From a virus: a stretch of DNA of 64,000 nt. Below are positions 1 through 64,000 of this stretch, piece after piece. The notes beneath the pieces were generated by a model. It made no database searches. It saw nothing but the letters and a program-made list of their open reading frames with translations, and was not told where the DNA came from. The DNA lies in the IMG/VR virus record IMGVR_UViG_3300045988_115054, positions 61,443 to 125,442 of that record. One strand, 5' to 3'. Positions within the stretch are counted from its first letter, which is position 1. Every line of letters starts with the position of its first letter. A program made the position numbers and the translations under genes.

Positions 1-1099
1 AGTGCCGTTTATTTTGTGCGATTAATTGTGGAGATAAAATCGGTTTCGGGCATGATTGATCGAATTTATACATTTTTTTGGGAGTAATTTTGTGCAAAGG
101 TTGAGAGGTAGTTTGTGTAGGAATTTACTGGGATTTATGAGGGTGCCGATGGTCAAAATCGTGCTTCGAGAAGAGCCAAAAATCATGTTTCGATAAATTG
201 TGTAAAACTGTGTAAAATCTGATGTGAAAAATATAAGGAATTACTTAGGTTTTTGAGGGCAAAACTTGCATGAAATGGCGCAAAACAAAAACGTGTCGTC
301 GAGAGAATTGGGGAAAATAAAGGGGAAAATGGGGCTGATTTTTTGAAAAAGTGCGATTTTTGAAAGAAGGGGTTCTGAGAGCGTTGAAAAAAGAGTAGTA
401 AAATAAACGATTCGCTCGACGACGCCTCCGAAGACATGTTTTCGATTAGCAGAAAGTGTTTATCTAGGAAAGTGTAGGAAATTGCTTGTGAAAGTGCGGA
501 TTTTATGGCAGGGGGTCGAAAAATTTTTGTTGACACGGTGATTGAACACGTCCTGCCAGAATGACAGTTATTTCCAAAAATGTAAATGTTAACATACCCC
601 CGCTTTTTGATCTGGTGGTATAAAAATTACATGGTTAAAATTGTAAAAATCTATTTGAAATACTACAATTTTATCAAATGAATTTGGTAAATGATTGTAA
701 ATAATTTATAGACAGATCAGGATCAGGAGTGCAGATAATTTCCAACTATTTCCACATAGTATTCAAAACTACATGATAGTGTATCAGATGCTGTATAATA
801 TAATATGGTTTACAACGTGTCGTAGTATTCAAAAATAGGACTACTACTTTGCGACTATTTACACAACACTTGTCTGTTATCCAACACTTTTACATAATGT
901 GTTGGATAGTCTATCCACGCCATCAACACAAAATAAAACTTCACGCCACACCACGCCCACAAACCCACCTATAACTTCACTCTATACAAAACCACCAACC
1001 CATAGCTTTTGTCTATATCACTTGACAGCACCATAAAACCATGCTACACTACTAACCAAAACAAGCGTTCGATGTTTGGCAGACTTCCAGCGTTTGCAA

Positions 1100-1440
1100 T
1101 AATTACACAAATTAAAATATAAACTAAACATATTAATATATAGCAATCATATAAGATCAAACTATCATACATAAATAAATACATATACAAACATAACATG
1201 ATAGTATATCTTATACTATCACGCAAAATTAGATCCAAACTACTATAACTATACAAGTGCATATAATAGTATAACATACAACTATACACCACATATACCT
1301 GTGACATAATATATAGATATAGTACATATACATAATACTATATAATAATACACCTACGGCATAGGCAAGTGTTATACACTATACTATAACATATATACTC
1401 ATATATTATATTAATAATACTGTTATATACGTGTTTCTTC
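1100..1440. repeat. G-depleted low-complexity (ATA/ACA/TATA)n-like tract, non-coding
   Basis: Direct reading shows long runs of atacat/acatat/ataata words with almost no G on the + strand. The only ORF here (minus strand, 1044..1307) translates to Y/L/M-rich nonsense. Confidence 0.5.
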
Positions 1441-1541
1441 TATATTATAAGATCATTCTTTGCATGGTTACATTCTAAAGCATTTAAATGACTGTATAAG
1501 TGCTTATAGGTTTGTAGGTGCATACGGCAGAGTAAACAGTA

Positions 1542-1790
1542 TTATTGATCTTTTTTGCTTATAGTATCTTTCTTATTTAAAGATATAGATAGATTACAAT
1601 CTAAAGCATTTAAAAGCATAAAAAGAGTGTCTAACGTCATGTTTTTACTCCTACCGTTTAAAAGATTGCTTATAGTCTGTTTAGATAATCCCGTTGCAAC
1701 TACTATGTCTTTTTGCTTTAAATTATTATCCAACATATAATGTTTGATTCTTAAAATAAGATCATCTTGATTTTTTACAATATTATACAT
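1542..1790 (-). CDS. XRE-family helix-turn-helix transcriptional repressor (Cro/CI-like)
   Basis: The translation contains a classic HTH, LKQKDIVVATGLSKQTISNLLNG. An AGGAG RBS lies upstream on the minus strand. The gene is divergent from strong + strand promoters. Confidence 0.7.
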   Translation of the reverse strand: MYNIVKNQDDLILRIKHYMLDNNLKQKDIVVATGLSKQTISNLLNGRSKNMTLDTLFMLLNALDCNLSISLNKKDTISKKDQ

Positions 1791-1823
1791 ATAAAATTAC
1801 TCCTAAATTTATTCAAAAAAGTA

Positions 1824-1852
1824 TTGACATAGCAATACTAGTATTGTATAAT
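1824..1852 (+). promoter_or_regulatory. Consensus sigma70 promoter P1 (TTGACA-17-TATAAT) with a palindromic operator in the spacer
   Basis: TTGACA is at 1824-1829, a 17-nt spacer contains the perfect palindrome CAATACTAGTATTG, and TATAAT is at 1847-1852. Confidence 0.6.
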
Positions 1853-1951
1853 TATAACTGTCAAAAGGATAAGACATACAAGTCCAATCCGATTGATATT
1901 ATTATATCACGATTTACTCAAAAAAGTAAATCAAAAAAATTGAAAAAAGTA

Positions 1952-1981
1952 TTGACATAACAATACTAGTCATGATATAAT
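1952..1981 (+). promoter_or_regulatory. Duplicated near-consensus sigma70 promoter P2 (TTGACA-17/18-ATATAAT)
   Basis: About 45 nt including AAAAAAGTATTGACATA and CAATACTAGT are repeated about 128 nt downstream of P1. TTGACA is at 1952-1957 and ATATAAT at 1975-1981. Confidence 0.55.
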
Positions 1982-1989
1982 AAATACAA

Positions 1990-2790
1990 GTTAAAAGAGT
2001 AGCAAAACAAACGATCTTGATTGATCCGCAGAGTTTTAAAATCTCAATTAACTTACAACTTGTAAATTAAGCTTTATAAAAGGAGATGATAAACAATTAT
2101 ACAATTTAATATATTACCTATGATGATATAGGTTACTTAGGCAAAGAAAAAAGACTTGCTAAAGTCGTGATGATTCCAGCAAGCCTTTAAAGATATAAGA
2201 TATACCTTTACTTCGCAACTAAAGTATATCAGATATTATTCTTTATTGTCAATAATTCTTTTGACAATCTCCCACGAACGGCGAAAAATTGAATGATTTC
2301 AGTCCTTTATCATGATAGGATTGTATACCCTAGATAACGGAGGGTAAAGCTTCCAGGGTATACATAGAAGCACTATAAAAAGTGTAAACGTGATGAGTAA
2401 ACGCCGTGTGGCAGAGTAGGGAATAAACCGCAATCATAGGATAACGGGTAAAGGGTACGACTGGCAAACCTTCATATATTTGTTATATGTGAAGTTAACA
2501 ACTTAACATTGAACGGATCTAAACTTAAGGGTATCATTTTTTGATACTCTGTTTTTTTGAATTAAAACATCAAAACCCAAAGATTAACAATGATTCAACC
2601 AGTGATCTACTGGTTAAGATATCATAATTCTTTTATAGGTCGATGATGGGGTACAAATTAACGCCTTGCATGGTATGCACTCGAAAGACAAGCCACTGTC
2701 CATGACACTGTTATTTGTATCCATTCATGAACTTATAACTGAAAAATCCAGTCTTGAAAAGCTGGTCGTAGTATAAGGAGGTAAACAACT
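1990..2790 (+). other. Long (~800 nt) untranslated, hairpin-rich leader or candidate structured ncRNA downstream of the tandem promoters
   Basis: There is no ORF of 60 aa or more in any frame. Many inverted repeats are visible: CCTATGATGATATAGG, ATTGTCAATAATTCTTTTGACAAT, TGTATACCCT...AGGGTATACA and AACCAGTGATCTACTGGTT. GATAACGG(A)GGGTAAAG is duplicated. Confidence 0.3.
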
Positions 2791-3477
2791 ATGAATAATA
2801 ATTTTATGCCAATTGTTGAAAAAATCTGTTCTTTCCCACCTTCAGCACTAGATCGCACAGAAGAAGATGGTAAAGAACTGTTAAATCTTTGTAGAACATT
2901 GATGGACATGGTTAATATTCCATCAAATGCAGAAATCTATGAGATCCCTTTGATGAAAAACAATCAAGTTGTAATTTATTTCTTCTTAGAAAATGATGAT
3001 GAGAAAGAGTATTGTCTTAATGCTGGTCATTGGTTAGATGATACAATTTCCATGAAGCTAGAAGCATATGGGAAAGAAACGCATGAATACGATATTGAAA
3101 TGTATACAGCATTTGAATCTTTGCCATTAGATTATTTTGAGAATCATGAAAAAGAAAGTGAAAACACAAAAGTTGTAAGATTGTTTGAAAACAAATTAAA
3201 CAATGAAGGATCTTTATTTTTAAGTCCTTCAGAAAAAAGAAATATCGGTAGAGTAGGTGTAAAAGCCTACTACGGTATGTTGGAAGTATATAAAGCATAC
3301 AGCCCATATACAAGAAACGTGTATGGTGTTAGCTTTACACAAAATGAGTATATAAAATTTATGTACTCTGAAAATAACATTGGCAATTGTGAACATTGCC
3401 CGGAGAATAACGGCGGTAAAGGTTTACACCCTTGCAATCAACCGAATTGTTGGGTATCTTGCCATTGTAACCAGTAA
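2791..3477 (+). CDS. hypothetical early protein with a Cys/His-rich C-terminus
   Basis: A strong AAGGAGGT RBS lies 7 nt upstream. This is a 228-aa ORF. The C-terminus reads NCEHCPENNGGKGLHPCNQPNCWVSCHC. Confidence 0.6.
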   Translation: MNNNFMPIVEKICSFPPSALDRTEEDGKELLNLCRTLMDMVNIPSNAEIYEIPLMKNNQVVIYFFLENDDEKEYCLNAGHWLDDTISMKLEAYGKETHEYDIEMYTAFESLPLDYFENHEKESENTKVVRLFENKLNNEGSLFLSPSEKRNIGRVGVKAYYGMLEVYKAYSPYTRNVYGVSFTQNEYIKFMYSENNIGNCEHCPENNGGKGLHPCNQPNCWVSCHCNQ

Positions 3478-3585
3478 ACCAAAGGCACGATCTAAAAAAG
3501 ATTGTGTCTTTTTTATTACAAGTAAACAAAATCCCGCTTTTATAGAAATGTAAGTCGGGTATCTAAAGAAAGAAGGTATATTATT

Positions 3586-4524
3586 ATGATGATGAATAAG
3601 GCAAATGAAGCAAAAGCAAGAAATCTTGTAGAAGAATATCTTGTAAAAAATGATGATATTGAATCATTTGAAGAATTCATGGAAGAATTATACAAAGATC
3701 CCAACATGATGATCGATAATTTAGAATGGCGTGCTAACGGAGGAATCATGAGAGATGAAACACTTCCAGGTGGCTACAGTGATGCTTGCAAACAGATTTT
3801 AGAAATTGTTAGATATTCAAATATGAATATTAAAGAAATTGAATCATTAACATATGATGAAGTAAAAAACATAGCACTTGATCATATAGTAATCAAGGAC
3901 CATGATTGTTTCTTTGTTGATTTAGGAAAATACTTTGGATATTCAGTTCTTATTTTTAAGAACAAAAAACATATTTATTATGCTAATGATTATCAGTTGC
4001 ATCATCCAGCAACCAACATTCAAGAATTAAGAAAACGATACATAGAACGCTTAAATGAGTCACTATTTTTGGATAGTGACTTTTTGTTTCCAGTGTCAAC
4101 ATATGATGACTATCAACGTAAGAATAACTATCTTTTGAATTATTACTCACAAAGATATGATTCTTTGTCAATGTATTATTGCGGTTTTACACCTGATAAA
4201 AAGAAAGAAGCTGAGTTTAAAAAACTAAAGAAAGAATACAAATATTTTTCAACTGTATGCTTCTGTTACTTTAAAGATAAAAAAATAGTTGATACATTGG
4301 CAAAATATAAACAGATTTTAGAAGATTCATTTTCAGAAATGAAAAAAACAGATGATGAATTCAGAAAGATGATTCGAAAAGAACTTGCTAATCATGAATT
4401 TTGTATCATGCAAGATCCAACTGATACATTGGATAGTTTAGGATTAACCAGGGATGAATTATCTTATAATCAAGAAATGATCTTGCAAGAAGAAATGAAA
4501 AGAAATGTGGAAATGTATTACTAA
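3586..4524 (+). CDS. hypothetical protein
   Basis: This is a 312-aa ORF. An AGAAAGAAGGTA RBS motif upstream is shared with neighbouring genes. Confidence 0.55.
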   Translation: MMMNKANEAKARNLVEEYLVKNDDIESFEEFMEELYKDPNMMIDNLEWRANGGIMRDETLPGGYSDACKQILEIVRYSNMNIKEIESLTYDEVKNIALDHIVIKDHDCFFVDLGKYFGYSVLIFKNKKHIYYANDYQLHHPATNIQELRKRYIERLNESLFLDSDFLFPVSTYDDYQRKNNYLLNYYSQRYDSLSMYYCGFTPDKKKEAEFKKLKKEYKYFSTVCFCYFKDKKIVDTLAKYKQILEDSFSEMKKTDDEFRKMIRKELANHEFCIMQDPTDTLDSLGLTRDELSYNQEMILQEEMKRNVEMYY

Positions 4525-4544
4525 GAATAGAAAGAAGGTATATT

Positions 4545-4943
4545 ATGAGTTGCACATATAATAAAGAAATTAATGAAAAGATCAAAAATTATCTAACAGA
4601 ATCAATTGTAGATTGGTTAGAAGCTAATGAATATGATAAAAAGGACTGTGAAAACAGTCCTTTTTTAACATATTGGAACATCATTAAATCAGAAATTAAC
4701 GGCGGTATTTATGACAAATACACTAATTTTGAAAAATGGAAACATTTCCACATGGGTTTACGTGGGTTTGGTGCTGATATTTATTGTCGATATAAAGATG
4801 ATGAACGAGTATCAAGTATTATTATGAAAGACTGGACTGGTAGAGAAGTTATTGACGTAGAAAAAACAGCAAACACAATGGACTATCTTTGTTTTAGGGA
4901 GTTTAGAAAGCTACTTGAGAAAGAAAGTAATGTGATCATTTAG
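4545..4943 (+). CDS. hypothetical protein
   Basis: This is a 132-aa ORF with a GAAAGAAGG RBS, tightly packed on the + strand. Confidence 0.5.
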   Translation: MSCTYNKEINEKIKNYLTESIVDWLEANEYDKKDCENSPFLTYWNIIKSEINGGIYDKYTNFEKWKHFHMGLRGFGADIYCRYKDDERVSSIIMKDWTGREVIDVEKTANTMDYLCFREFRKLLEKESNVII

Positions 4944-4956
4944 GGGGTTATCAATC

Positions 4957-5172
4957 ATGAAAATAATACATACAAATAACGGTGGTTTATTTACAATTAA
5001 AAAAACACAAAACGGAATTTTTGTAGAAGGGTTTGGTGGTGCCGATAATGAAATGTGCATACCAGATCATGAAATAGTAATGTTATTAAATTACTATCAT
5101 AATTGCAAAGAAGGGTTGGAATCACAAGATTATATTAACGATAAACCATACACACTAAAAGATATTGAATAA
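4957..5172 (+). CDS. hypothetical small protein
   Basis: This is a 71-aa ORF with a GGGGGT purine-rich RBS. Confidence 0.45.
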   Translation: MKIIHTNNGGLFTIKKTQNGIFVEGFGGADNEMCIPDHEIVMLLNYYHNCKEGLESQDYINDKPYTLKDIE

Positions 5173-5188
5173 AAGGAGTGTTTGAACT

Positions 5189-5551
5189 ATGGAACAATAT
5201 TTATATGCTGATGAATATGATGACAATGAGATTAAAATTCTAACGGTTGGACAACTGTTAGAATTTTTTAATAAATCGGATGATAAAAAGAACGGTTCAA
5301 GTTTAGATGATTATATTCAAGATAATATAAGAATGGATCTTATTGAAGCGTTCTGCCCACATAAAGAAGCAGAAACGGTTGTATGTGATTTACAACCATT
5401 AGCAAAACAGTATATCTTGCAAGAAGCTGAGAAGGTTTTTAATGGTATGCCGTGGGTAGATACTCAAGAAGAACTGGATAACGTGTATCATGAGAAAATC
5501 AAGAACTTATATGATACAGTTGATTTTTCAGAGTTTGTAGCATATTTATAG
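5189..5551 (+). CDS. hypothetical acidic protein
   Basis: This is a 120-aa ORF with an AAGGAG RBS. Confidence 0.5.
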   Translation: MEQYLYADEYDDNEIKILTVGQLLEFFNKSDDKKNGSSLDDYIQDNIRMDLIEAFCPHKEAETVVCDLQPLAKQYILQEAEKVFNGMPWVDTQEELDNVYHEKIKNLYDTVDFSEFVAYL

Positions 5552-5563
5552 ATTGAATATTAT

Positions 5564-5596
5564 AGACAAGTCAAAACATGACTTGTCTATTTTGTT
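5564..5596 (+). terminator. rho-independent terminator
   Basis: A 9-bp stem, AGACAAGTC-aaaacat-GACTTGTCT, is followed by ATTTTGTT. Confidence 0.6.
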
Positions 5597-5644
5597 GAAC
5601 TTATAAATATTTAAAGTCCCGTAAAGGGCAGAAAGAAGGATATT

Positions 5645-5896
5645 ATGAGAAAATATAGAGTGATTTTCGGTTATTATAGCGAACTTGTAGAACTTGACGA
5701 ACCTACAACGGATTATGGTGCAATCTTAGATCTTGCGATCGATCAACTAGAATCTGATGGAAATATGGGTGTATTTGTTTCAGATGATGACATAGAACGT
5801 GATGGAATCAATGATGATATGTATATTACTGGTGGAAATCACGGACTCAACTTATATCATGGTGGTAATTTTATGATAGAAAGAGTTAATGAGTAA
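5645..5896 (+). CDS. hypothetical protein
   Basis: This is an 83-aa ORF. It is preceded by a conserved about 40-nt 5' UTR element (see findings). Confidence 0.45.
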   Translation: MRKYRVIFGYYSELVELDEPTTDYGAILDLAIDQLESDGNMGVFVSDDDIERDGINDDMYITGGNHGLNLYHGGNFMIERVNE

Positions 5897-5913
5897 AGAA
5901 AGAAGGAAGAATA

Positions 5914-6108
5914 ATGGAAAATAAGACACAACTACATAAACCAAAACTAACAGATATAGCAGTTGCGATTGTATGGATTGTAACGGTTATTGTTACGTTT
6001 ATAAGAATACCGCAAGCCTTCATTTTAGAAGCATTATTGGTAATGATTACCGCTGTCTATATGCTTGCTTGCGTTGGATTTTTTGATGATACAGATATAG
6101 AAGAATAG
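5914..6108 (+). CDS. small hydrophobic (membrane) protein
   Basis: This is a 64-aa ORF with a GAAAGAAGGAAG RBS. It carries two hydrophobic stretches. Confidence 0.45.
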   Translation: MENKTQLHKPKLTDIAVAIVWIVTVIVTFIRIPQAFILEALLVMITAVYMLACVGFFDDTDIEE

Positions 6109-6128
6109 GAAAGAAGGTACAGAACGCA

Positions 6129-6734
6129 ATGAAAACAAAACAGAATAAAACAATCAAGATCCTATTAGCTGTAGCATTTATGTTTACAGCTTTTTTAATG
6201 CTGGAAAATACTATACACGCAAAGACAAAAAACACGTGCAGAACTATAAACGGTATTTATAACAGTGACGGTACAATTGATACAGCAGATGGTCATTGCT
6301 GGAAAGTTCGTAAGGAATCATATGCCTATCCAGGGACTACACTCGTAACTGTAAAATTTAACACACACGGCACTAGAAACAAGCTCGATGATTCTATTGT
6401 AAAGATCAATGCAAAGAACAGAAATATTCAGCTTGTAAACGATTATATACGACATGAATACGATCTAAATGCCTATAAGGTAAAGTATATCAGCACTGGA
6501 AAACTAACGGATAAAATGATTCGTGAACGTGCTACACGGCATACTATTTATGTGGAAATTATTAAAAGTGTTTCTGCCGGAGGTAGTCATGGAACGTATG
6601 GAAAAGGTTACTACCTTGCGTATAACAAACGTGTAAGAAAAGGAAAGCACGTGACAAGTTATTGTGTATGGAATCCTTGTAATAGTTACTGTGATGATAT
6701 AGAAGCGATCGCAGATAATGGAAAAATCAGATAA
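6129..6734 (+). CDS. secreted protein with a Sec signal peptide, function unknown
   Basis: The N-terminus MKTKQNKTIKILLAVAFMFTAFLMLENTIHA-KTK has a basic n-region, a hydrophobic h-region and an AXA-like cleavage site. The C-terminal part is Cys-rich. Confidence 0.55.
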   Translation: MKTKQNKTIKILLAVAFMFTAFLMLENTIHAKTKNTCRTINGIYNSDGTIDTADGHCWKVRKESYAYPGTTLVTVKFNTHGTRNKLDDSIVKINAKNRNIQLVNDYIRHEYDLNAYKVKYISTGKLTDKMIRERATRHTIYVEIIKSVSAGGSHGTYGKGYYLAYNKRVRKGKHVTSYCVWNPCNSYCDDIEAIADNGKIR

Positions 6735-6752
6735 AAAGAAGGTTAGAACGAC

Positions 6753-6947
6753 ATGACAACTGTTACTATTTATAGAAACAAAAGGAACAAAAATAAATAT
6801 ATAGAAGTCCATAACGATGGATACTATCATAATTCCATTAAACAGTTTATGCAATGGAAGAAAGATCGCAATGGAAATCAGCTTGCCAAACCGATTAGAA
6901 ATGAAATGGGTGATCGAGTGTTACATAGATGGAAAAAGCAAACTTGA
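6753..6947 (+). CDS. hypothetical basic small protein
   Basis: This is a 64-aa ORF with an AAAAGAAGG RBS. Confidence 0.4.
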   Translation: MTTVTIYRNKRNKNKYIEVHNDGYYHNSIKQFMQWKKDRNGNQLAKPIRNEMGDRVLHRWKKQT

Positions 6948-7002
6948 TGACGTTACTAGAAGATTATGAACTGATTACAGCATAGAAAGAAGGTATGGAC
7001 CT

Positions 7003-7242
7003 ATGAAAAATAAAAGTATTGTTTCAGTATTCGACGCAACTAAAGGAGAATTTACAGAAGAAAAAATGTATTATTTACCACCAAAAAAAGCACTTATTTG
7101 CGAAATAATGCAACGAAAAGGAAATTATAATACAAGTAATTATCCAAAAAATTTAGATGGAATTTATAAGTCAAAAGTAATTAAAGATCGTTTATTATAC
7201 GATTTTTCAGAAAATATTATCTTATATAGTCAAGGAATGTAA
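7003..7242 (+). CDS. hypothetical protein
   Basis: This is a 79-aa ORF with a GAAAGAAGGTA RBS. Confidence 0.45.
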   Translation: MKNKSIVSVFDATKGEFTEEKMYYLPPKKALICEIMQRKGNYNTSNYPKNLDGIYKSKVIKDRLLYDFSENIILYSQGM

Positions 7243-7262
7243 TAAAGGAAGGTGTATATCAA

Positions 7263-7535
7263 ATGGAAATTTTAAAAATGACAAGAACAAACATGGTAGT
7301 GATTCAGACAGTAGAAAAGGAAGAACGAAACACTTTTGATATTGGAAAAATCAGAGTCGCCGCCTTGCCACCGATAGCAAAGAAAGATCTTATCGCAGAA
7401 CTTAAAAGTAAAGGCTTCTGCGATGGAATGATTCATACAGCTTTACAATGTAAGTTAGAAGATCTGAACGGATATGTGAACGTGTGGAAATATGTAGCAT
7501 ATATCCTTGCTGTAGAACTGATGGAAAGATTATAA
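7263..7535 (+). CDS. hypothetical protein
   Basis: This is a 90-aa ORF with an AAGGAAGG RBS. Confidence 0.45.
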   Translation: MEILKMTRTNMVVIQTVEKEERNTFDIGKIRVAALPPIAKKDLIAELKSKGFCDGMIHTALQCKLEDLNGYVNVWKYVAYILAVELMERL

Positions 7536-7686
7536 GAAATGATTAGGTTTAAATTTAAGGATCGTAACGGAAAGATTTTGTTCTATACGTTTGATTCAGT
7601 TAGTGAAGCTAGACATTTTGCAAAAGAAAACTTCTTGCATTTCTTAGGAATATGGATACGACTGTTTTAGAAGGAAGGTGGAAATT

Positions 7687-7863
7687 ATGATCGTAAAAAA
7701 TACTTATTCCGATGGTAGAACAGAAATTTTTTGTAATACACCTGATGAATACAATGACTTATGCTGTGAGTACGATCTTGAAGATTGCGGTATGAGTGGA
7801 AAATACGTTGGATCTAGTTGGAGCCACGATGATAAGAACAATGTAGATGTTTATTATAGATAG
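7687..7863 (+). CDS. hypothetical small protein
   Basis: The ATG follows the conserved GAAGGTGGAAATT RBS block. The ORF track started at an in-RBS GTG at 7678. Confidence 0.4.
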   Translation: MIVKNTYSDGRTEIFCNTPDEYNDLCCEYDLEDCGMSGKYVGSSWSHDDKNNVDVYYR

Positions 7864-7879
7864 AAAGTAGGTGGAAATT

Positions 7880-8035
7880 ATGTGGTACTCATTAGAAAAC
7901 GGAAAAGATTGTTGCTTAGGTGTGAAATACACATTGAATGATGCAGAACTAGAAGCACGGAATAATCCAATGATAAAAGAAATTTTTGAATATGATAATA
8001 ACGATGAATTAATTGGTTGTGTATGGTCAAGAAAG
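7880..8035 (+). CDS. hypothetical small protein (51 aa)
   Basis: An AGTAGGTGGAAATTATG initiation region precedes the ORF. It falls below the ORF-track size cutoff but is in frame through to a TAG. Confidence 0.35.
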
Positions 8036-8047
8036 TAGGTGGAAAGA

Positions 8048-8302
8048 ATGAGTAAAAGAACAACTATGGAATCATTAGCGTGTCATGTAGAACGAAAGTA
8101 CAACACACTGTACTTTACGGAAAATCATCCGAACGCTGGAATTGATGATAGCTTGCATGGATATAGATATTTCTTATTATATAAGAATACGTTCGGAATT
8201 TTTCGGAAATATAGAACGCAAGAAGAAGCAATTAACGGCATGACGGAAATTTTAAGAGAAGATCCAACTAATCTATTCAATTTCTCTATGTGTCGTGCAT
8301 AG
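8048..8302 (+). CDS. hypothetical protein
   Basis: A GTAGGTGGAAAGAATG RBS and start open an 85-aa ORF. Confidence 0.45.
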   Translation: MSKRTTMESLACHVERKYNTLYFTENHPNAGIDDSLHGYRYFLLYKNTFGIFRKYRTQEEAINGMTEILREDPTNLFNFSMCRA

Positions 8303-8516
8303 CTTATTACATAGCCAATTAAAGGCTTTTACTGTCTGTAATGAAGCAGACTACACCTTAACGGAAAGACTCGACTATTGAAGCTAATAGTTACGTTAAA
8401 TGAACGGAATGACTGTACTACTGATTGCTAGTAGTGACGTATTGGAACGGAAAAACGGTGGCGTATGGTAGATAAAAGAGTGCTTTTATCAGGCGGTTCA
8501 ATTCCGCCCTCGCTAC

Positions 8517-8545
8517 TTCACACGATGGAAATTATCGTGTATAAT
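8517..8545 (+). promoter_or_regulatory. sigma70-like promoter (TTCACA-17-TATAAT)
   Basis: TTCACA is at 8517-8522, and a 17-nt spacer contains the hairpin ACACGATGGAAATTATCGTGT. TATAAT is at 8540-8545. Confidence 0.45.
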
Positions 8546-8598
8546 ATAAGAGAATTGTTAATATTTTAAAGTCCTAAATAGGCAGAAAGAAGGAAATT

Positions 8599-9060
8599 AT
8601 GTACGAGTTTAAAGAACTGATCTTGCCTGAACATTTTAGACACGCCTCCTACGGTGGATTTTGTGTAAAACCTGGAATGTTTTATGGTGTAGAGAAAGAA
8701 ACTGGAAAATTAGTTGCCACAACGGGCTGGAACGTAAACGGATTAACAAATATTTATATCCAGCACGAACCAAAGATCCAATGGAACAATGATCTGTGGG
8801 AAGATCTTTACGATGACTACGGAAAACCTTTAATCACGATTGAAGAGAACGACTTGCAACGGATTAGTGATAAGGTTAAAGATTTTCAGAAAACGGCAAT
8901 GGATTTTGAAACATGGGCAGACGAAAACGGATATGATGATGAAAGCTGGGATGAAGATCAGATAGAATCAGCATACGATAGTTATTATTTTATGGGATAT
9001 CCTGAATTTGTGATCCAGCTTTTAAAAGAACATTGGGATTTAGAAAATTATGAAGAATAG
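8599..9060 (+). CDS. hypothetical acidic protein
   Basis: This is a 153-aa ORF with a CAGAAAGAAGGAAATT RBS. Confidence 0.5.
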   Translation: MYEFKELILPEHFRHASYGGFCVKPGMFYGVEKETGKLVATTGWNVNGLTNIYIQHEPKIQWNNDLWEDLYDDYGKPLITIEENDLQRISDKVKDFQKTAMDFETWADENGYDDESWDEDQIESAYDSYYFMGYPEFVIQLLKEHWDLENYEE

Positions 9061-9073
9061 GAAGGTGGAAAAT

Positions 9074-9403
9074 ATGAAGTCATATAAAGAATACGATAGA
9101 GAATTTATTGGGGATAGTGATATTGCGGCTTTAATTTTTGTAGGCACAACGAAAGACGGATTGAAGGCGAATATCTTAAATTTTGGTTGTGATGGAAGAT
9201 ATAATGCTTATATTGTGGATGAGAACGCAAAGATCGGAGATCACTATACATTAGAGATGGAGTTTGAAACGTCATCAGGATTTAAAGCATGGCTTAAGGT
9301 TTATGACGATGAAGGATTGACGGCAGATTATAGTGCAGACAAAATTAGAGTATATCGTGCTGGAGATTTTGGTTGTATTATCCAGCTTATCGGAAAGAAA
9401 TAA
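9074..9403 (+). CDS. hypothetical protein
   Basis: An AGGAAGGTGGAAAATATG RBS and start precede the ORF. The ORF-track start at 9050 lies upstream of this RBS. Confidence 0.5.
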   Translation: MKSYKEYDREFIGDSDIAALIFVGTTKDGLKANILNFGCDGRYNAYIVDENAKIGDHYTLEMEFETSSGFKAWLKVYDDEGLTADYSADKIRVYRAGDFGCIIQLIGKK

Positions 9404-9493
9404 TAACGGAAAATTTAATATAAGAACAAAGTACTCTAGGAAGATGCAGAAATGTATCTTCCTTTTTTAATGGAAAGATACGAGGTGGAAATT

Positions 9494-9931
9494 ATGAACA
9501 AATATAGAGATTATTATAGTGCAATTGTAGAAACAGAAAACGGATTAGATATTGATGTTTTGGAATTAGTTGATTGTGAGTTAGAACGACAGAAATATGG
9601 AGAACAACCAATCGTCGGAATGATTGCAAGTGATATTATCAATGAATTCAAAGAACATCAATTTACATGGCGTGACATCGTAGAGGTTCATGGAAAATAT
9701 TATGCAGAGGAGTTCCCGATTAGCGGTATCATGGATTGTTCTGACGCATATCAGATTGATGATTTTTTAGATGCTGTAGCTGAAAAATACAATGTTGATC
9801 TTAGAAAAGAACAAATTAAAACTTATGTGATGGATAATATTGACTTCAATCCTGAGGAAGTAGAATTCGAGGCAGAGGATTGTGGTTGCTATATTGATGG
9901 AAAACCTGAATGGTTTGATATAGAAGAATAG
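9494..9931 (+). CDS. hypothetical acidic protein
   Basis: A CGAGGTGGAAATTATG initiation block precedes the ORF. It encodes about 145 aa. Confidence 0.5.
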   Translation: MNKYRDYYSAIVETENGLDIDVLELVDCELERQKYGEQPIVGMIASDIINEFKEHQFTWRDIVEVHGKYYAEEFPISGIMDCSDAYQIDDFLDAVAEKYNVDLRKEQIKTYVMDNIDFNPEEVEFEAEDCGCYIDGKPEWFDIEE

Positions 9932-9942
9932 AGGTGGAAATT

Positions 9943-10113
9943 ATGGTATGGAATCATATTAAATTTGAAGATGGATCTAATCCATATATTTGTAAAACTG
10001 ATAAAGAGCTGGAAAGAATGAAACGGAAATATGACCTTGTGCAGCTTGACGGAAATTTTTGGTTAGCAAAAGATCATAAGGCAAAAGCAGACTTAGGTGG
10101 ATTAATGTTTTAA
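9943..10113 (+). CDS. hypothetical small protein (56 aa)
   Basis: An AGAGGTGGAAATTATGG initiation block opens an ORF that ends at TAA. It is below the ORF-track cutoff. Confidence 0.35.
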   Translation: MVWNHIKFEDGSNPYICKTDKELERMKRKYDLVQLDGNFWLAKDHKAKADLGGLMF

Positions 10114-10125
10114 AGATTAGGATGA

Positions 10126-10416
10126 ATGAATATGCAGACAGTAAAATTTGTAACAAAGGAAAATGATAAAGCAATATGTTGGTGTACGACAAATGATCTT
10201 GTCACATTCAGAGATTTTATGCAATACATTCTTGATAATACGAATAATCCACATGATTTTATGATTATTGATACCAAAAAAGATCTTGTCTATGACTTTT
10301 ATAGAGTTGCAACGGAACAGTATGGCATGAGAAAAAGAACTTTTGAAGAAAGAATGAATGGTGTTCAGACTGGAAAATGGAGTAAGTATACAAAAGAAGA
10401 ATTGAAAGCCTTATAG
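10126..10416 (+). CDS. hypothetical protein
   Basis: This is a 96-aa ORF with an AGGATGAATGAATATG start context. Confidence 0.45.
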   Translation: MNMQTVKFVTKENDKAICWCTTNDLVTFRDFMQYILDNTNNPHDFMIIDTKKDLVYDFYRVATEQYGMRKRTFEERMNGVQTGKWSKYTKEELKAL

Positions 10417-10446
10417 AAAGTTTTATTACAGATAGGAGTGGAAATT

Positions 10447-10722
10447 ATGAAAGAAAATTATATTGTAGTTACATCAGGCGGAACAGTACGTGCAACATTA
10501 ACAAGTAGAGTAGAAGAAATCTTAACTGAATTTAAGCCAAAAGGATGTCCGTTTGGAAATTATTCAATGTTAAATTTATTACAAGATTGGGTTGGTATGT
10601 ATTCATGGCAGTTGCCAAAGAATAAACCTATGTCAGTAGTTGAATGTATTGAACGATTGGATATGGATGGAACATCTATTTATAAAGAATCAATGATTCG
10701 ATTGATTGAAGCAGTAGCATAA
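10447..10722 (+). CDS. hypothetical protein
   Basis: A GATAGGAGTGGAAATTATG initiation block precedes the ORF. Confidence 0.45.
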   Translation: MKENYIVVTSGGTVRATLTSRVEEILTEFKPKGCPFGNYSMLNLLQDWVGMYSWQLPKNKPMSVVECIERLDMDGTSIYKESMIRLIEAVA

Positions 10723-10759
10723 AAGAAAAGTTTTATTACATGAATAGGAGTGACGAACA

Positions 10760-11296
10760 ATGGAAAATAAAACAAGATTAATTACTTTATCTGATAGTCC
10801 TGGAATGGATGGAGAGTTAGTTATTTTTAGAACAAACGCACCTGTGGAAAGATTGAAAGCGTTAGAAGTAGAAAGCTGTAAAGCATATACAAACAATACT
10901 GATATTCCAGTTTGGGCAGGTGTATTGGAAAAAGAAGGTTATATATGCGATATTGTAGATTCGCACAGTCATGTAACACCATATGAAACATCTTTTGTAT
11001 GGAAAACAAAGTGTTATCCTTATATTACAGAATGTTATGACATTGATAATGTTATAAGTCTTATTAACAGATCAGAAGAAGAGAGAATTGCAAATATTTT
11101 ATTTAATATGTCTTTAGATATGGATTATGATAGCTCTGTTGATGACTACAGAGAGGATATGGAAATGCTGACTAAAAGCATTGGAAATTTATCTATGATA
11201 GATGATCCTCTGTTCCATGTATTACAGAATATTGCAGACAACAACGCAGAAATGGAAAATAAGCTTGTCAATGCAGATGGATCTATTTGCAGATAG
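10760..11296 (+). CDS. hypothetical acidic protein
   Basis: This is a 178-aa ORF with an AATAGGAGTGA RBS. Confidence 0.5.
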   Translation: MENKTRLITLSDSPGMDGELVIFRTNAPVERLKALEVESCKAYTNNTDIPVWAGVLEKEGYICDIVDSHSHVTPYETSFVWKTKCYPYITECYDIDNVISLINRSEEERIANILFNMSLDMDYDSSVDDYREDMEMLTKSIGNLSMIDDPLFHVLQNIADNNAEMENKLVNADGSICR

Positions 11297-11308
11297 GAGA
11301 TGGAAACT

Positions 11309-11590
11309 ATGAATGATAAAAAATATGATACAGAAATGATGATGGCAATAAGATTTAAATATAGACAGTCGTCTCAAAATCTATCTGATTTAACCAAAAA
11401 GTTGGAAAATGTTAATTTGGAGTTAATGCAAGCAGAAAACTATACAAAAGAAATGTCATATAAACAGTATAAAAGATTAAAAGAAGAAGCAGAAGAATTA
11501 ACAGAAGCAATTCGTATTGAAACGATTGCCCGTAATGTTTGGGATGACGCAAGAGAAGTTTGCATGAATGTTGTTGATGATGAAAATTAA
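11309..11590 (+). CDS. hypothetical coiled-coil protein
   Basis: An AGGAGA RBS lies 8 nt upstream of an ATG. The ORF-track ATG at 11300 directly abuts the RBS. Confidence 0.45.
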   Translation: MNDKKYDTEMMMAIRFKYRQSSQNLSDLTKKLENVNLELMQAENYTKEMSYKQYKRLKEEAEELTEAIRIETIARNVWDDAREVCMNVVDDEN

Positions 11591-11639
11591 ATGTCAATTT
11601 TATTAAAATAATATTGTGTAAAAAGTGTGTAAAATATTA

Positions 11640-11667
11640 TTGACAGTGTGTAGATATTGTGTATAAT
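11640..11667 (+). promoter_or_regulatory. sigma70 promoter of hicAB (TTGACA-16-TATAAT)
   Basis: TTGACA is at 11640-11645 and TATAAT at 11662-11667. It is preceded by TGTGTAAAA direct repeats. Confidence 0.5.
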
Positions 11668-11692
11668 ATAAGTAAGTAAAGGAGACAATACA

Positions 11693-11866
11693 ATGAAGCA
11701 GAAAGATTTAATCAAGAAGCTCAAAGCAGGCGGATTTGTCTTTGACAGACATGGCGGTAACCATGATATCTACATCAAAGGAAACAAAGTTGAATCAGTT
11801 CCACGGCACAAGGAAGTTGATGAAAGACTTGCTAAAGAGATTCTAAGAAGGAACGGGCTGTTATAA
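11693..11866 (+). CDS. hicA: HicA-family mRNA interferase toxin (57 aa; not in ORF track)
   Basis: The translation is MKQKDLIKKLKAGGFVFDRHGGNHDIYIKGNKVESVPRHKEVDERLAKEILRRNGLL. It matches the HicA pattern GF...R..GSH.......V.VP.H. An AAGGAGA RBS is present. Confidence 0.7.
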   Translation: MKQKDLIKKLKAGGFVFDRHGGNHDIYIKGNKVESVPRHKEVDERLAKEILRRNGLL

Positions 11867-11924
11867 TACAGCCTGCCCTTGGAAAATCTTGTTTGCAATC
11901 ATATATAAGAATAGAGGTGAAAAT

Positions 11925-12359
11925 ATGAAAGCAGTATATCCTGTACTATTTACAAAAACCGATGACGGAAAATATTTAATTGAGGCACCAGATTTAAATG
12001 TATTAACGGAAGGAAAAGATATGTCGGATGCTATTAAAATGGCACGAGACGCAATGGAATTAACTTGTGTTTCTATGGAAGATAGAGAGGTGGAAATTCC
12101 TAAACCAACAAATATTACAGATATCGATATTGCGAAAAGCACATTTTTTGATGAAGGAGAAACTATTATTTCATTGGTTGATATTGATTCAACAGAATAT
12201 CGAAGAAAAATTGATACAAAATCTGTAAGAAGAAATGTTGCATTACCTAGTTGGTTAAATTATGAAGCAGAACATTCTGGAATTAATGTTTCTAAAGTGT
12301 TACAAGATGCACTTATTCAAGTATTGAATGTTACTGATAGACCAAATTATAATAAATAA
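11925..12359 (+). CDS. hicB: HicB-family antitoxin
   Basis: The N-terminus MKAVYPVLFTKTDDGKYLIEAPDLNVLTEGKDMSDAIKMARDAMEL matches the HicB N-domain. A GAGGTGAAAATATG RBS and start are present. The gene lies immediately downstream of hicA. Confidence 0.7.
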   Translation: MKAVYPVLFTKTDDGKYLIEAPDLNVLTEGKDMSDAIKMARDAMELTCVSMEDREVEIPKPTNITDIDIAKSTFFDEGETIISLVDIDSTEYRRKIDTKSVRRNVALPSWLNYEAEHSGINVSKVLQDALIQVLNVTDRPNYNK

Positions 12360-12436
12360 TATATATAAAAACGATTAATTTATTGTCAATAGGCACTTTT
12401 AATAGTGCCTATTTTTTAGCAAAGGAGAGTAAAATT

Positions 12437-12607
12437 ATGCCATTGGTTTTATTATTAATAATTATATTTATCGTTCCAGAGGATAGTTTGGAATATATGT
12501 TAGGAGCTATCTTAGGTGGTGGCTATGGAATTTTAATGGTTATAGCATTTGTTGCTATTCTGTATGGAATTTATAAGTTCTTTTCCGATCTTTGGAACGG
12601 AAGATAG
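12437..12607 (+). CDS. small two-TM membrane protein
   Basis: An AAAGGAGAG RBS precedes MPLVLLLIIIFIV... and a second hydrophobic helix. Confidence 0.4.
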   Translation: MPLVLLLIIIFIVPEDSLEYMLGAILGGGYGILMVIAFVAILYGIYKFFSDLWNGR

Positions 12608-12698
12608 AATGGAAAATATCATTTGATATGAATCATTCTGACACACCAGAAATTGACGAACTAGAATTAGAGTGAATACAAATTAATATAGGTAACTA

Positions 12699-12732
12699 GG
12701 ACACTTATGGAAAATTCCAGAGTGTCTTTTTT
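12699..12732 (+). terminator. rho-independent terminator
   Basis: The hairpin GACACT-tatggaaaattccag-AGTGTC is followed by a T6 run. Confidence 0.6.
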
Positions 12733-12768
12733 AATACAAATTTTTACATAAGAAAGGTGGAATTGATT

Positions 12769-14121
12769 ATGAATTTAAACGAAATGGAAATTCCTTGCGA
12801 TCCAATTTTGGATAAGGCAAAGAGAGATGAACTGGTGCAGAATACAGAACTTTTAAAACAAGTTACGATCAAGCCGATTCCGTGGCTCCCTGGACGAGAT
12901 TATATCACTACGGAACAGGTAGCACGATTTTTTGATGGAGATGTTGACGAGGTTAAGAGATTGTGTACGAAGTATCGCAAAGAGTTTTTAGACGATGGAA
13001 TGGAAGTTAAGACGGTGCAGGAGATCATTGATGGTCAGGACGCAGCAACGGAAAAACAGAAGGGAAGAATCATGGTAACGTATCCGAACGGATTAAATAT
13101 CTCATTCGGCTATAAAGGTGCTAAGGTGTTCACTCTTAAATGCTTAATCAGATTATCTTTACTGATGGAAACTTCAAACCTTGCTGAGAGCGTAAGATAT
13201 TATGTTTTTATCAACGATTATATCACGATAGAAGAACAGAGAGAACAAGAACAGGTAGAGGCAGGTGTGCAGCTTGTTGACACAACGGAAATTTTAGGCA
13301 GACGAATTGATCTGTATAGAAGTATTGAAGATCCGTTATTCCTTGCGAGAGATGTTGCAGAATGGATTGATTACAGTAAGAGAGATAATGGAAAATATAA
13401 GACAGACATGATGTTACAATCTGTTGATTCAGATGAAAAATTTAAGACTAAAATTCTGACTGCCAACAATCTTGGCACTCAGAATTTAGGTCAATTAGAC
13501 ACTGATGGAAAAACTAAAGTTCCATTTTGGTTTCTGACAGAAGATGGACTCTATGAAGTATGTATGCAGTCACGCAAACCGATTGCAAAGCAGATGAAGA
13601 AACAGATTAAAGAGTATCTTAGAAACATTCGTAAGACAGGTGGTGCAGTTGACTTTGGAAAAGAATCACAGTTCATTGAACATTACTTCCCGTCATTTTC
13701 TGAGGATGTCAAGCTTGCTATGGTAACTGATCTACGAACACAGAACAAAGAACTCAAAGAAGAGAATCAGAAACTACAGAACGATAACAAGTTATTAGCA
13801 GCGGAAATTTTGACGTGGGATGATCGCAATAAGATGAACGCTGGGATTAGGAAGTTGGCTGCGGTTACAGGGACACAATTCTCTGTTATGTGGAACGAGT
13901 TGTATAAGAACTTACAGTATAAATATCAGATTGATGTTAAGAAACGTGGAAAGAAACCATTTCTACAGTGGATTCAAGAACATGAATGGGATAAGGTACT
14001 GAAAGTCTTTTGTGCAATGTGTGAAGCTAGAAACCTATCTCCAACAGATATGTTCCAACAGACAGCACCAGTGGAAAATTTATATGATAATGAAGATGAG
14101 GATGATGAAGTATGGAATTAG
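12769..14121 (+). CDS. antirepressor-like protein (Bro-N-like segment, long C-terminal coiled-coil)
   Basis: The internal segment GLYEVCMQSRKPIAKQMKKQIKEYL resembles the conserved Bro-N/KilA-N C-terminal motif. A GAAAGGTGGAATTGATTATG RBS and start are present. Confidence 0.45.
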   Translation: MNLNEMEIPCDPILDKAKRDELVQNTELLKQVTIKPIPWLPGRDYITTEQVARFFDGDVDEVKRLCTKYRKEFLDDGMEVKTVQEIIDGQDAATEKQKGRIMVTYPNGLNISFGYKGAKVFTLKCLIRLSLLMETSNLAESVRYYVFINDYITIEEQREQEQVEAGVQLVDTTEILGRRIDLYRSIEDPLFLARDVAEWIDYSKRDNGKYKTDMMLQSVDSDEKFKTKILTANNLGTQNLGQLDTDGKTKVPFWFLTEDGLYEVCMQSRKPIAKQMKKQIKEYLRNIRKTGGAVDFGKESQFIEHYFPSFSEDVKLAMVTDLRTQNKELKEENQKLQNDNKLLAAEILTWDDRNKMNAGIRKLAAVTGTQFSVMWNELYKNLQYKYQIDVKKRGKKPFLQWIQEHEWDKVLKVFCAMCEARNLSPTDMFQQTAPVENLYDNEDEDDEVWN

Positions 14122-14357
14122 AACAGGTTGTTCATTTCTTTGAACAGTTCTGCGGAATATCTTTTGTGTTATATGTGATTGTTTTTCTAGCTTGGTTATC
14201 GCTAAGAAAAATTGATCGTGAACATAATAAGGTATATTTAAGCAAATATATAGACGTATTAGAGGAAATATTAGAAGCTATTATGAAGCCTATGAAAGCA
14301 ATTACGACATTATGGGTTATCGTAGCTTTCGGAATGCTTATTTATCAGCTGATTTAA
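14112..14357 (+). CDS. small membrane protein
   Basis: This is an 81-aa ORF with two hydrophobic helices. It overlaps the upstream stop. Confidence 0.4.
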   Translation: MELEQVVHFFEQFCGISFVLYVIVFLAWLSLRKIDREHNKVYLSKYIDVLEEILEAIMKPMKAITTLWVIVAFGMLIYQLI

Positions 14358-14377
14358 TTCCATATAATAATTTTGGC

Positions 14378-14408
14378 AAAGAACCGAACGGAAGGTTCTT
14401 TTTATTTT
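14378..14408 (+). terminator. rho-independent terminator
   Basis: The hairpin AAAGAACC-gaacggaa-GGTTCTTT is followed by TTATTTT. Confidence 0.6.
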
Positions 14409-14679
14409 ACGGAAATATTTGACAGGAACCGATTTGGCAGGTCGGTTCTTTGTCAAATTTATTATACACAAACTAATGATTAACTAAACATAGAATTGTT
14501 AATAGGTAAGGTGTTGATTACATAGAGAGCTAATAGGAATAGAATAGGTTTCTATTAGGATTGGCACACTAATAGTTGGAATTAAATGTTGATTTTATTT
14601 CTATTGGTTTACGGAATACAGTTATACAAAAATAATGAATGTAGAGAAAAATAAGACAGTTTAGAAAGGAAGATGAAGA

Positions 14680-15774
14680 ATGAACCTACAGTTAGTAAAA
14701 ACGGAAAATTTTAACGATATAGCGTGTGATTTTTATAGTGCTGAGGATCAGTTGTGGATGAGCAGACAACAGATTGGGCTTGCATTAGAATATAAAGATC
14801 CTAGAGTCGCCATTGCAAAAATTCACGATGCTAATAAAGAAAGACTAGATAGAGATTCAGTTGTTACCAAATTGGAAACAACTGATGGAAAATCTTATTC
14901 TAGTTATATCTATAATGAACGTGGCATTTATGAAATTTGTAGAAGAAGTAGACAACCCAAGGCTGATGCCTTTATGGATTGGGTATGGGATGTGATTGGA
15001 GCTTATCGTCATGGAAATTTAAGAACAGGAACTCCCGTAACAACAGTGGAGCAATTTCTTACAGAGCAGACAGAACTTATGAAGCAGATGGAAAGAAACA
15101 ACGAACGCCTGTATAAGGTTACTATCAATGGATTTAATCAGCTGGCAGATATTGTTAAAGAAATGAAAGCCGAGCGGAAAGAACTGTATAAGCAGATTTG
15201 TAAACCTACGAAAGATATTCCAGTAGTGGATACGGAAAGTGTTATCGCAGAATACAAACTTAATGAATGGAAGTCTAACGTCTATGGAGTCATTAATGAT
15301 ATTTTGAAAGAATCTGATGAGTTAGGAACTACCACGAGAGATATTCTTAGAGAAGCATATAACTATTTAACCAACACATATGGAATTGTGTGGGAACAGG
15401 ATCGGAAAGAATACAAAGAGAAATACAACATTAGTGAAAGAGGTAATGTACCAACGATTGATCTTTGCTATGACAAATATCCTGACCTACTGGTAAGTGT
15501 GCTGGAAAAACTTCTGCGACAGTTCCGCAAAGAAAACGCACAGCCTGATTGGGAAGAAATGAAGATCAAGATTACCAATTATGCTAATCATATTGGAAAT
15601 AGGTCTAAAGGTGGAACGTCTGTTTATCGTAAAATCTACACTAAGATGACAGAGAATGGGGTTAACTGGGATGAATATGCTCATGGGTTGTCTAAATCTC
15701 AGCTTATTAAAACTAATGCAACTTTGTACAACAGATTTTACGAAGCAGCGGTGGAAATTATTTCAGAAGAATAG
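14680..15774 (+). CDS. Bro-N domain phage antirepressor
   Basis: The N-terminus has the Bro-N pattern ...SRQQIGLALEY...TTDGKSYSSYIYNERGIYEICRRSRQPKADAFMDWVWDVIGAYRHG, i.e. GlY.l...Sr.p.A..F..WV...V.P..R. A GAAAGGAAG RBS is present. Confidence 0.65.
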   Translation: MNLQLVKTENFNDIACDFYSAEDQLWMSRQQIGLALEYKDPRVAIAKIHDANKERLDRDSVVTKLETTDGKSYSSYIYNERGIYEICRRSRQPKADAFMDWVWDVIGAYRHGNLRTGTPVTTVEQFLTEQTELMKQMERNNERLYKVTINGFNQLADIVKEMKAERKELYKQICKPTKDIPVVDTESVIAEYKLNEWKSNVYGVINDILKESDELGTTTRDILREAYNYLTNTYGIVWEQDRKEYKEKYNISERGNVPTIDLCYDKYPDLLVSVLEKLLRQFRKENAQPDWEEMKIKITNYANHIGNRSKGGTSVYRKIYTKMTENGVNWDEYAHGLSKSQLIKTNATLYNRFYEAAVEIISEE

Positions 15775-15823
15775 AGAGGTGTGATATAATTATGACACAA
15801 AACGAAAAAGGAGTTGTCTCAAA

Positions 15824-16093
15824 ATGAATAAATTGGAAAACCGAAAAGAAGAAGCTAAAGAATATAGGAAATTAGTTGATAAATGTTTAGCTTTAATGGA
15901 TAAATACGTTGGAGTAACATTTGGAATTCCTGTATGGGTAGATCGTGGCTCTCATACACTAGAGTTTAAAAAGAATGGAACTGATGAATGGAGACTCCTA
16001 ACAAAAGAAGAAGTGTCTAATATTATTGAAAAATATGAGATGTTAGATTCTGTAGCAGCAAAGATTACAAAAGAAACTAATATGGGATATTGA
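15824..16093 (+). CDS. hypothetical protein
   Basis: This is an 89-aa ORF with an AAAGGAG RBS. Confidence 0.45.
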   Translation: MNKLENRKEEAKEYRKLVDKCLALMDKYVGVTFGIPVWVDRGSHTLEFKKNGTDEWRLLTKEEVSNIIEKYEMLDSVAAKITKETNMGY

Positions 16094-16130
16094 AATGAAA
16101 CAAATATTTGATCGGAAGGAGTGATGAAAA

Positions 16131-16496
16131 ATGGAAATATTAACATTAAAGGGTATTGGAAAATCCAAATTGTTAACACGATTATTGATGCAATGTCCAC
16201 CAGAAAATTGTTTGACAGTCATATATAAAGAAAAAGATTCTTTTGTGAGTTGTGTTCCAGAAAACTATATTTTTACAGAAGCTGATAGCCTTGATGTGAT
16301 GGAAAAAGACATCACACAATATATTCAGGAAATGAAGCAGCTTAAATATGAACTCATTGATTATATTGTTGTTTATTCTAATGTAGAAACGGAAAAAGAT
16401 ATGAGAAAAGATGGAGTATACAGAAGACTGGAATCTTTGTTCAAAAAATTGTATAATTATAGTTATCCGACTTGTATTATAGCTTGTAAAGAATAA
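16131..16496 (+). CDS. hypothetical protein with a P-loop-like GIGKS motif
   Basis: A GGAAGGAG RBS is present. The N-terminus LKGIGKSKLL resembles a Walker A motif, but at 121 aa the protein is too short to call an ATPase. Confidence 0.4.
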   Translation: MEILTLKGIGKSKLLTRLLMQCPPENCLTVIYKEKDSFVSCVPENYIFTEADSLDVMEKDITQYIQEMKQLKYELIDYIVVYSNVETEKDMRKDGVYRRLESLFKKLYNYSYPTCIIACKE

Positions 16497-16519
16497 TTAA
16501 GTTAGAAAGGAATGAAAGA

Positions 16520-17236
16520 ATGGAAGATGTCAAAATTAATGAAATGATGGCAAGATTTATTACTTGTGTGTGTAATAAAGATTCAGATTTAATGAAGAAG
16601 GTTTTAGATCAGCAAAATAAAGATGGAACCTTCCCAGTGGAATTTAAGATTGGAAATGTAGAATTAGATTTTAAAGAATTTGTTAAAAGAATCAATGACG
16701 GAATTAGAGCAGAAAAATTATTATTTGCTGAACAAAAGTACAAAGAGACCATTGATAAGCTTAAAGAAGAAAACATGACAGTTCCAATGGATCAAAGCGG
16801 AAAATTAATTGATTTAGCAACGCTAATCACTTATACTGGCGGACGTTCAAAAGTAGTAGTCTATCTTGAAGATAGCGATTATAAAGTGCTTTGGGAGGGT
16901 GTTGTTGATACAATGCCATTCCCTAATGTGCCATATGGAAACTATATTGTAACACATGTTACTATTTTAGAAGATGAAGACATTATGAATATTACAGTCA
17001 CGCCACAAGATAAATATGGTTCTATGTGCGTTGAAGATTTAATCGTGTCAGCAGAATCAGTTGAAACTGGTGAAAGATTAATAGGATACGTTTGTGGGTG
17101 TGACGGATGCAAGACTGCGTTTGAAAATGAAGGATACGACCGTAGTCGACCTATTGGTTTATTAACACACCCTAATGAAGAGTATGGAAATGTAAGAGTT
17201 TATACTGATACAATGAGATTCGTTAACAAGACATAA
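16520..17236 (+). CDS. hypothetical protein
   Basis: This is a 238-aa ORF with a GAAAGGAATG RBS. Confidence 0.5.
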   Translation: MEDVKINEMMARFITCVCNKDSDLMKKVLDQQNKDGTFPVEFKIGNVELDFKEFVKRINDGIRAEKLLFAEQKYKETIDKLKEENMTVPMDQSGKLIDLATLITYTGGRSKVVVYLEDSDYKVLWEGVVDTMPFPNVPYGNYIVTHVTILEDEDIMNITVTPQDKYGSMCVEDLIVSAESVETGERLIGYVCGCDGCKTAFENEGYDRSRPIGLLTHPNEEYGNVRVYTDTMRFVNKT

Positions 17237-17251
17237 AAGAAAGAGGTATTT

Positions 17252-17626
17252 ATGAGTTATACGTGGAACAAAAACAAGAACAAATGGAGTTCATATGACT
17301 TTGAAACCATTGAAGAATGTGTCAAAGATGCAAAATATTGTGGCTGTAAAAAAGGAGACATGATTTACATTGGACGGGCAGAATATGTGCCAATCAAGGA
17401 GATGATAGATTTTCAGTCATTATTAGTGGAACTTCATAATGAAATGTATAAGAAAATAGGGATTCCTGCATACGATTGGAATGTTGATTATATGGATCAT
17501 AACAGAGGAAAATTTTTAGAATATGAAAATAAATTGCAGGAATTAGTAATAGATTATCTTAAAGAAATTGAAATGGAACCAAAGTTTTGCAAAATTCTTG
17601 AACCAAAAGAATTTATCATAAGATAA
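17252..17626 (+). CDS. hypothetical protein
   Basis: This is a 124-aa ORF with an AAGAAAGAGG RBS. Confidence 0.5.
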   Translation: MSYTWNKNKNKWSSYDFETIEECVKDAKYCGCKKGDMIYIGRAEYVPIKEMIDFQSLLVELHNEMYKKIGIPAYDWNVDYMDHNRGKFLEYENKLQELVIDYLKEIEMEPKFCKILEPKEFIIR

Positions 17627-17658
17627 AATGAAACTTTGATAGAAAGGAAGTTGGATAA

Positions 17659-18387
17659 ATGAGAGAAAATGCTAGGAAAGAAGGAGATTATATAATATCA
17701 GAAGATGCTCTTGGAACATCATATAAACACCCATCATTTGGAATGTTATCATTCAATCGTACTCATGGCGGGCATAGCAATTTATTTGGCAGTAGCATTC
17801 AGCATAACGATACAATCCATATGGTATTAAGGGAAGGTGTGGTTACAAGGGGACTCAATGATGATTGGTATGTTGGAGAAGATGAGATTCTGGAAGTAGA
17901 AATGTCACAATCACAATTTGCGGAATTAATTACTTCTATGAATGTTGGAACAGGTACTCCATGTACTATTAAATATTTACGTGGTAAAGGACGTATTAAC
18001 GAAGCGGATTTTATCAATAAAAGACAGCAGATAACAAATGAATTTAAAGAGTCTATGAACGAGCGTATGAGCGATGCAAAAGAATTTTATAATGAAGTCA
18101 AGGAGCTTTTTACTACGAAGAAATCTATTGGAAAAGGCGATCGAGAAATGATTTTGAAAAGACTTGCCAACGTGACTCAAGGTATGGAATCTAGTTCAAA
18201 ATTTATCTTTGATCAATTTCAAAATCAGATAGACAAAACAATTACAGAAGCTAAAGGAGAAATCGAGGCTTTTGCACAGAATAAAATTAATGCAATAGCC
18301 CAACAAGCTCTTGTAGAACAGAAAGAAGATATTTTAAAATTAGAGAATCCTGTTGATGTAAATCATATGGAACTTGATGAAGAATAA
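17659..18387 (+). CDS. hypothetical protein
   Basis: This is a 242-aa ORF with a GAAAGGAAG RBS. Confidence 0.5.
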   Translation: MRENARKEGDYIISEDALGTSYKHPSFGMLSFNRTHGGHSNLFGSSIQHNDTIHMVLREGVVTRGLNDDWYVGEDEILEVEMSQSQFAELITSMNVGTGTPCTIKYLRGKGRINEADFINKRQQITNEFKESMNERMSDAKEFYNEVKELFTTKKSIGKGDREMILKRLANVTQGMESSSKFIFDQFQNQIDKTITEAKGEIEAFAQNKINAIAQQALVEQKEDILKLENPVDVNHMELDEE

Positions 18388-18454
18388 AACGAAAATTTGA
18401 TAGGCGGTGGTACGAATGGTGGGTTTAAGAGATGGAATTATAGGGAGGTGCTAA

Positions 18455-18700
18455 ATGAGAAAACCAATAACAAAATGTCCGCACTGCGGAAGTGATCGTG
18501 GAATGGCTGTTAGGTTTAAAGCTAATGGAACCGATATATATAGTTTTGATGGACATTTGCAAGATGAAGAAATTATTGAATACTGTACATATAATAAATG
18601 TATGACATGCTGTGACTGTGGTAAACGTATAATGAGTTATGATGAATTTATGACACATTATGCAATTGATGAATTAACAGGTAAGCATTTAAAACAGTGA
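18455..18700 (+). CDS. zinc-ribbon protein
   Basis: It carries CPHCGS...CCDCGK paired CxxC motifs. An AGGGAGGTG RBS is present. Confidence 0.5.
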   Translation: MRKPITKCPHCGSDRGMAVRFKANGTDIYSFDGHLQDEEIIEYCTYNKCMTCCDCGKRIMSYDEFMTHYAIDELTGKHLKQ

Positions 18701-18740
18701 AAGGAGAATTTTATCTCCATATATAGAGGGGAGTGATGCC

Positions 18741-19463
18741 ATGAGTAACACAGGATGGATCAAACTCCATCGGAAAATTACAGATCATTGGCTATGGGAA
18801 GACAAACCATTTGCCAGAGGACAAGCAATGATTGACTTACTTATTCTCGCAGGTTATAATAATCAACCTAAGTATGTTGATGGAAACTTAGAAATAGTCG
18901 AGCGAGGATCGATGGTTACTTCGATCAGAAGATTGTGTGATCGATGGGGGTGGAGTAATTCAAAGGTTATCAAATTTTTAAAGACACTGGAAAACGACAG
19001 TATCATACATGTAAAAAGCGACACTAAAAAGACGGTCATAACCATAGTAAATTACAGTGTTTATCAAGGTTTTGTAGACGAACAAGCTACACAGAAACGA
19101 CACCAAAACGACGCAGAAGCGACACATAAAAAGAAAGTAAAGAATAATAATAAATATAATAATAATAATATAAAGCGATTCACACCGCCTGATTGCGAGC
19201 AAGTCTCCAGATATTGTCAACAAAGAAACAATGGGATTGATCCAGAAGAGTTTGTGGATTATTACACAGCCAAAGACTGGATGATGGGCAATAGCAAAAT
19301 GCAAGACTGGAAGGCAGCAGTACGAAACTGGGAACGGAATCAGGCTAAGAAGAACGCTAAACAAAAGCCAAAGGTAACGAACATTGCACACTTGGAATGT
19401 GATCGTGATTATGATTTTGGTGCGTTGGAAAGACAGTTGTTTGAGAAGCAGATGACAGGATAA
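18741..19463 (+). CDS. phage replisome organizer / replication initiation protein (DnaD-like N-domain plus conserved phage C-terminal domain)
   Basis: The N-terminus MSNTGWIKLHRKITDHWLWEDKPF and the C-terminal motif RFTPPDCEQVSRYCQQRNNGIDPEEFVDYYTAKDWMMGNSKMQDWKAAVRNW are typical of the phage replisome-organizer family. Confidence 0.65.
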   Translation: MSNTGWIKLHRKITDHWLWEDKPFARGQAMIDLLILAGYNNQPKYVDGNLEIVERGSMVTSIRRLCDRWGWSNSKVIKFLKTLENDSIIHVKSDTKKTVITIVNYSVYQGFVDEQATQKRHQNDAEATHKKKVKNNNKYNNNNIKRFTPPDCEQVSRYCQQRNNGIDPEEFVDYYTAKDWMMGNSKMQDWKAAVRNWERNQAKKNAKQKPKVTNIAHLECDRDYDFGALERQLFEKQMTG

Positions 19464-19484
19464 GTTTGACGAAAGGATGGAAAA

Positions 19485-19787
19485 ATGTCAGAAAATATTT
19501 ATATTCACTACGGCAGTGATAAGTTTGAGAAAGAGTTGTTTATGCCAATTGTGAACAGAAACATAATTAACAAACCATTTGGCGGTTTATGGGCATCGGA
19601 TATAAAGGCGGATCAGCCGTGGGAGAAATGGTGTATTGATAATGATTTTAGAATTGATAAACTGGACAAAAACTTTAAATTTACATTGGATGATTCGGCA
19701 AATATTGTTGAATGGACAGAGAAAGCCGATTTAAAGCAGGTTCCAACTCAAGATCTATCGGGGATATCTCCCAAAATATTTATTTGA
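19485..19787 (+). CDS. hypothetical protein (possibly the 5' part of a frameshifted gene)
   Basis: This is a 100-aa ORF with a GAAAGGATGG RBS. A 52-aa ORF in the +1 frame (19792..19950) follows with no RBS. Confidence 0.4.
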
Positions 19788-19974
19788 TACAATGGGCGTT
19801 GTGCCAGATTTTGAGAAGATGGTCGAAGGTGGAGTTGATGCAATTAAGCTTAATTTATCAAAAGGTGATTACGAGTTATATTATGAGCTTTACGGTTGGG
19901 ATTGTGATAGTATTCTGATCATGAATCCTGATATTATTAGACCATTGTAGAAATTGAATAACAGAATGAGATTG

Positions 19975-20000
19975 AGAAGCTTATGGGCTTCTTTTTGTTT
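19975..20000 (+). terminator. rho-independent terminator
   Basis: The hairpin AGAAGC-ttatgg-GCTTCT is followed by TTTTGTTTT. Confidence 0.5.
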
Positions 20001-20104
20001 TGCCTAAATTTAGAGAATAGGAGTGAGAATTATGGAATTAATCGAAGTAGAAATTAGACCAGAAGTACGTGAACAGTGCAATAATTAGAGAGGAGATTGG
20101 AACA

Positions 20105-20401
20105 ATGAAATTATACGGAACAGTGAATACAGAGGTTGATGTGAGTAAATATAATATATTAATAGCTGCGGCTCAAATACTATACGATGGACATCTATAT
20201 GATAGTTGGGGAATTCATACAGAGTTATTGGAGTCAGATCATAGAGAAAATAACACTGGTAAAAGAGCATTATTTAAGGTTGAAGATATATCATATCATG
20301 GTTCCCCAGTATGGAAATATACATTGATTACTGACGATGAAAATGCAATAAATGATTTTCTGTTGGCACAGGAAATAGAAAAAGTAATTAAGAGAGTGTA
20401 A
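20105..20401 (+). CDS. hypothetical protein
   Basis: An AGAGGAGA RBS precedes the MKLYGTV start. The ORF-track start at 20069 lies upstream of that RBS. Confidence 0.4.
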   Translation: MKLYGTVNTEVDVSKYNILIAAAQILYDGHLYDSWGIHTELLESDHRENNTGKRALFKVEDISYHGSPVWKYTLITDDENAINDFLLAQEIEKVIKRV

Positions 20402-20427
20402 GAATAATTAAGAGAGGAGAGATTATC

Positions 20428-21378
20428 ATGGCAGCAACACAGTTTGAAGTTATTAAAACAGCAAACAATAATAACGCAGAAGAACCTGAAGCAAAGATCA
20501 AAAGACGTAAGGACGGAAATCCTAAATGGACTCGATCTAATAAACAAAAAGGCGTATCATCTTTAGTGTATCCAATTAAGAACAAAGAAAAATTTGCAGC
20601 CTTTAATGCATATTTTAGAGACCAGATTGATAAATCGTACACAGAGTACAAACGATATGTAGCTGCCAGAAACAATCTTTTGGTTACAGTTGGAAACAAT
20701 ACAGCATATCGTATCTCTGATATTGTTAGACTCAAATGGGGCGATTTATTGGAAGATAAGACTCGTAAGCAGGAAAAGAAAACAAAGAAATTTAGAACTG
20801 TATACTTTAACGACTTAGTAACCGAAGCAGTGGATATTTTCTTTGAAGCTGTTGCAGGAACTAAATATGATGTCAAGGTTGATGGAGAAGTTCCAATGGA
20901 TGATTATGTTTTTGGAACATGTAAGTCTGGATCAGGACACATGACTGAAGCAAATGCCTTGGATTTTGTTAAAAAAGGTGCTAAAGCAGTTGGAATTGAG
21001 GATAACATTGGTACACATACATTGCGAAAAAACTTTGTATACTGGACACTTGTTGATCATAAGGATGATCAGAATGTATTGTATACACTTATGAGATTAC
21101 TGAATCATAGTAGTCCTGCAATGACGTTTTTATATGCTACAATTACAGAAGAGGAAACACATGTATTGTTCGATGATATTGCTCAGACGTATAAGGATAT
21201 TATCAGCGGAGCATTTAACGGATTAAAGGAAAATGTTATTAATGTGAGTTATGATAGAGTTATGGAGATTATCAAGTGTGCTTATGAGACTGGCAAAGAT
21301 GATGCAGATCAAGATGATAGAGTACATGAGGACAATATGCAGGCACTAAAAGAGTTGCTGGAAGGAGTTATTTTATGA
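20428..21378 (+). CDS. tyrosine recombinase / integrase family protein
   Basis: All three catalytic-domain signatures are visible: TAYRISDIVRLKWGDL (Arg I), GTHTLRKNFVYW (HxxR) and LLNHSSPAMTFLYAT (nucleophile Tyr). An AGAGGAGAG RBS is present. Confidence 0.7.
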   Translation: MAATQFEVIKTANNNNAEEPEAKIKRRKDGNPKWTRSNKQKGVSSLVYPIKNKEKFAAFNAYFRDQIDKSYTEYKRYVAARNNLLVTVGNNTAYRISDIVRLKWGDLLEDKTRKQEKKTKKFRTVYFNDLVTEAVDIFFEAVAGTKYDVKVDGEVPMDDYVFGTCKSGSGHMTEANALDFVKKGAKAVGIEDNIGTHTLRKNFVYWTLVDHKDDQNVLYTLMRLLNHSSPAMTFLYATITEEETHVLFDDIAQTYKDIISGAFNGLKENVINVSYDRVMEIIKCAYETGKDDADQDDRVHEDNMQALKELLEGVIL

Positions 21379-22121
21379 TATTTGTAACAGGAGATACGCA
21401 TGGTGATTGGATGACTCGATTAAACAGTCGTTCTTTTCCTGAAGGCGTAGGGCTGACTAAGGATGATTATGTAATCATTTGTGGAGATTTTGGATTGTGG
21501 CATGACACAAAAGAAGAAAAATATAATCTGGAATGGTTAGACAGTAAGCTATTTACTACACTGTTTGTATGCGGAAACCATGAGAATTATGATCGGTTAT
21601 ATAAATATCCTGTAGAAGAATGGAATGGAGGAAAGGTTCATAAGATTCGTGATTCTATTTTTCATCTCATGCGAGGGCAGATATTTGATATTCAAGGCAA
21701 GAAATTCTTTACGTTTGGCGGAGCTAGTTCTCACGATGTTCAAGATGGAATTTTAGAGCAAGACGATCCAAGAATTAATGAATGGCATAGAGATTATGAT
21801 AAAATGTTTCGCATTAATCATGTGAGCTGGTGGAAAGAGGAGTTGCCTTCAGAAGAAGAAATGACAGAAGGCATGATGAATCTGAAGCAGAATGGATCGC
21901 AAGTGGATTATATAATTACACATAGTCCATACACATCTGCATTACGTCAAATTGATCAAGGATCAGGAGTGTATAAAACAGATATATTGACGGATTATTT
22001 GCAAGAGATTAAAGAATCTGTTGAATATAAAAAGTGGTTCTTTGGACATATGCATGTGAACCAGAACTTTCCAGGAGATAATGCGATTGCAATTTACGAA
22101 CAAATTATTAGGATTTTATAG
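21375..22121 (+). CDS. calcineurin-like metallophosphoesterase (Ser/Thr phosphatase-like)
   Basis: The GDTHGD, GDFGLW and GNHENY motifs are in canonical order. The start overlaps the recombinase stop (ATGA). Confidence 0.7.
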   Translation: MIFVTGDTHGDWMTRLNSRSFPEGVGLTKDDYVIICGDFGLWHDTKEEKYNLEWLDSKLFTTLFVCGNHENYDRLYKYPVEEWNGGKVHKIRDSIFHLMRGQIFDIQGKKFFTFGGASSHDVQDGILEQDDPRINEWHRDYDKMFRINHVSWWKEELPSEEEMTEGMMNLKQNGSQVDYIITHSPYTSALRQIDQGSGVYKTDILTDYLQEIKESVEYKKWFFGHMHVNQNFPGDNAIAIYEQIIRIL

Positions 22122-22132
22122 GAGAATTTTGT

Positions 22133-22453
22133 ATGAAGATAAATACGATTAGACAAAATAAGGAAGAAAAGAAAGCAAACCAGAATCTTATGTGGATTTC
22201 AGCAGAGATTCCACCGCTAAAACCAGATAATGCATCACGTTATATGAGATATAAAACATATCCTGTTATCGTGGATTACCAATATAATGATGGATGTGTG
22301 GGCGAAGTGCTTGATTTCTGTGACTATGATTTTGAAGAAAAGAAATGGAAACTGGATAATCCTCATAAAGTTAGACAGTATTTCCCACTTCCAAGTAAGT
22401 ACAAAGTAAAGTGTTCGAACAAAAAGAGAACATTTGTTCGAAAAATATCTTGA
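22133..22453 (+). CDS. hypothetical basic protein
   Basis: This is a 106-aa ORF with an AGGAGAA RBS. Confidence 0.45.
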   Translation: MKINTIRQNKEEKKANQNLMWISAEIPPLKPDNASRYMRYKTYPVIVDYQYNDGCVGEVLDFCDYDFEEKKWKLDNPHKVRQYFPLPSKYKVKCSNKKRTFVRKIS

Positions 22454-22534
22454 TTTTGTTCTATGGTAGCATTATAATAAGAAATGTAGAGATTCTTTGT
22501 TCACAATAAAAATTAACTTTCTTTCTTGCACCTA

Positions 22535-22563
22535 TTGACAGGGTGCAAAAAGTATGGTATATT
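22535..22563 (+). promoter_or_regulatory. sigma70 promoter (TTGACA-17-TATATT) with an operator-like inverted repeat TGCACC-N8-GGTGCA across the -35
   Basis: TTGACA is at 22535-22540 and TATATT at 22558-22563. The inverted repeat spans 22527-22547. Confidence 0.55.
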
Positions 22564-22613
22564 TAATTCATGAAAACAAAAAATGCAACTGGGGAAAGTT
22601 GAGGGACGTAAAA

Positions 22614-23063
22614 ATGAACGGATATACTAACAAAGAAAGAAAAGGAAACGATAACAGAAAAAGAAAAGAATATGTATATGGCAAATATCAAAATCCTCAA
22701 GTTTGGGGAATATATTTTGCAGATTTGCCGAAAATTGAAGGTAGTCATATCTTGCATGGGAAAAGACCAGTCATCGTATATTCTAATAATATTTGTAATA
22801 ATACAAGCACCGAGATTAACGTGTATCCAATTACAAAAAAATTAAGGAACTGGATACCGACACATGTGACCATTTATCCAAATACCAGTAATGGATTAAA
22901 AATGGTATCACAGGTGTATTTAGAGCAAGGAAGAACAATTCCAAAGAATAATCTTTTAGAGTATTGGGGAAGAATATCTGATCTATCTTTAATGTTAAAA
23001 ATAGGACATGGCATTTTAATACAAAACGGCATGTTATCGTACATGAATGCAATGGCATCCTAG
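22614..23063 (+). CDS. MazF/PemK/EndoA-family endoribonuclease toxin homologue (orphan, no MazE-like partner seen)
   Basis: The sequence WGIYFADLPKIEGSHILHGKRPVIVYSNN...VYPITKK...PTHVTI...SQVYLEQGRTIPKNNL aligns by eye with Bacillus EndoA, [28 protein letters not shown]...ITAQ..PTHVEI...SVILLEQIRTIDKQRL. A GAGGGA RBS lies 7 nt before the ATG at 22614. The ORF-track ATG at 22554 lies inside the promoter. Confidence 0.7.
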   Translation: MNGYTNKERKGNDNRKRKEYVYGKYQNPQVWGIYFADLPKIEGSHILHGKRPVIVYSNNICNNTSTEINVYPITKKLRNWIPTHVTIYPNTSNGLKMVSQVYLEQGRTIPKNNLLEYWGRISDLSLMLKIGHGILIQNGMLSYMNAMAS

Positions 23064-23077
23064 AAATGGAGAATATT

Positions 23078-24094
23078 ATGAATAATAAAGAATTGATACA
23101 AAATTATATAGATTCTCACGTATCAGAATCACGTCGCCCAACATGGAATTGGTTATTAGATTCCGATATTGCGGACGACAATGAATCTGGGTTAACGTAT
23201 GCACCAGGTACAATCCAAGAGGCTATATTATCAGATACTAGAGGTAAAAAAACCAAAAGTATGAATTCTATTAAAAAAAGATATGACCAGCTCGTTAAAC
23301 TATATACTTATGCATATGAACAAAATTACATTAAATATAATCCATTTATTAATGATAAATTTATAAACTTGCAATTAGCAGTTGATATATATTTTTCAAA
23401 TAGAGTTAATGTTAATTATGTTACACCAGATAAAATAAATGCGTTTATTTCGAATCTGATGTCGTGCAATGCATCAGCCGATACCAAATTGAATACTAGA
23501 TTTCACATTGTGAGTTTATATAATGGGATAAATGGAAAGGAGTTAAGAAATCTAAAATTCTCAGATATTAATCAAAATGATTTAACAATTCTTGGGAAGC
23601 CAGTCTCCAAAGATTTTATCGAGACATTGAATGAATATAAATTGAAAATGGGAGATACGAATATATATGATGATTTTGTATTAATACCACGAAAAAAATG
23701 TAATAATATAGAAGAATATCAAGCAGAGCAAAAGAGGATCTATAATAATGTGCAGTCTCAATTAGAATTAACTGGTAACACTTTATCTTATGAGAAATTG
23801 ACAACCATTGATGTTATTAATTCTGGTTTTATACAATATTTAAAATCTAAAATGGATATCAAGGCAATTGCAGATTTATATTATATTAAATCAAAAGAAG
23901 GAATCGCACGATCTATAATCGCACGTCAATTTAGTGATATTGCAATTGATTTTTATTATAATTATTATATATCATATAGAATAAAAAAGAAACAATTTAG
24001 TGATCGTCAAACGGTAATTGGTAAAAGTATTGGTTACCTATATAAGGACGAGGACTATAAGAATTATCGTGTACATCAAATAATGGCAGAATAA
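23078..24094 (+). CDS. tyrosine-recombinase-like protein with degenerate catalytic residues (DNA-binding?)
   Basis: TRFHIVSLYNGINGKELRNLKFSDIN resembles the recombinase region ytGlRisEl.aLkwsDid but lacks the Arg I residue. No HxxR or Tyr signature is seen. The gene is AT-rich. Confidence 0.35.
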   Translation: MNNKELIQNYIDSHVSESRRPTWNWLLDSDIADDNESGLTYAPGTIQEAILSDTRGKKTKSMNSIKKRYDQLVKLYTYAYEQNYIKYNPFINDKFINLQLAVDIYFSNRVNVNYVTPDKINAFISNLMSCNASADTKLNTRFHIVSLYNGINGKELRNLKFSDINQNDLTILGKPVSKDFIETLNEYKLKMGDTNIYDDFVLIPRKKCNNIEEYQAEQKRIYNNVQSQLELTGNTLSYEKLTTIDVINSGFIQYLKSKMDIKAIADLYYIKSKEGIARSIIARQFSDIAIDFYYNYYISYRIKKKQFSDRQTVIGKSIGYLYKDEDYKNYRVHQIMAE

Positions 24095-24108
24095 AGGAAG
24101 GTATATGT

Positions 24109-24474
24109 ATGGACAATCAAATATTAGAAATGTTAGTAGCGAATCAATCAAATCAAATGCATATTGATGTACTTGATTTACACTCATCAGAAATGTCATC
24201 GTGGTTTCTGAGTGAATATAAGATTCGAGCAGATGATAGAAAGATGAAGATCTATGGAAAAGATAAAGATCTTTCATATCATTGGATCGAATTTATTCAA
24301 GATGAGAATTTGTTTTCTCATATTAGGCAGGACGACATATTTGACATAATCAAATGCCTGCAATTTACATACAAAGAGAGATACAATGTTGGAATAAAAA
24401 TACAGACAATAAAAAAGAAAGCAGAAGTCTTTGGTAAAACTTCTACTTTCACACAAATTAAAAATTTCAACTAA
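24109..24474 (+). CDS. hypothetical protein
   Basis: This is a 121-aa ORF with an AAGGAAGG RBS. Confidence 0.4.
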   Translation: MDNQILEMLVANQSNQMHIDVLDLHSSEMSSWFLSEYKIRADDRKMKIYGKDKDLSYHWIEFIQDENLFSHIRQDDIFDIIKCLQFTYKERYNVGIKIQTIKKKAEVFGKTSTFTQIKNFN

Positions 24475-24666
24475 ACAAATCATAGATAACAAAAAAAGAT
24501 TTTTTGAATCTACCGTGTTGGCAGCACGATAGAAAATCGAATTTGATATTTAGAATTGTTTAATCTGAAAGGATAATAATATCCTTAAAATCATTATAAC
24601 AATTCTAAACATGTTCGTCAACATGAAAATTTTTCCAAAAACTACAATTAAATACAGGAGTGATGT

Positions 24667-25323
24667 ATGAAATACATAATTACGGATGGAAGTAAGTATG
24701 TAGCACGAAACCCATACCAAGCTAATAAATACTATCAAGCGGATTGTCTTGATCTGGCAACTCAGTTCACATCAAAGCAAGCAAAGCGTATTCTTGGATC
24801 TAAAAATCGTGATATGAAGTGGATAAAATCAGGCTTTTATATCCAAGAATTTGATGGCAGTAACACTGGAAATGTTATGTCTCGTAGAGAAAGTAAGCGT
24901 AAAAGCAACGGAAATTGCTTTAAGGACTTTGAATGGGATAAATCTATCCTAAACGATATTGAAGCAGAAGAGCGTGCTATAGTAGGTCTTTTGGCATATG
25001 ACTACGAAGAGTTAAGCCAGAAGAAATTTGAGATGGAACAGTCATTATCTTACACGGATTCTGCAATCAGCGATATTCTTCATGCAATTGAAGGAAAGAA
25101 AATCAATGCTGCGAAGAGAGCTGTGATTGTTGGATATCTCAAGACAATGAGAGAGCTACATACACAGATTAAGAAATGTATTCGATATGTAGAAGTAATG
25201 CAGGAAAGCATTAATAATAAAGAAGATATTGGTACATTGAAAAAGAAGTTACAAAGCTCAGAGCCGAATGAATATGTCGGCAGAACAAAGTATTATGAGC
25301 TGATTCAGAATATAATCGGGTAG
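24667..25323 (+). CDS. hypothetical protein
   Basis: This is a 218-aa ORF with an ACAGGAGTGA RBS. Confidence 0.5.
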   Translation: MKYIITDGSKYVARNPYQANKYYQADCLDLATQFTSKQAKRILGSKNRDMKWIKSGFYIQEFDGSNTGNVMSRRESKRKSNGNCFKDFEWDKSILNDIEAEERAIVGLLAYDYEELSQKKFEMEQSLSYTDSAISDILHAIEGKKINAAKRAVIVGYLKTMRELHTQIKKCIRYVEVMQESINNKEDIGTLKKKLQSSEPNEYVGRTKYYELIQNIIG

Positions 25324-25519
25324 AGTTCTTCCTTATTATATATGATGACTCGCACAGGTATTTGTGCAAAATTGAAATGTAAATATTATGTTAGAAAGGA
25401 GATAAACTCCAATACTGTCTGGGTATTCGAGATGGATACGCAGGTATTGAGTGTCGATGAATGTCGATACCATGAAAAATGTAAAGTAACAAATTGATAC
25501 ATTAGAAAAGGAGAATTAT

Positions 25520-26848
25520 ATGGACGAAAATAAAACAGGCGTGTGGATACAGAATGGATATGGGACTCTTGCGAAATTAAAACAATCTTCGATATATCCA
25601 ATTAATACAAAGGATCGTATTTGTATAATGTCGCCAAAATATAATGTTATTTGTGAAGTTAAAAGAATTTCATATTATTCAGATAGCACAAGAGCATCGC
25701 ATTATTATCTTAATCCAGTACAAAGTATATATGGCGCTGGGTTAGCCGCAATTTCTCCTGAGAATACGACTGGTTACTTATATATTATGGTACATCGTGA
25801 TGATGGGACACTGGTATTTGATGGCGATTTAATCGAGGAATATCTTAAATGTGGCTATGTAAATTCCAATACATCAAAAGTAATAATTTTTCCTAAAGGA
25901 CAGGAAACAATGAATGAAGATCTTGAGATTCATACAGGTACGATTTTAGCTGACGAAATAAAAATTGGAACATTAGCCCCACCACCACTTTCAGAAAGAA
26001 AAGTGTCTGCTCTGCCACACTATCAGCAAAAACCAATTACCGCAACGTCAGAACCAATAAAGAATGAGGTTGGTGAGCTTTCAGCCACAGGGAAATCATG
26101 GATGATACATGACGACCGTGGGTTGAGTCCTTATGCACCAACACATATTGATTGGAATGGTGAAATGAGTGCAACTTTAACATTTGAGTCAGAAAAACTT
26201 GAAGAGATCATGAATGAACTTACAGGAAACGAAGAGGAGAAAGATATGAATACGAAGAATTTAAAAGAAATGATCAAACAACCAATCTATGTTGACAAAG
26301 AAATTACAGTGAAGGAACCAGTGTTAGATAACAACGGAAAACAGATTGAAAAAGATGGTAAGCCAGTATTCAAAACTAAACATTATCATGGAATGGTTAA
26401 AATCTTATGGACTTGTGGATCGGAAACTGTTGCGTATGTAGAAGGAAATGATGTGTATGAAAGAGAAAATGGCTTCAAAACCTGTGTATTAAAATACCTT
26501 TGCGGCAACGCAGGTGCTCATGATGCAGTTGACTTCTGGACAAACAAATATGTGAAATATCCAAGCAGCTGTATTGAAGTAACAGAAAATTTATGCAAAT
26601 TAGAAAAAATTCTTGAGAATGACAAGCAGAGAGAAGAAGAAAGAAAAGGTTTGCCTCATGCAAAATTCTTTGTCGTAAAGAAAGAAGAATTAATGTTTGA
26701 TCCACTTAAAGAATCATATGAGGACGAGAATGGTCAAAAGATTAAGGAATTTAAGAAACTTGCTAAGAAGTATTTCCCAGAACTCAAGGGCAAAGAAATT
26801 TATATCAATGACAATAAGAGTTATGAAATCTTCGTAGCAATTAAATAA
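25520..26848 (+). CDS. hypothetical protein (442 aa)
   Basis: An AAAAGGAGAA RBS precedes a long uninterrupted ORF. Confidence 0.55.
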   Translation: MDENKTGVWIQNGYGTLAKLKQSSIYPINTKDRICIMSPKYNVICEVKRISYYSDSTRASHYYLNPVQSIYGAGLAAISPENTTGYLYIMVHRDDGTLVFDGDLIEEYLKCGYVNSNTSKVIIFPKGQETMNEDLEIHTGTILADEIKIGTLAPPPLSERKVSALPHYQQKPITATSEPIKNEVGELSATGKSWMIHDDRGLSPYAPTHIDWNGEMSATLTFESEKLEEIMNELTGNEEEKDMNTKNLKEMIKQPIYVDKEITVKEPVLDNNGKQIEKDGKPVFKTKHYHGMVKILWTCGSETVAYVEGNDVYERENGFKTCVLKYLCGNAGAHDAVDFWTNKYVKYPSSCIEVTENLCKLEKILENDKQREEERKGLPHAKFFVVKKEELMFDPLKESYEDENGQKIKEFKKLAKKYFPELKGKEIYINDNKSYEIFVAIK

Positions 26849-26869
26849 TACATGAAAAGGAGATAAATT

Positions 26870-35678: not shown

Positions 35679-36191
35679 ATGAGTACAGAAAAAACAATTG
35701 ACATTTCAGTATTGCCAGAGGCAGAACAGGATCTAATAAAAGCATTATTTGATAAATGTTGTGAAAGAGCGAAACCAAAAGAAAAAACTAATTCAGGGTC
35801 TAAAGTTTGGAAACCAAAATACGGTGAAAGATATCATTACATTGATGGTAGCGGATCTATTTATAGCGCAATATGGTTTAATAGCATTGTCGATAACGGT
35901 AGATGGGTATTAGGCAACGTATTTAAAACACAAGAAGAAGCAGTATTTGCAAGAAAGAAAAGAAAAGTAGAAGTTGAACTTGAGCGGTATGCAAAGGAAC
36001 ACAACGGCACAGAATTTGCCAATCGTTGTTATTGTATTCGATGTGAAGAAGACGGAAAAAGACTTCTTTGCGATACATTGGCTACAACAAAAATACAGGG
36101 TACAGTTATGTTTACATCAAAAGATGTTTTAGTTGATGCAATTGAAGCAATCGGAAGAGACAGAATCATTAAATACATCTTTGGAGCATAA
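35679..36191 (+). CDS. hypothetical protein (paralogue of 36208..36741)
   Basis: It shares the blocks KTIDIS.L.E..Q.L.K.LF...CE and LGNVFKT..E..FA..K.KV.VEL.RYA.EHN with the next gene. Confidence 0.5.
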   Translation: MSTEKTIDISVLPEAEQDLIKALFDKCCERAKPKEKTNSGSKVWKPKYGERYHYIDGSGSIYSAIWFNSIVDNGRWVLGNVFKTQEEAVFARKKRKVEVELERYAKEHNGTEFANRCYCIRCEEDGKRLLCDTLATTKIQGTVMFTSKDVLVDAIEAIGRDRIIKYIFGA

Positions 36192-36207
36192 AGTGAGGTG
36201 AAAGAAA

Positions 36208-36741
36208 ATGGGTATAGCAAAGACAATTGATATTTCAAAATTATCTGAAGTACAGCAGAATTTATTTAAATCATTATTTGAGCAGTTCTGCGAGAAATCA
36301 GAACAGAAAGAAGAAACAAATCCATGTGGGTTAAAGAACGGAGATGAGTATTATTACATCACTAATGATGGACAGATCGGTATTGCAAAATGGCAAGGTA
36401 GAGCATCAGATTTGAGAAGATTAGCTTTAGGTAATGTATTTAAGACTGAAAAGGATACAGAGTTTGCTATTGAAAAACAGAAGGTTAATGTTGAGTTGCA
36501 GAGATATGCTGACGAACACAATAATTCGGAAAAACTAATTTGGGATGGTGAAAATGAGCATTGTTGTATTAGGTATGACATTGTAGATAGAGATTTAACA
36601 ACGGCATATTTATATGCATCACAAACAATCAATGGCATTTATTTTACTTCTCCAGAAATTGCAGAGGATGCTGCCAACAAAATCGGTACAAAACGTATCA
36701 TGAAATATCTATTTGATGTTGATTGTGAGGTGGATGAATAA
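36208..36741 (+). CDS. hypothetical protein (paralogue of 35679..36191)
   Basis: See the previous entry. A GAGGTGAAAGAAAATG RBS and start are present. Confidence 0.5.
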   Translation: MGIAKTIDISKLSEVQQNLFKSLFEQFCEKSEQKEETNPCGLKNGDEYYYITNDGQIGIAKWQGRASDLRRLALGNVFKTEKDTEFAIEKQKVNVELQRYADEHNNSEKLIWDGENEHCCIRYDIVDRDLTTAYLYASQTINGIYFTSPEIAEDAANKIGTKRIMKYLFDVDCEVDE

Positions 36742-37178
36742 TGGTGATATTGATACTTATAATCGCCATAATTGCTTTAATAATCTACAAAGGTTGCTTC
36801 TCTGGTGATTTTGATGTTGTGTTAATTCCGATTAACTTTGCTGTCATCGTAGTTTTATGTTTGCTACTGAGTAACTTGTATGAAAATCAAGGCGTCAATC
36901 AGAAAATTAAAATGTATGAAACACAAAATCGGAAACTTGAGAGAAAGATTGATGTGACTGTTAAGAGTTACATGAATCATGAAAAGGATACATACAAAGA
37001 ATTTAAAGCTGGTGATGGAATGGCATTGCTCACAACATATCCTGAATTAAGAAGTAATGAACTTGTTAAAGAACAGATGGATACATACCAAAGCAATTAT
37101 CGCAAGATTGCAAAATTAAAAGAAAAAGAAATTGATTGCAATGTTACTAAGTGGTGGATTTATTTTGGAGGAGAATGA
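36741..37178 (+). CDS. membrane protein
   Basis: Two N-terminal hydrophobic helices are present (ILILIIAIIALII and INFAVIVVLCLLL). Confidence 0.45.
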   Translation: MVILILIIAIIALIIYKGCFSGDFDVVLIPINFAVIVVLCLLLSNLYENQGVNQKIKMYETQNRKLERKIDVTVKSYMNHEKDTYKEFKAGDGMALLTTYPELRSNELVKEQMDTYQSNYRKIAKLKEKEIDCNVTKWWIYFGGE

Positions 37179-37180
37179 TT

Positions 37181-37381
37181 ATGAAAGTTTTATATCATGC
37201 AAAACCATATAAAGTGTATGGAGTTTGCACAGACAAATGTGATTCTAGCAGTTGTGGAGACACTTATACAGCCTTTTTGATTTATCTTGATGAAGCATTT
37301 AGATGGTCATGGGTTAATGTTCGTGATTGTACGCCATATAAGAAGAAAAAACATAAGAAGAAAGGGTGTAAACGATATTAG
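37181..37381 (+). CDS. small Cys-containing protein with a poly-Lys tail
   Basis: A GGAGGAGAATGATTATG RBS and start precede the ORF. The C-terminus reads KKKKHKKKGCKRY. Confidence 0.35.
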   Translation: MKVLYHAKPYKVYGVCTDKCDSSSCGDTYTAFLIYLDEAFRWSWVNVRDCTPYKKKKHKKKGCKRY

Positions 37382-37481
37382 ATACAGATACGCACTTAGA
37401 GATGTTTCGCTATTTGCACTTACTGACGATACAACCGATGAAGAAAAAATAATATTTACAATCCAAGGGAGCAAGGCTGAT

Positions 37482-37802
37482 ATGAATTACAATCTAACAT
37501 TTCCTGTCGTAGTTCTAAAAGATGAGAATGACTCAGTTCCATATATGGCATATATCCCATATTTTGACGTAATGACGCAGGGATATGATGAAGAGGAATT
37601 GCAAATGATGATCAAAGATTTGTTAAATCTCTGCTTAGAAGATAAGGAATCTTACACAATTCCTGCATGGGCATATAGTTATTTCAATGAAGACGATGTT
37701 AAGGAACGAGGCAGAAAATATTTCACAGAACTTGATGACGGAGACGATACATATTTTCAAAAGAATTTTTACACAGTATGGTGGTTCGATTTCAGGCGAT
37801 AG
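37482..37802 (+). CDS. HicB-like (UPF0150-type) domain protein, orphan
   Basis: MNYNLTFPVVVLKDENDSVPYMAYIPYFDVMTQGYDEEELQMMIKDLLNLCLED fits the HicB N-domain pattern y.y.v....e.g.y.a..P...gc.tqGdt.eEa...ik.al.l.le. A GGGAGCAAGG RBS is present. Confidence 0.45.
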   Translation: MNYNLTFPVVVLKDENDSVPYMAYIPYFDVMTQGYDEEELQMMIKDLLNLCLEDKESYTIPAWAYSYFNEDDVKERGRKYFTELDDGDDTYFQKNFYTVWWFDFRR

Positions 37803-37829
37803 TAGTAGATGGAAAAGGAGAAAGATAAA

Positions 37830-38012
37830 ATGGACGTTTTGTTTTACATAATTTGGGTATTAGCGTTTATGGTAATTGCAGCGATCGGCATTGGAGTACC
37901 ATATATGACCTATTACAATTACAAAAGAATTAAGGCAATGGATAAGAAACTTACAGGAATGTGTACAGGTCTTGGCATTATGTTAAGACCAGAAGAAGGT
38001 GATGAAGAATGA
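37830..38012 (+). CDS. small membrane protein
   Basis: An AAAGGAGAAAG RBS precedes MDVLFYIIWVLAFMVIAAIGIGV. Confidence 0.4.
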   Translation: MDVLFYIIWVLAFMVIAAIGIGVPYMTYYNYKRIKAMDKKLTGMCTGLGIMLRPEEGDEE

Positions 38013-38317
38013 AAGATATGAGAAATAATCCCATTGAAAATGGAAATCTGTGTTTTAGATCAAGAATGGTAAATGGAGAAACATTGATGGGATATGCATT
38101 AGTTATCTCAAACAAGCTGTTTTGGAAAGACGGATGGAATAACTATATTTCTAGTCACGACAAACTTAATTCTAAGCAATTAATTGTCATCGAACACCTA
38201 AATGATAATGAAAAGAAAATGAGAAAAGAGTGGTTAAAGTTCATGGCAGCAACAAAATCAAAAAAGGTTAAAGATGCAGACCGAGTAATTGTGAAAGACT
38301 TATTGAGTGAAATATGA
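38009..38317 (+). CDS. hypothetical protein
   Basis: This is a 102-aa ORF whose start overlaps the upstream stop. Confidence 0.45.
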   Translation: MKDMRNNPIENGNLCFRSRMVNGETLMGYALVISNKLFWKDGWNNYISSHDKLNSKQLIVIEHLNDNEKKMRKEWLKFMAATKSKKVKDADRVIVKDLLSEI

Positions 38318-38332
38318 GGTGTAAGGTATTAA

Positions 38333-38509
38333 ATGAGAAGATTAATTTGGTATATCAGGTCTTGTTTCTGTAAACATGATTGGGAACAGATATTTAATTC
38401 AGATATATATTGGAGCGAGAAATCAACTAAGCCTTATAAGTGTGAAAAGGTTTATCGGTGTAAGAAATGTGGCTGTGAGAAAAGATATACGACTAAGTGT
38501 GAAATCTGA
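38333..38509 (+). CDS. small Cys-rich (zinc-ribbon-like) protein, 58 aa
   Basis: A GAGGTG RBS precedes the ORF. CFCKHD...CEKVYRCKKCGCEKRY is present. It is below the ORF-track cutoff. Confidence 0.35.
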   Translation: MRRLIWYIRSCFCKHDWEQIFNSDIYWSEKSTKPYKCEKVYRCKKCGCEKRYTTKCEI

Positions 38510-38537
38510 GTTTTATGTAAAGAGAGGATGATGAGAA

Positions 38538-39122
38538 ATGAGTTGGTGGACATATGTAAAGGGATTTGTTGAAGTTAGACCATTTGGAAGAACACAAGCA
38601 GAGGAAAGATACATACTTGAAACTGCATTGAATCATTTGCCTAGAGTAACAGGGTCTGAAAGCGATATGAATATACATATAGTTCAAAAAGCAGGATATG
38701 ATATGAGCGATTCATGTAATGAATTTGAACAACGAACTCATTTGGGAAATGGTAGAAGAGGAAATTTTGAAACACAGGGAACATATTATTTGTTAGTCGA
38801 AGGCAGTTTGCGAGACAGAGAATTTCAAGAAACATATAGAGAATTACAAAAATGGCTATGTCGGCTTGCTAAAAGAGTTAGTGTCCAAGATGTAATGATT
38901 GAGGTCAAAGCATGGAACAGAAATAAACTTATTAGAAATGATAAAGGAATTTATACTCAAATGCTCGAAGATGTTAGTTGGATAAACAAGAATAGCATTA
39001 ATTGGTGTGAATATCTAATGTGGAAACCTTATGGAACACATAGAATGGTTGGTTATCCTGAGAAGCTTGTAGAAAAATATTATCCAGAGATATACAAGAA
39101 AGAAAAGGAGTATGAGGCATGA
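38538..39122 (+). CDS. hypothetical protein
   Basis: This is a 194-aa ORF with an AGAGAGGATGATGAGAAATG RBS and start. Confidence 0.5.
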   Translation: MSWWTYVKGFVEVRPFGRTQAEERYILETALNHLPRVTGSESDMNIHIVQKAGYDMSDSCNEFEQRTHLGNGRRGNFETQGTYYLLVEGSLRDREFQETYRELQKWLCRLAKRVSVQDVMIEVKAWNRNKLIRNDKGIYTQMLEDVSWINKNSINWCEYLMWKPYGTHRMVGYPEKLVEKYYPEIYKKEKEYEA

Positions 39123-39457
39123 TAAATATAGTTGCGATTATATTGGGAACGATTGTTGGTAACATTATTGGTAACGAAATATTTGATAGTTTGTATCGAA
39201 AAGATAAACGTGTTAGTGATTTTCACAAGGATAATGATGTATCACTGCATACTCGGACAGAAAATGATATGAAGCAATTAGATATGATGTTTGATGATCA
39301 GGTTATTAGGATATTAAGAGATATTCAAAACCATTGGTTACCTGAAAGACCAATAATATACGGAGATGATCGTATGTATACAGAGTCACAATACCAGGCA
39401 GAAAAGATGCATCAGGCTATTGACGATGCCGTTACTGTGTTATTAGAAAAAATGTAA
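39119..39457 (+). CDS. hypothetical protein
   Basis: This is a 112-aa ORF whose start overlaps the upstream stop. Confidence 0.45.
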   Translation: MINIVAIILGTIVGNIIGNEIFDSLYRKDKRVSDFHKDNDVSLHTRTENDMKQLDMMFDDQVIRILRDIQNHWLPERPIIYGDDRMYTESQYQAEKMHQAIDDAVTVLLEKM

Positions 39458-39472
39458 AGTGAGGTAATTAAT

Positions 39473-39793
39473 ATGGGAGCCAATATTGAGTTTGCCATTG
39501 GCTATGCGATTGGGTTTTGCGTTGTTGGAGCGATAGTATTCCTGAGATATGAAAGGAAGATGGATCGGATGAGGCAGACAAATGTAAATCTGATCTTAGA
39601 CAAGATGTCGTTTATGTCAGATGCAAGCGACAAAGAAAATGGTACATACAATAAGGAAGAAACTCGTTCAGATGTTAAGGATGCAGTGAAGTATGCAATG
39701 AAGAAAAGTCATCCAGACAATGGTGGTAGTGCGGATGATTTTCGAAAATTCAGAGAGTTATATGAAGAAATGGAAGGTAAGACTCATGAGTAA
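39473..39793 (+). CDS. membrane-anchored J-domain (DnaJ-like) protein
   Basis: An N-terminal TM helix (FAIGYAIGFCVVGAIVFL) is present. The C-terminal KYAMKKSHPDNGGSADDFRKFRELYEEM carries the J-domain HPD signature. Confidence 0.55.
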   Translation: MGANIEFAIGYAIGFCVVGAIVFLRYERKMDRMRQTNVNLILDKMSFMSDASDKENGTYNKEETRSDVKDAVKYAMKKSHPDNGGSADDFRKFRELYEEMEGKTHE

Positions 39794-39971
39794 ACAAGAA
39801 TCATTGAAGTTTTTGCAAGGTTTGATTGACGAAGTAGAAAATTGGACAAAAGAAGATATTGAGCGAGGTCGGAAATTGATGGAGAAAATGAAAAAAGAAG
39901 AACCAAAAGAAGTTGAAAATAGTGATGGATATTGGGAATTTATAATGCCAGATGGTAAGGAAGTGAAGTAG
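39786..39971 (+). CDS. hypothetical small protein
   Basis: A GGAAGG RBS precedes the MSKQESLKF start. The ORF overlaps the previous stop by 8 nt. Confidence 0.35.
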   Translation: MSKQESLKFLQGLIDEVENWTKEDIERGRKLMEKMKKEEPKEVENSDGYWEFIMPDGKEVK

Positions 39972-40176
39972 ATATGACTAAGAAACAAAATAAAAATTTT
40001 AAAATATTTGGTGTGTTTTGGAATATAAAAATATTCTGCTCAAATAGTTTTTGAGTACGCCAAAAGTGATGTTTGTTATAGCACTCACTAAAATCTATGT
40101 TATTTTGTCGGATTTATGTTATTTGGGGGTTTGGCAACTATAAAAAATAACAGAACTAAAGGAATTTAAACAAAAA

Positions 40177-40344
40177 ATGAAAACAAGACAAGAACGTAAA
40201 CAGGAAATAAAACGATTCTTTGATCGGTTGAATCCAGAAGAATTGGACAAGCTGTTAGAAAGAAATGGAATCAATGACAAAGAGTCCAAAGAGGCTCTTG
40301 CATATAGAAATATTAAAGAAGAAATTGAGAAAGGAGAGATATAA
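40177..40344 (+). CDS. hypothetical small protein (55 aa)
   Basis: The ORF is in frame to a TAA that overlaps the next ATG (TAATG). The RBS is weak. Confidence 0.3.
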   Translation: MKTRQERKQEIKRFFDRLNPEELDKLLERNGINDKESKEALAYRNIKEEIEKGEI

Positions 40345-40649
40345 TGAACCACTTCTTATATATTGAATCACGGGAAGAAGAGAATACATCCATCGATTCT
40401 AAACGTGTTTTATTGAATGAAGAAAATTACAAACATATTATTTCATCATTAGATCATTATCCACCGACGGCAGACGAAGTTAAGAAAGCAATTTGTATTT
40501 TGACGGGACGATTGATCTACAGAAGCGTTTGGAATATGGAATCTGATATTGATAGTTTAAATATGAGTTTATCCCCGCCAAAAGAAATGACGGTTGCAGA
40601 AATCGAAAAAGAACTTGGTTACAAAGTAAAGATTGTAAAGGAGAAATAA
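40344..40649 (+). CDS. hypothetical protein
   Basis: This is a 101-aa ORF with a GAAAGGAGAGA RBS. Confidence 0.45.
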   Translation: MNHFLYIESREEENTSIDSKRVLLNEENYKHIISSLDHYPPTADEVKKAICILTGRLIYRSVWNMESDIDSLNMSLSPPKEMTVAEIEKELGYKVKIVKEK

Positions 40650-40952
40650 ATGGCAAAAAAGAAAAAGAATGGAATACCTTTTGAAATGGCAATGCAAGAT
40701 ATGAAAATAAATCCAAATAAAATATATCGACGTAGCGTTTGGAAGAAAACAAAAACGAGTTATGATTATGTGTTTATGATGTGTGAGGAAGAACAACAGG
40801 AGATTATTCCATTCGACCAAAGATATAAAATGAAACGGCTTTTATGTAGAGATCAAAATGGAGTTATAACACTAGGATGGTTACCTACCCAAGAAGATAT
40901 TCTTGCAAATGATTGGATTGAACACGGGTGGGATTTTGAAAGTAAGAGGTGA
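40650..40952 (+). CDS. DUF2829-like (Tad2-like) small protein, copy 1
   Basis: The C-terminal GWLPTQEDILANDWIE and N-terminal MAMQDMKINPNKIYRRSVW match the DUF2829 pattern F.eA..a...Gk...R..W ... W.ps..DllaeDW.i. Confidence 0.55.
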   Translation: MAKKKKNGIPFEMAMQDMKINPNKIYRRSVWKKTKTSYDYVFMMCEEEQQEIIPFDQRYKMKRLLCRDQNGVITLGWLPTQEDILANDWIEHGWDFESKR

Positions 40953-40959
40953 TGATTAA

Positions 40960-41247
40960 ATGAACTTTGTAGAAGCAATGGCTGCAATAAAAACACATAA
41001 AACAACTATAAAAAGACGCACATGGGGTGAACAATCATATCTAAAAATTTATTCGTCCGAACTAGCTAATGATTATTTTGAGTGTAATGGTATGGGAGAA
41101 TATAAAACAGATTCAATTATTTTCTTATTTGATGGAGAAAATGCAGAAGTTTGGGTTCCTATTGCAGAAGATATATGTGCAGATGATTGGGAAATATATG
41201 TTGAACCAATTAATGAAAGTAAGCAGACAAAGGAGAAAGAAGAATGA
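40960..41247 (+). CDS. DUF2829 family protein (Tad2-like anti-Thoeris candidate), copy 2
   Basis: MNFVEAMAAIKTHKTTIKRRTWGEQSY...VWVPIAEDICADDWEIYVEP is a close match to the DUF2829 N- and C-terminal signature blocks. A GGTGATGA RBS is present. Confidence 0.65.
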   Translation: MNFVEAMAAIKTHKTTIKRRTWGEQSYLKIYSSELANDYFECNGMGEYKTDSIIFLFDGENAEVWVPIAEDICADDWEIYVEPINESKQTKEKEE

Positions 41248-42191
41248 AATGTTTTTATCACGTTGATCAAGACGGAATTGTATCTGGTTTTTACGTTAGA
41301 AAAGCCTGTGAACAGCGAGGTTTAGCATTTGAACCAGAGGACTTCCGAAAAATTAATTACGGCATGAAATTCCCGTTTCATGACATTAAACAGGATGAAT
41401 TCGTATTTATCGTAGACTACAGCATTGAGCCAGAAGAGCTGTGGCAGTTGTTAAGTATTACAAAGAATGTGTTTTGGATCGATCATCACCAATCTACGAT
41501 TGAAGCGTATAAAGATTTTAAGTGCGATGTAAAAGGAATTCGGATCACTGGAGCAGGTATCTCAGGAGCGAATTTGACATGGTTGTACTTTAAATATATA
41601 TGTGACGAAGATTGGGAACAAATTGAGAGGACGGATGAGAAATATGTGACCTCTTTATTGCGAGAATTCTCTAAAAATACTCCTCAGTTGGCAAAATATA
41701 CAGCTCTGTGGGATACATTCTCGTGGAGTAAAAAATCAGAAGAATATGTTAAGGCGTTCCATTATGCATTTGAGTCATATGATTTTGATGTCATGAACTA
41801 TTTATTGGATAAGTTAAATGGAGATATGGGATTATGTGAAGCTGAGAGATTAACTGATTATATGATTGAAGATGGTTTAGGAATTAAGGATTATCTGTCT
41901 TCTACTGCAAAACAGTACCTTAGAGCATATGGTTTTGAAACCACCTTTGAAGGACATAAAGTCTATGCAATCAATCGAGCATTAATCAATTCTGATTTCT
42001 TCGAATCTATTGACGCTTCAAAATATGATATGTTCATTGGTTTTTCGTTCAATGGTAGTATGTGGGAATATCAGTTACGATCCGCAGAACAGGATAAAGT
42101 AAATGTGTATGAGCTTGCTGTGAAATATGGTGGTGGCGGTCATCCAAATGCAGCTGGGTTCAGATGTGATAAATATGTATTAGGAGTGTGA
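41244..42191 (+). CDS. DHH/DHHA1 phosphoesterase, NrnA-like (nanoRNase / pAp / cyclic-oligonucleotide phosphodiesterase family)
   Basis: The DHH motifs YHVDQDGIVSG (HxDxDG), IVDYS and WIDHHQST (DHH) are present. The DHHA1 motif YGGGGHPNAAGF (GGGH) is also present. At 315 aa the size matches NrnA. Confidence 0.7.
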   Translation: MKCFYHVDQDGIVSGFYVRKACEQRGLAFEPEDFRKINYGMKFPFHDIKQDEFVFIVDYSIEPEELWQLLSITKNVFWIDHHQSTIEAYKDFKCDVKGIRITGAGISGANLTWLYFKYICDEDWEQIERTDEKYVTSLLREFSKNTPQLAKYTALWDTFSWSKKSEEYVKAFHYAFESYDFDVMNYLLDKLNGDMGLCEAERLTDYMIEDGLGIKDYLSSTAKQYLRAYGFETTFEGHKVYAINRALINSDFFESIDASKYDMFIGFSFNGSMWEYQLRSAEQDKVNVYELAVKYGGGGHPNAAGFRCDKYVLGV

Positions 42192-42194
42192 TGT

Positions 42195-42995
42195 ATGTCA
42201 AGGAAAAATACAAGAGAATTTGAACTTGCTTTTAGTAAAAACAGAGATCCAGATTGGGAAGCCGATGTGGAAATTTATAGAAGAAGAAAGTTCGAAGTAG
42301 TGCGTGGTATTTGTCTGGGAGATGAGTTTGCTGAAATTGAGTCTTTAGAATACAAAAATTGTGACGAGTTAGATGAAATGTATTATCGTTTTAATTATAA
42401 TTTAAAAATGCTTATGAAGTCTTATTTGCATGAATATACAGATTATGTGCCAATCGAAACAATGCATATTACATCTCCTGCAATATTGTGTTGTGATGAA
42501 ATTGTATTAAAAAACGGTGAGAAAATTTCTATTGATAACATATGTATTGATAAATCAAATGGCAATGAAGTTTATAAATTATATTCTAATAGTACATATA
42601 CAGATGATGTATATTATGAATTTACTAAAGCATTAGTTTATGAATTGGCTAGTAAAGATGTTTGCAAGGCTATACATATAATGAAAGATATAATGGACAA
42701 AGCGTATATAAAAGCAAGAAATGAACGAAGCATACATCCTTTTATTAGCCACTTGTTTAACGACCCTCCAATTCCATGTATTAAAAATAAATATTCTATA
42801 CATGATTTAATGGGTACATTAAAATGCAGTGGTGATATTTATGAAGAAATAAAAAAAGAAGTCCCAAATGCTATAGATATGATTGTGCCTCATCCTGGAA
42901 GACATGCAGAGTATTATTTTGGGTTAGATTATACAGATGAAGTAGAGCAATTTATTAAAGAACAGGAGGCTAAGAAATGTGAAGAAACTAAATGA
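42195..42995 (+). CDS. hypothetical protein
   Basis: This is a 266-aa ORF with an AGGAGTGTGATGTATG RBS and start. Confidence 0.5.
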   Translation: MSRKNTREFELAFSKNRDPDWEADVEIYRRRKFEVVRGICLGDEFAEIESLEYKNCDELDEMYYRFNYNLKMLMKSYLHEYTDYVPIETMHITSPAILCCDEIVLKNGEKISIDNICIDKSNGNEVYKLYSNSTYTDDVYYEFTKALVYELASKDVCKAIHIMKDIMDKAYIKARNERSIHPFISHLFNDPPIPCIKNKYSIHDLMGTLKCSGDIYEEIKKEVPNAIDMIVPHPGRHAEYYFGLDYTDEVEQFIKEQEAKKCEETK

Positions 42996-43512
42996 TGAAC
43001 AGCGAAAGCTGATTGAAGATAATTATTCTTTGATTTGGCATTTACATGAAAAATATTTTACAAAGTTTACAGATTTTGATACATATATGGATCTTGGTCG
43101 TATGGCAATTTGTAAAGCAGCATTAAAATGGGACGAGTCTAAAGGAACTTTTGGTACATATCTCTTCTGGGTATTACGTTCAGAAGTGAATCAATATTAT
43201 ACAAAATGGCACAGACCAACAGAAAAAATGAATAGGAATGCTGAATCGTTAGATACGCCATTGGCAGGATACGAACCAGAAGATGATATTACAATCGGAA
43301 CAACACTGATGAGTAAAGATAATGTAGAGGATGAGGTGCTTACAAAGGTACATTTTCAAAATGAGTTTGATAAATTGGCACCGAGAAATAAAAAGATTAT
43401 CACGTTGAAGCAAAAAGGTTTAACACAAAGACAAATTGCAAGTCAGCTTGGAATCACTCATCAGTGGGTTAGTCAAAATATTGTACAGTTTAAGAAAGCA
43501 TTATGTGGATAA
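42979..43512 (+). CDS. phage sigma-70 family sigma factor
   Basis: Region 2-like LIWHLHEKY...LGRMAICKAALKWDESKGTFGTYLFWVLRSEV is present. The region 4 HTH reads LKQKGLTQRQIASQLGITHQWVSQNI. Confidence 0.65.
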   Translation: MKKLNDEQRKLIEDNYSLIWHLHEKYFTKFTDFDTYMDLGRMAICKAALKWDESKGTFGTYLFWVLRSEVNQYYTKWHRPTEKMNRNAESLDTPLAGYEPEDDITIGTTLMSKDNVEDEVLTKVHFQNEFDKLAPRNKKIITLKQKGLTQRQIASQLGITHQWVSQNIVQFKKALCG

Positions 43513-43525
43513 AAGAGGTGAGATC

Positions 43526-44359
43526 ATGACAATTGAAGAAGTAAAGGATTACATAAACTCGTCTACAGAGTATGACTTTTTGCGAGATTATCCGCACAAA
43601 ATCGCTTTTCTCACGTTAGGTGGAAGTTATGCCTACGGAACAAACACAGAGGATTCTGACATTGATTTACGTGGTGTTTTCCTTAGTGATAAAAGAGAGA
43701 TTTTGTTGAACAATAATCAAAACAATCTTGAGAAGACCGATGATCGTAAAGACGTTGATACTGTGCTACATTCGCATATTAAGATGATCAACATGCTTGC
43801 TAAGGGTAATCCTACGTTTTTAGAGTTGCTATACTTTGCACCAGATCGCTATTTGTATGTATCCGATATTGGTATGGAGTTGATCAAAAATAGAGATATG
43901 TTCTTATCTAAGAGAGTTTATCATGCATATAAAGGATATATATGTGATTGCCTGACTCGAACGAGTTTTAAGTATTATAAAAATAAAGATTCAGAGAAAG
44001 AAAAGCAAAAGGCGGAACGATACGCTAATAAATCAATGATGCACGCAGTTCGATTATTGTTACAGGGCATTGAATTATTGCATAACGGAACAATGTTAGG
44101 ATCTATGGATGACATAGGAAAAGATCTTGTAAAGATCAAAGAAGGATATAATAGTACGCATAAAACATATAGATTTGGCAAACACAATGAGCACACAGAA
44201 TATTTCCCAAATCAGTCATACGATGTTTTTATTGAAGGATTACTTTATCAATTTGATTATGATTATATGAATACTGATTTGCCAGACGAACCAGACTGGG
44301 ATCGTATCAATAACTTCTTGATGACAACAAATGAACGAATTGTGAGAGGAATGGTGTAA
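43526..44359 (+). CDS. Pol-beta-superfamily nucleotidyltransferase (PF10127/RlaP-like)
   Basis: IAFLTLGGSYAYGTNTEDSDIDLRGVFL is the hG[GS]-x-YG-x5-SDxDxxGV signature. An AGAGGTGAGATCATG RBS and start are present. Confidence 0.6.
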   Translation: MTIEEVKDYINSSTEYDFLRDYPHKIAFLTLGGSYAYGTNTEDSDIDLRGVFLSDKREILLNNNQNNLEKTDDRKDVDTVLHSHIKMINMLAKGNPTFLELLYFAPDRYLYVSDIGMELIKNRDMFLSKRVYHAYKGYICDCLTRTSFKYYKNKDSEKEKQKAERYANKSMMHAVRLLLQGIELLHNGTMLGSMDDIGKDLVKIKEGYNSTHKTYRFGKHNEHTEYFPNQSYDVFIEGLLYQFDYDYMNTDLPDEPDWDRINNFLMTTNERIVRGMV

Positions 44360-44361
44360 AA

Positions 44362-44631
44362 ATGTATGTAAAGATTGGAGACGAAATTGCTTTTCATCTT
44401 GGCGAATGCTTAGAAGAATTTGTTGAATCTTGCAGGATAACTCCTTATCAGCTTGCAAGTAAAATTGGCATGGATGTTGATTATGTTCAAGGGTTGATTG
44501 ACGGATCACAAAGTGTTACAAAAGAATTTGCGACAACAATGGCAAACCATTATGGGTTTGCTGATGATGGGCAGTTCTGGTTAAATTTGCAAGAAACATT
44601 TGATAAGAAAGTAGGTGATAGGGATGTTTAA
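44362..44631 (+). CDS. HigA/XRE-like HTH protein (addiction-module antidote-like), translationally coupled to the nucleotidyltransferase
   Basis: RITPYQLASKIGMDVDYVQGLIDGSQSVTKEFATTMANHYGFADDGQFWLNLQETFD matches the HigA/VapI pattern, including the terminal fWlNLQ..yd. The ATG lies 2 nt after the upstream stop. Confidence 0.55.
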   Translation: MYVKIGDEIAFHLGECLEEFVESCRITPYQLASKIGMDVDYVQGLIDGSQSVTKEFATTMANHYGFADDGQFWLNLQETFDKKVGDRDV

Positions 44632-45163
44632 ATTAATAAAACGCCCACGTTCTGATAACGATAAATATACTAAATATGATGTTGTGCTTGATAAAGAATA
44701 TACTGTAGAAGAATTTATTGATGCGATTGCAGATGGAAGAAATGGAACGCATGGTCAAATCACAATAAAAAATGATAAAAAAGCCATTGAATCACTTGTC
44801 TATAATATCGAGAGTATTGATTATAGACATTGTATACTTCAAAATGCTGAAGAAAAAATTAAACAAGTATGGGCAGATGGTAGCTGGTTAAAAATCAATT
44901 ATACTATCTTGCTTGAAAACAAAAAGGAAACACAAAAAGGTGCGCTCAGATTCATTGTTAAGAAACCAAATGGAGAAGAATCAGTGGTTGTTATTTTTAG
45001 GAACAAGTCAGATGGCACATATTCATTTGTTAATTTGACCAAAGAGCATATTTGTTCATGTAAATTTAAAACAATCGATGAAGCCATTCAGGATATGAAT
45101 GACCGACTAAAGAAAGGATTGATTGAGTCCTATGTTATGAAAGGAGAAAGAAATAGTGAGTGA
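44615..45163 (+). CDS. hypothetical protein
   Basis: This is a 182-aa ORF that overlaps the HTH gene by 17 nt. Confidence 0.45.
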   Translation: MIGMFKLIKRPRSDNDKYTKYDVVLDKEYTVEEFIDAIADGRNGTHGQITIKNDKKAIESLVYNIESIDYRHCILQNAEEKIKQVWADGSWLKINYTILLENKKETQKGALRFIVKKPNGEESVVVIFRNKSDGTYSFVNLTKEHICSCKFKTIDEAIQDMNDRLKKGLIESYVMKGERNSE

Positions 45164-45626
45164 CGTATTTCAGATTTATTTAGCAGGCGGTATGCAGGAT
45201 TTATCGTTTGAAGAGCAGAATGCTTGGAGAGAAAGAATTTGCAATCAAATTATTGCTATGCGTAGGATTCTTAATGTTAATATGAAAGAAGTTAATATTA
45301 TTAACCCTGTTGATTATTACAATTTTCAAACAGAGTTGCATGATACAGAAAAAGAAGTAATGAGATTTGATATAAATTTTGTTAGAAATAGTGATCTTGT
45401 TGTAGTAAATGCGAATGATCCGAAAAGCATTGGTACATCTATGGAGATTGCAATTGCATATGAACGTCATATTCCTGTACTGGTTTTGAATACAGAAAAG
45501 AAAAGATTACATGCTTGGTGGGTGCAAATGTCTGACAAGATATTTGACGATGAGAAAAAATTATGTACATATATATATGATTTTTATCTTAAGATGGGTC
45601 ATTGTAGTATTCGAGCATGGGTGTAA
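45156..45626 (+). CDS. nucleoside 2-deoxyribosyltransferase-like protein
   Basis: IYLAGGMQ... and DLVVVNANDPKSIGTSMEIAIAYERHIPVLVL follow the NDT-family pattern iYlAG......D.vva.ld....d.GT..EiG.A...g.Pv..l. Confidence 0.55.
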   Translation: MSDVFQIYLAGGMQDLSFEEQNAWRERICNQIIAMRRILNVNMKEVNIINPVDYYNFQTELHDTEKEVMRFDINFVRNSDLVVVNANDPKSIGTSMEIAIAYERHIPVLVLNTEKKRLHAWWVQMSDKIFDDEKKLCTYIYDFYLKMGHCSIRAWV

Positions 45627-45787
45627 ATGCAATGATATAAAATAGGGATTTGAGGCGAAATGAAAGGAGTTGAAACATTATCACGGCAGAAAAACAAGGT
45701 AAGTTTATTATTTTCCATCTGGATGATGGTAAAACTTGCAAATATGATTTATCAAATGGTGATTGCTATGGCAAGAGCGGCAGGAAA

Positions 45788-46822
45788 GTGAAAGCTTTGA
45801 ACAATATTCTGTCTGGACATTCAGCTGATGAATTGGATAAATTGTTTGTGTCCGATCCACATTATGCAGAGTTTCTAAAATATGTAAATTGGCGAAGAAA
45901 TTGTGAAATGGGAAGAACTACATGGGGCTTCATTGATTATAATTTAGGAACTTTGTTTGAATATGCAAGTAAGTATTCTATGTGCGAGCAGTTCTTTGCT
46001 ATAGGGTTTACACACAAACAAGTCACAGAAGATTTCAAATATTCAATTAATGAAGTACCAAAATGGTTGAGAAATTATTGTCTTGGTGTGAAGAATAGAC
46101 GATTGTTAAGTAATGATTTTGTTGATTTTTATAAGATGTATCCAGATTATGTACAAACGATTTTACAGACAGAGTATATGACATTAACTAAAGAATATTT
46201 AATAAATTTCTTTGAGGATAATCATAGATATCGTTTTACGAAAATTTTGGAGGCTTTAAATCAGGATTATGGCTATAATCTTGCAGATGTGTTTGTTTAT
46301 ATAGATAGAATAATTACATTTGAAGCTGCTACCAATAGTATAAATTGGTTACTCGGAGAATTGCGTGATTATGCCCGTATGATGGACGCAATCAGTCATA
46401 AATTTGATAGATATCCAAGACATTTCAAAACAACAATGGATATTGTCACAAGAAATTACAAAAGATTACAAAAAGAATTTTCGGAAGAAGTCTTCAAGAA
46501 ACGTATTAATAAAGAATACGAATTTACATATAAAGATCTGAGATTCTTTTATCCAAATTGTACTCAAGATATTAAGGATGAAGCAGTGCAACAAAATAAT
46601 TGTGTAGCAAGTTACATAGATCGAGTCATTGATGGCGAATGTCATATCATGTTCTTGAGAAGAGTAAAAGAGCCAGACAAATCTTTAGTGACGATTGAAA
46701 TACAAAATGGACGAATAGTACAAGCACTGCAAAGATTCAATGATCCTCTAACCGCTGATCAACAAGAAGCGGTCGATGCATGGAATGAACATTTTAGCAA
46801 GAAAGGTAAGGTGGCAGCATGA
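45788..46822 (+). CDS. hypothetical protein (344 aa)
   Basis: This is a long ORF. The C-terminal block NCVASYIDRVIDGECHIMFLRRVKEPDKSLVTIEI is possibly PcfJ-like, but that is unverified. Confidence 0.5.
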   Translation: MKALNNILSGHSADELDKLFVSDPHYAEFLKYVNWRRNCEMGRTTWGFIDYNLGTLFEYASKYSMCEQFFAIGFTHKQVTEDFKYSINEVPKWLRNYCLGVKNRRLLSNDFVDFYKMYPDYVQTILQTEYMTLTKEYLINFFEDNHRYRFTKILEALNQDYGYNLADVFVYIDRIITFEAATNSINWLLGELRDYARMMDAISHKFDRYPRHFKTTMDIVTRNYKRLQKEFSEEVFKKRINKEYEFTYKDLRFFYPNCTQDIKDEAVQQNNCVASYIDRVIDGECHIMFLRRVKEPDKSLVTIEIQNGRIVQALQRFNDPLTADQQEAVDAWNEHFSKKGKVAA

Positions 46823-47358
46823 TCAATATTCATGAATTAACTACAGATCATAAGATTAAATTAAAGAAGCCAATGGGATGCTTCGATAATCTTGGCGAGG
46901 TATGTGAGATTGTTAAGATTGATACAGATGAAAATGTTATTAATTTTAGATTTGGTGTAGATGGAGTACATCTTGGCGTGATGTCAGGAGATGAATTGGA
47001 AAAATATTTTGATGTTATTGAACCAACTGTTATTCCTGATGACTATGAGTGGCATCCATATGGTTTTATTGAAGATAATCAGGTTATGTATCATGCTCTT
47101 AAGAATGGTAGTATTTCGATGGAGACTACATATGATGGAGATGGAACAATTTCTGTTGTGTATGAGCACCCTGAAAATCCTTATCGGCAAATTAAAAATG
47201 GGCAAAGAGGTAGGTTTTATTGTGAAGATTTGAAAGTAGCATTTTTTAAATTAAAGAAAACATACTATGACAAATTATATGAAGATATACAAGAAGAAGT
47301 CATGTTGGATTTTGTTAAAAATAAAGACAAATTAGAGCCAGTTGAAGTCAATGAATAG
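46819..47358 (+). CDS. hypothetical protein
   Basis: This is a 179-aa ORF whose start overlaps the upstream stop. Confidence 0.5.
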   Translation: MINIHELTTDHKIKLKKPMGCFDNLGEVCEIVKIDTDENVINFRFGVDGVHLGVMSGDELEKYFDVIEPTVIPDDYEWHPYGFIEDNQVMYHALKNGSISMETTYDGDGTISVVYEHPENPYRQIKNGQRGRFYCEDLKVAFFKLKKTYYDKLYEDIQEEVMLDFVKNKDKLEPVEVNE

Positions 47359-47367
47359 TAGGATGCA

Positions 47368-47571
47368 ATGATAGATAATGTTAAATTAACAATCAGAATA
47401 TTTTCAATTGCTGTGTGCGTATTGTTGTATGTAGCTGCTTGGGTTTGGTTCATAATTACTGCTCGTGATGACTCGGACAATTGGGATTCACCTGTCCATG
47501 CGGTATTTCTTTTCTGGATTATGTTACATGTAGTATTCTTAATTGAGCTAATTCTATGGGCTTGGTGCTAG
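47368..47571 (+). CDS. small two-TM membrane protein
   Basis: FSIAVCVLLYVAAWVWFII and VFLFWIMLHVVFLIELILWAW are hydrophobic helices. Confidence 0.4.
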   Translation: MIDNVKLTIRIFSIAVCVLLYVAAWVWFIITARDDSDNWDSPVHAVFLFWIMLHVVFLIELILWAWC

Positions 47572-47586
47572 AAAGAGGTGATAAAG

Positions 47587-47985
47587 ATGGGCGATTTCAA
47601 AGTTGGAGACGAAGTGTATTTTGCTTGGTACGGTGAACCATATACTGTTAAGTCTGGAATTATTACGGAGATTAAATGTCTTGGCGATCTAACATATATA
47701 ATGATACAAGACAGTATAACACATGGTTTATATATGGTTCTTTTAGAAGAGATATATCGCACTGAATCAGAAATAAAAGCGGTTCTAAAACGAGAGTTTT
47801 ATGGCAAGGTAAATGAGGTTAAAAAAGACATTCATACCTTAGAAGATTTGCTGAAATTTATGTATGACAATGGTCTCGTAGATTGGTCATCACCACATAT
47901 AAATGGTTGGCAGACAGATTGGGTAAGTCGTGTTGCAGTACGAGAACTGGCAAAAGAAATTTGCGGTATTGAGTTAGGAGAGTAA
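47587..47985 (+). CDS. hypothetical protein
   Basis: A GAAAGAGGTGATAAAGATG RBS and start precede the ORF. Confidence 0.45.
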   Translation: MGDFKVGDEVYFAWYGEPYTVKSGIITEIKCLGDLTYIMIQDSITHGLYMVLLEEIYRTESEIKAVLKREFYGKVNEVKKDIHTLEDLLKFMYDNGLVDWSSPHINGWQTDWVSRVAVRELAKEICGIELGE

Positions 47986-47990
47986 TGTAA

Positions 47991-48395
47991 ATGAACAAGC
48001 TTTATCAATACAATGGAATGTATTGTCGAGCACAAAACCAATGTGATAATAAATGGTTTGTCGGAGCATATATCGGTAATGAGTGGTTGTTATTCCCAAG
48101 ATGTGATAATGCTACTCTGTACGGATGTCAAATTAAGCCAGAGTCTATCTGTAGATCAACAGGCAGAGAAAATGAGTTTGAATATGATGTAGTACAGATG
48201 GTCGACGATGACGAAGACGTATATTTGATTATTTATAATGATGAAGATTTGGCGTGGCAGATGTTATCTGTTTATGGTTCTGATATGATTGATTTAGGAG
48301 AAATTAAACCAGATCAATATGTGAAACTTGGCAATATCAAAGAAGATGATTATTGGAGAAAGGAATGGGAAAGACAGAGTGAAAAAAGAAAATAA
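47991..48395 (+). CDS. hypothetical protein
   Basis: This is a 134-aa ORF. Confidence 0.45.
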   Translation: MNKLYQYNGMYCRAQNQCDNKWFVGAYIGNEWLLFPRCDNATLYGCQIKPESICRSTGRENEFEYDVVQMVDDDEDVYLIIYNDEDLAWQMLSVYGSDMIDLGEIKPDQYVKLGNIKEDDYWRKEWERQSEKRK

Positions 48396-48834
48396 TAAAG
48401 TATTTACATACGGGCAGTTAGAAGAATTAAGAGATAGTTTAGTAGTTCCAATGAGTGAGGTTGAATCAAATAAGCAAGATCATATACTTCGAAAATATTA
48501 TAACATATGTAGTTTACTTGATACGTTTCAACTGACGAAACCGCTAGTTGATGAACTAAAATGTCAGCCGATTGCAGCGAGATATTTTGTTTTTTCGCTA
48601 TGGAACGAATTGGTAAATTCGTGTATTAATGCTTGCGACACACTGACTGTGAACGACATAGAGAATCGAGATTCCAAAAACCTATTATCTACTAAAATCA
48701 ATGCGGCACAGTACATCCATGTATTAAATGATATGATTTCCGTAAATGATTATACAACAATTCAAGATGAGGCGTTGCAGTTTGCAATTGATACAATTAA
48801 GGAGAAATATAATGGAGAAAGAAAAGAAAAGTAA
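48375..48834 (+). CDS. hypothetical protein (start uncertain, possibly GTG)
   Basis: The ORF-track ATG at 48328 overlaps the previous gene. A GTG at 48375 is preceded by purine-rich GGAATGGGAAAG. Confidence 0.3.
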
Positions 48835-49045
48835 ATTACATACGCCAAAAGAAATTTTAAATGCACTGCATGTGATTCAGGATACGTGCGAATATTATCT
48901 TGTAAACGGATATGAAGATTGCAGAAAATGTCCTCTATGTACAATAGAAGAAGATTCTCCGACGTGTACGGTCACATGCTTTGAGCCTTATAATTGGAGT
49001 ATTGCAGATGATCCAGATACTACGTGGCGAGCATTTGAAAAGTAG
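48812..49045 (+). CDS. small Cys-rich protein (paralogue of 49051..49293)
   Basis: An AAGGAGAAATATAATG RBS and start are present. L..I..IC...K.SCGC...CP.. shares a Cys pattern with the next gene. Confidence 0.4.
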   Translation: MEKEKKSKLHTPKEILNALHVIQDTCEYYLVNGYEDCRKCPLCTIEEDSPTCTVTCFEPYNWSIADDPDTTWRAFEK

Positions 49046-49050
49046 GAGGT

Positions 49051-49293
49051 GTGTATATGTTTGATAAAAATTATGGAGAGTATACAGAAGAAGCAGTGGC
49101 TGTTGCATTAAAAACAATTCAAGATATTTGTGCTCTTAACAAAGATAGTTGTGGTTGTAGTAGTAAATGTCCGTTTTTAGAATTGTGGGACGGGGGAGCT
49201 AGGCAAATATGTCATATCTCCTATAATTATCCTGATGACTGGAAATTAAACCAATTTCCGCCTAAACAATGGGAGCCTTTTTACAAGGGATAA
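49051..49293 (+). CDS. small Cys-rich protein (paralogue)
   Basis: A GTAGGAGGTG RBS precedes the ORF. ALKTIQDICALNKDSCGCSSKCP parallels LNALHVIQDTCEYYLVNGYEDCRKCP. Confidence 0.4.
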   Translation: MYMFDKNYGEYTEEAVAVALKTIQDICALNKDSCGCSSKCPFLELWDGGARQICHISYNYPDDWKLNQFPPKQWEPFYKG

Positions 49294-49324
49294 ATTGCAT
49301 AAACACAAGTAAATAAAGGAGAAA

Positions 49325-49867
49325 ATGTCGTTGAAATTAAATGACGAACAGAGAAAATTAGTGGAACAAAATCATAATTTGATTTACTCTGCTATGACAA
49401 AATGCGGTATCCGCAGACAAGATTTTGATGACTATTATGGATTCGCTGCCATTGGGTTGTGTAAGGCAGCAATTGATTATGATGAAACACGATCTAAATC
49501 ATTTTCGACATATGCATATTTATGTATACAAAATGAGATAATGGTATATAACAAATATAGATTTCGGCAGAGAAGAAAAGGTGATATGAATACTATTTCA
49601 TATAATCATATGTTAGATGATTGGGATGAAGACAAAAATGAAAATTCATTTCTTTTAAAGGATGAAGAAAATTTTGAAAAAAATATTATTTTCAAGTTGA
49701 ATTTTCAAGATAAATGTTACACACTAAATAATAAGGACAGAATGATTGTTGATTTAAAATCAAAAGGTTATACATATCAAGAAATCGCAAAAATGTTTGG
49801 TACATCATTTCAAGCGATACAACAAAAGATTAAAAGAATGCGATCAACAACATTTTCCAGATTATAA
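49325..49867 (+). CDS. phage sigma-70 family sigma factor (paralogue of 42979..43512)
   Basis: The N-terminus MSLKLNDEQRKLVEQNHNLIYSAM parallels KLNDEQRKLIEDNYSLIWHLH in the first sigma. The region 4-like block is DLKSKGYTYQEIAKMFGTSFQAIQQKI. Confidence 0.65.
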   Translation: MSLKLNDEQRKLVEQNHNLIYSAMTKCGIRRQDFDDYYGFAAIGLCKAAIDYDETRSKSFSTYAYLCIQNEIMVYNKYRFRQRRKGDMNTISYNHMLDDWDEDKNENSFLLKDEENFEKNIIFKLNFQDKCYTLNNKDRMIVDLKSKGYTYQEIAKMFGTSFQAIQQKIKRMRSTTFSRL

Positions 49868-49903
49868 AAGTTGAATAACGCAAACAACTTTTATTATTTT
49901 TTT
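49868..49903 (+). terminator. rho-independent terminator
   Basis: The hairpin AAGTTG-aataacgcaaa-CAACTT is followed by TTATTATTTTTTT. Confidence 0.6.
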
Positions 49904-50078
49904 GACGCATTTGTTATAAACGTAATAGAACGATTATAACAATATAAGCCGATCAGATAAAATTATTTTTTGTTCCTGTTGGCTTTGGCAGAGTTGACAG
50001 TGGATATAAATTGATGACTTATTTACAAACTAAAAACTAACTAAACAAATTTAATAACAAGAGGAGGAATTCTATTTA

Positions 50079-51323
50079 ATGAATTTTGAAATGACAGGAA
50101 AGCTCAGCATTAGCAAGGACACAGAAAAATTTCACCCTTACAGTGAGACAAAATATGAAAAGTCAGGCTGGGTACGAAGAAGACTGTTATTTAATGTGAC
50201 ATGCGGTGACAGTAGACATATGTTAACTGTTGACGCAGGAAGTTTCGAAGATGGACACGGTGATGTCTATACATATTCCAAACCAGAATACGACTCAAGT
50301 GGTAAGAAAATCAAAGATGGAGAAAAAATTCAGATTCCTTTTAAAGACAGATTAACATCTCCAAAATTGGAAGAAGTATCAGATTTCAGAAAATTTGTTT
50401 TTGACCTAGAAAAACCAGGAAGAAGATACAAATTAAAAAATGCCTTAGAAAAAATCAAAGAAGGTAAAGATATTACGGATAAAGATCTTGCCGAAGTTGG
50501 ATTAACGTCCATAGATGAGCTTGAAAAAGAGTACGAAAAGAGCAAAAAGAGACATCATGAGTTTATCTCTGAATGGGATTACGCAGAATTTATCAAAAAA
50601 GTCATTGATAGTGGCAAATATGATGATTGCAATTTCCATATCAGAGGACGTGGAGATTATTCATATTCTGATGACAAAGAAAGATTTTATGAGAATCTAA
50701 TTCCTAACAGAATTTATCTCGCAGCAGATGATGATGAACCATATTCTACAGCAACAATGAGTTTTGTATTTGGAGCTGAGAGCTTAGACGAAACAAGTGT
50801 TGAGGAAGACGGTAAATATTACGTTAATGGATTTGTCTTTGAATACATCCAGAGCAGAAAGAAAAAATTAGCCGTTCCAACAACAGTTGTTATTCCAGTT
50901 CCTGATAAAGAAAAAGACGAAAGCGGATACAAGAAGGCTAATGGCTTAAAGAGAAAATTCATTGTCGACGATGAAGACAAATACATGGAATACGGCATTG
51001 TCGTAGATATGATCAATGGTTCTCAGCGTGTAGAACTTACAGAGGACATGCTCTCAGAAGAACAGAGAGATGATCTTGAATGTGGAATCATTACTATGGA
51101 AGAGATTCAAAAGGCGATTGGCGGAAGTGCTTATGGAGATAAAGTCAAAGAGTATCAGTTAATTAAGCCATCACGCAACGGTATTAAAGAGGGCGTTCAG
51201 GACACGGTTTATACAGCAGAAGATATGGAAGTACCTGCATTAGAGATTGACGAGAACGAAGATTTATTCTCAGAAGAATCAATCGATAATGATAATGATG
51301 ACGATGATGACTTATTCGATTAG
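50079..51323 (+). CDS. SSB-like protein with an acidic C-terminal tail (putative ssDNA-binding protein)
   Basis: MNFEMTGKLSISKDTEKF...GWVRRRLLFNV resembles an SSB OB-fold N-terminus. The extreme C-terminus DNDNDDDDDLFD resembles the SSB protein-interaction tip. A strong AGAGGAGGAA RBS is present. Confidence 0.45.
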   Translation: MNFEMTGKLSISKDTEKFHPYSETKYEKSGWVRRRLLFNVTCGDSRHMLTVDAGSFEDGHGDVYTYSKPEYDSSGKKIKDGEKIQIPFKDRLTSPKLEEVSDFRKFVFDLEKPGRRYKLKNALEKIKEGKDITDKDLAEVGLTSIDELEKEYEKSKKRHHEFISEWDYAEFIKKVIDSGKYDDCNFHIRGRGDYSYSDDKERFYENLIPNRIYLAADDDEPYSTATMSFVFGAESLDETSVEEDGKYYVNGFVFEYIQSRKKKLAVPTTVVIPVPDKEKDESGYKKANGLKRKFIVDDEDKYMEYGIVVDMINGSQRVELTEDMLSEEQRDDLECGIITMEEIQKAIGGSAYGDKVKEYQLIKPSRNGIKEGVQDTVYTAEDMEVPALEIDENEDLFSEESIDNDNDDDDDLFD

Positions 51324-51401
51324 AGTTTAGAGCTTTTAGCTCTTTACTCGCTTGATGATTTATAAAACAAAATACTGTCTTTAAAAGGAGAAATTATACA
51401 T

Positions 51402-52610
51402 ATGGAATTACCAGTAATTAACGAAATTAAACCAGATATTAAAAACCTGTCAATCTATCTTAGATCAATTAAAAAGTTCGGAAAAACTACATTGTTCAGA
51501 GATGTAATTGTTGCAAAATATGGAGATCCGTCATATGGACTTCTCGTACAGTGCGGATTCGAAAAAGGAACAAGGATGTTAGATAATATTAACACTCTGC
51601 GTATTACTTCATATGAAGATGCGGTAGAGTTAAAAGAATACTTAATTAACAAAAGAGTATTCAAAAGAGATAAGTCTGGCAAAATTGTTCGCAATGAAAA
51701 GAGAAAACCAGAATATGTTCCAGTAAAACACAATATTCAGATGGTTTGTTTTGATACCGTTGATGAAATTTGTCCATTATTTGAAGAAGAGACAATCAGG
51801 ATCAGCAATAAAGAAGGACAGAAAAAGTGTAAAACTATCAACGCTGCTATGGGTGGCTATCAGGCAGGACAGAGATATACAGCAGACATGATCAAAGCTT
51901 ACATGAGTGATATCGAAGATGCTGGCATTGGTGTTTGGGGAATTGCTCATACAAAATTCAAAACTATCAGAGAAAAAGGTGGCTTAGAAGAAGACGGATA
52001 CCAGCAGTTAACATCCAATCTTGTAAGTGCTTATGAATCTGCTTTTGGTGATATCTTTGATGTAACTTTCACTGGTGTAATTGACAGAAATGTTGAAGTC
52101 AGAGGTGAAGGTGATAAAGCTAAGAGATATGCTACAGATGAAATTAGAAAACTTTATTTCCGTGGAACAACATTAATTGACGCTGGTGGTAGATTTGCTT
52201 CTGATGCAGTTCCTGAATATATGGTATTTGACAAAGGAAATATGGGAGAAGATTTCATTGAAGTGGTAGAAGACGGAATGGAGAAATCTAAAACAGTTCT
52301 TTCTAAAAAAACTAAAAAGCCAACTCCTCAGCCAGAGCCAGAAGATGAGATCGAGGAAGACATCGATGATATTATTGAAGACGATATTACAGAAGCTGAC
52401 GAAGATTTAATGGAAGATGTCGTTGATGATATTGATGAAGATACATCAGACGATTATCCAGAAGATTTAAGAGAACATGTAAAAGAGTTATGTAAAACTT
52501 GTGAAGACGCAGAATTAAAAACAAAAGTCAAAGGAATCATTAAGCAGTATGGAAAACTTAGTGAAGTCGACGATGATGGGTTAAAAGAAATGTATGATCT
52601 GCTGAAATAG
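51402..52610 (+). CDS. putative RecA-fold/Sak4-like ATPase with an acidic C-terminal region
   Basis: The Walker A-like SIKKFGKTTL and Walker B-like QMVCFDTVDE motifs are both degenerate. Confidence 0.35.
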   Translation: MELPVINEIKPDIKNLSIYLRSIKKFGKTTLFRDVIVAKYGDPSYGLLVQCGFEKGTRMLDNINTLRITSYEDAVELKEYLINKRVFKRDKSGKIVRNEKRKPEYVPVKHNIQMVCFDTVDEICPLFEEETIRISNKEGQKKCKTINAAMGGYQAGQRYTADMIKAYMSDIEDAGIGVWGIAHTKFKTIREKGGLEEDGYQQLTSNLVSAYESAFGDIFDVTFTGVIDRNVEVRGEGDKAKRYATDEIRKLYFRGTTLIDAGGRFASDAVPEYMVFDKGNMGEDFIEVVEDGMEKSKTVLSKKTKKPTPQPEPEDEIEEDIDDIIEDDITEADEDLMEDVVDDIDEDTSDDYPEDLREHVKELCKTCEDAELKTKVKGIIKQYGKLSEVDDDGLKEMYDLLK

Positions 52611-52621
52611 GAGTCTGAGCA

Positions 52622-53158
52622 ATGCTTGTAAAATGTAGAATTTGCGGCAAAAAAGTAGACAGAAACGAAGCTTTTAAAGTAGCAGTAGAAGGTAAACCAA
52701 ATGCCTACTACTGCTCAGAAGCTGAGTATAACAAAATGATGGAGAACCGCAAAAATAGAAATGATACATATTATTGTATTTATGATATTTTCGGCTATAC
52801 GGTAACGAACACTGTATTAAATAAGGAAGTAAATGCTCTTGGCAAGATTTACGGATTTAAGCTGATATTAGAATACTTGCATGACAATCAAGAATATTTA
52901 ACAAGAATTGTTGGGAGAGAATACAATAGCGAATTTGCTAAGATTAAATATTTTTCAGCAATTTTAAAAAATAGTCTGGTTGATTATAGGGACTCAGACG
53001 ATGGAGTTCCACAGAGACAACAGACTATTGTTAAACATCATGTTGTAAGCAAGCAGATCAATGAAAATATCGGAGCTGAAAAAACTAAATACAAGAAGAA
53101 AAAGAAATCTCGTAGATGTATTAACGATATTTTGACGGAAGTTGGTGAGAAAGAATAG
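52622..53158 (+). CDS. zinc-ribbon containing protein
   Basis: CRICGKK...YYCSEAEY is a Cys4-like motif at the N-terminus. Confidence 0.45.
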   Translation: MLVKCRICGKKVDRNEAFKVAVEGKPNAYYCSEAEYNKMMENRKNRNDTYYCIYDIFGYTVTNTVLNKEVNALGKIYGFKLILEYLHDNQEYLTRIVGREYNSEFAKIKYFSAILKNSLVDYRDSDDGVPQRQQTIVKHHVVSKQINENIGAEKTKYKKKKKSRRCINDILTEVGEKE

Positions 53159-53214
53159 CAGATTTTGTTGCAGGAGTTAAAGACAAATATCCGTCAAAAT
53201 TATTAAAAGGTCGT

Positions 53215-54705
53215 ATGGAGGCAGAGGGAAATGTAATTAGTTGTTTCTTTAAAGATATGTTGCTTTTGGATGACACTACATTCGAACAACACGATTTCAT
53301 TACAAAAGATGGACTTTTTTACTTTTCTATGCTTAAAAAATTACGGGAACAGGGTTTCTATTCTCTGGATGAAATCACGATTTTATCCAACCTGTCTGAG
53401 AACGCTATAAAAAGATACACTGACATGGGAGGATGGGATTCTATTCAACATCAGATAGATATTATCAACACACAGAATTTTGATGTGTATATCGACATTC
53501 TGTATAGAGAAAACACTATGCTGAAGATGTATGATGATGGATTTAACCTGTTCAAAGAGATAGACATTGACGGCAAGAAAATCGTACCAGTAACACTTTT
53601 CAGAAGAATGACTGCCGAGGAAGTTACAGATTGGTATGATGCAAGACTAAGTACATATGGTACGGGATATTCCAGTAAGATTCTGGAAGAAGAAGAAATT
53701 GATTTTGATGATGATTTTATTGATTCCTGCGTGGAAGGTGAAGAAAATGGAGTTCCATTTGATGTGGCAGGGATTGATATTAATGGCGAAGAAATGAACT
53801 GCTTTCCGTTCTTATCCAGACAGATCATGGGTATTCTTGAGGGAACACTTACTATGATGGGTGGATTCAGTAGTGCAGGTAAATCAACATGGTTTATCAC
53901 TTTGCTTATGGCATTGCTGAATTATGATAGGAAAGTATTGATCATTTCAAACGAAGAAAAAGTAAAGAAATTTAAAGTCAAGTTTATGATTTGGCTTTTG
54001 GCGAAGCATAATCGTTATTTTAAGTTGACAAAAAAGAAAATGATGTCTGGACAGATTGATGATGCAAGCCGAAGAGAACTAAAAGACGTGCAACAGTTAT
54101 GGCGAGAACAGTATAAAGGCAGGGTAAAATTCTTACTTATCAATGATGCTGACATGACTGTTGTTAAAAAGAAAATCAGAGAGCATGTACTTCGCTATGG
54201 ATATGACACAGTGTTGTATGACACTTTTAAGATTCAAGAAGGAGATTTTAAAGGCAATCGTACTGACTTATCTTTGGTTCATGATAGTCGAGAGTTAGAT
54301 AAACTTGCAAAAAAATACAACATTATCATGCTGGCATCTGTGCAGTTAGCAGAGTATATGAGAGGAAGGCTATTTCTTGATAGTTCTGTTCTTTCAAACT
54401 CTAAGCAGATCAAAGAAGTATTAGAAAATCTTTTCTTGATGAGAACCGTGTATGATGAAGAGCTTGACGAAAAGAGCAAATTCTATTGCCGTCCATTTAG
54501 GCTAAAAAAAGTCAATGACAAATGGATTGAGGAAGAATATCATCCTGACCGAACTGCGGTATGGAGAGCTTTATTTGTTGAGAAATGTCGAAGCGGTTCA
54601 AACTCATCAGATACAGGAGTTGGTTATCTACTTAAATTCGATGGTGATCATTGTATCTTTAGAGAGGTTGCGCAGGCAAGATTTAAACATGGAGAGATTA
54701 AATAA
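53215..54705 (+). CDS. DnaB-like replicative DNA helicase
   Basis: The Walker A MMGGFSSAGKSTWFITL is present. The DnaB H4-like IIMLASVQLAEYMRGR and an N-terminal helical domain follow. The gene sits in a replication gene cluster. Confidence 0.65.
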   Translation: MEAEGNVISCFFKDMLLLDDTTFEQHDFITKDGLFYFSMLKKLREQGFYSLDEITILSNLSENAIKRYTDMGGWDSIQHQIDIINTQNFDVYIDILYRENTMLKMYDDGFNLFKEIDIDGKKIVPVTLFRRMTAEEVTDWYDARLSTYGTGYSSKILEEEEIDFDDDFIDSCVEGEENGVPFDVAGIDINGEEMNCFPFLSRQIMGILEGTLTMMGGFSSAGKSTWFITLLMALLNYDRKVLIISNEEKVKKFKVKFMIWLLAKHNRYFKLTKKKMMSGQIDDASRRELKDVQQLWREQYKGRVKFLLINDADMTVVKKKIREHVLRYGYDTVLYDTFKIQEGDFKGNRTDLSLVHDSRELDKLAKKYNIIMLASVQLAEYMRGRLFLDSSVLSNSKQIKEVLENLFLMRTVYDEELDEKSKFYCRPFRLKKVNDKWIEEEYHPDRTAVWRALFVEKCRSGSNSSDTGVGYLLKFDGDHCIFREVAQARFKHGEIK

Positions 54706-54726
54706 TTAAAATGTGCGGTGTGATAT

Positions 54727-55755
54727 ATGTTAGACAATATAAAAAAAGAACTATTGTCTAATCCTGAAAAAATAAGAGAAGTCTTGGAGCATTTTGATTA
54801 TTGTCATGTAGTGATCAGAAACACATATATGTCATTTGGTCGAGATGAGGTTTCTTCAAAGAAGTCCATAGTAATCAATTTGAAAAATAACAAAGCGTTG
54901 TTTGTGCATGATTATGCTAGAGCAATCCAAAAAGATTTGTTCTCATATATTATGCAGCAACGTGGAGTTGATTTTGCAGAGGTTTTAGGAGTTGTTAAAA
55001 ACATCTTAGGGATTACTGATTACTATGATTTCTTTGATAGACAAGGTATTTTTGGCGGATTTTATGAAAGGATTAGAAATCACAATGTAGTTCGAATCCA
55101 AACTTATGATGAATCTATATTAGATAAATACAATAATGTAGGGAATTTAAGATTCCTTAAAGATAATATATCACTTGAAGCACAAAGAATTTTTGGCATT
55201 CGGTTTGATACATCATCTCAAGGAATCGCAATTCCGATTAGAAATCAATTAGGACAATTAATTGGTGTAAAAGAAAGATTTAACTATGACGTTGAAGATG
55301 GTGAAATGAAATATTTCTACGATGTTCCGTGTCAAATGTCTCAAACATTATATGGATATTCTCAGAATTATCAGTATTTAGCCAACGGTGTTGTGTTGAT
55401 ATTTGAGGCAGAGAAATCTGTAATGCAGTGTTTTACATATGGAATTAGAAACTGTGTGGCACTTGGCAGTGGAACAATCAGCAAGAAACAGGTGCAATTA
55501 TTATTGGAATTAAATCCTAAAAAAGTAATATTTATGCATGACGTTGGCTATGATATTGAGAATATCATGAGAAATATTGACATGGTAAAAGGATACTCAA
55601 GATTTGCTGAGATTGAGTTAGGATACTGGAATTTTAATTTAAGTGAGTATTCCAATAAGGTATCACCGTCCGATATGGGAAAAGAAAAGTTAAATTACAT
55701 ATTAGAAAACGAAATAAAAATGATAGGGGATGAAGACGTCGAAGAAGAAATATAA
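54727..55755 (+). CDS. putative DNA primase (TOPRIM domain)
   Basis: VLIFEAEKSV (catalytic Glu) and KVIFMHDVGYDIE (acidic cluster) are spaced as in TOPRIM. The gene lies directly after the helicase. Confidence 0.45.
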   Translation: MLDNIKKELLSNPEKIREVLEHFDYCHVVIRNTYMSFGRDEVSSKKSIVINLKNNKALFVHDYARAIQKDLFSYIMQQRGVDFAEVLGVVKNILGITDYYDFFDRQGIFGGFYERIRNHNVVRIQTYDESILDKYNNVGNLRFLKDNISLEAQRIFGIRFDTSSQGIAIPIRNQLGQLIGVKERFNYDVEDGEMKYFYDVPCQMSQTLYGYSQNYQYLANGVVLIFEAEKSVMQCFTYGIRNCVALGSGTISKKQVQLLLELNPKKVIFMHDVGYDIENIMRNIDMVKGYSRFAEIELGYWNFNLSEYSNKVSPSDMGKEKLNYILENEIKMIGDEDVEEEI

Positions 55756-57349
55756 CATTTTGAACGATTGCAGAGGACTTTTTGAAGATGAGGTATTTGA
55801 AATTATCATGCAGGAGCGTGGTATTGATGATCCAGAACATTTTCTAAATCCTACGGAAGATGATTTACTTCCTCTTGATGACTTAAAAAATATTGATAAA
55901 GCATATAAGCTTTTGGTAGATGCAGTATACAAAGATAAACGTATTGCAGTACATTTTGATACAGATACTGACGGAATCACATCTGGTGCCATTATGACAC
56001 GATATTTAAAAAACATGACAGAAAATCCAGTAGATGTATACATTAACCGAGGCAAACAGCATGGATTAGTAAATCAGGACATTGCTAAGTTTTATGGGTA
56101 TGATTTACTGATTGTCGTTGATAGTTTAGATAAAGACGAGACTCAGTATAAGGATTTAAAAGAAACAGGAGTTGATGTGATTGTGTTAGACCACCATGCC
56201 ATCGATCCAGATGTTCCTTATGACAACTATTGCACATTAGTTTCTTCTCAGAGAGAATATGAAAATCCACAGCTATCTGGCGCAGGTGTTGTTTGGAAGT
56301 TTTGCAAGTATATTGATGAGCAGAATGGTACAGATTATGCAGATGATTTGGTCGATCTAGCAGGCGTTGGGCTGATTGCAGATATGATGGATATGAGAGT
56401 AATGGAGAATCGTTACATTGTATCCGAAGCTTTGAAAGAAATTAGAAATCCTGCGATTAAGAAGATTATTGGTGGATTTGAATTCAACAGCACAGCAGTT
56501 GCTTTTAGTATTGCACCGTTGGTTAATGCTGCAAACAGAATGGATCAGAATGAAATTGCTCTAAATGCTTTCCTTGAAGATGACAATAAAAAGTTACGAG
56601 GATATATTAAACAGTTAAAGCAATGCAAAGAAGACCAAAATGAAGAGGTCGCACAGCTGATGCCAATGATTGCAGAGCAGTGTGAGGCTCAGAGTGATAA
56701 AAAGATGATCACAACTTTTATTGACACTGATTATGGTATTTCTGGATTAATTGGGAACAAGTTACTTGAAAAATATCAGAAACCGATTCTTGTGCTAAAG
56801 AAAAATGAAGATACATACGCAGGATCTATGCGAGCTGTTGGTGTCAAAGACTTTAGACAGATGTGTAATGATAGTCAATTGGCTGAAGCGAATGGACATG
56901 AACTTGCCAGTGGTATTGAAATTCCTAGAAAGAACTTTACCGAGTTCACCTCTTATATAGAAGAAACTCTTCCAGATAAACCAGAAGATACAACAGTTGA
57001 TGTCGATATTATGCTTGATATTTCAGACATTACAAGAAAAATGGTTGACACGATTAAGAAAATTGATCGTATTTCTGGGCAGGGATTTAAGCCTGTAAGA
57101 GTTTATATTGAAGAGATTGACGACTATGACATTGGTCAGATGAGCAATTATAAACATCTTGTCCTGAAACCATGTAACAATGATAAATTGTGGATCATTA
57201 AATGGAACTATGATGGATCGTTTGAGGATATGGAAGACCATTCTATGATGAATGATGAGTTTTGTGCAGTTACTACACTTGATTGCGGATTCTTTGGAAG
57301 AAAGTTTGTGCTGAAAGCTGTGTGTGATTCACTTGAAGAGGTGGGATGA
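55730..57349 (+). CDS. recJ: RecJ-like DHH-family ssDNA exonuclease
   Basis: DHH motifs I (VHFDTDTDGITSG) and III (VIVLDHHAIDP) are present. The size and domain order resemble RecJ. Confidence 0.6.
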   Translation: MKTSKKKYNILNDCRGLFEDEVFEIIMQERGIDDPEHFLNPTEDDLLPLDDLKNIDKAYKLLVDAVYKDKRIAVHFDTDTDGITSGAIMTRYLKNMTENPVDVYINRGKQHGLVNQDIAKFYGYDLLIVVDSLDKDETQYKDLKETGVDVIVLDHHAIDPDVPYDNYCTLVSSQREYENPQLSGAGVVWKFCKYIDEQNGTDYADDLVDLAGVGLIADMMDMRVMENRYIVSEALKEIRNPAIKKIIGGFEFNSTAVAFSIAPLVNAANRMDQNEIALNAFLEDDNKKLRGYIKQLKQCKEDQNEEVAQLMPMIAEQCEAQSDKKMITTFIDTDYGISGLIGNKLLEKYQKPILVLKKNEDTYAGSMRAVGVKDFRQMCNDSQLAEANGHELASGIEIPRKNFTEFTSYIEETLPDKPEDTTVDVDIMLDISDITRKMVDTIKKIDRISGQGFKPVRVYIEEIDDYDIGQMSNYKHLVLKPCNNDKLWIIKWNYDGSFEDMEDHSMMNDEFCAVTTLDCGFFGRKFVLKAVCDSLEEVG

Positions 57350-58611
57350 TTATGGCAGGAAAAGAAGTATTTTGTTCAGTCTGCGGTTTATCATCTACTT
57401 TGGACGGACATTTTTGGAAAGAAAAGAAGTTGTGCAACAGACACAATATGCAGTTAGAAAAACATGGAAAACTGTTAGATAAAGATATAGTGATCCCTAA
57501 AAAGAGGCATAGATGGACTCCAGAAGAAGAAGTCAGATTAGAAGAGTTGTATAAACAAGGAGTTTCTTTTGAAAAAATTAGTAAACAAATGAATCTATCC
57601 GTGGCAGCCATAGCGGCTCGAAGTCGTCATTTGAATCTTGGCAATAAGTATATGAGGTCTAATAATCCTAATTTTAAAGCCACATATCAGGATTATGATT
57701 GGTGTTATGAAAGATATGTTGTTAAGGGAATGACTCATCAAGAAATGGCAGATGAATGTGGTGCCTCGTTAAGAGTTATTCAGAAATGGTGTTCTGAAGT
57801 TCATAAATTAAATTGTTGGACTTTCAAAAACAATAAGACATTAACCGATAAACAGTATCAAATTATTTTATTTGGCACATTAGGAGATGGGCATATTGAT
57901 AAGAGAGAGACGCAACCTTTGTATATTGAATGTCATTCTATAGCAGAAAAGGATTACGTGTTTTGGAAATATGAAGAATTAAAAGATTTATGTAACTCTG
58001 AGCCAAAGTATTATGAAGGTGGCTATAAAGATTTTGGTTCTGGTACAAAGTATTGGTGTAAACCACATTACAGATTTGAGACAAGAATTATTAATCAATT
58101 GAAGGACATTCGAGACATGCCAAGAATCAATAAGATTTGGCAATTGAATGAATTTGGATTATCTCTTCATTGCTTAGACGATGGATGCAGAGGTAAATCA
58201 GCGTGGGAATTATGTTTGGCAGAATATACTCAGCAAGAAATTGATTTATATATCAAGCTGTGTAAAAAGAGATTTGGGTTATATGCTAAACAGCAGACAG
58301 ATAAAAGATATATAAGATTTGATTCAGATTCAAGTAGAATTATTGATCAAATTATTTTAAACAATATTCCTAATTCGCTTGACATTATCAAAAAGAAGAT
58401 ATTAGAAAACGATAAAATTTCTAAAAAAGTAAGATACATTTATGTTGTCATGCAGAACGGAGAACAGATTGGTTTATCTACATATTGTAGATCTCATGGT
58501 ATTCCATATGAAAAGACAAGAAAATATGTCATTGAGCACAATATCTCTCGAATTCAAGAAGCTGATCTACTAAATAGATTAAAAGCTGGAGGATTAATGA
58601 ATGCGGTATAA
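57346..58611 (+). CDS. free-standing homing endonuclease (LAGLIDADG-like, two motifs) with an N-terminal Zn-finger/HTH region
   Basis: LFGTLGDGHIDKRE and LHCLDDGCRGKS are LAGLIDADG-like. The N-terminus reads CSVCG...CNRHNMQLEKHG. The gene overlaps both flanking genes by a few nucleotides. Confidence 0.45.
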   Translation: MIMAGKEVFCSVCGLSSTLDGHFWKEKKLCNRHNMQLEKHGKLLDKDIVIPKKRHRWTPEEEVRLEELYKQGVSFEKISKQMNLSVAAIAARSRHLNLGNKYMRSNNPNFKATYQDYDWCYERYVVKGMTHQEMADECGASLRVIQKWCSEVHKLNCWTFKNNKTLTDKQYQIILFGTLGDGHIDKRETQPLYIECHSIAEKDYVFWKYEELKDLCNSEPKYYEGGYKDFGSGTKYWCKPHYRFETRIINQLKDIRDMPRINKIWQLNEFGLSLHCLDDGCRGKSAWELCLAEYTQQEIDLYIKLCKKRFGLYAKQQTDKRYIRFDSDSSRIIDQIILNNIPNSLDIIKKKILENDKISKKVRYIYVVMQNGEQIGLSTYCRSHGIPYEKTRKYVIEHNISRIQEADLLNRLKAGGLMNAV

Positions 58612-61600
58612 CAATTATCATAAACACGATCATGTGTCAAATATCTTTACCCCAGATACAAATACTAAACAAGAAGAGTATATTCTTAAAGCATTGGAGT
58701 ATGGGCATACAAGTTATTATAGTACGAATCATGGCAGTTTTGGAGATATCTTTGAAGCCAGAACATTGTGTAATAAGTATGGATTGCGTTGTATTGCAGG
58801 CATCGAAGGATATATTGTCCCAAATGCGTCGCAAAAAGACAAAAGGAATTATCATATTATAGTGATCCCTAAAACCGATGAAGCCAGAAAGAAGATGAAT
58901 TATGTATCAAGTATGGCAAACATCAAAGGGTTTTATTATAAACCAAGATTTTTTTTATCTGATTTATTAAAACTTGATCCCAATGATGTTTATATTACAA
59001 CTGCATGTGTAGCAGGATTATTACGAGATGAGGATTCAATTAATGAGATTTTTATGCCTCTATATAAGCATTTTAAAGAAAATGTAATGCTAGAAGTTCA
59101 GACTCATGATGATCCGTTGCAAATTGAAATCAATAAAAAGGCAATATATCTGTCTGATCAATATGGGTTAAGCTTAATTGCTGCAAATGATTCACACTAT
59201 ATTGACGAATCAGGCAAAGAAGAACGTCTGGAATTATTGCGAGGTAAACATATCAATTACGGCAGTGAAGACGATTTTATATTAGATTATCCTACTGCTG
59301 AAACAATGATTGAAAGATTCAAAAAACAAGGCGTTTTGACAGATAGACAAATCTCAGATGCATTAAATAACACATTGTTGTTTGATGAATGTGAAGAAAT
59401 ACAACTCGATTATTCAATTAAAATGCCTACGATTTATCCTAACTTGACTCCCGAACAAAGAGTGGGTCTTCTAAAAAAAGAAGTAAATAAACGGTTCAAG
59501 GAGATTCGAAAAGAAGAACATATTGAAGGAGAAGAGTTTAAAAAATATAAAGATGGAATTCGATATGAGATGAAAATCATCGAGGATACTAACGATGAAA
59601 TACATACAGCGGACTATTTTTTGTTTAATGAGAAAAATGTAGATCTTGCAGTTAATAAATATGGTGGTGTATTGACTCGTGGTGGAAGAGGTAGTTGCGG
59701 TTCCTTCTATATAAATAGGATATTGGGAATGACACAACTAGATAGATTTAAAATTAATCTTCCGCTTTTCCCAGACAGATTTGCTTCTACTGCCAGATTG
59801 CTAGAGAATCGCTCATTGCCCGATATAGATTTTAACGTAAAATCCCAAGAACCATTTATTAAAGCTTCAAGGGAATTGCTTGGTGAACACGGGTGTTATC
59901 CAATGTATGCACCAGGAACCATGCAAATATCTGAAGCATTTAGAAATGTATGTAGATCTAAGAATATGTCATTTGACGAATTTAATCATGTGGCAAAAAA
60001 TCTGGAAGAATATCAAGATGATCCGAAATGGAAACCGATTATCGAAGAGGCAAATCGCTATGTTGGAACAATTATATCTGGTTCTGTACATCCTTGCGCC
60101 CATATTTTAAGCAACACTAATTTGCTTTATGAGTACGGTGTTACTCGTTTAGGTGAAAACGTATGTGTTTTAATTACTTCATCTGAAGCAGATGAATATA
60201 AGGTACTTAAAAACGATTATCTTATCGTCACGGTCTGGAAGCTTATTGACGAAACATTTAAAGAGATTGGAATTCCGATTATTAAGGCAAATGAATTATT
60301 GGATAAAATTAAAGATGATCAGAGAATATGGGATTTATTTAAAAATGGTATTACATGTACTTTAAATCAGGTTGATAGCGACAATGGATGTAGACAAGCA
60401 AAACAGTATGGTATTTCGTCATTTGAGGATGGCGCCCATATTGCAGCAGCCATAAGACCGTCTTTTGATTCATGGAGAGAACAGTTTTTAGACAGAAAAC
60501 CATATACAACTGGTTCAGATCAGCTTGACGATGTTTTGAAAGATACTCATGGATACATTTTATTTCAAGAATCATTAATGCAATATTTTGACTGGTTGGG
60601 GGTTAGTCCAGCTGAATCTATTGGTTTAATTAAGAAAATTTCCAAGAAAAAAATTAAACAATCGGATTTTGATAATCTTGAGGAAAGAATCAAAAAGCAA
60701 TGGATTATTAATACTGGCTCAGAAGAAATGTTTTCCGAAACATGGCATTTGGTACAAAGTTGTATGAGTTACGGATTTTGTTCAGCCCATGCAGCAGCAA
60801 CCTCATTGGACATGTGTTATGGAGCATATCTAAAGGTCAATTATCCTTACGAATACTACAGTGTTTGCTTCAATAATTACGTTGGAGACAAAGAACGAAC
60901 GAATAAACTAACAAATGAGTTAGAGTATTTTGGTATTAAATTAAGCGACATTAAGTTTAGACACTCTAACTCAAAATATTCTTATGATAAAGAGGGTCAT
61001 ACAATATTCAAAGGCATGTCGTCCATTAAATTTGTTGGAGATAATGTTGGAGAAGAACTGTATGCATTACGAGATAATCAATATGATTCTTTTATAGATT
61101 TGTTGCAAGACATATCTAATACATCTGTCAATTCTAAACAGTTAGATATTTTAATTAAATTAGATTTCTTTTCTGAATTTGGAGACATTAATTATCTACT
61201 TAAACAGGTTGAGTGCTATGACAAATTCTATGGCAGAAAACAGTTTACAATTTCGAAGCTCCAAAAAGAAGGCGAAGATATTGAATTAATCAAAAAGTAT
61301 TGTCAGAAACAGACAGAAAAAACATTGAAAGAATTTGATTATATTGGATTTTTGAAAGATATGACATCAAGTATGGCATATTCACTAGTTTCAATAACTG
61401 AACGGATGGATTATCAGAAAGAATATATTGGTTACATCAGTTACATTAACCCTAACATTGGCAAGCGATATTACTATGTCAAAGATTTATCTGTAACAAA
61501 ATCCATCGTCAACATTCAGTTATATGAAATTTATTCTGGAAAAACACAGAAAGTAAAAATGTGGACAACCCAATATAAGAAGAATCCATTCGATGAAGGA

Positions 61601-61765
61601 GATATTCTATATCTGAAATCAGTTGAGAAGAAACATAAAAAAGAACCAACTGGGGAGATCAATCCAAAAACAGGAAAGAAAATCTACAAAGATGTGCCAG
61701 ATAAATTTGAGTTTTGGCTTAAGAATTTCACTATTAAAAATGACGTAGAGGAGGAATTAGTATAA
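58601..61765 (+). CDS. dnaE: DNA polymerase III alpha subunit (DnaE-type) with an N-terminal PHP domain
   Basis: The PHP motifs HKHDHVSNIFTPD and HTSYYSTNHGS are present. The palm motif GRGSCGSFYINRILGMT matches DnaE GRGSAAGSLVAYxLGIT. The protein is 1054 aa. Confidence 0.85.
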   Translation: MRYNNYHKHDHVSNIFTPDTNTKQEEYILKALEYGHTSYYSTNHGSFGDIFEARTLCNKYGLRCIAGIEGYIVPNASQKDKRNYHIIVIPKTDEARKKMNYVSSMANIKGFYYKPRFFLSDLLKLDPNDVYITTACVAGLLRDEDSINEIFMPLYKHFKENVMLEVQTHDDPLQIEINKKAIYLSDQYGLSLIAANDSHYIDESGKEERLELLRGKHINYGSEDDFILDYPTAETMIERFKKQGVLTDRQISDALNNTLLFDECEEIQLDYSIKMPTIYPNLTPEQRVGLLKKEVNKRFKEIRKEEHIEGEEFKKYKDGIRYEMKIIEDTNDEIHTADYFLFNEKNVDLAVNKYGGVLTRGGRGSCGSFYINRILGMTQLDRFKINLPLFPDRFASTARLLENRSLPDIDFNVKSQEPFIKASRELLGEHGCYPMYAPGTMQISEAFRNVCRSKNMSFDEFNHVAKNLEEYQDDPKWKPIIEEANRYVGTIISGSVHPCAHILSNTNLLYEYGVTRLGENVCVLITSSEADEYKVLKNDYLIVTVWKLIDETFKEIGIPIIKANELLDKIKDDQRIWDLFKNGITCTLNQVDSDNGCRQAKQYGISSFEDGAHIAAAIRPSFDSWREQFLDRKPYTTGSDQLDDVLKDTHGYILFQESLMQYFDWLGVSPAESIGLIKKISKKKIKQSDFDNLEERIKKQWIINTGSEEMFSETWHLVQSCMSYGFCSAHAAATSLDMCYGAYLKVNYPYEYYSVCFNNYVGDKERTNKLTNELEYFGIKLSDIKFRHSNSKYSYDKEGHTIFKGMSSIKFVGDNVGEELYALRDNQYDSFIDLLQDISNTSVNSKQLDILIKLDFFSEFGDINYLLKQVECYDKFYGRKQFTISKLQKEGEDIELIKKYCQKQTEKTLKEFDYIGFLKDMTSSMAYSLVSITERMDYQKEYIGYISYINPNIGKRYYYVKDLSVTKSIVNIQLYEIYSGKTQKVKMWTTQYKKNPFDEGDILYLKSVEKKHKKEPTGEINPKTGKKIYKDVPDKFEFWLKNFTIKNDVEEELV

Positions 61766-61815
61766 TTCAATTTTACAAATATACCGACAAGGAAATCAAA
61801 GAACTCGTCAGCTCG

Positions 61816-62298
61816 ATGACAATCCTTGTCGACACAAGGGAGCAAAAAGCCGATCATATCATAGGTTACTTCGATAGAAAAAGTGTAAATCATAAAAAGA
61901 AAGCATTGAATTATGGAGACTACAGTTTCATGATTCCTGCAAATGAGAAGCTTGGTATTCAGAGAGATATGTATTTTGACAGCAAAGTATGTGTTGAGCG
62001 CAAAGGAAGTCTTGAAGAAATCAGTGGCAATTTATCAAAAGATCGTACCAGATTTGAAAAAGAGCTAAGTCTTGCACCAGAGACAAAAGTTATCTTACTT
62101 GAAAATGCCAATTATTCAGATATTGCAGATGGCAATTATAACACGCAGTATAACAAGAAATCATTCATTGGATCATTGCATAGCTTCTGGTTCAAATACG
62201 ATGTGCCGATATTCTTCATGCCAGATAATAAATATTCTGGGCTGTTTATTAGATTATATTTTGAGTATTACTTTAAAAATTATTTAAAAGGGAAATGA
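61816..62298 (+). CDS. ERCC4/Mus81-type nuclease domain protein
   Basis: ILVDTREQK...NYGDYSF...VCVERKGSLEEISGNLSKDRTRFEKEL follows the ERCC4 pattern vD.RE....L..GDY....v.vERKs..DL..S...gR...Q. Confidence 0.5.
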   Translation: MTILVDTREQKADHIIGYFDRKSVNHKKKALNYGDYSFMIPANEKLGIQRDMYFDSKVCVERKGSLEEISGNLSKDRTRFEKELSLAPETKVILLENANYSDIADGNYNTQYNKKSFIGSLHSFWFKYDVPIFFMPDNKYSGLFIRLYFEYYFKNYLKGK

Positions 62299-62313
62299 GG
62301 TGCTGCCTAAATA

Positions 62314-64000
62314 ATGGAGAGTCAGACATGCGGAAAGGTATGCGAGTTTGAAATGATTCCTACATATCAGATATTTTATAATGAAGAATCAATGTTTGGT
62401 ATCTATGCGTTTTGTACAAAAGATCAGATACCACAATTCATCCCATACAATGATAATAAATTTGATGACTCAGGAGATAAAGAATATGTTGCAAGTAAAC
62501 TTGTTGGAGAAGTTCAACAGTTATATATTGGGACAAAGTATAATGTAAAAGCGACATGTATTTATTCTCAAAAATATCACGAATATCAATATAAGCCGAT
62601 TTCGGTTGTTGCAGATGTTCCAAAAACACAGACCGATCAGCTAATGTTTTTAAAAACACAAGCGAAAGAATCAATTGCTGAAAGCTTGCTTGCTGAATAT
62701 CCAAATATTATTGAGGATGTTATGGCAGGCAAATGTAAGACGATTGACACATCTATGATTAAAGGACTTGGCAACAAGACATGGGCGAAGCTCAGAGAGA
62801 AGATCATTAATAATTATGTGATTTCTGAGGTTGTAGTTATGCTACAGCCTCATGGGATTACTTTTAATATGATTAAGAAATTGGTAGAAGCTGAGCCAGA
62901 TCCAGAAAAGTTAAAGTATAAAATCAACACAAATCCTTACATTTTAACTAAGATCAGAGGTCTTGGATTTAAGAAAGTTGATGATATTGCTTTAAAGATC
63001 CGTCCAGAGTTGAGAGATTCTAAGTATCGACTTGATTATTTTATGACGTATTATTTAACGAATCTTGGCGAAAGTGACGGACATACATATATGGCGATTG
63101 CCACATTGCGATCAGAAGTTAGTACAACAGTTGGGGAATGTCTACATATATTTGACGATTATGTTGAAAATGATTTTCCTTCAGACATCTATGTTAGTGG
63201 TGAATTAATTGGTTTGAAAAAATACCATGACACAGAAATGAATATACTGGCATTGTTGCAAGAACGCAGAGATACTAATTCTACTAAGAAGAAAGAGATA
63301 ATCACTGTAAACGAAATTGGACAAGTTATTGCTGAAGTTGAAAAAGAAGAAGGTTTTACGTTCAGCGAAGAGCAAAACAAAGGCATCTACACTGCATTAC
63401 AGACAAATGTTGTTTTAATTAGTGGTGAGGCTGGAACGGGTAAAACTACCTTATTAAAACCAATTATCAGATGTTATAAGAAACGAAATTATAGCATTGC
63501 TGCATGTGCGTTATCTGCGAAAGCAGCACAGAGAATCCAAGAAGCAACAGGATTAGAAGCAAAAACTATTCATAGATTGCTTGAGGCACAAGGCGTAGAC
63601 TCGTTTATGCACGATGCTAACAATCCGTTACCAATTGATGTAGTTCTTTTAGACGAAGCAAGTATGGTTAATGCAGGGTTGTTCTATCAATTACTTTTGG
63701 CAATTCGTCCAGGTACAAAGATTATTATTAGCGGAGATCATATGCAGTTACCACCAATTGGATATGGTAACATTTTCTCTGATCTACTCAAAATGGATGA
63801 GTTAGATTCAGTGCAATTAACGAAGCCAATGAGACAAGCAGAAAAGTCTGGTATTCTTAGTGATGCTAGAAAAGTGCGTAGAGCAATTTCTCCAATTGAG
63901 GATTTTAGTGCTAAACAAGTTCATGGAGAGCTGCATGATATGTTTTACATTTTCAGAAATAATCGTGAGAATATTTTTAATTTGGTTGTAAAGCAGTTCA
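62314..64000 (+). CDS. RecD-like SF1 DNA helicase (partial, runs off the window end)
   Basis: The Walker A GEAGTGKTT and Walker B VVLLDEASMV are present. The N-terminal region before the helicase core is about 330 aa. No stop codon occurs before position 64000. Confidence 0.65.
   Translation, partial: MESQTCGKVCEFEMIPTYQIFYNEESMFGIYAFCTKDQIPQFIPYNDNKFDDSGDKEYVASKLVGEVQQLYIGTKYNVKATCIYSQKYHEYQYKPISVVADVPKTQTDQLMFLKTQAKESIAESLLAEYPNIIEDVMAGKCKTIDTSMIKGLGNKTWAKLREKIINNYVISEVVVMLQPHGITFNMIKKLVEAEPDPEKLKYKINTNPYILTKIRGLGFKKVDDIALKIRPELRDSKYRLDYFMTYYLTNLGESDGHTYMAIATLRSEVSTTVGECLHIFDDYVENDFPSDIYVSGELIGLKKYHDTEMNILALLQERRDTNSTKKKEIITVNEIGQVIAEVEKEEGFTFSEEQNKGIYTALQTNVVLISGEAGTGKTTLLKPIIRCYKKRNYSIAACALSAKAAQRIQEATGLEAKTIHRLLEAQGVDSFMHDANNPLPIDVVLLDEASMVNAGLFYQLLLAIRPGTKIIISGDHMQLPPIGYGNIFSDLLKMDELDSVQLTKPMRQAEKSGILSDARKVRRAISPIEDFSAKQVHGELHDMFYIFRNNRENIFNLVVKQF

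Follow-up and report, generated by a model that had tools for sequence, protein, structure and literature searches.

A probable immunity and early-transcription control region in an uncultured ~160-kb human-gut phage, with a structured leader and a predicted antisense RNA

Immunity regions of the Cro/CI (XRE-family) type form a heteroimmune series in the lambdoid phages, as in immC of lambda, 434 and P22, and such allelic series are characteristic of temperate phages. RNA-based phage immunity is represented by P22 sar, the c4 RNA of P1 and P7 and the CI RNA of P4, and the countertranscript systems of Gram-positive plasmids by Anti-Q of pCF10 prgQ/prgX, RNAIII of pIP501 and pT181. Early leaders that are processed or stabilized include those of the T7 A1-A3 promoters with their RNase III sites, the early RNA of the B. 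subtilis phage SP82 and STAB-SD, while HK022 putL and putR specify processive antitermination RNA. Transcriptional interference between convergent lytic and lysogenic promoters is an established concept (PMC5001618). The promoters pR and pL of coliphage 186 are an example.

Here we analysed a window of 64,000 nt from the IMG/VR record IMGVR_UViG_3300045988_115054 (record positions 61,443 to 125,442); coordinates below are window positions. We compared its control region with 45 distinct leaders from ~160-kb human-gut phages. Our reading, to which we assign a probability of about 60%, is that the region belongs to an uncultured phage of this kind and governs its immunity and early transcription, as a switch that combines repressor control with control by an antisense RNA and by leader structure. 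We infer transcription itself, the direction of regulation and every step at which an RNA would act. The promoter part of the region contains the following features.

1542..1790, minus strand: repressor gene, 82 aa, Cro/CI-type HTH, immunity type A (ORF, Pfam and PHROG)
Complement of 1800-1804, minus strand: Shine-Dalgarno (SD) sequence AGGAG of the repressor gene (sequence)
1824..1852, plus strand: promoter P1, TTGACA (1824-1829), 17-nt spacer, TATAAT (1847-1852); 12/12 consensus
1833..1846, no strand assigned: operator O1, perfect 14-bp palindrome CAATACTAGTATTG within the P1 spacer (palindrome, and co-change with repressor type)
1901..1930, minus strand: candidate repressor promoter PX, TTTACT, 18-nt spacer, TGaTATAAT (extended -10); 10/12 plus TG
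1952..1981, plus strand: promoter P2, TTGACA (1952-1957), 18-nt spacer, TATAAT (1976-1981), TG-extended -10; 12/12 consensus
1961..1974, no strand assigned: operator O2, near-copy CAATACTAGTCATG within the P2 spacer (similarity to O1)

The first-pass annotation had described a duplicated cassette of consensus promoters, 128 nt apart, diverging from an XRE repressor gene. Both copies were located and form a 32-nt repeat of 94% identity; both promoters match the consensus at 12/12 positions, and CAATACTAGT..TG occurs in both spacers, the first copy being the perfect palindrome of O1. The divergent gene is the 82-aa ORF, whose product was recognized by Pfam HTH_26 (E=1e-11) and HTH_3 (E=1e-7) and matches PHROG transcriptional repressor families. 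P1 and P2 are the sole 12/12 promoter matches within positions 1-8000, and the plus strand of the whole 64 kb contains one further match. Transcription is predicted to start at ~1859 (P1) and ~1988 (P2), the transcript ends likewise being predictions, and the strength of the promoters suggests that the transcript is abundant. Most relatives keep the two-promoter layout, with weaker hexamers in some operator types and no P1 in type C relatives in a scan at a threshold of 10/12. The motif ACAAGTTAARAGA 3' of P2 is invariant in every relative.

That the promoters carry the operator of the repressor had been proposed from the window alone, and comparison of the relatives established the pairing at the level of sequence. 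Seven repressor types (77-86 aa, without a cleavage domain) correspond one-to-one to seven spacer palindromes, each palindrome being present in both promoters, and relatives with another repressor type have another palindrome in place of O1. Four natural hybrids carry tandem A and B repressor genes together with an A operator in P1 and a B operator in P2. At up to one mismatch, O1 and O2 are the only operator copies in the window (0.32 expected). No cro-like gene was identified. PX, which faces P1 and stands back-to-back with P2, may act as the repressor promoter: operator types A, B, C and E share the relative position of a minus-strand TGn-extended -10, which is displaced in type D. Another minus-strand candidate, TTGACA-18-TAGTAT (1864..1835), was discarded, as it is not conserved in other operator types.

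Downstream of P2, the transcript would begin with a long leader, which contains or overlaps the following features.

1988..2790, plus strand: non-coding 5' leader of the early operon, ~803 nt (ORF scan, folding, relatives)
2011..2029, plus strand: 5'-proximal hairpin with a bulged C (covariation)
2078..2085, plus strand: SD-like polypurine AAAAGGAG without a conserved ORF (in 4/6 allele classes)
2147..2217, minus strand: predicted antisense RNA gene, ~70 nt (promoter and covarying terminator, 45/45 leaders)
2199..2230, plus strand: leader hairpin with the loop CUUCGCAAC (2211-2219), the complement of the antisense RNA 5' end (per-allele folds)
2223..2252, minus strand: antisense promoter Pas, TTGACA (2252-2247), 18-nt spacer, TGaTATACT (2231-2223); 11/12 plus TG
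2303..2455, plus strand: central structured domain (covariation)
2470..2494, plus strand: hairpin CUUCAUAUA / UAUGUGAAG with a U.G pair (4/9 pairs compensatory, 100% of cells paired)
2506..2558, plus strand: conserved box ACAUUGAACGG..CUUAAGGGU and intrinsic terminator T1 (terminator scan, relatives)
2634..2737, plus strand: rod-like imperfect long hairpin, the 3' leader domain (RNAalifold consensus)
2754..2793, plus strand: pre-SD hairpin (CCAGUC..GCUGG), SD AAGGAGG (2775-2781) and start codon of the first early gene (sequence)

By its sequence, the leader is non-coding. As the first-pass annotation had noted, nothing is open between P2 and the ATG at 2791 (803 nt); no leader ORF of at least 18 codons with an SD sequence was found, none of at least 55 aa occurs in the leaders of the 45 distinct relatives (693-981 nt long), and the allele classes share no small ORF with an SD sequence. 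The 813-nt leader has a minimum free energy (MFE) of -199.5 kcal/mol compared with -159.5±7.1 kcal/mol in shuffles (z=-5.65); for the reverse strand, z was -5.9. The unusual density of inverted repeats seen in the window is thus real by this measure, but it is not extreme, since leader windows rank 6th, 11th and 25th among 473 by excess folding energy after regression on GC content. The part of this density at 2147-2217 is assigned to a predicted antisense RNA gene on the minus strand, which the first-pass annotation had not noticed. Rfam gave nothing relevant at the gathering threshold in the whole window or at E≤10 on both strands of positions 1-3600, where the output consisted of chance-level matches to eukaryotic snoRNA and miRNA families. 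The covariance models of ROOL, GOLLD, OLE, HEARO, raiA, T-box, tmRNA and group I and II introns had no match in the leader.

A long structured leader fed by the two promoters had been suggested, with covariation in related phages as the check; the leader proved to be conserved, and compensatory base changes were found in several of its helices. In the 5'-proximal hairpin, 5/6 pairs show such changes (16 sequences). This hairpin is enclosed by a terminal stem of the invariant AAGUUAA (1988-1994) with UUAACUU (2047-2053), which appears in both MFE and centroid folds. The SD-like polypurine further downstream may serve as an mRNA stabilizer. In the 3' rod, 98% of cells are paired compared with 36-42% when the partners are slid, and its helices 4 and 5 contain five compensatory pairs as well as G.U pairs specific to the plus strand. 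Many G.U pairs of the plus-strand helices would be A.C mismatches on the opposite strand, and we regard these helices as RNA structures demonstrated by comparative sequence analysis. The compensatory changes stem from 3-6 allele classes per module and thus represent few independent events.

The central domain is closed by a long-range helix, Ha (2303-2314 with 2445-2455), that spans ~140 nt and encloses a hairpin, Hb/Hc (2323-2363), and the core CAGAGUAGGGAAUAAACCG (2412-2430). This 19-nt core is invariant among the leaders that carry the domain, and in IMG/VR it was found in 25 stretches, all from this phage clade. Over the domain, compensatory changes affect 15/49 pairs, and pairing holds in 94% of cells, compared with 34-54% when the partners are slid; for Ha alone the values are 4/11 pairs and 98%. 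The duplicated element GATAACGG..GGTAAAG noticed in the window, with copies TAACGGAGGGTAAAG at 2335 and TAACGGGTAAAG at 2442, gained a structural meaning from this comparison. Its copies are the loop of Hc and the 3' arm of Ha; both are complementary to 2303-2314, and the three-way relation co-varies between allele classes, the segment pairing with both copies within a class and not between the class of the window and the L003 and L004 classes. A third copy, TAACGG..GTAAAG at 3408 (in gene 1, 73 nt before the second terminator), had the look of a motif linked to terminators but was attributed to chance, as local alignment of the two regions did no better than random windows (score 22, reached or exceeded by 14% of controls).

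Among the relatives, the leaders are a mosaic of exchangeable cassettes of 67-98% identity. The 5' domain exists in eight interchangeable sequence classes. The central block is inherited largely as a single unit and gives way to unrelated sequence in 13-15 of the 45 relatives. Where relatives share the first gene, its identity is 94-100%, and ~20/45 have a different first gene. The cassette boundaries match conserved boxes, suggesting recombination at these sites.

The leader contains a second, predicted transcription unit that reads in the opposite direction. Pas is one of two minus-strand matches of at least 11/12 within the 64 kb and is present in all 45 leaders, as TTGACA-17/18-TGnTATACT in 32 and as TTGACT-17-TGgTATCCT in 13; it is kept across classes that have otherwise diverged in sequence. 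A hairpin followed by a U-run lies 3' of Pas, again in 45/45 leaders. The predicted RNA consists of a single-stranded 5' tail, stem-loop 1, a 13-bp terminator stem-loop and U6. Its two-hairpin fold (~-22 kcal/mol) was obtained in 5/6 allele classes, the sixth having a weak first hairpin only, and the 5' tail was unpaired in the predicted folds. Across the classes, the terminator has a stem of 13-15 bp plus U5-6 and lies 57-72 nt from the inferred start. Compensatory changes affect 9/14 of its pairs, and none of 500 shuffles matched the observed value on any of five measures. Many of its G.U pairs are possible on the minus strand alone, and over the antisense gene the minus strand folds 6-9 kcal/mol better than the plus strand. 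At the level of sequence, comparison demonstrates promoter, terminator and structure of the antisense gene, from which we infer its expression and an effect on its target.

The segment complementary to the 5' end of the antisense RNA is presented in a hairpin loop of 7-11 nt in all six allele classes, with z-scores of -2.9 to -6.4 in five of them. RNAalifold gave no consensus in a common register for this region, because the stems of the target hairpin lie in a different register in each class, and per-allele folds were used for this reason; the support consists of six independent folds rather than of column-wise covariation. No plus-strand hairpin with a U-run was found between 2217 and 2527, the first terminator being ~310 nt away. 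With no terminator directly after the antisense target, classical countertranscript attenuation is not obviously applicable. Allele-specific pairing of the antisense RNA with the downstream leader was not detected either, as matched pairs were not preferred. Positions 11823-11837, which share a 15-nt identity with the antisense region, fall in the hicA coding sequence and were dismissed as a trans target.

T1, the first terminator of the leader, consists of the stem 2528-2536 / 2542-2550 followed by G U7. It is canonical in 31/45 leaders, and in 12/45 the stem co-varies and the U-run is displaced by 8 nt; the preceding box ACAUUGAACGG..CUUAAGGGU is kept in nearly all relatives. A search for an anti-terminator pairing of T1 found nothing convincing, the only complementarity being 5-7 nt seen by eye (ACCCU, 2328-2331 region) and devoid of covariation. 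A promoter-like TTGAAC-17-TATCAT inside T1 was rejected, its -10 being destroyed in relatives that keep the hairpin. The stretch from T1 to the first gene is free of promoter-like sequences, so that the early operon needs read-through of T1. Terminator-like hairpins inside the operon lie at 2528-2558, 3481-3519 and 5562-5590, with no intervening promoters. At the position of the pre-SD hairpin other alleles have a different hairpin, and the same hairpin type recurs before gene 2 (3531-3565).

From these observations we propose the following switch. The small Cro/CI-type repressor would bind the spacer palindromes of P1 and P2, two tandem promoters of the sigma-A type, and thereby shut off the rightward early operon. 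Transcripts from P1 and P2 would start with the ~800-nt non-coding leader, a chain of conserved RNA structures. Convergent to them, and ~230 nt into the leader, Pas would produce the ~70-nt antisense RNA, whose free 5' end complements the loop of the leader hairpin. Pairing with the nascent leader may lower early-gene expression through cleavage of the duplex, refolding or premature termination. Convergent transcription may also allow strong firing of P1 and P2 to silence Pas, and vice versa. The number of transcripts that reach gene 1, and their stability, would most likely be set by the central domain with its alternative pairings, by T1 and by the 3' rod beside the ribosome binding site. 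The outcome would be a bistable switch with two layers, one of protein and one of RNA.

A bolder version of this proposal, which we put forward only tentatively, is that the antisense RNA and the interchangeable leader domains, namely the central domain, the T1 box and the 3' rod, make up a previously undescribed RNA-based second system of immunity or commitment, acting through alternative conformations and allele-specific recognition. Segment 2303-2314 would then choose among two or three partners and so decide whether polymerase enters the early operon. Recognition between the RNAs, specific to each allele, would be exposed to the same diversifying selection as the repressor-operator pairs. 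It is rather unlikely that the stretch from P2 to T1 (~1988-2558, ~570 nt) is instead a free-standing, abundant, trans-acting non-coding RNA (decoy, anti-defence or scaffold), with the early genes expressed by read-through only. Such an RNA would account for the consensus promoters, for the canonical terminator at 2528-2558 in 31/45 leaders, for the extensive conserved structure with its invariant core among leaders with the central domain and for the transmission of the central block largely as one unit. However, the operon requires read-through in any case, there being no promoter between T1 and gene 1; the central domain is swapped for unrelated sequence in about one-third of near-identical phages; and neither similarity to ROOL, GOLLD or other Rfam families nor a complementary trans target within the window was found. 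The first-pass annotation had also considered a put-like RNA, and an antitermination element of this type, or a nut-like site for a phage protein, would explain how polymerase passes T1 and later terminators. Terminator-like hairpins in an operon without intervening promoters, and conserved stem-loops that begin at the 5' end of the transcript, are in line with this idea. We nevertheless consider it improbable: the 5' domain exists in eight interchangeable classes, and the put-like RNA is not supported, no Rfam antitermination RNA having matched at E≤10 on either strand (Rfam may lack a put model).

We give still less credence to a riboswitch or other ligand-sensing attenuator formed by the central domain and T1. 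The architecture is aptamer-like, with covarying stems around an invariant 19-nt core, and one segment has two or three alternative partners with a terminator 70 nt downstream. But the core is confined to the phage clade (the 25 IMG/VR stretches) and has no Rfam match, no anti-terminator pairing was identified, and 13-15/45 relatives have a different domain in its place; this swapping of structured domains in about one-third of near-identical relatives argues against a riboswitch-type aptamer, which would be expected to be conserved with its regulated unit and usually to occur across taxa. A function of the inverted repeats as DNA, in a replication origin, a packaging site or recombination boundaries, is very improbable. 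Both strands fold equally well overall, and the cassette boundaries at conserved boxes suggest recombination, yet the helices accept G.U and not A.C, the strand that folds better changes precisely at the antisense gene, one helix spans ~140 nt and the folded units are flanked by promoters and terminators. Least probable of all is that the leader hides small protein genes. A 7-codon ORF (2086-2109) does follow the SD-like AAAGGAG, but only in the allele class of the window, its frame or start codon being lost in the other classes, and no ORF of at least 18 codons with an SD sequence, or common to the allele classes, was present. We retain the combined repressor, antisense-RNA and leader-structure switch as our reading.

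Among cultured phages, the nearest relatives by DNA polymerase III alpha (42% amino acid identity) are the large phiCD211-like phages of C. difficile and phage c-st of C. botulinum, and on this basis the phage family is distantly related to large prophages of these two species. Both are temperate or plasmid-type prophages, and the phage described here is probably temperate as well. Against this lifestyle, neither an integrase nor a partition gene was seen in the window or in the examined flanks of the locus, and searches of 185,579 species-representative genomes and of plasmids turned up no prophage copy. Six genome-contig matches from unrelated taxa were set aside as prophage or host candidates, being consistent with chance matches of a 19-nt pattern. 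No match emerged from nucleotide searches of cultured phages and of plasmids, nor when the product of gene 2 served as a protein query. The window also contains hicAB, Bro-N proteins and a second HTH-plus-promoter module.

In an uncultured family of ~160-kb human-gut phages, the region is probably the master switch. Its seven apparently orthogonal repressor-operator pairs on consensus Gram-positive promoters, and the two-repressor hybrids, are ready-made parts, and the seven pairs are a clean test set for HTH specificity. Regulatory cassettes swapped beside a near-identical first gene, in the relatives that carry it, are a clear case of diversifying selection on immunity determinants. To our knowledge, almost nothing has been established experimentally about RNA-level control of early genes in gut Firmicutes phages, for which the predicted antisense RNA and the covarying 800-nt leader provide falsifiable hypotheses.

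Several described systems share individual traits with this locus. ROOL and GOLLD (Rfam) are, like the leader, structured RNAs of several hundred nucleotides in phages that infect Firmicutes. Unlike them, the leader gave no match at E≤10, occupies a 5' leader position and undergoes cassette-like allelic replacement. In HK022 putL and putR, structured RNA also lies close 3' of early promoters with terminators beyond; similarity to them was not detected, and the architecture found here is different and much larger. With T7, SP82 and STAB-SD, the locus has in common tandem strong host-type promoters, hairpins between leader and gene and between genes, an SD-like polypurine without an ORF and a 5'-terminal stem. 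Those systems are without the repressor operators present and the antisense gene predicted here. By analogy with coliphage 186, a strong lytic promoter opposes a weaker leftward one, and a repressor of the lytic promoter would relieve interference. In contrast to 186, Pas lies ~230-390 nt downstream and a strong terminator follows directly, so that its main product is probably the small RNA and not repressor mRNA.

The lambdoid immunity regions resemble the locus in having a small HTH repressor divergent from the early promoters, palindromic operators in several copies that overlap these promoters, and a repressor and operator that change together. In contrast to them, the operators here lie in the spacers of two tandem consensus promoters of the same direction, 128 nt apart, the repressor has 77-86 aa and is without a cleavage domain, no cro-like gene was identified and the leader is 800 nt long. 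The Gram-positive countertranscript systems have, as predicted here, a small terminated antisense RNA with its promoter within the 5' leader of the target and the target in a hairpin loop, and in pCF10 an XRE-type repressor gene also lies upstream and reads in the same direction as the antisense RNA. Unlike in pT181 and pIP501, the target is not followed at once by a terminator; what is regulated here would be the early operon of a phage rather than rep or conjugation genes, and there is no sequence or Rfam similarity. P22 sar, P1/P7 c4 and P4 CI are, as predicted here, small RNAs that provide a second layer of immunity next to a protein repressor by acting on an early or antirepressor transcript. 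Whereas the P4 CI and P1 c4 RNAs are processed from a leader, the RNA proposed here would be cis-encoded, fully complementary and made from its own promoter, within a leader that is far longer and more structured. As in RNA-based phage immunity, the allelic diversity of this locus is consistent with specificity determinants.

Comparison across 45 distinct leaders from ~160-kb human-gut phages showed, at the level of sequence, a repressor-operator pair placed on two tandem promoters, a conserved non-coding leader whose plus strand is under selection as RNA, and a putative minus-strand small-RNA gene embedded in that leader. The promoters and the repressor gene are arranged as follows.

1542-1790, minus strand, divergent: repressor gene (82 aa, Cro/C1-type HTH protein)
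1824-1852, plus strand: promoter P1 (TTGACA 1824-1829, 17-nt spacer, TATAAT 1847-1852; consensus match 12/12)
1833-1846: operator O1, CAATACTAGTATTG, a perfect palindrome in the P1 spacer
1952-1981, plus strand: promoter P2 (TTGACA 1952-1957, 18-nt spacer, TG-extended TATAAT 1976-1981; consensus match 12/12)
1961-1974: operator O2, CAATACTAGTCATG, in the P2 spacer

The promoters, operator, HTH gene and ORF-free stretch described in the first-pass annotation were all confirmed in place. Apart from P1 and P2, no site in the first 8 kb matches the consensus at 12/12, and the plus strand of the whole window holds one more such match. They lie in a repeated cassette of 32 nt (94% identity, copies 128 nt apart). 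When up to one mismatch was allowed, CAATACTAGTATTG occurred in the 64 kb only at 1833-1846 and as the CAATACTAGTCATG copy (expected 0.32).

Relatives keep the layout of repressor gene, P1, ~128-130 nt, P2 and then the invariant motif ACAAGTTAARAGA, although the promoter spacer sequence varies. They carry seven repressor sequence types, each matched by a distinct palindrome that occupies both spacers: CAATACTAGTATTG, ATCAAGT-N4-ACTTGAT, TAACAAATATGTTA, ATATCAAATATGATAT, CATAAAAGATATG, its one-base variant CATAAAAGTTATG, and GTAGCAAATATGCTAC. Four relatives (L011, L021, L024 and L025) have type A and type B repressor genes in tandem, and precisely these combine the A palindrome in P1 with the B palindrome in P2. 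Because of this natural swap in the two-repressor hybrids, we conclude, as strongly as sequence evidence can support, that the HTH proteins have their operators in the neighbouring spacer palindromes. The earlier proposal that the operator serves the XRE repressor thus gains backing from seven type-palindrome pairs and the hybrids. On the protein side this is an ordinary immunity switch of the XRE type, and its allelic series is unusually clean. Between P1 and P2, four operator types share the relative position of a minus-strand TGn-extended -10 (1930..1901 in the window), a candidate promoter of the repressor gene. In the hybrids the two repressor genes lie ~430-670 nt upstream of the leader start, and some operator types (e.g. 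in L007 and L008) have further palindromes resembling operators, either upstream of P1 or in the P1-P2 interval.

The ~1.5 kb upstream of the repressor gene (1-1540) is gene-poor and 78-92% conserved in relatives. Within it are a C-rich, G-poor tract (811-1215) with the two least foldable of 473 windows, a plus-strand promoter-like site (TTGACA-17-TGcTACACT, 1022-1050) directed antisense into the repressor gene, and a small minus-strand ORF (183-437/536) whose length is kept in relatives. A second module of the same design occupies 33745-34058, with no long leader; its promoter lies ~55 nt before the next gene (34113).

33745-33963, minus strand: HTH gene (67-72 aa, Cro/C1-type; HTH_26 E = 3e-14)
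34030-34058, plus strand: near-consensus promoter TTGACA-17-TATATT with TG, divergent from the HTH gene

The window has a G+C content of ~33%, and every gene from 2791 on is on the plus strand; the products include DnaB, a RecJ-like DHH protein, DNA polymerase III alpha, two Bro-N proteins, an SPFH protein and a hicAB module. Cultured phages and plasmids gave no nucleotide match; the relatives come from IMG/VR (contigs of 150-169 kb) and from human-gut metagenome contigs. Among cultured phages, comparison of polymerase III alpha places C. difficile phiCD211/phiCDIF1296T and C. botulinum c-st closest (42% aa identity); these are large prophages of the temperate or plasmid type. A search of species-representative genomes turned up no prophage copy. 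A temperate lifestyle is likely for this phage. The hicA/hicB toxin-antitoxin pair (11640-12359; Pfam E = 5e-12 and 3e-10) lies behind a promoter at 11640-11667, the window's sole 12/12 consensus match besides P1 and P2; this layout is commonly seen in morons and addiction modules and agrees with a prophage or plasmid lifestyle. A LAGLIDADG homing-endonuclease-like ORF (57346-58611) sits between the RecJ-like and DNA polymerase III alpha genes and overlaps the ends of both. In a tRNA-like gene (33567-33704; Rfam tRNA, 46.4 bits), not called by ARAGORN, an AT-rich insert of ~81 nt replaces the anticodon loop; the gene may be a tRNA that is disrupted or contains an intron, or else the remnant of an attachment site. 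Three metagenome contigs carrying the locus (L094, L097 and L100) measure 202-218 kb, 40-60 kb beyond the ~160-kb IMG/VR contigs, and may include host flanks or represent larger relatives.

Between the inferred P2 start (~1988) and the ATG at 2791 there is no ORF. The claim of ~800 nt without an ORF also held across the 45 distinct leaders, which are 693-981 nt long and never contain an ORF of at least 55 aa (0/45). Among leader ORFs of at least 18 codons, none had an SD sequence and none was common to different allele classes; the 7-codon ORF that follows an SD-like AAAAGGAG (2078-2109) occurs in one class only, without conservation of its frame. Relatives that carry the first gene share it at 94-100% identity (mostly 99-100%), and a different first gene follows ~20 of the 45 leaders. 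The leaders themselves are 67-98% identical and built of cassettes, with 5-8 sequence classes per module. The block ~2062-2527 is mostly inherited as one; operator type, 5' domain and 3' domain assort freely, and short invariant boxes coincide with cassette borders. This allelic diversity of RNA modules, next to a nearly identical shared first gene, resembles that of the operators. It would fit a role of the modules as specificity determinants, though it could equally arise from physical linkage alone.

The leader folded 5.65 SD better than shuffled sequences, as did its reverse complement. It is clearly hairpin-rich, as first described, but some other parts of the window are more structured: leader windows ranked 6th, 11th and 25th of 473 in excess folding energy. 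The most over-folded stretch of the window is 3200-3530 (-94.8 kcal/mol, z = -6.6; inner window 3241-3510 ranked 1/473), comprising the 3' end of the first early gene and a terminator at 3481-3519.

The reverse strand of the leader contains a predicted promoter of its own.

2252-2223, minus strand: antisense promoter Pas (TTGACA 2252-2247, 18 nt, TGaTATACT 2231-2223), inside the leader

Pas ranks third among promoter matches in the first 8 kb, is one of two minus-strand matches of at least 11/12 in 64 kb, and is kept in 45/45 leaders, including classes with differing surroundings. A strong hairpin with U5-6 lies downstream, giving a predicted transcript of 57-72 nt. Five of six classes share one fold (~-22 kcal/mol), in which a free 5' tail (7-12 nt) precedes a stem-loop of 7-10 bp and a terminator of 13-15 bp; in the sixth the first hairpin is weak and the RNA probably ends at a second U-run. 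Compensatory double changes affect 9/14 terminator pairs, and 92% of cells are paired, compared with 30-65% with partners slid (0/500 shuffles reached the observed value on any of five measures). Several terminator positions are G.U on the minus strand and A.C on the plus strand, and exactly at 2140-2210 the minus strand folds 6-9 kcal/mol better (mean of all leaders). Tail-to-loop presentation is the usual arrangement of antisense systems. Here a plus-strand hairpin (2199-2230 in the window) is present in 6/6 classes, and the antisense RNA begins with nucleotides complementary to its 7-11-nt loop; the hairpin has no column-wise consensus because its stem register differs between classes.

The covariation sought across relatives was present on the plus strand in the 5' hairpin, central domain and 3' rod, within a sample of 3-6 allele classes per module. 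Five of six pairs in the 5' hairpin (2011-2029), itself enclosed by a terminal stem of invariant sequences, were compensatory. Tested jointly, the central domain (2303-2455), the hairpin 2470-2494 and the terminator T1 had 15/49 compensatory pairs and 94% pairing, compared with 34-54% with partners slid. Helix Ha (2303-2314 with 2445-2455, span ~140 nt) was 98% paired with 4/11 compensatory pairs, and hairpin 2470-2494 had 4/9. The duplicated element noticed earlier takes on a structural meaning: copy 2 makes up the 3' arm of Ha, copy 1 lies in the Hb/Hc hairpin, and both are complementary to 2303-2314. In the other two classes the three segments differ in sequence and retain this three-way complementarity. 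Duplex energies were -7 to -12 kcal/mol within a class and -1 to -5 kcal/mol when the window class was paired with the L003 or L004 class; L003 x L004 cross-pairing almost equalled within-class pairing. This points to alternative pairings of segment 2303-2314. A 19-nt core (2412-2430), confined to the present phage clade, is invariant in classes with the central domain. The 3' rod (2634-2737, ~100 nt) has five compensatory pairs and plus-strand G.U pairs, a hairpin lies immediately 5' of the first gene's SD, and an alternative 3' cassette has other sequence in a similar layout. Like hairpins precede the SD of different early genes (2754-2771, 3531-3565 and the L042/L067 leaders), move along with the gene in cassette exchange, and may be processing sites or recombination boundaries for early-gene module shuffling.

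2528-2550 followed by G U7, plus strand: intrinsic terminator T1, after the conserved box ACAUUGAACGG..CUUAAGGGU

T1 is canonical in 31/45 leaders; in 12/45 its stem co-varies (GGGUGUUU/AAACACUC) and the U-run is 8 nt off. Since no promoter was found between T1 and the first gene, and other terminator-like hairpins follow genes within the early operon, read-through must occur. We found no convincing anti-terminator for T1. The put-like antitermination RNA suggested in the first-pass annotation is unsupported, and an Rfam search gave no relevant match; readings of the leader as a riboswitch or a known large ncRNA are likewise without support.

For the operator-controlled leader with its antisense RNA, we propose that the repressor would shut off P1 and P2, that the antisense RNA would base-pair with the leader, and that convergent transcription would couple the two promoter sets. 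Early expression would be locked off with repressor present and locked on after P1/P2 firing; the central domain, T1 and the rod may modulate read-through, processing or stability.

Countertranscripts of pCF10, pIP501 and pT181 and the sar RNA of P22 are known antisense RNAs, to which the predicted transcript may be likened. However, of the features that define attenuation systems, the one open to testing, an adjacent terminator, is absent for the antisense target here. As far as our tools and a shallow literature search show, operator-bearing tandem consensus promoters combined with a convergent small-RNA gene embedded in the leader and ~550 nt of additional covarying leader structure are undescribed.

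Follow-up and report, generated by a model that had tools for sequence, protein, structure and literature searches.

A removable pair of Tad2-like genes beside a fixed DHH/DHHA1 phosphoesterase gene in a phage lineage

The window, a stretch of 64,000 nucleotides of viral DNA, contains two adjacent genes for Tad2-like proteins (Tad2a and Tad2b), directly followed by a gene for a 315-aa DHH/DHHA1 phosphoesterase. The Tad2 pair is a removable cassette, present in about half of a set of otherwise near-identical phages, whereas the DHH gene is a fixed gene of the same lineage. The reading preferred here, tentatively and somewhat short of being probable, is that an accessory cassette of Tad2 sponges lies beside a functionally separate, NrnA-like DHH enzyme, which would serve in RNA-end repair or processing.

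Gene organization of the region

The stretch from 38 to 46 kb of the window is a single co-directional block of tightly packed genes. The three open reading frames of the first-pass annotation, encoding Tad2a, Tad2b and the DHH protein, are all present on the + strand. The relevant features of the window are:

40344..40649, + strand: orf101 (101 aa), left border of the variable slot, without Pfam match
40637..40646, + strand: 10-bp direct repeat AAAGGAGAAA, left copy, Shine-Dalgarno-like, located at the orf101 3' end
40650..40952, + strand: Tad2a (100 aa), Tad2-like (DUF2829), PF11195 34.7 bits, nearest branch HgmTad2/AcrIIA7
40960..41247, + strand: Tad2b (95 aa), Tad2-like (DUF2829), PF11195 45.9 bits, nearest branch SPO1 Tad2
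41229..41238, + strand: 10-bp direct repeat AAAGGAGAAA, right copy, located at the Tad2b 3' end, closely 5' of the DHH start
41244..42191, + strand: standalone, NrnA-sized DHH/DHHA1 phosphoesterase (315 aa) with complete catalytic motifs
42195..42995, + strand: orf266, accessory and variable, 3' of DHH, without Pfam, PHROG or NCBIfam match
42979..43512, + strand: phage sigma factor with GTG start, Sigma70 r2/r4 matches, phrog_351 E 8e-27
43526..44359, + strand: RlaP-family nucleotidyltransferase (RNA 3'-end NMP adder), PF10127 E 5e-24, ATG start confirmed
55730-57349: RecJ (539 aa) in the replication module, TIGR00644 E 6e-93

Among the flanking genes, orf101 is found in nearly all loci of the close lineage, and orf266 in 44 of 51, with allele identities from 31% to 98%. 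The sigma factor gene directly adjoins DHH in the 45%-identity group. Tad2b and DHH overlap by 4 nt (ATGA). Overlap and direction fit the operon proposed earlier, but these features are weak evidence, since the whole 38-46 kb stretch is co-directional and contains no + strand terminator. A scan for promoters and terminators gave nothing above shuffled sequences, so that operon boundaries are not definable. Zero matches were obtained in a megablast search of the region against GenBank phages, which left the analysis without an annotated close relative.

The Tad2-like pair

Both proteins score above the PF11195 (Tad2-like) cutoff of 25 bits, in agreement with the earlier description of two tandem DUF2829 genes. 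Like the known Tad2 proteins (SPO1 Gp34.65, 8SME; HgmTad2/AcrIIA7, 8KBI; SptTad2), they pass the Pfam model with a length of about 90-100 aa, and contain the helix motif MNF.EA...K, a tryptophan in the first loop and the C-terminal motif W-x-P-x-x-x-D-x-x-A-x-D-W. The alignment of Tad2b with SPO1 Tad2 8SME is full-length (E 6e-5, residues 1-79), and an 88%-identical homolog of Tad2b carries the NCBI name 'Thoeris anti-defense Tad2 family protein'. The match of Tad2a to HgmTad2/AcrIIA7 8KBI (E 9e-4) covers the C-terminal 33 residues only. No NCBIfam match was found for either protein. The quality of the AF2 monomer model of Tad2b (pLDDT 42) does not permit a fold search; its order of secondary-structure elements fits that of Tad2, in which an N-terminal helix is combined with a five-stranded sheet.

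The part common to Tad2a and Tad2b is limited to the C-terminal W-x-P-x-x-E-D-x-x-A-x-D-W, and the two proteins therefore belong to two subfamilies. With just these 13 alignable residues, a recent tandem duplication is ruled out. The two genes are inherited together in every case, and no description of a co-inherited pair of two divergent Tad2 family members was found in the literature.

HgmTad2 contacts gcADPR through W21/N22 and S90/T92/D93 (PMC10680739). Unlike in HgmTad2, these contacts are only partly retained in the window proteins. In the alignment the tryptophan and the aspartate are kept in both, the N22 position is occupied by Lys in Tad2a and Gly in Tad2b, the S90 position by Thr and Ile, respectively, and the T92 position by Glu in both, giving the contact-site strings W-K and T-Q-E-D in Tad2a and W-G and I-A-E-D in Tad2b. 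The signals handled by the Tad2 family span CBASS, Pycsar and Thoeris I/II/IV, and specificity varies widely (PMC12393519). Tad2a and Tad2b would most likely act as sponges, putatively for nucleotide immune signals, and it is reasonable to regard the pair as a candidate anti-defence cassette.

Presence and absence of the cassette

The phages of the window's lineage are gut phages of about 160 kb, probably with Lachnospiraceae hosts. DHH occurs in 51 of 51 RlaP-anchored loci of this lineage, whereas the Tad2 pair occurs in 26 of these 51 and in 27 of the 52 DHH-anchored loci. Four of the eight DHH alleles that are represented by multiple genomes are 100% identical across Tad2-containing and Tad2-lacking phages. 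In 13 of the 27 Tad2-containing loci an extra gene separates Tad2b from DHH. Where the Tad2 pair is absent, orf101 overlaps DHH directly by the same 4 nt, and the overlap is thus a property of the 5' junction of DHH. Between the window and locus L006 the identity is 98% for DHH, 77% for Tad2a and 72% for Tad2b, which shows that the genes are under different evolutionary regimes.

The repeat AAAGGAGAAA occurs in two copies only in the region 40301-41300. A simulated deletion between these copies yields the orf101-DHH junction of loci L009 and L010, with the 4-nt overlap kept. The junction sequence AAGGAGAAAGAAGA followed by ATGAAA is found at each gene adjoining either DHH or a 137-aa cassette gene. 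In other loci the slot contains nothing, the 137-aa Nuc_deoxyri_tr2-like gene, both this gene and the Tad2 pair, or a 209-aa gene. These features suggest that Tad2a and Tad2b constitute a 592-bp accessory cassette that borders the DHH gene on its 5' side and may be gained and lost by recombination at short repeats containing a Shine-Dalgarno sequence. Translation alone could also explain the recurrence of AAAGGAGAAA, which is rich in purines and resembles a Shine-Dalgarno sequence.

The distribution of the cassette bears on the proposal of the first-pass annotation that the three genes form one anti-defence operon, in which the Tad2 sponges would capture an immune signal and the DHH enzyme would destroy cyclic oligonucleotides or their linear products. 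The overlap between Tad2b and DHH, their shared direction and the absence of a terminator between them are consistent with such an operon, and cellular DHH/DHHA1 enzymes cleave c-di-AMP, pApA and cA4 (cited in PMC7824862). The Tad2 pair is also always seen with DHH nearby, but this follows trivially from the fixation of DHH in the sole lineage that carries this Tad2 subfamily. The retention of DHH in loci without the pair, the identity of DHH alleles with and without it, the equal overlap with orf101 and the genes inserted between Tad2b and DHH all argue against a partnership.

Identity of the DHH/DHHA1 protein

The scores of the 315-aa protein against the Pfam DHH model (20.6 bits, cutoff 28.1) and DHHA1 model (20.9 bits, cutoff 25.9) are both below the cutoffs, and NCBIfam gives no NrnA-type match, the only hit being RecJ_archaeal with 21 bits (cutoff 360). 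The earlier assignment to this enzyme class thus does not hold by Pfam models, but is confirmed by a PHROG match (phrog_4771, 'DHH phosphoesterase', E 3.5e-36), by the fold and by the motifs. The AF2 model (pLDDT 91) consists of two lobes, DHH and DHHA1. Foldseek relates it with probability 1.0 to NrnA/Pde2, DhhP, TM1595, Rv2837c, PggH, the core of GdpP and archaeal RecJ, which includes both enzymes, NrnA and GdpP, named for comparison at the outset. Residues H6, D8, D10, D58, D80-H81-H82, D157, R279 and the GGGGH motif (residues 296-300) are invariant, or conserved to at least 90%, among 25 homologs with identities down to 40%. The protein is therefore clearly a DHH/DHHA1 enzyme despite its sub-cutoff Pfam scores, and its active-site residues predict that it is catalytically intact; the complete active site, NrnA size and overlap with Tad2b described earlier were all seen.

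Like NrnA/Pde2, DhhP, TM1595, Rv2837c (CnpB) and PggH, the protein has a two-lobe fold and about 315 residues, and as in other standalone DHH/DHHA1 enzymes it contains the DHH motifs I-IV, namely DxD, D, DHH and D, as well as the GGGH motif of DHHA1, with no extra sensor or OB domains. It differs from the NrnA-type enzymes in its sub-cutoff Pfam scores, its phage-borne distribution, a larger inter-lobe helical region (residues about 108-229) and its sequence, which is only 11-16% identical to NrnA-type enzymes of solved structure. Homologs are rare in cellular genomes, with 39 loci in 185,579 species, and the family is mostly phage-borne. The phage has a separate bona fide RecJ (55730-57349), and the 315-aa protein is thereby ruled out as the phage RecJ and is not the recombination exonuclease. 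Rare nonsense alleles of DHH occur in loci L045 and L222; frameshifting or recoding is ruled out as the cause of these split reading frames, which result from plain TAA nonsense substitutions.

Sequence and fold do not separate a nanoRNase/pAp phosphatase from a cyclic-nucleotide phosphodiesterase. One alternative is that the enzyme is a generic nanoRNase or pAp phosphatase, encoded by an auxiliary metabolic gene that would recycle short RNA to NMPs for the nucleotide supply of the phage and would serve neither repair nor anti-defence specifically. Its best structural matches, the dinucleotide and nanoRNA hydrolases of the NrnA/Pde2/TM1595 type, are in line with this; its low identity to NrnA-type enzymes and the absence of an NrnA match in NCBIfam are not. 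The gene neighbourhood, described below, bears on this alternative as well.

Neighbours of the DHH gene across lineages

The DHH loci were dereplicated to 33 lineages, in which RNA-end nucleotidyltransferase genes were counted if located within 3.5 kb of DHH. RlaP, the CCA-adding enzyme or Thg1 is present at this distance in 11 lineages, only a third of the total, which counts against the RNA-repair reading. RlaP is the most consistently conserved neighbour: it is linked to DHH in 8 of the 33 lineages and in 4 genome loci, and the linkage holds from 98% to 37% DHH identity. The CCA-adding enzyme, which carries an HD domain, is linked in 6 lineages, in 5 of which its gene abuts DHH upstream, and Thg1 in 3. 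Fourteen of the 33 lineages lack all eight of the named families of recurrent neighbours that were checked. Operons of the type RlaP-X-CCA-DHH recur in phages and in Clostridia genomes, isolate genomes included, and the arrangements RlaP-X317-CCA-DHH, RlaP-CCA-DHH and RlaP adjoining DHH are found in Lachnospiraceae, Eubacterium, Eubacteriales and Christensenella assemblies, X317 being a protein of 317 aa.

RlaP extends damaged RNA or tRNA at the 3'-OH by 1-2 NMP (PMC12776372). In the available text of PMC7824862, RlaP, the CCA-adding enzyme and Thg1 are described as RNA-end repair nucleotidyltransferases of jumbo phages, and are listed together with phage DHH phosphodiesterases as conflict-related adaptations; families of the same toolkit surround the DHH gene studied here. 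That part of the paper treats DHH enzymes as a means of countering nucleotide signalling and makes no link to RlaP or the CCA-adding enzyme; the RlaP-(X317)-CCA-DHH operons, by contrast, link these genes physically.

Linkage of Tad2 to DHH, by comparison, is restricted to 1 of the 33 lineages, namely the window's own, and to none of the 39 genome loci. In 113 diverged DHH loci a single weak Tad2 match was found at a distance of 5.8 kb, and among 150 DHH neighbours at most 1 is a Tad2 protein at Pfam E<=0.001. The partnership of sponges and DHH nuclease is thus unsupported, because the Tad2 cassette is removable while DHH is fixed and is accompanied by conserved RNA-end repair partners (RlaP, the CCA-adding enzyme and Thg1), and a joint signal-capturing and signal-destroying operon is considered very improbable.

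Genes for Tad3-domain Thoeris inhibitors abut DHH in loci L079 and L083; in several other contigs they are at most about 2.5 kb away from it. The occurrence of Tad3 beside DHH in a few unrelated lineages places DHH in counter-defence-rich territory, and makes a counter-signalling role possible. DHH might thus be an immune-signal phosphodiesterase on its own, independent of Tad2. Such a role was predicted by Iyer et al. (2021), who proposed that immune signals made of cyclic nucleotides may be countered by the DHH phosphodiesterases of jumbo phages (PMC7824862), and the claim of the first-pass annotation that a DHH anti-signalling nuclease partnered with Tad2-like sponges is without precedent was in this respect partly wrong. 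In agreement with this role are the intact active site, the standalone NrnA/DhhP-like architecture, the location in accessory regions with Tad2, Tad3 and NUDIX/cytidylyltransferase-like neighbours, and the dispensability of DHH indicated by its nonsense alleles. If it were true, the strategy would resemble the hydrolysis of immune nucleotides by Acb1, Apyc1 and AcrIII-1; the 315-aa protein has no match to the families of those proteins, its only family matches being to DHH/DHHA1, and no conserved linkage to anti-defence genes was found. In addition, DHH is fixed and 98% identical where the Tad2 genes are 72-77% identical, unlike typical arms-race genes, and the genes with which it forms tight, conserved operons encode RNA-end enzymes rather than anti-defence proteins. 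The literature searched contains no experimental report on a phage DHH anti-defence enzyme; the 'phage phosphatases' that counter NAD+ depletion by RES are Macro-domain proteins and were ruled out as DHH enzymes. An independent signal-degrading role is hence regarded as quite unlikely.

The metabolic alternative draws further on recurrent neighbours such as nucleoside 2-deoxyribosyltransferases, dCMP deaminase and thymidylate synthase. The abutting CCA-adding gene and the linkage to RlaP across wide divergence point, however, to a function more specific than salvage, and recycling of short RNA as the main role appears unlikely.

Proposed role in RNA-end processing

The conserved partners of DHH act on RNA 3' and 5' ends, and RNA-end processing is therefore the most likely role of the enzyme. 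According to the preferred reading, DHH would be an NrnA-like, metal-dependent phosphoesterase, fixed in the phage lineage, that processes RNA ends or short RNA within a phage RNA/tRNA repair module. It may, for example, remove a 3'-phosphate or a 2',3'-cyclic phosphate, or trim a damaged terminal nucleotide, upon which RlaP and the CCA-adding enzyme, both of which need a 3'-OH, would rebuild the processed end. Alternatively, DHH may clear the resulting nanoRNA or pAp.

A more specific version, possible but doubtful, is that the RlaP-(X317)-CCA/HD-DHH genes of Clostridia phages and prophages constitute a ligase-independent system for RNA 3'-end repair, and, separately, that Tad2a and Tad2b form an obligate hetero-oligomeric sponge or a dual-specificity pair. 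DHH would then heal or trim tRNA 3' ends damaged by host tRNA-targeting toxins, the lesions being a 3'-phosphate, a cyclic phosphate, a pyrophosphate or extra nucleotides, after which RlaP and the CCA-adding enzyme would restore the tRNA 3' end. No RNA ligase was found among the open reading frames of the 64-kb window or in the Pfam family lists of neighbours in the diverged loci, and none was seen adjoining the RlaP-(X317)-CCA-DHH operons. A scan of the window for tRNAs gave zero, so that a conflict centred on tRNA is without support from tRNA genes.

Implications

Adjacency and a 4-nt overlap within a dense block of phage genes do not prove a functional partnership. The presence and absence of the Tad2 cassette in near-identical gut phages represents a natural experiment on sponge function in Lachnospiraceae hosts, and the site of gene exchange is defined, with short repeats on either side. 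For the DHH enzyme, the gene neighbourhood provides a testable tie between an uncharacterised phage DHH family and the RNA-end repair enzymes RlaP and the CCA-adding enzyme. RlaP requires a free 3'-OH, and a phosphoesterase step that would provide it is an acknowledged gap in the pathway.

Tad2-like proteins

A first-pass annotation had placed three open reading frames in one candidate anti-defence operon, in which Tad2-like signal sponges were partnered with a DHH nuclease. The three frames are found where it located them:

40650-40952, +, Tad2a, 100 aa
40960-41247, +, Tad2b, 95 aa
41244-42191, +, DHH, a DHH/DHHA1 phosphoesterase gene overlapping Tad2b by 4 nt

Both small proteins are indeed Tad2-like (DUF2829), with HMM scores of 34.7 bits for Tad2a and 45.9 bits for Tad2b at a Pfam gathering score of 25, and NCBI names an 88%-identical homolog of Tad2b 'Tad2 family protein'. 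Tad2b aligns to SPO1 Tad2 (8SME) end to end (E 6e-5), while Tad2a is nearest to HgmTad2/AcrIIA7 (8KBI, E 9e-4) through the C-terminal motif only. Since this motif is also the only sequence that Tad2a and Tad2b have in common, recent duplication is ruled out, and the proteins are two distinct subfamily members, new additions to a known family. The gcADPR contacts of HgmTad2, W21/N22 and S90/T92/D93 (PMC10680739), are only partly kept in the alignments (W-K and T-Q-E-D in Tad2a, W-G and I-A-E-D in Tad2b). By homology the pair are likely sponges, in a family that is experimentally broad, covering CBASS, Pycsar and Thoeris I/II/IV signals and AcrIIA7 (PMC12393519). All 16 clusters of Tad2b homologs found, at 63-96% identity, belong to the lineage of the window and to the same slot upstream of DHH; the strict co-inheritance of two divergent genes suggests a hetero-oligomer or complementary specificities. 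No description of an obligate Tad2 pair was found in the literature examined.

A swap slot beside a fixed DHH gene

Neighbours were scored in 52 own-lineage loci among the matches listed (DHH 80-98% identical). Of these, 27 carry the Tad2 pair, which adjoins DHH in 14 and is separated from it by a 137-aa gene in 13; in the remaining 25 the slot is either empty or occupied by the 137-aa gene on its own or by a 209-aa gene. The 137-aa protein is Nuc_deoxyri_tr2-like (PF15891, 28 bits, just under cutoff), and the 209-aa protein has a GGxxR...DxD nucleotidyltransferase-like motif and no Pfam match. Slot cassettes of relatives lie upstream of DHH at L007:7581-7994, L016:7603-8001 and L011:7321-7950. 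With the nucleotidyltransferase RlaP (43526-44359) as an independent anchor, DHH is found in 51/51 loci, the pair in 26/51 and orf266, the gene downstream of DHH, in 44/51.

Eight DHH protein alleles occur in more than one genome, and four of them are common to genomes with and without the pair at 100% identity. Compared with L006, its closest relative, the window is 98% identical in DHH, 77% in Tad2a and 72% in Tad2b. Where the slot is empty, orf101 (40344-40649) shares the same 4-nt overlap with DHH, and the junction of ...AAGGAGAAAGAAGA with ATGAAA recurs wherever any gene adjoins DHH. A 10-bp direct repeat, AAAGGAGAAA, lies on either side of the 592-bp Tad2 cassette (40637-40646 and 41229-41238), and a simulated deletion between the copies gives, SNPs aside, the orf101-DHH junction of Tad2-less genomes. 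The whole 38-46 kb block contains no + strand terminators. The overlap and the 'operon' layout are thus general features of the slot. DHH is a fixed gene, and the Tad2 pair forms an accessory cassette that has been mobile recently. The 4-nt overlap does not establish a partnership, and the proposed functional link of DHH to Tad2 sponges is not upheld, linkage also being rare outside the lineage: the Tad2 HMM has one match in 113 diverged DHH loci (L070, 5.8 kb from DHH, confirmed as PF11195) and none in 39 DHH loci from isolate or MAG genomes, and among 150 proteins encoded around DHH in 16 diverged loci, scanned with Pfam, no more than one could belong to PF11195. No description of a swap slot with flanking repeats was found in the literature examined.

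Directly downstream of DHH, orf266 (42195-42995, +) overlaps a sigma-factor gene and matches no family of Pfam, PHROGs or NCBIfam; with alleles spanning 31% to 98% identity, it is a second accessory position next to DHH that is hypervariable. RlaP occurs in three allele classes (~98%, 78% and 55% identity; loci L086-L135) among otherwise near-identical genomes, and the identities of sigma, NDT, orf194 and PcfJ are similarly discordant. Recombination has made the block a mosaic of modules about the size of single genes.

The DHH protein

The 315-aa DHH protein scores under the Pfam cutoffs for both DHH and DHHA1, and matches the family catalogued in PHROGs as 'DHH phosphoesterase' (phrog_4771, E 3.5e-36). 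Its catalytic motifs are all conserved across 25 homologs, at identities down to 40%, and the predicted structure (pLDDT 91) has a two-lobe DHH/DHHA1 architecture, which bears out its earlier assignment as a DHH/DHHA1 enzyme. Comparison with NrnA and GdpP, as had been advised, places both among the best structural matches, which comprise standalone NrnA/Pde2, DhhP, TM1595, Rv2837c, PggH, the GdpP core and archaeal RecJ; identity is only 11-16%, and neither sequence nor fold specifies the substrate. Two relatives carry in-frame TAA nonsense substitutions in an otherwise intact gene (Q126* and E277* in L045:8001-8954; Y142* in L222:3962-4915), either natural knock-outs or assembly/sequencing variants; if the former, DHH may be dispensable. 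Far from the Clostridia phage context, several Methanobacterium/Methanobacteriaceae chromosomes (L237-L245) hold family members at 33-35% identity, which may be proviral or native.

The phage and its other genes

A separate RecJ excludes the DHH protein as the phage RecJ. It lies in a replication module with AAA_24, DnaB and primase:

55730-57349, +, RecJ, a bona fide second DHH/DHHA1 protein (TIGR00644, E 6e-93)
57346-58611, LAGLIDADG homing-endonuclease-like gene, wedged between RecJ and PolIII-alpha and overlapping both
58601-61765, PolIII-alpha

The phage-like window has a low GC content (~33%), almost all genes on the + strand, and no close relative found among GenBank phages; its PolIII-alpha is ~42% identical to those of the large Clostridioides/Clostridium phages phiCD211 and c-st and of Geobacillus E3. 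An Anaerostipes sp. assembly carries a near-identical gene block, which suggests a Lachnospiraceae host. Related IMG/VR contigs measure ~130-170 kb, and the window covers 64 kb of a genome of some 160 kb; no RNA ligase is found among the genes of these 64 kb. Elsewhere in the window, at 20428-21378, 21375-22121, 23066-24094, 29905-30867 and 31286-32746, are a metallo-phosphoesterase (phrog_1649) with a tyrosine-integrase-like gene on each side, a protein weakly resembling radical-SAM enzymes, and a member of the SPFH/flotillin family. Two Bro-N proteins are encoded at 12757-14121 and 14680-15774, and a second sigma-like gene at ~49325-49867.

DHH neighbours beyond the lineage

Neighbourhoods were sampled from IMG/VR and GTDB (at most 80 loci per query, of ~550 matches), with BLAST-based family clustering, which misses remote homologs.

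Neighbours within 3.5 kb of DHH in 33 DHH lineages (<85% identity) dereplicated from 84 loci
RlaP: 8/33
CCA-adding enzyme with HD domain: 6/33, 5 directly abutting upstream of DHH
Metallophosphoesterases, two families: 4/33 and 3/33
Thg1: 3/33
dCMP deaminase: 3/33
Sigma factor: 3/33
Tad3-like proteins: 3/33
Any RNA-end nucleotidyltransferase (RlaP, CCA or Thg1): 11/33

An RlaP-X-CCA-DHH operon recurs in IMG/VR phages, Lachnospiraceae bacterium A4 and Eubacterium plexicaudatum ASF492; a Eubacteriales MAG has RlaP-CCA-DHH, and RlaP directly adjoins DHH in a Christensenella MAG. No description of a DHH-RlaP-CCA operon linkage was found in the literature examined. The conserved 317-aa protein X (L005:2715-3665, L224:2678-3634, L226:2678-3634) has no Pfam match and is a candidate for a missing component of the module, perhaps a kinase, ligase or phosphatase. 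In the 45%-identity group a sigma factor adjoins DHH; NUDIX and cytidylyltransferase-like (NMNAT-like) genes upstream (L002:416-1006 and 3480-4046) may belong to a pathway that rebuilds NAD+. A 54%-identity relative has an IS605 OrfB/TnpB gene (Cas12f-like TNB domain) inserted ~1.6 kb upstream of DHH (L001:2467-3375).

Proposed role of DHH

A counter-signalling role of DHH is possible. PMC7824862 already proposes that phage DHH phosphodiesterases counter cyclic-nucleotide signalling, so the first-pass claim of no precedent is partly wrong; no experimental characterisation of such enzymes was found in the literature examined. Tad3, a ThsB-binding Thoeris inhibitor (PMC13402655), is represented by Tad3-domain proteins (PF25185, E ~1e-34), whose genes directly follow DHH in L079 and L083 and lie within ~1.5-2.5 kb of it on several other contigs; DHH therefore sits in regions where counter-defence genes accumulate. 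These proteins (L079:2766-3524, L083:7284-7976, L080:4511-5299; also L188, L158, L182 and L204, in unrelated phage lineages) are 230-265 aa long; the Tad3 domain is N-terminal, and the C-terminal half is uncharacterised. No RNA-end enzymes lie near DHH in any Tad3-linked lineage, and the contexts of the DHH family are thus heterogeneous.

Ribotoxin products end in a 2',3'-cyclic phosphate or a 3'-phosphate, so that a phosphoesterase must act first, and NrnA-type DHH enzymes hydrolyse the 3'-phosphate of pAp and short RNAs. On damaged tRNA, RlaP extends RNA 3'-OH ends by one or two NMPs (PMC12776372), and tRNA ends are rebuilt by Thg1 and the CCA-adding enzyme (PMC7824862). On these grounds the favoured role is one in which DHH would heal or trim RNA ends, or clear fragments, within a repair module.

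Follow-up and report, generated by a model that had tools for sequence, protein, structure and literature searches.

Four closely packed genes of a large phage, encoding a nucleotidyltransferase (NTase), a helix-turn-helix (HTH) protein, an unknown protein (unk182) and a nucleoside 2-deoxyribosyltransferase (NDT)-like protein, raise the question of whether they form one module, such as a toxin-antitoxin (TA) or abortive-infection system, or four separate accessory genes. The window analyzed here is a 64,000-nucleotide stretch of a ~160-kb phage genome of gut Firmicutes, which has a GC content of 33% and is coded all on one strand. The same gene cluster was found in an Anaerostipes isolate assembly; the hints on the host come from two isolate assemblies only, and no close relatives were found among the GTDB species genomes.

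Layout of the locus and its exchange among relatives

The four genes are the last of a ten-gene block on the + strand (Table 1), with inter-gene gaps of -17 to +13 nt, which is closed by a gap of 160-170 nt before the PcfJ-like gene. The NTase gene starts 13 nt after the end of the sigma factor gene, and the DHH phosphoesterase gene sits three genes upstream of it. The block belongs to a rightward unit that begins at a divergent Xre-type switch at ~33.96-34.11 kb, ahead of the replication genes. No terminator-like site was found on the + strand in 40000-48500, and the two gaps flanking the ten-gene block yielded just short AT-rich matches as operator-like repeats, with no clear meaning. The start of unk182 was placed at ATG 44624 rather than at GTG 44615, because its homologues begin with MFKL. 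The gene layout agrees with the preliminary description, which had noted a 2-nt gap between NTase and HTH and two more genes overlapping in series. Its three domain calls, a PF10127 NTase, a HigA/VapI-like HTH and an NDT fold, were also recovered by profile searches, with matches far beyond chance. However, close gene spacing is usual across the window, where 48 of 94 adjacent gene pairs on the + strand overlap or lie no more than 20 nt apart, so the apparent coupling of the NTase and HTH genes is not distinctive.

Table 1. Positions in the window of the ten-gene block, selected genes and key residues.
Feature	Position	Strand	Remarks
Ten-gene block	40344-45626	+	four studied genes at its end
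Two tandem Tad2-like genes (PF11195)	40650-40952, 40960-41247	+	E 2.6e-8 and E 8.2e-12
DHH/DHHA1 phosphoesterase, 315 aa	41244-42191	+	phrog_4771 E 3.5e-36; Pfam DHH, DHHA1 matches weak
Sigma-70/ECF-type sigma factor, 177 aa	42979-43512	+	TIGR02937 E 2.4e-17; phrog_351 E 7.6e-27
RlaP-family NTase, 277 aa	43526-44359	+	ATG start; RBS-like AGAGGTGAG upstream
NTase catalytic residues	G33-S34 43622-43627; D45, D47 43658-43666; D78 43757-43759	+	homologue alignment
HigA/VapI-like HTH, 89 aa	44362-44631	+	2 nt past NTase stop (TAA-AA-ATG)
Unknown protein (unk182), 179 aa	44624-45163	+	8-nt overlap with HTH gene
NDT/DNPH1-fold protein, 156 aa	45156-45626	+	GTG start; AAGGAG upstream; 8-nt overlap with unk182 gene
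NDT-like key residues	Y8 45177-45179; D72 45369-45371; S91 45426-45428; E97 45444-45446	+	31 homologues
PcfJ-like protein	45788-46822	+	PF14284 E 8.6e-20

Comparison of 50 related phage loci with full flanks revealed that the four genes vary independently. NTase alleles of 98%, 78% and 54% identity were observed, whereas the HTH stays near 90%. The HTH gene is retained in 48 of the 50 loci, always directly 3' of the NTase gene, and is absent from two loci (L045 and L052) that keep an intact NTase. One locus (L043) lacks unk182, NDT, PcfJ and the next gene, and an extra gene of 112 aa lies between unk182 and NDT at 31 of 49 loci. Allele association is given in contingency counts, since the large values of Cramer's V stemmed from a single co-deletion cell. 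There is thus no conserved linkage among the four genes. Since they are reassorted and lost independently, the proposal that they constitute one module is not borne out, although the constant position of the HTH gene behind the NTase gene in 48 of 50 relatives may reflect a lineage-specific functional tie.

The RlaP-family nucleotidyltransferase and candidate repair partners

The NTase matches the Pfam family RlaP (PF10127) over profile positions 14-248 of 249 (E 3.7e-24, 86.2 bits versus a cut-off of 23), as well as phrog_388 (E 3.6e-42). The PF10127-type motif GGSxAYG-x5-SDxDLRGV, already recognized in the preliminary description, is exact in the form GGSYAYG-x5-SDIDLRGV (GGSYAYGTNTEDSDIDLRGV; residues 32-51, nt 43619-43678). 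An alignment with 20 homologues of 38-79% identity shows G33, S34, D45 and D47 in at least 90% of the sequences and D78 in all of them. The protein therefore resembles RlaP in its strong full-length profile match, in the GS motif and three aspartates, the latter described for RlaP (PMC12776372), and in its domain order, with the NTase domain at the N-terminus and, behind it, a helical domain that contains a conserved C-terminal helix segment. It is phage-borne, as are many PF10127 members (299 phage records), and its homologues adjoin genes of CCA-adding enzymes, Pnkp-ligases and phosphoesterases. Compared to the ~340-aa RlaP relatives of gut phages, it is shorter and lacks their insert of ~65 residues. 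It also differs from other RlaP proteins in that a HigA-like gene follows directly, which was observed in this phage lineage alone, and in that its helical domain differs between alleles in a cassette-like manner. A search of a PDB copy for the PfRlaP structure, by sequence or profile, found no entry.

The characterized enzymes PfRlaP and PaRlaP add one or two NMPs to the 3'-OH ends of RNA with a preference for cleaved-tRNA mimics; they also extend full-length tRNAs in total RNA, and do not use 3'-phosphate ends (PMC12776372). Their repair role in vivo is a proposal even for these enzymes (PMC12776372), and a review on jumbo phages counts RlaP among the NTases of RNA repair and has it track RNA ligases (PMC7824862). 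Judged from its sequence, the present NTase is most likely an RlaP-type RNA-end repair enzyme, predicted to extend RNA 3' ends. The nucleotidylation of tRNA or RNA 3' ends that had been suggested earlier holds as to the reaction type, which is RlaP chemistry, but this chemistry is proposed to serve repair (PMC12776372). Most likely, the NTase would put back bases that host ribotoxins have trimmed from tRNAs, which could then be re-ligated or recharged; with such an activity, whose substrate and role are deduced from the family, it would be a repair enzyme of counter-defence rather than a toxin.

The neighbors of distant RlaP homologues were surveyed at 137 loci, comprising a 57-locus set (53 IMG/VR viral contigs and the loci L108, L109, L118 and L119) and 80 loci of GTDB genomes. 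A CCA-adding tRNA nucleotidyltransferase is nearby at 60 of the 137 loci. It is present at 30 of the 57, with PolyA_pol, HD and tRNA_NucTran2_2 domains, and in most cases it overlaps the RlaP stop codon region by 8-11 nt; none of these 57 loci has a HigA-like, NDT-like or unk182-like gene near RlaP. The 80 GTDB loci contain the CCA enzyme at 30, a Pnkp-ligase at 3, DHH at 4, NDT at 1 and a HigA-like gene at 0. A DHH gene lies beside RlaP or RlaP-CCA at 7 of the 137 loci; among the observed orders are RlaP-CCA-DHH in L192, L197, L255 and L257 and RlaP-DHH in L234. Further neighbors of RlaP resemble Thg1, Metallophos, macro and ARH proteins, as judged by sequence motifs.

Neither an RNA ligase nor a CCA-adding enzyme was found in the window by Pfam and PHROG searches of 30 larger ORFs and by tblastn searches that used a phage CCA enzyme and a Pnkp-ligase as queries, the sole match being a weak similarity to a stand-alone Metallophos gene (21375-22121). 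The usual repair partner is thus either missing or encoded in the ~100 kb of the phage outside the window. Since RlaP acts on 3'-OH ends but not on 3'-phosphate ends, it depends on a phosphoesterase to heal the latter, and we infer that the DHH phosphoesterase of the block is a candidate partner for healing RNA 3' ends.

The three downstream genes

The HTH protein belongs to the surroundings of HigA antitoxins, with a TIGR02607 match (E 3.5e-10, 39.6 bits) that lies under the NCBIfam equivalog cut-off of 47.7 and hence indicates family-level similarity only, and a match to phrog_1381, annotated as plasmid antitoxin with HTH (E 3.8e-10). Its best solved relative is VapI (PDB 3trb, E 8.6e-7), which has the xPGE and FWLNLQ stretches in common with it, followed by 3cec (E 5.8e-4) and, more weakly, 4mcx and 6chv; among annotated plasmid proteins, HigA antitoxins come closest, at 32-38% identity. 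Like HigA/VapI proteins (TIGR02607; 3trb, 3cec, 4mcx), it has a single Xre-type HTH, an N-terminal HxGE stretch and a C-terminal FWLNLQ stretch, at a length of 89 aa against about 95-105 aa. It differs from them in the sub-cut-off score and in being encoded in an early-type block of a phage. A typical plasmid homologue has a RelE/ParE gene upstream, in keeping with HigBA modules, where the toxin gene comes first. Here the upstream neighbor is the 277-aa RlaP and the downstream neighbor a protein without RelE-like fold, and no match to a RelE/HigB-type toxin family was found in neighboring or antisense ORFs, nor anywhere in the block. By sequence, the protein is a predicted orphan HigA/VapI-like DNA-binding protein. 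It would act as a local transcription regulator or an antitoxin-like decoy, and the NTase would not require it for neutralization.

unk182 is a fusion of two independent, widespread and unannotated phage domains, with a variable N-domain (about residues 1-100) and a nearly invariant C-domain (about residues 105-175). A role of the HTH protein as its antitoxin was rejected: the two loci without the HTH gene keep unk182, L043 keeps the HTH gene without unk182, a HigA-like neighbor occurs at 0 of 72 loci with N-domain homologues, and unk182 lacks a RelE-like fold.

The NDT-like protein scores 33.5 bits against PF05014, over the cut-off of 28.8, and its AF2 model has a pLDDT of 86.9. The best Foldseek matches of this model are NDT (PDB 7m5h), human DNPH1, BcmB and MilB (E 9e-6 to 1e-4, TM 0.55-0.71), and the protein shares the fold and the Tyr/Asp/Glu triad of DNPH1/Rcl, MilB/BcmB and NDT/PDT. 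All 31 homologues have Y8, S91 and E97, and at least 90% of them have D72. The Glu of 7m5h is the counterpart of E97 in the alignment, and S91, six residues before E97, corresponds to S98 of DNPH1, whereas 7m5h has an Asp there. In DNPH1, which has the triad Y24/D80/E104, the phosphate-binding S98 likewise lies six residues before the nucleophile, and a second phosphate-binding Ser is donated by the partner subunit (PMC10603095). Compared to these enzymes, the NDT-like protein is only 14-19% identical to any solved member and has an invariant W24-R25 and H119 of its own. Because the triad and the DNPH1-type phosphate Ser are kept, the protein is more likely to be a nucleotide N-glycosidase than a nucleoside transferase, a prediction that draws on one residue position and the structural model. 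Such a DNPH1/MilB-like enzyme would most likely release the base of a (deoxy)nucleoside 5'-monophosphate, thereby editing the nucleotide pool, the substrate and role being presumed from the fold. The preliminary description had seen an NDT/Rcl-like fold that also occurs in LOG/SLOG domains; the NDT fold is supported by PF05014 and Foldseek, but the SLOG likeness is weak, as PF18306 (LDcluster4) reaches 19.1 bits versus a cut-off of 26.3 over 44 residues only. In other large phages, NDT homologues are located upstream of replication genes, with neither RlaP nor HTH adjoining.

Separate genes in a probable counter-defence neighborhood

The NTase could instead be a tRNA-modifying toxin of the AbiEii/MenT kind with the coupled HigA-like protein as its antitoxin, which would make the pair a phage-borne TA or abortive-infection module. 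The two genes lie 2 nt apart, the HTH is akin to HigA antitoxins and the NTase gene comes first as in the HigBA order, the pair is kept in nearly all relatives, and AbiEii/MenT proteins (DUF1814, PF08843) similarly combine a Pol-beta core with a small adjoining DNA-binding gene. MenT toxins transfer NMP to RNA or tRNA 3' ends, the same reaction type as that of RlaP, which extends even full-length tRNAs. However, PF10127 is another NTase family than AbiEii/MenT: Pfam gave no match to PF08843 at E<=0.1, and none of the PADLOC matches at E<=0.01 was to an AbiE/MenT model. The 24.8 bits for MntA (NF047752), confined to the NTase core, fall short of the cut-off of 60, and no neighbor of the NTase has a HEPN match that would suggest an MntA-HepT (type VII TA) pair. 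In contrast to AbiEi/MenA, the HTH is Xre/HigA-type, is placed after the NTase and is not an obligate companion, as shown by the two HTH-less relatives and by the 0 of 137 loci of distant RlaP homologues with a HigA-like neighbor. Nor do the two co-vary, since NTase alleles as far apart as 54% identity go with an HTH that remains near 90%, and the close spacing is the norm in this genome. Moreover, RlaP enzymes have been over-expressed in E. coli for purification and prefer damaged RNA (PMC12776372); the characterized members are regarded as repairing RNA rather than poisoning it. On family assignment, HTH-less relatives, missing pairings and absent allele co-variation, the TA pair was rejected, and we regard the AbiE/MenT-type architecture put forward at the outset as extremely unlikely.

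A second alternative is that the NDT-like enzyme works with RlaP in RNA-end repair, either by removing a damaged or modified nucleotide base or by supplying or clearing nucleotides. The two genes share one block in the window; in a distant genome (L209) a RlaP gene with 31% identity shares 4 nt at its start with an NDT homologue belonging to the same subfamily; in L112, L340 and L341 a Pnkp-RNA ligase gene precedes the NDT gene by about 1.5 kb; and in L338 some 4 kb separate the NDT gene from RlaP-CCA. These cases hint at a weak genomic link between NDT and RNA repair. Against it, an NDT gene occurs at just one of the 137 loci with distant RlaP homologues, an RNA-repair gene lies within 5 kb at only 4 of 34 NDT loci, the alleles pair freely in the phage family (NTase A with NDT A 15 times and with NDT C 16 times), and the known activities of the fold act on free nucleosides or nucleotides, not RNA ends. 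A joint function is thus very unlikely.

The ten-gene block might also represent a multi-pronged counter-defence cassette against nucleotide- and RNA-based immunity, in which the Tad2-like proteins would be sponges of signaling nucleotides, the DHH phosphoesterase would heal 3'-phosphate or cyclic-phosphate RNA ends or degrade cyclic oligonucleotides, RlaP would rebuild trimmed tRNA ends, the DNPH1-like enzyme would destroy a defence-made nucleotide, and the orphan HigA-like protein would neutralize or silence host RelE/HigB-type RNase toxins. Consistent with this, two Tad2-like genes, DHH, RlaP, HigA-like and NDT genes share one uninterrupted block that precedes the replication genes in the rightward unit from the Xre-type switch; DHH recurs beside RlaP or RlaP-CCA elsewhere; the 3'-OH need of RlaP calls for a healing phosphoesterase (PMC12776372); and the heavy allele turnover with a cassette-like NTase helical domain is as expected under an arms race. 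Phages carry orphan antitoxin-like counter-defence genes, for instance against DarTG (PMC11825919, PMC11481870). [quoted passage not shown] On the other hand, a Tad2-like domain match is in itself no proof of sponge activity, the Pfam DHH matches of the candidate phosphoesterase are weak, and HigA antitoxins are specific to their cognate toxin. Because its genes are gained and lost independently, the block is better described as a neighborhood of similar purpose than as a system, and we consider the cassette unlikely. The anti-defence role suggested earlier is accordingly plausible gene by gene, but not as a module.

A still more specific and distinctly improbable version holds that the block is a coordinated anti-ribotoxin and anti-signal cassette, in which DHH would heal the 3' ends of cleaved tRNAs, RlaP, with an RNA-binding helical domain exchanged among phage strains as a specificity cassette, would rebuild them, the HigA-like protein would disarm host RelE/HigB-type RNases and a new DNPH1-like subfamily would destroy a nucleotide that is defence-made or unwanted; if true, it would be the first phage example uniting an antitoxin decoy with RNA-end repair.

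We conclude that the four genes are separately exchangeable and do not form a TA or abortive-infection module. Fairly probably, they are accessory genes that function separately from one another, placed last in a ten-gene block of a gut Firmicutes phage: an RlaP repair enzyme, an orphan HTH protein, a two-domain fusion and a DNPH1/MilB-like N-glycosidase. They are mostly ordinary new representatives of known families, located in a probable counter-defence block.

These findings caution that an HTH gene behind an NTase gene is not in itself evidence for an AbiE/MenT-type module. They place an RlaP RNA-repair enzyme in a phage family of gut Firmicutes, and its helical domain varies cassette-like between otherwise near-identical phages. 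In many gut phages, RlaP is organized in operon fashion with a CCA-adding enzyme, frequently joined by a DHH phosphoesterase, and such RlaP-CCA-DHH operons fit the open problem of the 3'-OH requirement in the biochemistry of RlaP (PMC12776372). In addition, the locus draws attention to a small subfamily of NDT-fold proteins that carries a phosphate serine like that of DNPH1, to the two abundant and unannotated phage domain families of unk182, and to the orphan HigA-like gene as a candidate counter-defence factor.

Gene organization around the nucleotidyltransferase

The window is large-phage DNA with a GC content of 33% and its genes on one strand. The gene of an Xre-type HTH protein is divergent from a rightward gene train that starts at 34113, holds the four genes under study and reaches the replication module; the region 33745-34112, including the interval 33964-34112, is likely a genetic switch. 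These four genes were confirmed at the positions of the preliminary description: a nucleotidyltransferase (NTase), a helix-turn-helix (HTH) protein, a third protein termed unk182 and a nucleoside 2-deoxyribosyltransferase (NDT)-like protein. They are joined successively by a 2-nt gap and two 8-nt overlaps, each junction bearing an RBS-like purine run.

Positions of the four genes and of other features in the window
Feature	Position (nt)	Strand	Remarks
Tyrosine-integrase-like gene	20428-21378
Calcineurin-like metallophosphoesterase gene	21375-22121		phrog_1649
Tyrosine-integrase-like gene	23066-24094
tRNA-like element	33567-33704	+	Rfam RF00005, 46.4 bits; missed by ARAGORN
Xre-type protein gene	33745-33963	-	72 aa; sole credible minus-strand gene
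Ten-gene block	40344-45626		372-nt gap upstream, 170-nt gap downstream
Tad2-like genes, tandem pair	40650-40952, 40960-41247	+	PF11195, Thoeris anti-defence 2-like; inside the ten-gene block
DHH/DHHA1 phosphoesterase gene	41244-42191	+
NTase gene	43526-44359	+
NTase motif GGSYAYGTNTEDSDIDLRGV	43619-43678
HTH gene	44362-44631	+
Third gene (unk182)	44624-45163	+	start ATG 44624 set from homologues
NDT-like gene	45156-45626	+	GTG start
Replication module	about 50-62 kb		AAA_24, DnaB, primase, RecJ-like DHH protein, LAGLIDADG protein, Pol III alpha
LAGLIDADG homing-endonuclease-like ORF	57346-58611	+	between RecJ-like DHH and Pol III alpha genes

The four genes close a block of ten, spaced from -17 to +13 nt, in which they are preceded by an uncharacterized gene, the two Tad2-like genes, the DHH/DHHA1 phosphoesterase (DHH) gene, another uncharacterized gene and a sigma factor gene. 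Given this tight packing and the absence of any terminator-like site on the + strand within 40000-48500, co-transcription of the block is likely. Such spacing is general, half of the adjacent gene pairs in the window overlapping or lying at most 20 nt apart, and nothing in it is specific to the four genes.

Elsewhere in the window, the two integrase-like genes flank the metallophosphoesterase, which has weak similarity to the phosphatase part of phage Pnkp-ligase. The tRNA-like element has intact acceptor, D and T arms, with the anticodon loop replaced by an AU-rich insert of ~70 nt on a 6-bp anticodon stem. It may represent a tRNA that is interrupted or carries an intron, or else a tRNA-like decoy. 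It is worth noting in a phage that encodes a tRNA-end repair enzyme.

The NTase and the genomic context of its homologues

A Pfam profile search matched the NTase over its full length to PF10127 (E 3.7e-24), the family first suggested for it and now named RlaP. The window protein retains G33-S34, D45, D47 and D78; in a set of 20 homologues reaching down to 38% identity, the first four residues are conserved in at least 90% of the sequences and D78 in all. Two Pseudomonas RlaP members, which share three strictly conserved catalytic aspartates, label RNA exclusively when offered cell macromolecules; they add one or two NMPs onto RNA 3'-OH ends but none onto 3'-phosphate ends, and favour the broken end in a mimic of cleaved tRNA (PMC12776372, a 2025 preprint). 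The T4 protein NrdC.11 is listed among the family members in the same work. Among phage NTases that restore bases missing from RNA ends, RlaP is the commonest according to a review of jumbo phages (PMC7824862).

The genomic context was compared over 137 loci encoding RlaP homologues, comprising 53 IMG/VR loci and 80 GTDB genome loci (L146-L198 and L199-L278) with homologues of 26-48% identity, and four others. A CCA-adding tRNA nucleotidyltransferase (CCA enzyme) lies nearby in 60 of them, typically with an 8-11 nt overlap at the RlaP stop codon, and combines a PolyA_pol head with HD and tRNA_NucTran2_2 domains. In gut phages the RlaP-CCA pair constitutes a conserved unit of two genes for tRNA-end repair. 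Less frequent neighbours are a homologue of the window's DHH protein (7/137) and a Pnkp-RNA ligase (3/137). The DHH homologues directly follow RlaP (L234) or the RlaP-CCA pair (L192, L197, L255 and L257) in unrelated phages and MAGs; as RlaP is unable to use 3'-phosphate ends, the DHH phosphoesterase may be the enzyme that provides the missing end-healing activity. Further neighbours resemble, by sequence motifs alone, Thg1, Metallophos, macro and ARH proteins, and in cultured phages of Bacillus and Mycobacterium the RlaP gene stands alone. At one locus (L109), a DUF2829/Tad2-like-looking protein, judged by eye from N-terminal similarity, is encoded directly 3' of RlaP, with a Pfam-annotated Tad2-like gene ~4 kb further downstream.

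The preliminary description had likened the NTase and HTH genes to toxin-antitoxin or abortive-infection modules of the AbiE or MenT type. The HTH protein does match the HigA family TIGR02607 in NCBIfam (E 3.5e-10), has VapI (PDB 3trb) as its best solved relative and shares 32-38% identity with plasmid HigA proteins, but its score falls under the equivalog cut-off. For the NTase, neither the AbiEii/DUF1814 profile of Pfam nor the AbiE/MenT models of PADLOC gave a match, and the NCBIfam match to MntA is confined to the common NTase core. Moreover, a HigA-like ORF occurs within 3 kb of an RlaP homologue in none of the 137 loci, compared to the 60 with a CCA enzyme. Judged by sequence, the NTase is thus an RlaP enzyme and not an AbiEii/MenT toxin, and its neighbour context fits RNA or tRNA-end repair rather than a toxin-antitoxin pair. 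The gene cluster itself was correctly observed, whereas its reading as a toxin-antitoxin, AbiE or MenT system found no support.

The third protein and the NDT-like protein

Searches of Pfam, PHROGs, NCBIfam and PADLOC gave no match to unk182. When 1.84 billion cluster representatives were searched with a profile, 987 relatives were retrieved, each matching either the N-half or the C-half, which indicates that unk182 is a fusion of two independent domains. The N-domain belongs to a large, unannotated family of stand-alone proteins of ~100 residues with the pattern GDCT..YDV.LDKEYTV.EF...EWG...A.GGWS.MDY. In gut phages of 30-60 kb, their genes often lie between those of the terminase large subunit and the portal protein (L359-L430). 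The C-domain represents a separate family of ~65 residues, exemplified by a 63-residue protein of Acinetobacter phage ME3. No Pfam or PHROG function could be assigned to either half, and structural comparisons of both gave no meaningful match.

The NDT-like protein scores above the Pfam gathering threshold for PF05014, in agreement with its initial assignment. Its AlphaFold model (pLDDT 86.9) matches the NDT of PDB 7m5h, human DNPH1 and the CMP N-glycosidases BcmB and MilB. All 31 homologues share Y8, S91 and E97, and D72 is almost invariant among them. DNPH1 has the catalytic triad Y24/D80/E104 and binds the 5'-phosphate by S98, six residues ahead of the nucleophile (PMC10603095). Residue S91 sits at the position of S98, whereas 7m5h has an aspartate there; on the strength of this one position, the protein is predicted to act as an N-glycosidase on (deoxy)nucleoside monophosphates rather than to exchange the bases of nucleosides.

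The subfamily is small (70 clusters). In other large phages the genes of its members are found near thymidylate synthase or upstream of replication functions, with no RlaP or HTH gene alongside. The exceptions are a few loci that have Pnkp-ligase or RlaP-CCA genes no more than 5 kb away, and the sole other NDT-RlaP adjacency found, on a 149-kb contig of an uncultured bacterium (L209, 2552-4050), where an NDT gene from this subfamily shares 4 nt with the start of a RlaP gene of 31% identity.

Variation within the phage family and proposed roles

Comparison of 54 related loci from viral contigs of ~160 kb revealed a strongly mosaic cluster region. NTase alleles fall at about 98%, 78% and 54% identity, the HTH protein is ~90% identical throughout, and unk182 and the NDT-like protein each have two or three allele classes freely combined with those of the NTase. 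Two loci (L045 and L052) are without the HTH gene, an intact NTase gene adjoining unk182 directly, and another (L043) lacks unk182, the NDT-like gene, the downstream PcfJ-like gene and the next gene. A 112-residue protein with no profile match is encoded between unk182 and the NDT-like gene in 31 of 49 relatives (for example L005, 6632-6970), its gene being absent from the window. Altogether, each of the four genes forms a unit of its own in this phage family; they are not one module.

Comparison of the window's NTase gene with its counterparts in otherwise near-identical phages (L032, L045 and L052, 5001-5831) showed that the first ~60 and last ~27 residues are identical, whereas blocks of 20 residues in the helical domain share 5-25% identity. 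This swapped middle/C-terminal helical domain looks like a specificity cassette and, by analogy with the PfRlaP structure, might form the RNA-binding cleft. A protein from a 6.7-kb Logan contig (P0235) joins the N-terminal ~170 residues of DHH to the unk182 C-domain, probably through a natural deletion that removed unk266, the sigma factor, the NTase, the HTH protein and the unk182 N-domain.

The whole cluster is present in the assembly of cultured Anaerostipes sp. Marseille-Q3525 (L431, JAGTTT010000027.1), with two Tad2-like genes, DHH, an uncharacterized gene, sigma factor, RlaP, HTH, unk178, NDT and PcfJ; parts of it occur in Faecalibacillus intestinalis (L433). These occurrences point to a probable host range, with the Anaerostipes isolate as a candidate host.

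The four genes are new members of known families and of modest interest. We propose that the NTase would act on host or phage tRNAs damaged by ribotoxins, extending their trimmed 3'-OH ends, and that the upstream DHH phosphoesterase may supply the 3'-OH ends it needs. The HTH protein might act as an orphan HigA-like regulator or decoy, and the NDT-like protein may edit the nucleotide pool. An anti-defence role is plausible gene by gene, and the ten-gene block seems to be less a single system than a neighbourhood of genes for counter-defence and host takeover.
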